A DNA stretch of 20,000 nucleotides from the IMG/VR virus record IMGVR_UViG_3300007512_002491; one strand, given 5' to 3'. The translations under genes were made by a program, and so were the position numbers. The stretch is from an uncultured virus (IMG/VR IMGVR_UViG_3300007512_002491) (taxonomy: Duplodnaviria > Heunggongvirae > Uroviricota > Caudoviricetes). Positions within the stretch are counted from its first letter, which is position 1. Each line of letters starts with the position of its first letter. Below the pieces are notes generated by a model. It saw only the letters and a program-made list of their open reading frames with translations, was not told where the DNA came from and did no database searches. Below are positions 1 to 20,000 of the stretch, piece after piece.

Positions 1-1780
1 TGCCAGAAGCACGCATCAAGGCTTTTATACCATGCATTGTCCCCTTGGATCTAATAACGTGATTGAGGTTTGTGAGCATCCTACGCCATATTTCATCCTG
101 AATTCTTCTCAGTGTTTTTTGAGAAAGAGATGGCTCATAATTAAGATTTTTACCAAAGTGAAACTGAGCTATATTAGCATTGGCAAAATTAGTAGGAAGA
201 TCGAACCCATAATGGTTAGCAAAAAACAGCAACATTTGATCTGAAATTGTGCCTTCGCTATCGTAATCCATTTTAAGCAAGTCACCAAATTGATCTATAT
301 AAACTTTTATTTCATCGAAAAATTTTGCCCAAGTAAAAAGTAAAGATGCAATAATTTGCGGTGATCCCATCTTGCCGCCACCTGGAAAATCTTTCGTATA
401 AGAATATGCGTCGCCTCTACCAGCATATTCGTCATCGTAGCCTTCTGTTGTTGAAGCTTCTAATAAATAATGTGCTGGTATTAACTTAGTGATTAAGTTT
501 GGGTTATTAGCATCATATAAACTTGCAGAATATAATAAGTCAACATTAAGAGCTACGACATCGGGTTGTGCCGGGAATAAAACTGGGTTTTTTGACTCGT
601 ATTCGTATAATACAGGCCGAGTTAGATCACGTAAGTCCCGAAGCGTATAATCAAAATTTTCTATTCTAGAATGAAGAGAATTTCCTGACGCATCGAGGAC
701 TATATTGTTGTTTGGATAAGAACCAGTAGCTTCATTAAACTTAAAATAAGCCTTTAGCTGCGGCGATGGCTGTACGCTAGCGCTCATTTCGGTCTTAATC
801 TGTTTTTGAGTTCTTAGCCCTTGGAATATTTTTACTTCGTCTAAGGAACCAGAAAAAGTTTGGTTTGGCCAAAAGCCGATCGAGAGATGCTTAGACCCAG
901 AACCAATCAATAGATCGCTAGCGCCGCCCGCAAAAGATCCCATCGCTGCGGAGTTTGAAGATGAAGCTACTAAATTACCAGAAAGATATATTCTCATCTG
1001 TGGTATGTCAGTCGTATTTCTATCATAAACACACGCGATGTGTCTCCACCCACCCCGAGGGATGCGTGCAGTAACTGTTTGAGATGTTGATCCGCTTGAT
1101 ATTCCGAACTTCAGCTGTGTATTCTTTAAATGGGCGCTAGGCGATAAGCCGATAGTGTATCCACCGACCGAGGCCACCCCATTGGGATCATTTATTTTTT
1201 GAAATACAACTTGCCTGCCATTGGCTTCATTCGGAACATGAATATAAAACTCTATTGAAAAGCTTTTTGTTCCGGGGTCTAAAACAGTTGCGGCGTCTCT
1301 TCTCGTAGAAAGCGAAGGATAAAGAATACCCGCGGTATCTTTTATTCTGATGTAGCTTCCCTCTGTTGGGGGTCCGTCATCAGACCCCGAAAAGAAAAGC
1401 CACCCCAGATGCTTTGGCCATTTATCAAATACCCATTTTTCAAATCCCGTGAGATTTTCCATAAAAAGATCAATGTCGCCCTGTTTTCCATCGAATGGAA
1501 AGTAGTTAATAACTGTATCAAAAGTAACGTTTACTTTTGACTCGGCTGAATTAAAAAATGTGTGATTAACAAAATCAGACCAATCTAAAGGTATTTGTTG
1601 CGTGCTTTTTAAAGGTGCGCCAGGAGCATCAAACTCAAATGAATCTCCGCCAATTAAAGACCCAGATAAATCCCCAGTGTCTTTCTTTAGAACTGTTGGA
1701 TCTTCTTCTGTTATTTTTGTTACAAGCCGAGGAGAAAAAAGACCTCCCCTAGTGAAAAAGCTTGTGGGGCGTTTTGCCAT
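1..1780 (-). CDS. Large baseplate wedge/tail protein with LamG (ConA-like) domain and gp7/P2-gpI-like motif; partial, runs off the left edge (at least 593 aa)
   Basis: Not in the ORF track; translated by hand. ATG at 1780 overlaps the upstream stop (TAATG) and the frame is open to the window edge (MAKRPTSFFTRGGLFSPRL...). LamG-like motifs at about 660-1270: SFSIEFYIH, WRHIACVYDR, MRIYLSGNLV, FSGSLDEVKIF, LKAYFKFNE, IVLDASGN. It ends EIWRRMLTNLNHVIRSKGTMHGIKALM, a KGT..GI..L motif typical of gpI/gp7-type wedge proteins. Confidence 0.8.
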   Translation of the reverse strand, partial: MAKRPTSFFTRGGLFSPRLVTKITEEDPTVLKKDTGDLSGSLIGGDSFEFDAPGAPLKSTQQIPLDWSDFVNHTFFNSAESKVNVTFDTVINYFPFDGKQGDIDLFMENLTGFEKWVFDKWPKHLGWLFFSGSDDGPPTEGSYIRIKDTAGILYPSLSTRRDAATVLDPGTKSFSIEFYIHVPNEANGRQVVFQKINDPNGVASVGGYTIGLSPSAHLKNTQLKFGISSGSTSQTVTARIPRGGWRHIACVYDRNTTDIPQMRIYLSGNLVASSSNSAAMGSFAGGASDLLIGSGSKHLSIGFWPNQTFSGSLDEVKIFQGLRTQKQIKTEMSASVQPSPQLKAYFKFNEATGSYPNNNIVLDASGNSLHSRIENFDYTLRDLRDLTRPVLYEYESKNPVLFPAQPDVVALNVDLLYSASLYDANNPNLITKLIPAHYLLEASTTEGYDDEYAGRGDAYSYTKDFPGGGKMGSPQIIASLLFTWAKFFDEIKVYIDQFGDLLKMDYDSEGTISDQMLLFFANHYGFDLPTNFANANIAQFHFGKNLNYEPSLSQKTLRRIQDEIWRRMLTNLNHVIRSKGTMHGIKALMRASG

Positions 1781-3315
1781 TAGTTCACCTTAAAGCTTGG
1801 GCTCGCTGCTTCATATATTCTATTTTGATCAAAGTCTTTTACTAACAAATCTATTACGTATACATGGCCGCGTGGGAGCGATTCACAACGGAGCTCAAAA
1901 CTTAATCCTCCGCTATTAGAAGAAAGTTTAGTGCCTCCGGTAGATGAATCAAAAGGAATAACTGTTTTACCAGTACTCTGATTTCTTATCCTATAATAAA
2001 CTTGCGATAAAATTATACTCTTTCTAGAATACGGAAGTTTACTAGCTTTATCTTTTATTTCAAAATTTCTTATAAAAATATTGAGCTTAGCTACATCTAA
2101 AGAGTTATAAGATTTTTCCATATTGGTAAAGTGGAAAAATAAATCAGCTGGAGCATAATTGTAAGATGTTCTATAGGGTAGCTTTACTTCTAAGCTGCCT
2201 GTATAATACCCAACTGTTCCGTCTATCGATGTCCAATATTCGTCAAATTCAACAGAGCCGCTCTTGTACGCGAGGTCTAATAATCTTTGAGTAGTGTTAA
2301 CTTTTGTAGCTTCGTTTAAAGAAACAGCGAAAGAAGCAGAATATAAACCCTTAGCTCCAGTGCTAGAAGTGCCATCTGTATGTTGAGATCCGGTAAAATA
2401 AAGAGCTAGATCTTGTTTTTCTAACCTAAGCATTATGCAGTTATTGCCAGAAAGCTCGGAAGCAGCAGTTCCAGATAAGATATTAGCAGGAGTTCCCCGG
2501 TGAAAATTATTTAAAAATATAGATCCACTCACGTCAAAAATAAAGTCTTCGTGGTGGTCGATAATACTGTCATCATAGCTAATATGAAGCTGTGGAGCTT
2601 TAAATGGATCTGACACGTGTCTTGATCCAAACCTCTTAACAAATCTAGTTTTCGTATCCGTTTCTTGAGAGCCACTAAAAGAAATCCTGAGCCCCATATT
2701 CGGTATTTGATCGCTCAATACACCAGAAACTATAGTAGTAATATCAATATCTAAATCTTCGCTGCCTTTTTTGAAAAGCTGAACTTTTCCAAGGTCTACT
2801 ACTCCAGAGCCCAAAGACCCAGAAGAAATATAGTCTATATCAGTAGATCCAAGTAGGCCACCGTGGTTAGCGCCCGTAACTTCCCAAACATTGGCTGAGC
2901 TATTAGAATAAGAGGCGGTTATCCAATTAGCAACATCTATGTCTTGAAATGCTGCTACATCTCTTCCGACACCCTCGTCGAAAGATTTTGAAAGTGGATA
3001 CACTATCGCTTTAAAGTTTTTTGGCACCCCTTGTCCAGCGTAAACGTCGAACAGTCTAAGTCTAGCCCTAAATGTATTAGAATTTACGTCTAATTTAGAA
3101 GCTGTCAAGCTTTGAATGGTGTCGAAATTAAACTTTAAAAGAATTCTAGAAAGCTCAATAGGGTAATTTGATCCAGAAAGAGAAGACTCGTTGTATAGCT
3201 TAAAAAGGTCTAAGGTTCCGGCTCTTCCAACATTCGCATCAGTAGCTCTAAACTTATTGTCTATTATTTTATTAGTAATATAAGTGCTTTTGCTAGCTGT
3301 CAAAATTAAATACAT
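1780..3315 (-). CDS. Virion structural (baseplate-associated) protein, 511 aa, N-terminal DNRLRE/CBM96-like beta-sandwich
   Basis: Lies between gp6 and the LamG wedge protein and is translationally coupled to the latter. The pattern ASKSTYI...NVG...SRILLKFNF...ARLRLF...VYPLSKSFDEG...ANW...W resembles DNRLRE-type domains. Rich in S/G/T. Confidence 0.6.
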   Translation of the reverse strand: MYLILTASKSTYITNKIIDNKFRATDANVGRAGTLDLFKLYNESSLSGSNYPIELSRILLKFNFDTIQSLTASKLDVNSNTFRARLRLFDVYAGQGVPKNFKAIVYPLSKSFDEGVGRDVAAFQDIDVANWITASYSNSSANVWEVTGANHGGLLGSTDIDYISSGSLGSGVVDLGKVQLFKKGSEDLDIDITTIVSGVLSDQIPNMGLRISFSGSQETDTKTRFVKRFGSRHVSDPFKAPQLHISYDDSIIDHHEDFIFDVSGSIFLNNFHRGTPANILSGTAASELSGNNCIMLRLEKQDLALYFTGSQHTDGTSSTGAKGLYSASFAVSLNEATKVNTTQRLLDLAYKSGSVEFDEYWTSIDGTVGYYTGSLEVKLPYRTSYNYAPADLFFHFTNMEKSYNSLDVAKLNIFIRNFEIKDKASKLPYSRKSIILSQVYYRIRNQSTGKTVIPFDSSTGGTKLSSNSGGLSFELRCESLPRGHVYVIDLLVKDFDQNRIYEAASPSFKVN

Positions 3316-3322
3316 TTTATTC

Positions 3323-5170
3323 CTATTGCGCCGTTCCTATTATTACAGAATCAGGATACTTCATTTCGAATATGCAGCCTTCTGGCCCGATGAAAAGGCC
3401 TTTATGCTTGTTTTCTTCTAAATCATGCTCGTAGTCGCTGTATGAATTAGCCCCCACTGTACCTGAATAGTTGATGAATTCTAAATCTACTAAAGATAAA
3501 ACTCCGTCTGTATTAATAATCGCATTAATTACATCGCTCTCTACAATTGGCTGGTCTATCTGAAAATATTTTATATCAGAAACTTCTTTTATAGCATTTA
3601 TCACATTTTGGATAACCGTACTTTTATTTGCATCTGGTGAGCAAACAACAGAAAAATTAACTCCATAATTTATAACAGTGGCATCTAAAATATCTACCGC
3701 ATCAGAAACTAATCGGAACTCGTTGAGATATTTTGAAATATTTATTTTTAGAGCGTCGGGAGCAATTACTAAATTTAAATTAGCGTCTCTAGCTATAATG
3801 TAAAGATTAGACGACAGTGGATTATCGGGGTTATGGTGAATTCCTGCTCTAAAAATTCTCCCAAAAGTATTTGGAAGAGTGTAGAGTCTAGCTAATAAAT
3901 CTTGCTGCGTAACAATTCTAGCTTGTTGGTTTCTAGCTGATTGAATTAAAGCTTTGAGCCCTTCAATAGATAATGGAGGCGCTCCACCGGAAGCGGGAAC
4001 TAAGTTTTTAACATCCAAAGATTGAATTACAGAATCCTGAACTGAAGAGCTCGGATTTTCTGGAAACATAATCTCTAAAGATTTGATAGTTCTAATAGAC
4101 TCTGCAGATACGTTGTGAGTGGACCCTCCACCATATCGATACATGACCTCAATTGAAGTGTTAACTGGCGCTATTCCAAGTGTGGAGGTTCTTAATAAAG
4201 CATTCGGATCTATAGAAAATCGAGGCATTGTTGTTGTGCCGTAAAGTGGGAGAGCTAAAACACTAAGGTCTGGAATAATGTCGTCATCTGGCGCGCTCGC
4301 GTCTCCAGAGCCAAACTGAATAGTTGTAATCCTAGTTCTGAAATCGGTGTTAGTTACGTATCGATACGGTGCTGGTATGACTTCTAAATTAGAAGTTACA
4401 AGATTTTTTTCATCATCTAAATTTTGGACTGCTTTAAAAACGGTATCTTCTGCTAAGGATTCTACTTTATAATATAAGTTTCTTTCTGAATCTTTTACTC
4501 TAATAATTTGACTTACATCTTGATTAGATAAAGTAATTTTTCTAAATGGTTTAAGAACGTTGGGTATTTTAAAAGATTGAGTTATAATTTTCCCAGATAT
4601 AATTGTTGCTTCTTTAGTAAGGATAAAACTTGTCGGATTATTAGAGTCGTCTACTTCTGAAGTAGTATACGTCGCTATTAAATTTCCATAATCATCAGTT
4701 TCTGCAAAATCACAATCTTCTACTAAAGTAAAAACGATTCCAGAATTAGATTTTAATTGAGTTTCTTTTTTAATCATGGGAAGAGCGGATATTACAGGCG
4801 TATAATCGCCAGAATCAGAAATTTCAGCTGGGGCAGATATGTAAAACGTTAGCGTGCAAACTGAGGGTGCTGCGCCTGCGATTGGAACCCCCGCATTTTT
4901 TGCATGCATTATGATATTAGAAGGCTCAATAGCAGTAATCGGATTTAGCTCGTTAAACTGATAATCTAAATAAAACGACATTGTATCGCCAACGTAAGCA
5001 GCCATTTCGACTAAAAGGCCTCCGAGGCTTGCTTCTGAAAAATCTTGAATCTTATCAGGAAAGAAAGTTTTGGCATACTTTATCAAATCTCGTCTGAAAG
5101 CAACGAAATCTTTTGCAAGATAAGATTTTTGTGATGTTTTGGCTACTATTTTTGAAGAGTCGACTGACAA
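3323..5170 (-). CDS. gp6: Baseplate wedge subunit, T4 gp6 / baseplate J-like, 615 aa
   Basis: Motifs SYLAKDFVAFRRDLIKYAKTFFP..DFSEASLGGLLVEMAAYVGD..SFYLD, IQFGSG, YRYGGG..NV, ASGGA..SIE and QARIVTQQD. TTG start with a GGAGG Shine-Dalgarno 6 nt upstream. Confidence 0.88.
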   Translation of the reverse strand: MSVDSSKIVAKTSQKSYLAKDFVAFRRDLIKYAKTFFPDKIQDFSEASLGGLLVEMAAYVGDTMSFYLDYQFNELNPITAIEPSNIIMHAKNAGVPIAGAAPSVCTLTFYISAPAEISDSGDYTPVISALPMIKKETQLKSNSGIVFTLVEDCDFAETDDYGNLIATYTTSEVDDSNNPTSFILTKEATIISGKIITQSFKIPNVLKPFRKITLSNQDVSQIIRVKDSERNLYYKVESLAEDTVFKAVQNLDDEKNLVTSNLEVIPAPYRYVTNTDFRTRITTIQFGSGDASAPDDDIIPDLSVLALPLYGTTTMPRFSIDPNALLRTSTLGIAPVNTSIEVMYRYGGGSTHNVSAESIRTIKSLEIMFPENPSSSVQDSVIQSLDVKNLVPASGGAPPLSIEGLKALIQSARNQQARIVTQQDLLARLYTLPNTFGRIFRAGIHHNPDNPLSSNLYIIARDANLNLVIAPDALKINISKYLNEFRLVSDAVDILDATVINYGVNFSVVCSPDANKSTVIQNVINAIKEVSDIKYFQIDQPIVESDVINAIINTDGVLSLVDLEFINYSGTVGANSYSDYEHDLEENKHKGLFIGPEGCIFEMKYPDSVIIGTAQ

Positions 5171-5172
5171 AA

Positions 5173-5664
5173 TTATCCTCCCATATATAAAATGACTTCC
5201 ATTGCTTGCTGGTTAATTCCAGCAACTGGAGCCGAGTAAGTTATTCTTATTCCATTCGGTGCAGTGCCACCCGTGGTGCCATCTCTTGGAGTAGAAAAAG
5301 TTTCAAAATTATGTAAAGTTATAAACGGCATATATTTTTTTGTTGCTTTAGTGATTCTCAACATTGCTTCGGTGTCTGTGCTTTCCGAACCTAGCTCCAT
5401 TACAAGCTCTTGCAAATTAGCACCAAAATCATACATTCCAATTCTTTCACCGTGATTAGTAAGAATTAAATTTTTAAAATTATCTTTTATTAAAGACGCC
5501 TTGTCATGGTGCATCTCGAAAAGATTTCCGAAATCATAATCAAGCGCTACAGGAGTCTTAATTCCAATCGGTGGACGTCTTTTGATGTCCGTACGACGAG
5601 TCTGTCCGTATTCCTCGATAGTCTCACCAACAGACTTAAATTTATATGTTCTTGAGTTAGACAT
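5173..5664 (-). CDS. gp25: Baseplate wedge subunit gp25/GPW family, 163 aa
   Basis: IKDNFKNLILTNHGERIGMYDFGANLQELVME matches the gp25 L.T..GER...P.FG..L signature; sits immediately upstream of gp6. Confidence 0.88.
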   Translation of the reverse strand: MSNSRTYKFKSVGETIEEYGQTRRTDIKRRPPIGIKTPVALDYDFGNLFEMHHDKASLIKDNFKNLILTNHGERIGMYDFGANLQELVMELGSESTDTEAMLRITKATKKYMPFITLHNFETFSTPRDGTTGGTAPNGIRITYSAPVAGINQQAMEVILYMGG

Positions 5665-5690
5665 TTTCAGACCCTACTTTTTGCCGCTGT

Positions 5691-5700
5691 ATTAAATATT
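5691..5700 (-). promoter_or_regulatory. Candidate late-promoter-like AT motif (AATATTTAAT) upstream of gp25
   Basis: Found in the 64-bp gap ahead of the gp25-gp6 genes, with no good -35 box; analogous to the -10-only T4 late promoter. Single instance only. Confidence 0.25.
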
Positions 5701-5728
5701 CCTCAACATAATTTTATCTGATATTAAT

Positions 5729-6229
5729 TTAAGATAAGTGACACAACGGTGTAAGTTCTGCGTCTCCAAACGGTAGAACAACCATGTGAAAAAATGGAGA
5801 GCCAAAAGAAAAACCAGTGCCCGCTGACTTAACGGGGCCATTTAATTGGGCGTTGAGAACAAAATTCATAGTAGCCTCCGCAATAGCCTCACCTAAATCT
5901 TTACAATTGGCTGCGTAATCTGCGCCGTCTGAAGTATCTGCTGCTGCTTTGAAAGCATTAGTTAATTGAATTGAAAAACCCAAAACCATTGCTTGTAGCC
6001 CAGCATTTGTGCCACCCGGCCGGACTTTGGCCGCCATTCCGGCGTTGATTGCTCTCCTTTCAGATATTCTCCATCTATTCTGAACCCCTGGTGGTACTCC
6101 CGATTCGTATCTATCGTTCCAGCCCGTAAAATCGCCGATCCCTTCACCTACGAGATTTCCAACTTCTCCAGGGAGTTGAGTTACTTCTTGCGCCGTTTCT
6201 TTTACTACGCCTAATAAATCGTCTGACAT
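5729..6229 (-). CDS. Hypothetical baseplate-module protein, 166 aa (between hub/spike and gp25)
   Basis: AAGGA Shine-Dalgarno upstream. Ala-rich helical segment LGEAIAEATMNFVLNAQL. Occupies the slot where spike-tip or accessory proteins usually sit. Confidence 0.55.
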   Translation of the reverse strand: MSDDLLGVVKETAQEVTQLPGEVGNLVGEGIGDFTGWNDRYESGVPPGVQNRWRISERRAINAGMAAKVRPGGTNAGLQAMVLGFSIQLTNAFKAAADTSDGADYAANCKDLGEAIAEATMNFVLNAQLNGPVKSAGTGFSFGSPFFHMVVLPFGDAELTPLCHLS

Positions 6230-6261
6230 TTTGTTATCCTTGTTGGTGTTGTGTTAGTTTG

Positions 6262-7968
6262 TTATTCAGTGAAAACTCTTTCTGATGCAAGACCGGTGAT
6301 CATCGCTCTTACAGATGCAGCTCCAGTAACAAGACAGTCGCCCCCATTGCTCACCTGAGTACATTCGCGGCCGAAGCCCGGTGTTTTGTTACCCATTAGC
6401 GACGAGCCAGCATTCTGCATTGTATCACATATTGCATTTAAAAGATTTTCTAGTTGTTGATATCGAACTACTGGATTAGAGCCTTTTTCGGTCATATAAT
6501 CCAATCTTCCAGAGCCAGATTTAGTTCCATCTGGACCGCCGCCGCGGCCGCCATCTTGGGCGACTTGCAGCACATTAGTTTCTCCAGCTCCTGCTCGATG
6601 CTCATTATCAGGAACTCGGCCCAAATAAATTCTACTGCCCGAAATTTGAATAGTCCCATCTGGCTGTAAGCAAATAGAAGCATGATCGCCAGCTAAATCA
6701 CCCTGCTTCACTATTCTAATAGAACCATTGATTTCTTTTTCTTCGTCTTTTCTAGCAACCAATCTAACGTTATCAGAGCACATTATAACGAATGGTTCTC
6801 CCTCTCTATCAGTGAACTCTTCCCCGAATGGTGTTGCTAGATTTTCGTTTCCAGTATCTATTCCAAAATTTTTATCTCCATCTGTAGCCATTGAAACATA
6901 CACTCGGGCTGAATCATATTTAAAATCAGGGTCTCCCTCATACGGGGGAACGGTTTCGTTGTTTATTTGCGGATTTTTATCAGTCTCTATTGTCGCTGGG
7001 ACTAAGTCTGGGCGTGTGGTGTCGTGGTAATTTTCTATAGTTCTAGGCGCAGTAGCTTCTGGTGCATCACCAAGAGATCCAGTTAAAGTTGGGTTTGTCG
7101 GTAAAAATCTGCCACGACCAGCAACAATGTCAATAGTTCCATTAAAGCTTCTTGTTCCCCCAGCATCTTCAGATGGCGTTATAGTACCCAAAGTGTTTCT
7201 AACATCTCTTGGCATATTTGAATCTGGACGATCTTGCCAAGTCCATCCTCTGTCTTCTCCTAAAATAATAGCAGTGTTATTAGAACCCTGCACCACAAGA
7301 TCTTGAGGCCTCTTACTTAATCTTGGAACTGGCTCCATTTTTACATAAGGATACCAAAAAGAAATTTCTTTAATTAAAGAATAAGCTTCATTACTATTTT
7401 CTAAACCAAATGAACTTATTGAAACTCCAGATCTCGTACCGTCTCCATTTTGAAATTTTGGTAAAATTATTGGTCTAGTTGCTTGAGCTGATTCTAATTG
7501 TGCGCTAGTGCTAAGCGTGGTCGTCGTATAGAGCTTGCGATCTCCATGAGTAAAATTGAGATCGTCTACTTCAGCTTTCTCTGGGCATCTTGATATCCAA
7601 TACGGCAAAGTACCTAAGTCTCCAGCTTTTTCGCCCATTAACCAAACAGTTTCGCCGGGCTTAACTGGCATACAGATGTGCGGTGGAAAAAATGGATAAG
7701 CTATCAATTGAGGGCTGCCTTTTTTTCCATCAGATATAGGCTGGACAATCAAGGCGTTTCTTGGAGCCGAGTCTACATATTGAGCATTTGAAACGAAATA
7801 TTTTGCATTTTCTCTTCTATCTGCCTGGTATTCCCAAAGAGCTAAATCTTGAATACAGTCTTTTACAACTGCTTTAAATAAAATTCTTGCCGGCGCCGGA
7901 GGCGGTGGTGTTGCTGATTCGACTGTTTGTCGACCCATCATTCTTGTTCTGGAATCTTGACTACCCAT
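6262..7968 (-). CDS. Baseplate hub/central spike protein, gp5/gpV/VgrG-like, 568 aa, no recognisable lysozyme domain
   Basis: N-terminal OB-fold-like segment AYPFFPPHICMPVKPGETVWL...YWISR; DLVVQGSNNTAIILG; C-terminal beta-repeat-like SDNVRLVARK..SIRIVK..ASICLQPDGTIQISGSRIYLG; located upstream of gp25 and gp6. Confidence 0.7.
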   Translation of the reverse strand: MGSQDSRTRMMGRQTVESATPPPPAPARILFKAVVKDCIQDLALWEYQADRRENAKYFVSNAQYVDSAPRNALIVQPISDGKKGSPQLIAYPFFPPHICMPVKPGETVWLMGEKAGDLGTLPYWISRCPEKAEVDDLNFTHGDRKLYTTTTLSTSAQLESAQATRPIILPKFQNGDGTRSGVSISSFGLENSNEAYSLIKEISFWYPYVKMEPVPRLSKRPQDLVVQGSNNTAIILGEDRGWTWQDRPDSNMPRDVRNTLGTITPSEDAGGTRSFNGTIDIVAGRGRFLPTNPTLTGSLGDAPEATAPRTIENYHDTTRPDLVPATIETDKNPQINNETVPPYEGDPDFKYDSARVYVSMATDGDKNFGIDTGNENLATPFGEEFTDREGEPFVIMCSDNVRLVARKDEEKEINGSIRIVKQGDLAGDHASICLQPDGTIQISGSRIYLGRVPDNEHRAGAGETNVLQVAQDGGRGGGPDGTKSGSGRLDYMTEKGSNPVVRYQQLENLLNAICDTMQNAGSSLMGNKTPGFGRECTQVSNGGDCLVTGAASVRAMITGLASERVFTE

Positions 7969-7979
7969 ATTTTTTTCTC

Positions 7980-8345
7980 TTATCCACTTATTTTGTTAAA
8001 AATATCATCTGGATCTATTTTAGAATTTTGTTCTTCAGCTTTAGATATTAACTCTGCTAATTTAAGTAATTGGTCGTTAGCTTTATTCATCCTCTCTAGA
8101 TATTTGTTCATTATAGGACCCACAGCAATATGCTCTGCGGCAGTTTGGGTCATTATTGAATATACTTCATGAAAAAGTATATAAGCATTTTCTCTATCTG
8201 TAACTGCGTTTTCATAGATCTCTTTCCACAAAAGCTTTTTCTTGTCTTCTGTGCTCGTAAGAGAATCTAATAAATCTCCAAATTCTTTTATTTTTTTCTC
8301 TTTTTCTTGAATTCTCTTAAGAATGTCTTTTTGCTCTTCTGACAT
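7980..8345 (-). CDS. Hypothetical alpha-helical/coiled-coil protein, 121 aa
   Basis: Clean, co-oriented ORF with 8- and 11-nt gaps to its neighbours; K/E-rich helical composition. Confidence 0.75.
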   Translation of the reverse strand: MSEEQKDILKRIQEKEKKIKEFGDLLDSLTSTEDKKKLLWKEIYENAVTDRENAYILFHEVYSIMTQTAAEHIAVGPIMNKYLERMNKANDQLLKLAELISKAEEQNSKIDPDDIFNKISG

Positions 8346-8353
8346 TTGCTTAC

Positions 8354-9097
8354 CTACATAAAAAATGGATCTTCTTGTTTAATCTCTCTATACAACTTTC
8401 GAATTGAAGACATTGAAGCAGAAAGCTGTTTGGAATTTAACCCAGATATATCTCTTACGTATACAAAGATAGCTCTTTTGTTTAAGAAGTCTAGCTGATC
8501 TACCATTTCGAAAATTTTAATAATTGCACTTATACACGCAATTTCATTTTTTCCATCTACCTTATCTTGAATTTGATAAAGTATTATCATTATCTCAGCT
8601 TTAAATTCCTGGTCTATCATTAAGTCATCTGGAGATGGCGCTACTTGAGAACTCGCTATAGCTATTTTATCATTTGCGCTTAAGCTAGTAACGTCTTCGA
8701 TGCTGACATGGGATCCAGTAATCTTCTTTCTTCTTCTAGAATTTAATATCAACCAGTTTTTTGCAACTACATTAAAATATGAAAAAGCTTTTGTGCCTCT
8801 AGAGTTATCAAACTTATAAAGAGTTTCATACATAAAAGTCACACAATCATTTTTTAGAACTCCAAAATTCTCACCCTTTTTGGCAAATCCGTAGATAAGA
8901 ATTAAATTTTCGGCCAATTTATTAAATGCGGGAGAGATTCTGTCTTTATAGATTACGCCGCGGTCATCAGCAGATTCTGTTTGCTGAAATTCGCAAATAG
9001 CTTTCTGGGTATTTTCATCAAAATAAAGTTTCGTAGTAGAACCCTTTTTTCTTCTTCTTATTACTCTTTTCTTTCTGACTTTTTTCTTTTTTTCCAC
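8354..9097 (-). CDS. Phage RNA polymerase sigma-factor-like protein (sigma70 region 2; T4 gp55-like), 247 aa
   Basis: LYKFDNSRGTKAFSYFNVVAKNWLI matches the sigma region 2.2-2.3 pattern KFD..RG..F.SY...I.N. GTG start with GGAG Shine-Dalgarno. Very basic N-terminus. Confidence 0.72.
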   Translation of the reverse strand: MEKKKKVRKKRVIRRRKKGSTTKLYFDENTQKAICEFQQTESADDRGVIYKDRISPAFNKLAENLILIYGFAKKGENFGVLKNDCVTFMYETLYKFDNSRGTKAFSYFNVVAKNWLILNSRRRKKITGSHVSIEDVTSLSANDKIAIASSQVAPSPDDLMIDQEFKAEIMIILYQIQDKVDGKNEIACISAIIKIFEMVDQLDFLNKRAIFVYVRDISGLNSKQLSASMSSIRKLYREIKQEDPFFM

Positions 9098-9110
9098 TTA
9101 AAAACTCCAA

Positions 9111-9422
9111 TTATTTTTCTGGTTCTGCTTCTTCTACTTCTTCTACGTCTCCCAAAATATTAGCTGTTTTTAAAATTTGATCTCTGCAGTCTTTTATATC
9201 TGTTATTACAGATCTAATTTCTTGGCTATCATAAAATAGCGGCATTTCGACTATTGTCGATATACTAGCGTATTTTGTATCAAAAACGTCAAGAGTTTCC
9301 TCAATTTGGTCGATGTATTTTAAAATAAGTTTTCCAAACTTAATATTATAATAAACTGAGAAAGATAGTAATACTGTAGACACACAAAGACAGCCCGCTA
9401 AAATTATGGTTAAGGTGTTCAC
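9111..9422 (-). CDS. Small membrane-anchored protein (N-terminal TM helix plus coiled coil), 103 aa
   Basis: Hydrophobic run LTIILAGCLCVSTVLLSFSVYY followed by amphipathic helices; 4-bp ATGA overlap with the upstream GT4. Confidence 0.65.
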   Translation of the reverse strand: MNTLTIILAGCLCVSTVLLSFSVYYNIKFGKLILKYIDQIEETLDVFDTKYASISTIVEMPLFYDSQEIRSVITDIKDCRDQILKTANILGDVEEVEEAEPEK

Positions 9423-10582
9423 TTTTCTATTTCGTCCAAAAATTCATCATATTTTTTACTGATCGCTTTATGAGAAAACTCTTCTTTTATTATTTTTGCT
9501 AAATCTTTAGCCCAACTCTTTGGTATATCGGAAGCTTTTCTAAATTTAGAAACTTTCTTTTTAAAATCAGACTCTATTACATCTGCCCAACAAGAACCCT
9601 CTACAAAAATACTATTATCTACTCTAGACTTATGGATTGGCACCAAACTATAATTAAGTTTTATAAATTTTCCCTTGTTTAGAAAATCTAAATGGCCTGA
9701 CCAGTTAGTGGCTATTATTGGAAGTTCAGAAGCGGCAGCTTCTAAAAGAGGCAATCCAAAACCTTCGCCTCTTGATGGAGCTACAAGAGCTTTTATCGAT
9801 TTTTCTCGATAAACATCTGATAATTCTTGTTCTGTTAAATCTCCATGAAGCAAATATATTTTAGGATATTCACCAGTGCGGACTTCGTCTATAAGATTTT
9901 TTAATAGACTCATCGTTATTCTTCTATCTACTTTAGTATTCTTTCCGTGATTAGTTTTAACAACAATGCCCACATCTGGATCGTCTTTAAAAGTTTCGCA
10001 AAGCCACTTTATGGCGAAGAAAGTATTTTTTCTGTCGTTAAAAGGATTGTTTCCAGTTATCTGACCGAATAGAAGAAAGTTAAAGCTGGTATCAAGAGAT
10101 AACGGCTGATTTTCTTCGCAGTTAACTAAAGCGTCTGGATAACTTTCTGGTATTACTGAAATTGGAACTGACAAGTTTCCTGAGTTCTGCAGTACTTTTT
10201 TAGTGTGTTCTGAAGGAACTATTATGTGGTTCATTTTATTGCATGCTTCGATCCACTTGGGTGAACACCGATCAGTTTCTACAGCGGCAGTTACACCCAC
10301 GTTGTAAGAAGCTAAAGACGAATCCCACTCATTTGGAAGCTGAACCTGAAACGAATAATCAAATCTTTCTGCTTGAGGGTTGTAATCTGTTCTCTTAAAA
10401 ATCTCTTTGATTAATCCATCTTGTCGATTTTCATCAAGTAACCAAGGAGTAATGCCCCATGGCAATGTTTGAACTTTTATTTCTATATCGTCTCTTTCAT
10501 GGAGCCACTTGAATATCTGGCGAGTGTGGACTCCATATCCAGAAAGAGTAAGAAGCGGTCCTCTAATAATAGCTTTTTTCAT
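9419..10582 (-). CDS. Glycosyltransferase family 4 (GT-B), 387 aa
   Basis: N-terminal SGYGVHTR; IIVPSEH; RKNT; C-terminal PSRGEGFGLPLLEAAASELPIIATNWSGHLDF (EX7E motif). Confidence 0.93.
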   Translation of the reverse strand: MKKAIIRGPLLTLSGYGVHTRQIFKWLHERDDIEIKVQTLPWGITPWLLDENRQDGLIKEIFKRTDYNPQAERFDYSFQVQLPNEWDSSLASYNVGVTAAVETDRCSPKWIEACNKMNHIIVPSEHTKKVLQNSGNLSVPISVIPESYPDALVNCEENQPLSLDTSFNFLLFGQITGNNPFNDRKNTFFAIKWLCETFKDDPDVGIVVKTNHGKNTKVDRRITMSLLKNLIDEVRTGEYPKIYLLHGDLTEQELSDVYREKSIKALVAPSRGEGFGLPLLEAAASELPIIATNWSGHLDFLNKGKFIKLNYSLVPIHKSRVDNSIFVEGSCWADVIESDFKKKVSKFRKASDIPKSWAKDLAKIIKEEFSHKAISKKYDEFLDEIEK

Positions 10583-11829
10583 TTTACTTCTCCTAAGAAT
10601 TTTCTCTGATATTTTGATTTCCAGTTTTCTAAGGTGTCATTGAGAGTATCGTTCCAGAGATCAATTGTTTTTTGATAAGAAAATTCAGAATCTACGTAAT
10701 CTATAACCTTTTGCGATAGCTGCTCTTTTTCTTCTGGTGTTTTTTCATACATTTTCATAATGGCGTTTGCCACACTCTCGTTTGAGCAGTAATCTTCATA
10801 AATGTATGGAACACTCTGTGACCCAACCAAAGTTTTTAAATCTATATCAAGGGCAACACCATTTTCGGAGCCATCTCGATGATCAACAACTTGGCGAGTT
10901 AATCCCCCGGTTTTTGCAGCTATTATAGGAGTACCAGCTTGCATCGATTCTAAAGTAGCTAAACCGAAACCTTCAGCATAAGATATATTCAAACAAGCAT
11001 CACTGATATTGTGCATTATGTTTATTTGCTCGAAACCAACTCTTTGATTAGAGAAAACTACTGTATCTTGTATTCCGAGCATCTCTCCCGTGGCAAAAAG
11101 ATTGGGTCCTTCCGGGTCTTGGGGGTCTGTGTGCATCAATAAAGTAACGTCCCTTTTCCCATGTTTTTCTTCAAGTTGTTTCACAAACAAGCTCCAAGAT
11201 ACCAAGACATCGTTTGTTCTTTTTCTACGCGCGTTTCTGTTCATCCAAAATACGACAAAGTTATCTTTCTTTTCTTTTCCAAGAGCCTGCTCTTTCAAGC
11301 TTAAAATTTGAGATTTTTGCATAGGGAAAAATACATTTGGTGGTAAAGCGTGAGGAACAAAATTAGTTTTTTCTGGAAACTTTTCTCCGACCATCTTATA
11401 AGTTAAGTGAGAGTGGCAGTTGATTAAATCAGTTGATTGATAAAACTCGTTATTAAACTGGGGATATGGATAATTGTCCCAAACATGCCACCAAACTATA
11501 GGGCAAATTTGATGAATTTCATCCTCCATTTCAAATAGCCAGATGAAAAATCTCGGATCAGTAAAAATAAACAATATGTCTGGTTTTTCAGTAATTAAAG
11601 CTAACCTAAGCATATCGGGATTTCCAAAACCATCAATGGGCTTGATTATGAAATCTTCGCTCACTTGAACTACATCGTAATTTTCATGCTTTATTGCCGC
11701 ACCAAATTGTCTAAAAGACCATTCGCCCTTAGCTAATAAGCCATTCACTAAATGGCGAGTTTGAGTACCGACTCCCGAGGTACTCAAGGCATGATCTGAT
11801 AAAATTAGAATTTTTTTCTTTTTTTTCAT
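10579..11829 (-). CDS. Glycosyltransferase family 4 (GT-B), 416 aa
   Basis: ILILSDH...SGVGTQ; NRNARRKR; SYAEGFGLATLESMQAGTPIIAAKTGGL (EX7E motif); GGAGAGG Shine-Dalgarno. Confidence 0.93.
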   Translation of the reverse strand: MKKKKKILILSDHALSTSGVGTQTRHLVNGLLAKGEWSFRQFGAAIKHENYDVVQVSEDFIIKPIDGFGNPDMLRLALITEKPDILFIFTDPRFFIWLFEMEDEIHQICPIVWWHVWDNYPYPQFNNEFYQSTDLINCHSHLTYKMVGEKFPEKTNFVPHALPPNVFFPMQKSQILSLKEQALGKEKKDNFVVFWMNRNARRKRTNDVLVSWSLFVKQLEEKHGKRDVTLLMHTDPQDPEGPNLFATGEMLGIQDTVVFSNQRVGFEQINIMHNISDACLNISYAEGFGLATLESMQAGTPIIAAKTGGLTRQVVDHRDGSENGVALDIDLKTLVGSQSVPYIYEDYCSNESVANAIMKMYEKTPEEKEQLSQKVIDYVDSEFSYQKTIDLWNDTLNDTLENWKSKYQRKFLGEVK

Positions 11830-11861
11830 TTCGAAATTAACCTCTCCCTTCGAACTAATTC

Positions 11862-11890
11862 ATTTTAATAAAAAAGGGCCAAACGGTAAA
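11862..11890 (-). promoter_or_regulatory. Sigma70-like promoter TTTACC-N17-TAAAAT driving the GT4-GT4-TM-sigma-baseplate unit
   Basis: Minus strand reads TTTACC GTTTGGCCCTTTTTTAT TAAAAT with an exact 17-nt spacer, about 30 nt upstream of the GT4 start. Confidence 0.55.
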
Positions 11891-11901
11891 AAATGGCCCT
11901 T
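11870..11901 (-). terminator. Intrinsic terminator-like hairpin after the nuclease gene
   Basis: 8-bp inverted repeat AAGGGCCA / TGGCCCTT (11894-11901 with 11874-11881), 12-nt loop, running into a T tract on the minus strand. Confidence 0.55.
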
Positions 11902-11924
11902 AGAAACTTTAATTTTTTAAACTG

Positions 11925-12746
11925 CTATGTGCAGTATTCTGTATCTTTGTAGTCGCAAAAAGTGCAACTCATTCTATTTTTAACAAAAAATCCCCTGTAG
12001 ACATTTTTGATCATGCTAGAAACCATTTTATTAGCTTGTTCTAAAGCTTTGGGACCAGCGGAAACTTTTAATAATCCGCACATATTGCCCGGCTTTCCGC
12101 CCCTCTTTAGAAGAACAAACGCACACCCAACATCTTTAAACGGAATATTGTTTTTCGAAGCCCAGTAATATTTGTAGAGAACAAGCTGTGCCTGCATCAT
12201 GAAATCTCTTCTTTTTCTCTTGTCCCAACCATAAGATTTTGCTGTTTTCCAATCCAAAATCCAATATTTATATGTTCCATTTTTTCTAGGAACTTTGATG
12301 ATTGCGTCGATATAACCTTTAAATTTAATGTCTGCGCTATCTATCTCTTCGTATAGCATTTCTTCTGCGCTGACTCTTTCCCACTCTGGAAAATTTTCAT
12401 CTAAAAAATCAGGAACATCATCCCACATGTTCGAAGCCCACTCACACCACTCTTCTACCGGAACATGCTTGTACCATTTCGGCATCTTTTCATACCATTC
12501 TGGCTTATCAAAACCGTGCTTGTTCCAGGCATCTCGAATATTTTGAAGTAATCTTTCTTTTGGTATTTCGCCAGTGTTTAAAAAACTTTCGCACCCTTCA
12601 TGGACGTTAGTCCCGAAATCCAAATAGGGAGAAGGAGTTCCAAGGTCAATTTTATCAATATACGCCAGTTTGTGTCTATACGGACACTCTTTCCAGTTTT
12701 TTACTTCAGAATAAGAGATGTGTGGTTTTTCAGTAGGAAAATTCAT
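11925..12746 (-). CDS. PD-(D/E)XK nuclease, Cas4/AddB/RecB-like, probable Fe-S cysteines, 273 aa
   Basis: SYS...ECP (C21), GTNVH, FKGYIDAII, ILDWKT, QLVLY and C-terminal CTFC-x7-C. Confidence 0.88.
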   Translation of the reverse strand: MNFPTEKPHISYSEVKNWKECPYRHKLAYIDKIDLGTPSPYLDFGTNVHEGCESFLNTGEIPKERLLQNIRDAWNKHGFDKPEWYEKMPKWYKHVPVEEWCEWASNMWDDVPDFLDENFPEWERVSAEEMLYEEIDSADIKFKGYIDAIIKVPRKNGTYKYWILDWKTAKSYGWDKRKRRDFMMQAQLVLYKYYWASKNNIPFKDVGCAFVLLKRGGKPGNMCGLLKVSAGPKALEQANKMVSSMIKNVYRGFFVKNRMSCTFCDYKDTEYCT

Positions 12747-12754
12747 TATATAAA

Positions 12755-12783
12755 ATCATAAACAAAAACATGGCAATTGTTCA
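12755..12783 (-). promoter_or_regulatory. Possible promoter TGAACA-N17-TATGAT, 8 nt before the nuclease ATG (near-leaderless)
   Basis: Correct 17-nt spacing, and no Shine-Dalgarno in the 34-bp gap. Confidence 0.35.
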
Positions 12784-13665
12784 CATTTCTTTCTTAAAAT
12801 CAGCTATATATTCTAGTAAATTTGTTTTCGGTCTCCAGAGCGTAGCTGAAGTCATAGCTGATATATCTGCAAGGGTCTCTCTTGCTTCTCCTGGCCTTGC
12901 AGGAATGAATATAATATTATCACTAAACTCAAATGCTACGTCAAACAGAGAGTGATTTTGGCCGGTGCCCAAAGAAAAGACTTCTCCATTATGATTTCCG
13001 TCTGTTAGGCATATCAACCCAAGAACAATATCTGAAATATGTGTGAAGTCTCTTCTCTGCGTTCCGTCTCCTACCACAGTAAGCGATTCACCGCTTATGT
13101 ATTGCTGCTCAAATTTTCCTATAACTGTAGCCCACTCTCCAGTGATTGGCTGTCTGGGGCCGTATACATTAAAAAATCTAGCCACCGCAGTATTCATTTT
13201 ATAATTTTCTGAAAAGAGCCGGCATATGTCTTCTCCAGTATGCTTGGCAAATGCATATGGATTTAAAAGTGGTCCTCCGAACGCGGTGCTTGAACCTGCA
13301 TAAACTATTTTTGCATCTTTATTCTTTCTTCTCATAAAATCTAAAAGATAAAAAGTTCCTAAAGAATTTACTTCAAAATATCTAACTGGATCTGAAAAAG
13401 ATGGTTGAAGTCTTGCTAAAGCGGCTAGATGAAACACTATATCATAATGATCTAATTCTTTTTCTATCTTTGGAAGATCCACTATATCTTTAATAAGATA
13501 CTTTACTTCACTTCTCATATATTCGGAAGATGCAGACTCTGAAGATAGATCGTCTATAACAGTTATGTTTTTATAACCAGAAGATATTAATTCGTCTACT
13601 AAATTAGAGCCGACAAAACCTAGACCGCCTGTAACTAAAATATTTTTATCTGTATTAATCTTCAC
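12781..13665 (-). CDS. NAD-dependent NDP-sugar epimerase/dehydratase (extended SDR), 294 aa
   Basis: ILVTGGLGFVGS, VFHLAA, AGSS, YAFAK (YxxxK), RFFNVYGP, GDGTQRRDFTHI, RPGE. Confidence 0.93.
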   Translation of the reverse strand: MKINTDKNILVTGGLGFVGSNLVDELISSGYKNITVIDDLSSESASSEYMRSEVKYLIKDIVDLPKIEKELDHYDIVFHLAALARLQPSFSDPVRYFEVNSLGTFYLLDFMRRKNKDAKIVYAGSSTAFGGPLLNPYAFAKHTGEDICRLFSENYKMNTAVARFFNVYGPRQPITGEWATVIGKFEQQYISGESLTVVGDGTQRRDFTHISDIVLGLICLTDGNHNGEVFSLGTGQNHSLFDVAFEFSDNIIFIPARPGEARETLADISAMTSATLWRPKTNLLEYIADFKKEM

Positions 13666-14506
13666 TAACGGCTCGCCCTTTCATAGATTCCCAGTCTTTA
13701 TTATTTCTAACTTCTGAATTTTTTAGTTTAGCCGCTTTAAGAACTTTGGGATCAATGTCTAGTTTTTTAGCCATATAAATCATAGCATTAAGGTCTTTTG
13801 GAAAACAGTGGCCGCCGAAACCAAAATCACCATCTGGGCCAGGGACCTGAAGATGTGATGTTCCTATTCTTTTATCCAAAAGAGCTCCAGACACCACTCT
13901 AGAATAATCTGCATTTAAAGATTCACATAGTTGATAGAATTCATTAGCAAATGAGACTTTTGCAGCTAAGAAGCAGTTTATGAAATATTTCACAAGTTCT
14001 GCAGTTACGTATGTTGTGGTAAAATAACTTATATTTGGAAATACTTTTTGAAATACTTTTTGAGCTTTTTCACAATCGGATGGATGGCCACCAAGTACTA
14101 TTCTATTTTGATTCTTAAAATCTTCTGCGGCATTGGCTTCAGTAAGAAACTCTGGATTGAAAACAAGGTTTAAATTTCTATATTCGCTGCTCCAGCCTGA
14201 GTGAGTCTGAGGCGGGACCGTAGATTTCGTGATTACCAACTTGCTTTTATTTATTTCTAATAAGCAATTGTTTATTTCTTTCAGCGCGGATTCAATAATT
14301 CTAGTGTCGCAACTTCCGTCTTTTCTCATTGGGGTAGGCAAACAAACAAACAAAACATCTGATTTCCAAACTAGCTCACCGATAGATTCAACCGTGGCTT
14401 TTTCAGGTATTAGATCGTAAGTTTCTATTTTATAAGCTTTTTCTAATCCTAGCTTCACAGAAGACCCGACAAACCCTTGGCCCAGAATTCCAATAGTTGT
14501 CTGCAT
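13655..14506 (-). CDS. ugd: UDP-glucose/GDP-mannose 6-dehydrogenase family, short form, 283 aa
   Basis: GILGQGFVG, FVCLPTP, KSTVPP, FNPEFL.E, AELVKY..N.FLA.KVSFANE, GFGGHCFPKD (catalytic Cys). Confidence 0.88.
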   Translation of the reverse strand: MQTTIGILGQGFVGSSVKLGLEKAYKIETYDLIPEKATVESIGELVWKSDVLFVCLPTPMRKDGSCDTRIIESALKEINNCLLEINKSKLVITKSTVPPQTHSGWSSEYRNLNLVFNPEFLTEANAAEDFKNQNRIVLGGHPSDCEKAQKVFQKVFPNISYFTTTYVTAELVKYFINCFLAAKVSFANEFYQLCESLNADYSRVVSGALLDKRIGTSHLQVPGPDGDFGFGGHCFPKDLNAMIYMAKKLDIDPKVLKAAKLKNSEVRNNKDWESMKGRAVSED

Positions 14507-16143
14507 TACTCTGCACCTTTTCGTTTTATGAGCTTCTTATATTCTGGAAAATAAAGATAGTCAATGTTGGTTCCTAAAAAGCAGTTTAGAGCATGCTCAA
14601 CATTTTCGCAAATGGGCTCTCTATCATTGAAGCTTGTGTTAAGTATGATTGGTACTCCAGATGCCTTATGCCAAGCTTGCAAAAAATCATAGTACCACTT
14701 ATTATCAGTCTCTCTAACCGTTTGTAGTCTTGCTGTTCCATCTAAATGAACCACAGCTGGTACTAAATCAACTTTTTCTTTTTTAAATTTTAAAACAAAC
14801 TGCATGTACGGACTCTCTTGATATTCTTCGAACCAATCTGAGGCTTCAGACTCTAATATAGAGGGAGCAAAAGGGCGATACCATTGCCGATGCTTGACCT
14901 TTTCATTGATAGTATCTTTCATTGTCGTTGATCTTGGATCTACTAATATGCTTCTATTTCCAAGAGCTCGCCGGCCAGATTCAGACGAGCCGTTGAATAC
15001 CGACACTATATTTCCCTCTTGAAGCTTTGAAACTATATCTTCTACGCTTGATTCTAAAACTTCTATGTCATTTTTTCTATTTTCTAAAACTTCATTAAAA
15101 TGTTCTTCAGTCCAAGTTTCTCCTAAATATGGAGTAAAATTATGCTCCCATTTAATTCTCGGATTTCCAAGCTCTTCGTGCCACAGAGCCTGTGCCGCTC
15201 CTATACACAATCCACCGTCATAAGGTACAGGGGGTATATAGACTCTCTTTAATTGCGGGAACCACTTCAATAATTTTCCCATGGCAACAGAATTTAAAGT
15301 GACACCACCAGCTAAACAAATTGAATCTATATCGCTATCAAAGCTTAGCGCATATTCTATTATTTGTCTTATAAGAGCTTCGGTCGCTTCTTGCAAACCA
15401 GCAGCTATATCAAATCTATTTTGCTCTGACTCTCTAGCATGAGCGGCCCACGGTTCTAAATAAGGGTGGGGTGGATCACGGTCTGAAGTTGCTCCAACTG
15501 GTTGGTTTGGAGGCTTAAACCCAGCAGACATCTTGTCTTTGGTTAACCAATTCCAGCAGTCTTGAGCCCAGATAGATGCATCACCAAAAGCAGCCATGGC
15601 CATTACAGAACCCTCTTGGCCTCCTCTTGGCCACCCGTTCTGAAGCTTAAATACATACCTTGTTACTCGTGTCCACACACCTCCGATATTAATCTCGTTA
15701 GGCCGAAAGGTCTTTAGATGCTTCAATTCTGTTCCATCACCCCTCCAGATCGTACATGCAGACTCTCCACCGCGGTCGTCTTCTACACCACCACCATCTA
15801 AAGTGACGATTATAGATTTCTCAAAATTACTAGAATAAAAAGCGTTTGCTGCGTGAGCTTTATGATGTGAGCAAAAATATAGCTTTCCACCATTGGCGTC
15901 TATGTGGTTTTTTAATAAACTATAAGATTCTTCTCTTTCCGTTAGTTTTTTCTTTGGATATACAGAAGCAAAATGAGTTATAGCAGGCCACTCTGGATAC
16001 CTGTCAAACATAAAGTTAGAAGAATCTCCCGGCGGGGATTTTTCTCTATTGTAGCGTTCATATTCAGCGTGAATTAAAGGTTTCCCATCTTCTAAAACGC
16101 AAAAAGAACAGTCGTGACCCGACCAAAGTCCCGCTATTTTCAT
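14506..16143 (-). CDS. O-carbamoyltransferase, NodU/CmcH/TobZ family, 545 aa
   Basis: GHD, ERYNREK, HHKAHAANAFY, TLDGGG, LAGGVTLN, DGGLCIGAA, ESGRRALGNRSILVDP, VKHRQWYRPFAP, VVHLDGTARLQTV, LNTSFN. Confidence 0.95.
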   Translation of the reverse strand: MKIAGLWSGHDCSFCVLEDGKPLIHAEYERYNREKSPPGDSSNFMFDRYPEWPAITHFASVYPKKKLTEREESYSLLKNHIDANGGKLYFCSHHKAHAANAFYSSNFEKSIIVTLDGGGVEDDRGGESACTIWRGDGTELKHLKTFRPNEINIGGVWTRVTRYVFKLQNGWPRGGQEGSVMAMAAFGDASIWAQDCWNWLTKDKMSAGFKPPNQPVGATSDRDPPHPYLEPWAAHARESEQNRFDIAAGLQEATEALIRQIIEYALSFDSDIDSICLAGGVTLNSVAMGKLLKWFPQLKRVYIPPVPYDGGLCIGAAQALWHEELGNPRIKWEHNFTPYLGETWTEEHFNEVLENRKNDIEVLESSVEDIVSKLQEGNIVSVFNGSSESGRRALGNRSILVDPRSTTMKDTINEKVKHRQWYRPFAPSILESEASDWFEEYQESPYMQFVLKFKKEKVDLVPAVVHLDGTARLQTVRETDNKWYYDFLQAWHKASGVPIILNTSFNDREPICENVEHALNCFLGTNIDYLYFPEYKKLIKRKGAE

Positions 16144-16155
16144 TATAACTCCAAT

Positions 16156-17178
16156 TTAACTGTTTAGCCAGTCTTCTAAAAATTTATCTTCTTCACTAGT
16201 AGTGAGTGGTTCTGTGTTTGAATAGTCAAAATAATTTAGCTCTACCCATTCTCCAGGCAAGGCTGTGTCAGGACGTATTGGATTTTTTAACCAAGAACCA
16301 TGTTCGTCTATAGGCGCATTAAATCCTATAGTTTTTACTACTTCTTCTATACTCCAAGGGCGGCCTCCTGTTGCGGTTTTATCTTGAATCAATTTTTCAT
16401 AATCTAATATTTCATAGTATCTAAAATCTGATTTTGCCGGCCAATAATCGCCGTATCTACGATTACCCCTTACTCTAGCGTTGGTTCCTCGAGAATCTGT
16501 GTATATGGCAGCAGCCGGCGGAAATATAGGCATAATAGTTTTCCACTTTAGCTTTCTGCGGTAAACTAGCGCGGCAGCTTTTTGTAGCATTTTTGTTTCA
16601 GAGTCATCAGAACCTTCGTGACTACTATTTCTTATTTCCCAAGGATACATTTCTCTTAACACTTCTCTAGAAAAGAAAGCATCTGCCGCGCCAGCGACAG
16701 GAGGCCTATCTAAATCGGCAACGAAAGAATAATCGTTTACAGAGACTGGTTCTGTTAATTTATGAGAATCGTGTGTAACTCTTCTTTGCGCGTCAAGAGA
16801 TATGCATCCAACTTGCGGGCCGTATTGAATAGCTAGCTCGACGTAATCTTTTAGCCAGCCGCCCTTTAATATAAACTGCATATCGCCCTGGAGTAAGATT
16901 ACGTAATCTCCCGTAGAGTTTTCTACTATCTTGTTTAGACCTCTAGCAAACTCGTTAGAAGGATCTCTATGTTCGCTCCTAAAAACAATGAACCCTTGGC
17001 CTTCTTTTTCTTTCAAATATTCTTCTGTGCCTTCTTCAACAGAATTATTATCTACAATTATCAATTCTTTATTTGGGTAATCTTGAGTACAATAAAGAAA
17101 AGATTCTACGCAGCTTTTAAGATAGTGAAGCCTGTTGCAATTAACGAATCCAACGGACACTTTCGGTAAATCGGTCAT
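16156..17178 (-). CDS. Glycosyltransferase family 2 (GT-A), 340 aa
   Basis: KVSVGFVNCNR...LKSCVES...ELIIVDNNS.EGT...ARGLN...STGDYVILLQGD. Confidence 0.88.
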   Translation of the reverse strand: MTDLPKVSVGFVNCNRLHYLKSCVESFLYCTQDYPNKELIIVDNNSVEEGTEEYLKEKEGQGFIVFRSEHRDPSNEFARGLNKIVENSTGDYVILLQGDMQFILKGGWLKDYVELAIQYGPQVGCISLDAQRRVTHDSHKLTEPVSVNDYSFVADLDRPPVAGAADAFFSREVLREMYPWEIRNSSHEGSDDSETKMLQKAAALVYRRKLKWKTIMPIFPPAAAIYTDSRGTNARVRGNRRYGDYWPAKSDFRYYEILDYEKLIQDKTATGGRPWSIEEVVKTIGFNAPIDEHGSWLKNPIRPDTALPGEWVELNYFDYSNTEPLTTSEEDKFLEDWLNS

Positions 17179-17196
17179 GTTTCTCTCAGTTGTATA

Positions 17197-17225
17197 ATTT
17201 TATTAAAAAACATATTCATGAACAA
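17197..17225 (-). promoter_or_regulatory. Sigma70-like promoter TTGTTC-N17-TAAAAT upstream of GT2
   Basis: Exact 17-nt spacer in the 64-bp gap, followed by a GAGAG Shine-Dalgarno-like site and ATG. Same -10 hexamer as the 11862-11890 promoter. Confidence 0.5.
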
Positions 17226-17242
17226 GCTCGAGTTAAAACTTT

Positions 17243-18001
17243 TTATCTTCTTGTTCGAAGAGTGGCTAAACTTTCTATTGCGGGATTATCAAACCTTAAA
17301 ACTGTTATGCATAGATTTTGCCAGTCTTCTCCAAACAGTCTGATTTTCTTTATCGGACGTTCGCGTGTTTTAAAAGGTATTATTTGATCGAATGGCCAGG
17401 TAGAAACATCTGACATATTTGCAAAACTTAAAATTATTCTATTTTCATTATCTACAACTTTGGGAAAATTTTCTTTAATATGCTTAGCTGTCAGGAATTT
17501 TTTTTCTTGAAAGTTTATTTTACGGCCCCCAAGAGGACAGTGCGCGAAACCCCAAACATAATATACGTCGCCGTCTGCATAAAGCTCCTTTTCTTCTATC
17601 GCTTCCCAAAAATTTTGTTTTTTATACAATTTTATGTTTTTTATTTTATCGCATCTTGGATTACTCCTGACTTTCGACGATATTTCAATACCATACACCA
17701 TTTTTGCATATTTCGAAAATCCAAAAGATAGATCTCCTGATCCGCATCCGAGATCTACCACCACTTTATCTTTGATTAAATTTTTTACCACATGTGGAAC
17801 TTCATATGGAGAGCGAACCCCTGCTGGAGACACTAGATTTTTTGTAAGATACTCTAGATAGTCTGGACCGCATACTAATGGCTTGGTAGTTTTTCTTTTA
17901 ATCGGCTTTTTCTTCTTATCGTGGTCTCGAAAAGATTCATCCACACCTAACATTCTCTTGATAGAAGAAATATGCGCAGGAGATAGAACGTTTTTATCCA
18001 T
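17243..18001 (-). CDS. Class I SAM-dependent methyltransferase, 252 aa
   Basis: Motif I VVVDLGCGSGDL and motif II VYGIEIS; basic N-terminal extension; substrate unknown. Confidence 0.78.
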   Translation of the reverse strand: MDKNVLSPAHISSIKRMLGVDESFRDHDKKKKPIKRKTTKPLVCGPDYLEYLTKNLVSPAGVRSPYEVPHVVKNLIKDKVVVDLGCGSGDLSFGFSKYAKMVYGIEISSKVRSNPRCDKIKNIKLYKKQNFWEAIEEKELYADGDVYYVWGFAHCPLGGRKINFQEKKFLTAKHIKENFPKVVDNENRIILSFANMSDVSTWPFDQIIPFKTRERPIKKIRLFGEDWQNLCITVLRFDNPAIESLATLRTRR

Positions 18002-19028
18002 TTATCATTTCCTCTATTATCGCATTCAAGCTATATTTCATGCTCCAAGAAGGATAGTGAGATTTAAATTTAGACATATCGGTGTAGTAACATATGTGAT
18101 CACCAATTCTTGCTTCACTAGAGTGCGAATAATTCAATTCGTATCCAGAAATTTCTTGTATTAAACTTATCACTTCTAATACAGACGCGCTATTGTGCAC
18201 GCCTCCACCGAGATTGTATACTTCTCCCTTTTTAGGATCTGCGGCAAACTCTTCAAAAACTCTTACCACATCGTAACAGTGAATTTGGTCTCTAACCTGT
18301 TTTCCTTTATAGCCAAAAATAGTATATGGATTACCAGATTTTGCGCACTTTATGATGTAAGAAAGAAAACCATGCAGCTCTACCCCAGCATGTTGCGGTC
18401 CGGTTAGACAGCCGCCTCTGAAGACTCCAACGTTCAAGCCAAAGTATCTACCATACTCTTGCGCCAAGATATCTCCAGCGACCTTAGAGGCCCCGAAAAG
18501 AGAATGCAGACAACTATCTATAGAAAAATCTTCAGCGATGCCGTTTTTATATTTTTCATCAGCAAAATCATATCGAGTTTGCCCCTCTGTTAAATCAAGA
18601 TAGTTAGGCCCGTCTCCATACACTTTATTAGTGCTCACGTGTATAAAAACTGAAGATTCGCTACAGTGGTTTCGAAAAGATTCTAAAAGATTTAATGTTC
18701 CATTTGCGTTAACTTCAAAATCTAAATGCGGAATATCTGCAGCCTTGTCATGGCTGGGTTGTGCTGCACAATGAATCAAAAGATCGGGCTGAAATGATGA
18801 AATAGCTTCATCGACAGCCAGCTTATTTGTTATGTCAATATTTGTGTGGCTATAATTTTTATAAGCTGAAAGTCTTAAAATTGTAGAGCTTACATCTCCG
18901 CCCGGACCAAAGAAAACCATCCGCATATTGTTGTCAACGCCCTTCACTGTAACATTCTGCTTTTTTAAAAAATATTCAGCAGCTTCGCTACCTATTAAGC
19001 CCCCAGAACCTGTAACTAGTACTCTCAT
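17994..19028 (-). CDS. NAD-dependent epimerase, CDP-paratose/tyvelose 2-epimerase-like SDR, 344 aa
   Basis: VLVTGSGGLIG, HCAAQPSHD, STNKVYGD, HSLFGASK, RGGCLTGP, GYKGKQVRDQIH, GEVYNLGGG, RIGDHICY. Confidence 0.88.
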   Translation of the reverse strand: MRVLVTGSGGLIGSEAAEYFLKKQNVTVKGVDNNMRMVFFGPGGDVSSTILRLSAYKNYSHTNIDITNKLAVDEAISSFQPDLLIHCAAQPSHDKAADIPHLDFEVNANGTLNLLESFRNHCSESSVFIHVSTNKVYGDGPNYLDLTEGQTRYDFADEKYKNGIAEDFSIDSCLHSLFGASKVAGDILAQEYGRYFGLNVGVFRGGCLTGPQHAGVELHGFLSYIIKCAKSGNPYTIFGYKGKQVRDQIHCYDVVRVFEEFAADPKKGEVYNLGGGVHNSASVLEVISLIQEISGYELNYSHSSEARIGDHICYYTDMSKFKSHYPSWSMKYSLNAIIEEMING

Positions 19029-19742
19029 TTAATCGCCCTTTATAATTCTATAGCTGTCTGTGTCAAAGTGCTGAGTTGAAAATTCGAACAACTCTGAATC
19101 TTCTAGGGCTATCATCCTATGCCGAAGACCTCTATAAACGTGAAAATTGTCACCTGGGTTTAGTATAAGCTCTTCGGCTTTAGAAATATCATCTTGCTCT
19201 GAATATTTTACTAGCATCTTTCCAGACTGTAGATAAAACACTTCGTCTTTGAGAGCATGACGATGCCAAGAACACATTTTTCCCTTATTAAAAAAAAGAA
19301 GTTTGCCGCAATATTCTGGGCCATTACATATCCAGCGTTCCCAGCCCCATCCTTTTTCTACATGGTTCATCTCTAAGTTAGTTTTTCTTGGCAAAAATCT
19401 AGCAGAATTTTTATTTTTCTTTATTCCGCTAAAAAAATCTTTATCTAACATTCCTTTGTCATCAACGTAAATATCGGCCGCTGGTTTTCCCAACAAAAGT
19501 CGGTGGTGTTTTGCTCCCCAAGACGCTAATTGATTTTTAGTAAATTCGTAAAATTGACTGCATGCTTTTTCTCTATTTCCATTATGCCTACCCATTCCTC
19601 TTGCGGTCATATATGTTATATTGTTTCCAGAATCATACAAATCATTTATGTATTCTATTCTTTCTTCTAAAGGAGAAGCAGTACTATAATCGGTTCCAGA
19701 GACTCTGCATATAGTGCCGTCTATATCGAAAACATAATTCAT
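19029..19742 (-). CDS. Fusion of a capless HAD phosphatase (aa 1-105) and a cupin sugar-isomerase-like domain (aa 125-237)
   Basis: HAD motifs FDIDGT, MTAR, GKP..D.YVDDK; cupin motifs KGWGWERW, CSWHRH..KDEVFY, HRMIA, EFST.H. Confidence 0.85.
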   Translation of the reverse strand: MNYVFDIDGTICRVSGTDYSTASPLEERIEYINDLYDSGNNITYMTARGMGRHNGNREKACSQFYEFTKNQLASWGAKHHRLLLGKPAADIYVDDKGMLDKDFFSGIKKNKNSARFLPRKTNLEMNHVEKGWGWERWICNGPEYCGKLLFFNKGKMCSWHRHALKDEVFYLQSGKMLVKYSEQDDISKAEELILNPGDNFHVYRGLRHRMIALEDSELFEFSTQHFDTDSYRIIKGD

Positions 19743-20000
19743 CTATATACCCCTCAAGCTTTTTCTCTTTTCTAGCTCGGAACCGAGAGGTTTTCTTGGA
19801 CCACTCTTGCCAAAAGATTTTTCAATATCTCTAATTCCTTTTACAAGCTTAATTAATCCTCCTGGTTCTACAGAAGAAAGTTGGTCGCTTCCCCACATAA
19901 CTCGGTCGAGTGTTATGTGGCGCTCTATCCAAGTAGCTCCCATTGCGACTGCGGCAAAGGTGGTAACCAAACCAAATTCATGACCGCTATAACCGATATC
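19743..20000 (-). CDS. neuB: N-acetylneuraminate/nonulosonic acid (9-phosphate) synthase, NeuB/SpsE family, C-terminal part (partial)
   Basis: The frame is open to the window edge, longer than the track's 75 aa: DIGYSGHEFGLVTTFAAVAMGATWIERHITLDRVMWGSDQLSSVEPGG. It ends without a C-terminal SAF/antifreeze domain. Confidence 0.92.
   Translation of the reverse strand, partial: DIGYSGHEFGLVTTFAAVAMGATWIERHITLDRVMWGSDQLSSVEPGGLIKLVKGIRDIEKSFGKSGPRKPLGSELEKRKSLRGI

Follow-up and report, generated by a model that had tools for sequence, protein, structure and literature searches.

A [Ser/Thr]-[Gly/Ala]-Ser tripeptide enriched on virion-surface proteins of a T4-distant myovirus clade: a candidate acceptor site for a phage-encoded pair of GT4 glycosyltransferases

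The tripeptide [Ser/Thr]-[Gly/Ala]-Ser ([ST][GA]S) occurs far more often than composition predicts in two adjacent virion proteins encoded in a 20,000-nucleotide stretch of DNA from an uncultured virus (IMGVR_UViG_3300007512_002491; the whole stretch is called the window), and we regard this excess as confirmed. On the outer tail and surface proteins of the phage and its relatives, the motif is roughly fivefold too frequent. The phage belongs to a deep clade of T4-distant myoviruses that also comprises more than 1,000 uncultured aquatic relatives and, as named members, Flavobacterium phage immuto, Microcystis phage Mel-JY01, and Rhodothermus phage RM378. Our leading reading, held tentatively and somewhat short of even confidence, is that the motif receives sugars in a cytoplasmic O-glycosylation; a role in structure or assembly is almost equally probable.

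Results

The motif exceeds chance expectation in two adjacent proteins of the window

Motif sites were counted by translating the open reading frames (ORFs) of the window (Table 1). The counts of a preliminary description of this DNA (11 in the 511-aa protein, eight in the LamG protein, none in the gp6- and gp25-like proteins, and three in the "hub") were reproduced exactly. Composition alone predicts 1.57 sites for the 511-aa protein and 1.26 for the partial LamG protein, and none of 20,000 residue shuffles per protein equalled the observed number. The remainder of the LamG protein lies beyond the window start; the full 1163 aa hold 15 sites, and residues 169-329 match PF13385 at 2.9e-19 (Pfam). 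With both whole proteins taken together, SGS is the most over-represented exact tripeptide (12 observed versus 1.52 expected, p = 7.6e-8), and [ST][GA]S ranks first among 4,913 class motifs (26 versus 4.4, p = 2e-12), so the enrichment withstands correction for composition and for multiple testing. The gp6-like protein, used as internal comparison, has no site where 1.13 are expected. The 568-aa "hub", for which no Pfam or PHROG family match was found, has a nonsignificant excess in the shuffles (three versus 0.94, p = 0.064).

Table 1. Position and motif content of the features discussed (sites, [ST][GA]S tripeptides; all coordinates are those of the window).
Feature	Position	Strand	Assignment or context	Sites	Site residues	Site nucleotides
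Partial LamG protein (N-terminal 593 aa of 1163 aa)	2..1780	minus	Laminin_G_3 domain	8	39, 131, 229, 294, 310, 333, 352, 418	1666-1658, 1390-1382, 1096-1088, 901-893, 853-845, 784-776, 727-719, 529-521
511-aa all-beta virion protein	1780..3315	minus	directly after gp6-like wedge gene	11	6, 47, 71, 133, 165, 214, 263, 308, 326, 352, 372	3300-3292, 3177-3169, 3105-3097, 2919-2911, 2823-2815, 2676-2668, 2529-2521, 2394-2386, 2340-2332, 2262-2254, 2202-2194
gp6-like inner baseplate wedge protein, 615 aa	3323..5170	minus	phrog_219 baseplate wedge subunit	0		
gp25-like wedge protein, 163 aa	5173..5664	minus	phrog_43; PF04965 below curated cut-off	0		
568-aa protein, called hub in the preliminary description	6262..7968	minus		3		
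GT4-type glycosyltransferase, 387 aa, second of pair	9419..10582	minus	PF00534, PF13692, PF20706, all above cut-off			
GT4-type glycosyltransferase, 416 aa, first of pair	10579..11829	minus	PF00534, PF13692, PF20706			
Intergenic stretch	11830..11924	minus	8-bp GC-rich hairpin then U run; separates nuclease gene from GT4 pair and baseplate string			
PD-(D/E)XK nuclease	11925..12746	minus	PF12705, 5.2e-23			
Window part of ~31 kb sugar-building island	12781..20000	minus	Pfam			

It is very improbable that the excess is an artefact produced by the composition or low complexity of fibrous proteins, and the controls contradict this reading. The enriched proteins are indeed rich in Ser, Thr, and Gly, and permuted motifs reach 1.94-fold in Mel-JY01, so part of the Mel-JY01 excess is compositional clustering. 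However, permuted motifs stay at about 1-fold in this phage, immuto, and RM378, composition-preserving shuffles never equal the counts, the gp6-like proteins have similar Ser/Thr content with no sites in the window and a depletion in relatives, and the fibre proteins of T4 and P-HM1 show no excess.

The excess extends over virion-surface proteins of the genome

Among the 334 ORFs of the 293-kb genome, the 511-aa and LamG proteins rank first and second for the motif. Further proteins with more sites than expected are of 2349 aa (45 versus 20.4), 1463 aa (21 versus 6.6), 868 aa (10 versus 3.3), 699 aa (17 versus 6.2), and 461 aa (seven versus 1.85), together with a second LamG protein of 844 aa (11 versus 2.35) and both tail-sheath paralogues (eight versus 2.2 and nine versus 2.4). 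By groups that were picked after the ranks had been seen, 11 outer or fibre-like proteins hold 159 sites versus 54.1 expected (2.9-fold), the sheath, capsid, and neck proteins 26 versus 9.5 (2.7-fold), and the 285 ORFs outside the virion block 68 versus 79.0 (0.86-fold). The motif had been described as confined to outer baseplate proteins; this is too narrow, since fibre-like proteins, both sheath paralogues, and capsid proteins carry it too. The expected difference between virion and nonvirion proteins is nevertheless found, the excess being on virion-surface proteins.

Sites are conserved in position and also turn over

The 120 homologues of the 511-aa protein with 47-100% identity have five to 14 sites each (mean 9.6 versus 1.6 expected), and nine of its 11 sites are kept in position, each in 58-96% of those homologues. 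Ser/Thr is retained as Ser/Thr in 90% of sequences inside the motif and in 61% elsewhere (Mann-Whitney p = 1.4e-5). When the nine core sites are masked, 2.64 residual sites remain versus 1.06 expected (2.5-fold), distributed over 28 variable columns, which indicates turnover besides inheritance.

The distinction between protein classes holds across orthologues: 1,015 sites versus 172.4 expected in the 511-aa group (n = 113) and 1,103 versus 244.1 in the LamG group (n = 75), against depletion in the gp6-like (52 versus 141.9, n = 120) and gp25-like groups (nine versus 21.1, n = 111); orthologues of the 568-aa "hub" (n = 55) are at 1.3-fold. The motif shows three traits expected of a sequon, namely an excess beyond composition, restriction to a class of substrates, and positional turnover. 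One lineage, P0270, has both glycosyltransferases (GTs) in the same place (61% and 47% identity) and a 511-aa orthologue with one site versus 1.0 expected; the next two large ORFs have two versus 2.0 and one versus 2.8, and the LamG orthologue alone is still enriched (eight versus 1.9).

Sequence character and structural setting of the motif

The order of the residues matters, with [ST][GA]S at 5.9-fold, [ST]S[GA] at 1.36-fold, [GA]S[ST] at 1.13-fold, and [GA][ST]S at 0.91-fold. The third position is Ser and seldom Thr (SGS 12 versus SGT two; TGS six versus TGT zero; xAS eight versus xAT zero). Codon usage varies between sites, so there is no fixed nucleotide word. A hydrophobic residue precedes the motif in 62% of 185 sites and follows it in 49%, against a background of 31%, and these flanks would place Gly/Ala on a hydrophobic face. 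The pattern in full, hydrophobic-[Ser/Thr]-[Gly/Ala]-Ser-hydrophobic, is best read as a motif selected on outward-facing virion proteins.

No match to the 511-aa protein was found in Pfam or PHROG, and its outer baseplate label is a provisional one taken from gene order. An AlphaFold2 model (mean pLDDT 80.1) consists of beta sandwiches in strings, for which the Foldseek matches in the PDB were C3-type MG-domain strings and a CBM; those in BFVD were FN3 or CBM96-like phage proteins. The majority of sites map inside predicted beta strands, or to their ends, in folded domains, and the small middle residue is predicted on the hydrophobic strand face, as expected of a packing motif.

These features bring in the strongest alternative, a structural or assembly element without any modification, which we consider a real possibility though well short of probable. 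Ser/Thr and Ser would lie on one strand face and the small Gly/Ala on the other, giving an amphipathic strand that lets outer modules and fibre repeats pack or zip. The location of sites in or near predicted strands, the hydrophobic neighbours that put Gly/Ala on the hydrophobic face, and the fixed position of nine of the 11 sites are consistent with it, as are the regular tandem motif arrays of immuto fibre proteins, which include aromatic residues and look like a structural fibre repeat; one immuto fibre of 1053 aa has 53 sites.

Against a packing role, the fold survives loss of nearly all sites: 511-aa orthologues at 31-41% identity have just one to three, with Asp, Asn, Glu, Lys, Gln, Arg, and others at the same columns, so the fold does not need the motif. 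The polar and charged replacements suggest that the sites are exposed. Nor is the excess limited to fixed positions, remaining at 2.5-fold in the nonconserved columns of the 511-aa family. The motif is found in unrelated folds (beta sandwiches, LamG, sheath, capsid, and the tandem fibre repeats of immuto), yet the inner wedge proteins, although similar in composition, have fewer sites than expected, and those of fibre and baseplate in T4, P-HM1, and RsoM2USA lack the motif; packing also gives no obvious need for Ser over Thr at the third position.

Motif excess accompanies the GT4 pair among genomes

The genome-wide ratio of observed to expected sites is 1.68 in this phage, 2.03 in immuto, 2.06 in Mel-JY01, and 2.23 in RM378, with seven, three, seven, and two ORFs, respectively, at p < 1e-3. 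The genomes without an orthologue of the 416-aa GT4 give 0.78 (T4), 1.25 (RsoM2USA), and 1.22 (P-HM1), with no ORF at p < 1e-3 in any; 21 T4 virion proteins hold four sites in total versus 13.6 expected. Motif excess is therefore found in four of four genomes with the 416-aa orthologue and in none of three without it, as the preliminary description had anticipated, the four positive genomes being one clade and hence a single evolutionary event. A carrier of the 511-aa family lacking the GTs was sought as a comparison, and none was found. The proposal of the preliminary description that the motif is an acceptor for these enzymes is supported in part and circumstantially: it gains from the enrichment, the surface restriction, and the co-occurrence with the GTs, and it loses from the single clade and from the P0270 lineage, which shed sites with its GTs kept; this last case also suits the structural alternative.

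A conserved GT4 pair and a variable sugar island adjoin the baseplate genes

The two GT4 genes are adjacent, the 416-aa reading frame sharing 4 nt with the next gene. PF00534 (Glycos_transf_1) scores of 36.6 and 47.2 bits against a cut-off of 26.4 place both proteins in GT4. The Glu pair of the E-x7-E motif is invariant over 41 sequences in each (E286 and E294 in the 416-aa protein, E273 and E281 in the 387-aa protein). Among 50,697 phage records, orthologues of the 416-aa GT4 occur only in immuto (four records), Mel-JY01, RM378, and LR756508. The gene order is constant, with both GTs upstream of the baseplate genes, at 53 of the 55 loci for which 9.9 kb or more of upstream sequence exists and at seven of seven with 8.6-9.9 kb, counts that include a few contigs twice; at one of the two exceptional loci a GT is found about 20 kb farther upstream.

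Modelling predicts a heterodimer of the two GT4s. The modelled complex scores 0.88, and the best of three controls 0.00. The mark that the complex attains was reached by 116 of 157 solved complexes and two of 215 mismatched pairs, which is a rough guide given that our own alignments were used. At least 97% of contacts are shared among three runs, partner pLDDT is at least 90, and at the predicted interface the 416-aa GT contributes its C-terminal tail.

A PD-(D/E)XK nuclease gene adjoins the GT4 pair across the whole clade by synteny. The hairpin between them may be a terminator, the fold z-score for the whole 95 nt being just -0.59; a consensus scan missed it because its loop is 12 nt. Past the nuclease, the island encodes in the window two epimerase/dehydratases, a UDP-glucose dehydrogenase-like protein, a carbamoyltransferase, a GT2, a methyltransferase, a cupin protein, and the end of a NeuB. 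Its remainder runs past the window end toward lower G000 coordinates (G000 ~82-103 kb), with two further GT2s, a GT4, a GT9, a GT29 sialyltransferase-like protein, PseB- and PseC-like enzymes, and two formyltransferases. The GT29 and the nonulosonic-acid pathway (NeuB, PseB-, and PseC-like) both belong to this neighbouring variable island. No multi-pass membrane protein was found among the 37 ORFs of G000 77-114 kb, and the ORFs scanned gave no Pfam match to lipid-carrier, flippase, or polymerase families; such a soluble island fits direct transfer in the cytoplasm.

Under the structural alternative, the GT4 pair and the sugar island would serve phage DNA or the host envelope instead. The constant tie of the pair to the nuclease, its placement among replication genes in RM378, and a thymidine-hypermodification kit agree with this; the phage encodes a thymidylate-synthase-like protein and a 5-hmdU DNA kinase domain, and DNA could therefore be the sugar acceptor.

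A different modification or recognition of the motif, by phosphorylation, sulfation, acylation, or binding of an assembly chaperone, seems unlikely. It would account for conserved, exposed-looking Ser/Thr pairs under selection, and the phage does encode a prkA-DUF444-spoVR triad (a PrkA-type kinase-like protein with YeaH and SpoVR homologues), two sulfotransferase-like proteins, and many chaperones. Unlike the GT pair, however, these candidate genes are unlinked to virion genes, and the motif does not match a known consensus of the candidate enzymes.

Discussion

In the acceptor-site reading, the conserved two-subunit GT4 enzyme would act in the cytoplasm on newly made virion proteins, placing the first sugar on the Ser/Thr of the hydrophobic-[ST]-[GA]-S sequon carried by surface strands of the folded proteins, and soluble transferases of the neighbouring variable island would then lengthen the chain. 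Extended to the clade, a proposal we favour with less than even assurance, this means that a large and abundant group of aquatic T4-distant myoviruses uses a sequon-reading GT4 heterodimer to cover its own tail, fibres, and head in sugar, and that the fast-changing soluble island builds lineage-specific glycans on the primers, here probably including a nonulosonic acid. We found no literature report of a glycan on phages of the clade (immuto, RM378, Mel-JY01, and relatives). If true, phages of Gram-negative and cyanobacterial hosts would here gain their first described system of sequon-directed protein O-glycosylation.

Proteoglycan xylosylation takes place on Ser next to Gly, and Ser beside Gly is shared with the phage motif. 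The analogy, which the preliminary description had drawn, is nonetheless a poor fit because the third residue must be Ser and the sites lie in or beside predicted beta strands rather than in acidic Ser-Gly loops; unlike the proteoglycan site, the phage motif needs Ser after Gly/Ala and a hydrophobic residue before, with no acidic flanks. No GT14 or xylosyltransferase-type family turned up in the phage proteins scanned.

The serine-rich repeat (SRR) adhesins of Gram-positive bacteria present acceptor Ser/Thr in a Ser-x-Ser-type context, as the phage proteins would. They are O-GlcNAcylated by the GtfA-GtfB priming complex, in which, according to PMC6973325, the two proteins interact via DUF1975 and GtfB is a non-catalytic chaperone. 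As that source portrays it, this is likewise a two-protein cytoplasmic GT complex, formed in the phage, by prediction, from adjacent GT-B proteins, with nearby variable GTs extending the glycan. Unlike GtfB as described there, both phage GTs retain an intact E-x7-E, and both are putatively catalytic by sequence. No DUF1975 was found in them at E <= 0.01, Pfam giving only Glycos_transf_1, Glyco_trans_1_4, and GT4-conflict. The phage acceptors would also be folded, beta-rich virion proteins rather than the long disordered repeats reported for the adhesins.

The bacterial autotransporter heptosyltransferases TibC and AAH act on TibA and AIDA-I, respectively (PMC4358343). There, a soluble enzyme of the cytoplasm adds sugars to many Ser of a beta-rich surface protein ahead of export, hyperglycosylating it, and in the system proposed here the same would happen ahead of assembly. 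TibC is a dodecameric iron-finger heptosyltransferase (PMC4358343), unlike the predicted phage GT4 heterodimer.

Mycobacteriophage virions are O-glycosylated by phage-encoded glycosyltransferases (Freeman et al. 2023, Cell Host Microbe, as summarised in PMC12619734), with glycans at the C-termini of capsid and tail-tube subunits according to that summary. There, as here, a tailed phage has glycosyltransferases of its own (in this phage two GT4 genes and one GT2 gene in the window and the further ones beyond it), with virion structural proteins as shown or proposed acceptors. The candidate sites described here differ from the C-terminal ones of that summary in being internal (residues 6-372 of 511), scattered, and strand-adjacent. 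They fall on baseplate, fibre, sheath, and capsid proteins, are known from sequence, and belong to an unrelated phage lineage with unrelated hosts.

Flagellins and pilins are O-glycosylated with pseudaminic or legionaminic acid on surface-exposed Ser/Thr, to our knowledge without a strict sequon in the case of flagellins. No flagellin-type acceptor is involved in the phage, and no Pfam family named for a Maf-type transferase appeared among the proteins scanned with general Pfam. The likeness lies in a NeuB-type nonulosonic-acid pathway with PseB- and PseC-like enzymes encoded beside transferases, and in acceptors that are, or in the phage would be, surface-exposed Ser/Thr of a self-assembling filament protein.

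Enrichment of the [ST][GA]S tripeptide

Translation of the ORFs gave 11 [ST][GA]S sites in the 511-aa protein encoded after the gp6-like protein and 8 in the N-terminal 593 aa of the 1163-aa LamG protein, exactly the hand counts of the preliminary description, and agreed equally with its claim of none in the gp6-like and gp25-like proteins and three in the hub. In the shuffle test that it had proposed, 1.57 and 1.26 sites were expected in the two proteins, and the observed count was reached in 0 of 20,000 shuffles of each. Because the motif had been picked after inspection of the sequence, unbiased motif scans were run over both whole proteins. SGS is the most over-represented exact tripeptide (12 observed vs 1.52 expected, p 7.6e-8) and [ST][GA]S ranks first among 4,913 class motifs (26 vs 4.4, p 2e-12). 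The order of the residues matters, with [ST][GA]S at 5.9x and the permuted [ST]S[GA], [GA][ST]S and [GA]S[ST] at 1.36x, 0.91x and 1.13x, and the third position is Ser but seldom Thr (SGS 12 vs SGT 2, TGS 6 vs TGT 0, xAS 8 vs xAT 0). Hydrophobic residues directly precede the motif at 62% and directly follow it at 49% of 185 sites in enriched proteins, the background being 31%. With codons varying between the sites, a nucleotide word does not account for the signal, and a nucleotide-level cause is ruled out. The enrichment is real, and stronger than the preliminary description could know.

Confinement of the motif to outer baseplate proteins, as had been claimed, did not survive a ranking of 334 ORFs of the genome. 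The 511-aa and LamG proteins take ranks 1 and 2, and enrichment extends to proteins of 2349 aa (45 vs 20.4) and 1463 aa (21 vs 6.6), the second encoded beyond the sugar island, to an 844-aa LamG protein (11 vs 2.35), to three proteins of 699, 868 and 461 aa, and to the two tail-sheath paralogues. When grouped, 11 outer or fibre-like proteins hold 159 sites vs 54.1 expected; the sheath, capsid and neck proteins together have 26 (9.5 expected), and the 285 ORFs not in the virion block have 68 (79.0 expected), the contrast between groups being flattered by their having been set after the ranks were seen. Two giants of the virion block have no excess, a 1110-aa protein (4 vs 4.2) and a 1933-aa protein (2 vs 5.3).

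The motif in orthologues and other phages

The same division is found in IMG/VR orthologues, whose totals come from kindred sequences and are not independent counts: 1,015 sites vs 172.4 expected for the 511-aa protein (n=113), 1,103 vs 244.1 for LamG (n=75) and 76 vs 58.4 for the hub (n=55), with the gp6-like (52 vs 141.9, n=120) and gp25-like (9 vs 21.1, n=111) proteins below expectation. The 21 T4 virion proteins follow the same depletion trend as the inner wedge proteins (4 vs 13.6).

Whole-genome observed/expected ratios are 2.23 in Rhodothermus phage RM378 (2 ORFs at p<1e-3), 2.06 in Microcystis phage Mel-JY01 (7 ORFs), 2.03 in Flavobacterium phage immuto (3 ORFs) and 1.68 in this phage (7 ORFs), and 0.78, 1.25 and 1.22 in T4, RsoM2USA and P-HM1, respectively, each with 0 such ORFs. 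A generic property of fibre proteins is ruled out by these last three controls. Permuted motifs lie at about 1 in all seven genomes but Mel-JY01 (1.94), where the excess is therefore partly compositional; for the motif as a whole, with the shuffles and permutations above, a composition artefact is extremely improbable.

In the three cultured relatives, the enriched proteins are the post-gp6 protein, the LamG orthologue, a fibre-paralogue family, the capsid protein and the neck, with the sheath enriched in immuto and Mel-JY01 but not in RM378. There are zero sites in the gp6-like protein, portal and terminase, and few or zero in replication enzymes. The immuto tail fibre (1053 aa) has 53 sites in tandem hydrophobic-[ST][GA]S-aromatic repeats; its N-terminal half consists almost wholly of short repeats (SGSF, TASY, TGSF), with GDGSGLTGI-type units between repeat blocks.

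Conservation and predicted fold of the 511-aa protein

The 511-aa family is large, with at least 1,698 word-index matches and 1,864 cluster representatives at E<=0.001, and tblastn of the protein against 50,697 phage records gave no match. Sites number 5-14 in each of the closest 120 homologues (47-100% identity) and average 9.6, vs 1.6 expected. Nine of the 11 sites are positionally conserved, each being retained in 58-96% of these homologues, with interchange of Ser and Thr at the first residue and Gly, Ala or Ser in the middle. Ser/Thr is retained in 90% of sequences inside the motif vs 61% elsewhere (p 1.4e-5), and with the nine core sites masked, the remaining sites are still at 2.5x, across 28 variable columns.

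The 112 full-length cluster representatives carry between 1 and 18 sites, and 17 of them have four or fewer. At the core columns the motif-poor ones, which share 31-41% identity with the window protein, carry unrelated polar, charged or hydrophobic residues; these alignments show that the fold does not need the motif. Single-protein IMG/VR scans for two motif-poor lineages, P0264 and P0154, found nothing, and all relatives returned by an alignment-based scan were motif-rich (6-14 sites). The P0270 lineage turned up in the metagenome scan.

The AlphaFold2 model of the 511-aa protein (mean pLDDT 80.1, pTM 0.79) is a string of beta-sandwiches in which most sites lie within strands or at strand ends; the third beta-sandwich region, at about residues 255-385, contains five of them. 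Judged by residue alternation, Gly/Ala would belong to the hydrophobic face, opposite the two hydroxyl residues. Since no Pfam or PHROG model matches the protein, and Foldseek with the model returned only generic MG, FN3 and CBM-like beta sandwiches and no known baseplate protein, its placement in the baseplate is one that we infer.

The GT4 pair and the sugar island

The GT pair (TRANSFERASES) comprises two GT4 glycosyltransferases, GT416 (416 aa) and GT387 (387 aa), with an invariant E-x7-E in both families. GT416 orthologues among 50,697 phage records are limited to immuto (4 records), Mel-JY01, RM378 and the uncultured LR756508, all of the same clade. A Glycos_transf_1 search found adjacent pairs in immuto and Mel-JY01, a single match in RM378, only a sub-threshold match in RsoM2USA, and none in T4, P-HM1 or XacN1. 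IMG/VR relatives have the fixed order nuclease, GT416, GT387, three small genes, hub, gp25, gp6, 511-aa protein and LamG; in immuto and RM378 the pair lies away from the baseplate genes, in RM378 among replication genes. Of 55 loci with 9.9 kb or more of upstream sequence, 53 have both GTs, as do 7/7 with 8.6-9.9 kb, some contigs being counted twice; in one of the two exceptions the GT lies ~20 kb further upstream. Among the flanks and records open to searching, no relative without the pair turned up.

The predicted GT416-GT387 complex scored 0.88, vs 0.00 for the best of three controls, a mark reached by 116/157 solved complexes and 2/215 mismatched pairs; these benchmark counts apply only approximately, since the GT prediction was run on alignments made for this analysis. 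Contact agreement between runs was at least 97% and partner pLDDT at least 90, and the prediction was possibly aided by solved GT-B heterocomplexes. The model supports binding of GT416 and GT387 to each other.

Upstream of the pair are ~31 kb of sugar genes, encoding transferases (three GT2, a GT4, a GT9 and a GT29 sialyltransferase-like protein), a nonulosonic-acid pathway (NeuB with PseB- and PseC-like enzymes), two formyltransferases, a carbamoyltransferase, epimerases and a kinase. At most one hydrophobic segment occurs in each of 37 ORFs in G000 (the complete record) 77-114 kb, and no lipid-carrier, flippase or polymerase family matched the ORFs scanned. A soluble island of this composition fits cytoplasmic transfer of sugar straight onto the acceptor.

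Candidate functions of the motif

The best single explanation, unproven and in our estimate a little short of an even chance, is that the motif is an O-glycosylation sequon for the GT pair. The correlation between motif and GT4 pair anticipated in the preliminary description held in that GT-carrying genomes have the excess and T4, RsoM2USA and P-HM1 do not, but it comes down to a single clade, which counts against the sequon. So does the P0270 lineage: both GTs remain at their usual position there, but the 511-aa orthologue contains a single site (1.0 expected) and the two large ORFs that follow show no excess over expectation, while the LamG orthologue still has 8 vs 1.9. The strand location of the sites and the tandem fibre arrays look structural, and the motif may instead be a structural or assembly element, with the transferases serving another target, a reading that we consider only a little less probable than the sequon. 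DNA is a possible sugar acceptor, since the genome has thymidylate-synthase-like and 5-hmdU DNA kinase domain genes and a nuclease always accompanies the GT pair; together with ThyX, the gene content suggests that virion DNA may contain hypermodified thymidine. That other modifications target the motif seems improbable, and the remaining probability belongs to readings outside those considered here.

The nearest working likeness to a sequon served by the GT pair would be GtfA/GtfB or TibC, which hyperglycosylate Ser-rich surface proteins in the cytoplasm. The phage pair lacks defining features of both families. In mycobacteriophage virion glycosylation, as summarised in PMC12619734, the sites are located differently from the motif sites here. 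We found no literature report of a glycan on virions of immuto, RM378, Mel-JY01 or relatives; with three cultured relatives, the question is directly testable.

If the motif is a sequon, virion glycosylation would rank among the core traits of a widespread aquatic clade rather than as an oddity of a few mycobacteriophages, a simple sequence mark would predict sugar-coated virion surfaces, with a candidate two-subunit enzyme named, and the large sugar islands of marine phages, usually ascribed to host-surface remodelling, would gain a purpose. Sugar-coated fibres and baseplates could influence adsorption, stability, stickiness to marine particles, grazing or immune recognition. If structural, the motif would still be an unusually clean, clade-specific design rule of outer virion proteins.

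Genome organization

The source record is complete (293,409 bp, direct terminal repeats), and the window corresponds to G000:C1:102764-122763 on its reverse strand. All 20 long ORFs of the window are on the window's minus strand, in three blocks from high to low coordinates: the sugar-island end (NeuB, cupin protein, epimerase, methyltransferase, GT2, carbamoyltransferase, UDP-glucose-dehydrogenase-like protein, second epimerase); the PD-(D/E)XK nuclease, the GT4 pair and three small proteins; and the 568-aa "hub", a 166-aa protein, the gp25-like, gp6-like and 511-aa proteins and the partial LamG protein. The genome encodes a T4-type portal and terminase, two capsid-protein paralogues and two sheath paralogues. 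Its closest cultured relatives by capsid protein are Mel-JY01, immuto, which grows on Flavobacterium sp. LMO8, and RM378, and window 1-6300 has no DNA similarity to 50,697 phage records. A further jumbo lineage, the moraphages, is the subject of PMC12619734.

Features of the phage genome and of two relatives
Feature	Record	Coordinates	Strand	Remarks
gp6-like protein	window	3323-5170	minus	
gp25-like protein	window	5173-5664	minus	
Early-type promoter-like box TGGTATAATAnTAnTATAAGG	G000	13-45 kb and 245-283 kb		conserved; ahead of at least 7 genes
prkA / yeaH (DUF444) / spoVR	G000	64556-68992		three neighbouring genes; Pfam E-values 4.6e-137, 6.4e-110, 8.9e-123
GT29 sialyltransferase-like protein	G000	100948-101574		1e-21; one 215-aa ORF between it and NeuB
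NeuB	G000	102200-103021		overlaps window end
1110-aa ORF	G000	146000-149332		weak HINT or intein-like N-terminal matches, both under Pfam cut-offs
Capsid-protein paralogues	G000	176269-180150		tandem, 632 and 629 aa; some motif excess in both
Tail-sheath paralogues	G000	183880-190235		tandem, 1050 aa; some motif excess in both
1585-aa ORF	G000	192370-197127		11 hydrophobic segments (simple hydropathy scan); sole such protein in genome
ThyX	G000	215658-216464		
Divergent thymidylate-synthase-family protein	G000	225301-226146		
5-hmdU DNA kinase helical domain protein	G000	230242-231687		
Tail fibre of immuto	L100	7615-10776		annotated tail spike protein
P0270 lineage locus	L237	1209-21516		lineage also includes L236

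The T4-type late promoter TATAAATA is not enriched (8 per strand). The box TGGTATAATAnTAnTATAAGG is absent from the sugar island, the virion block and the vicinity of the GT pair, and a terminator-like hairpin is weakly indicated ahead of the pair.
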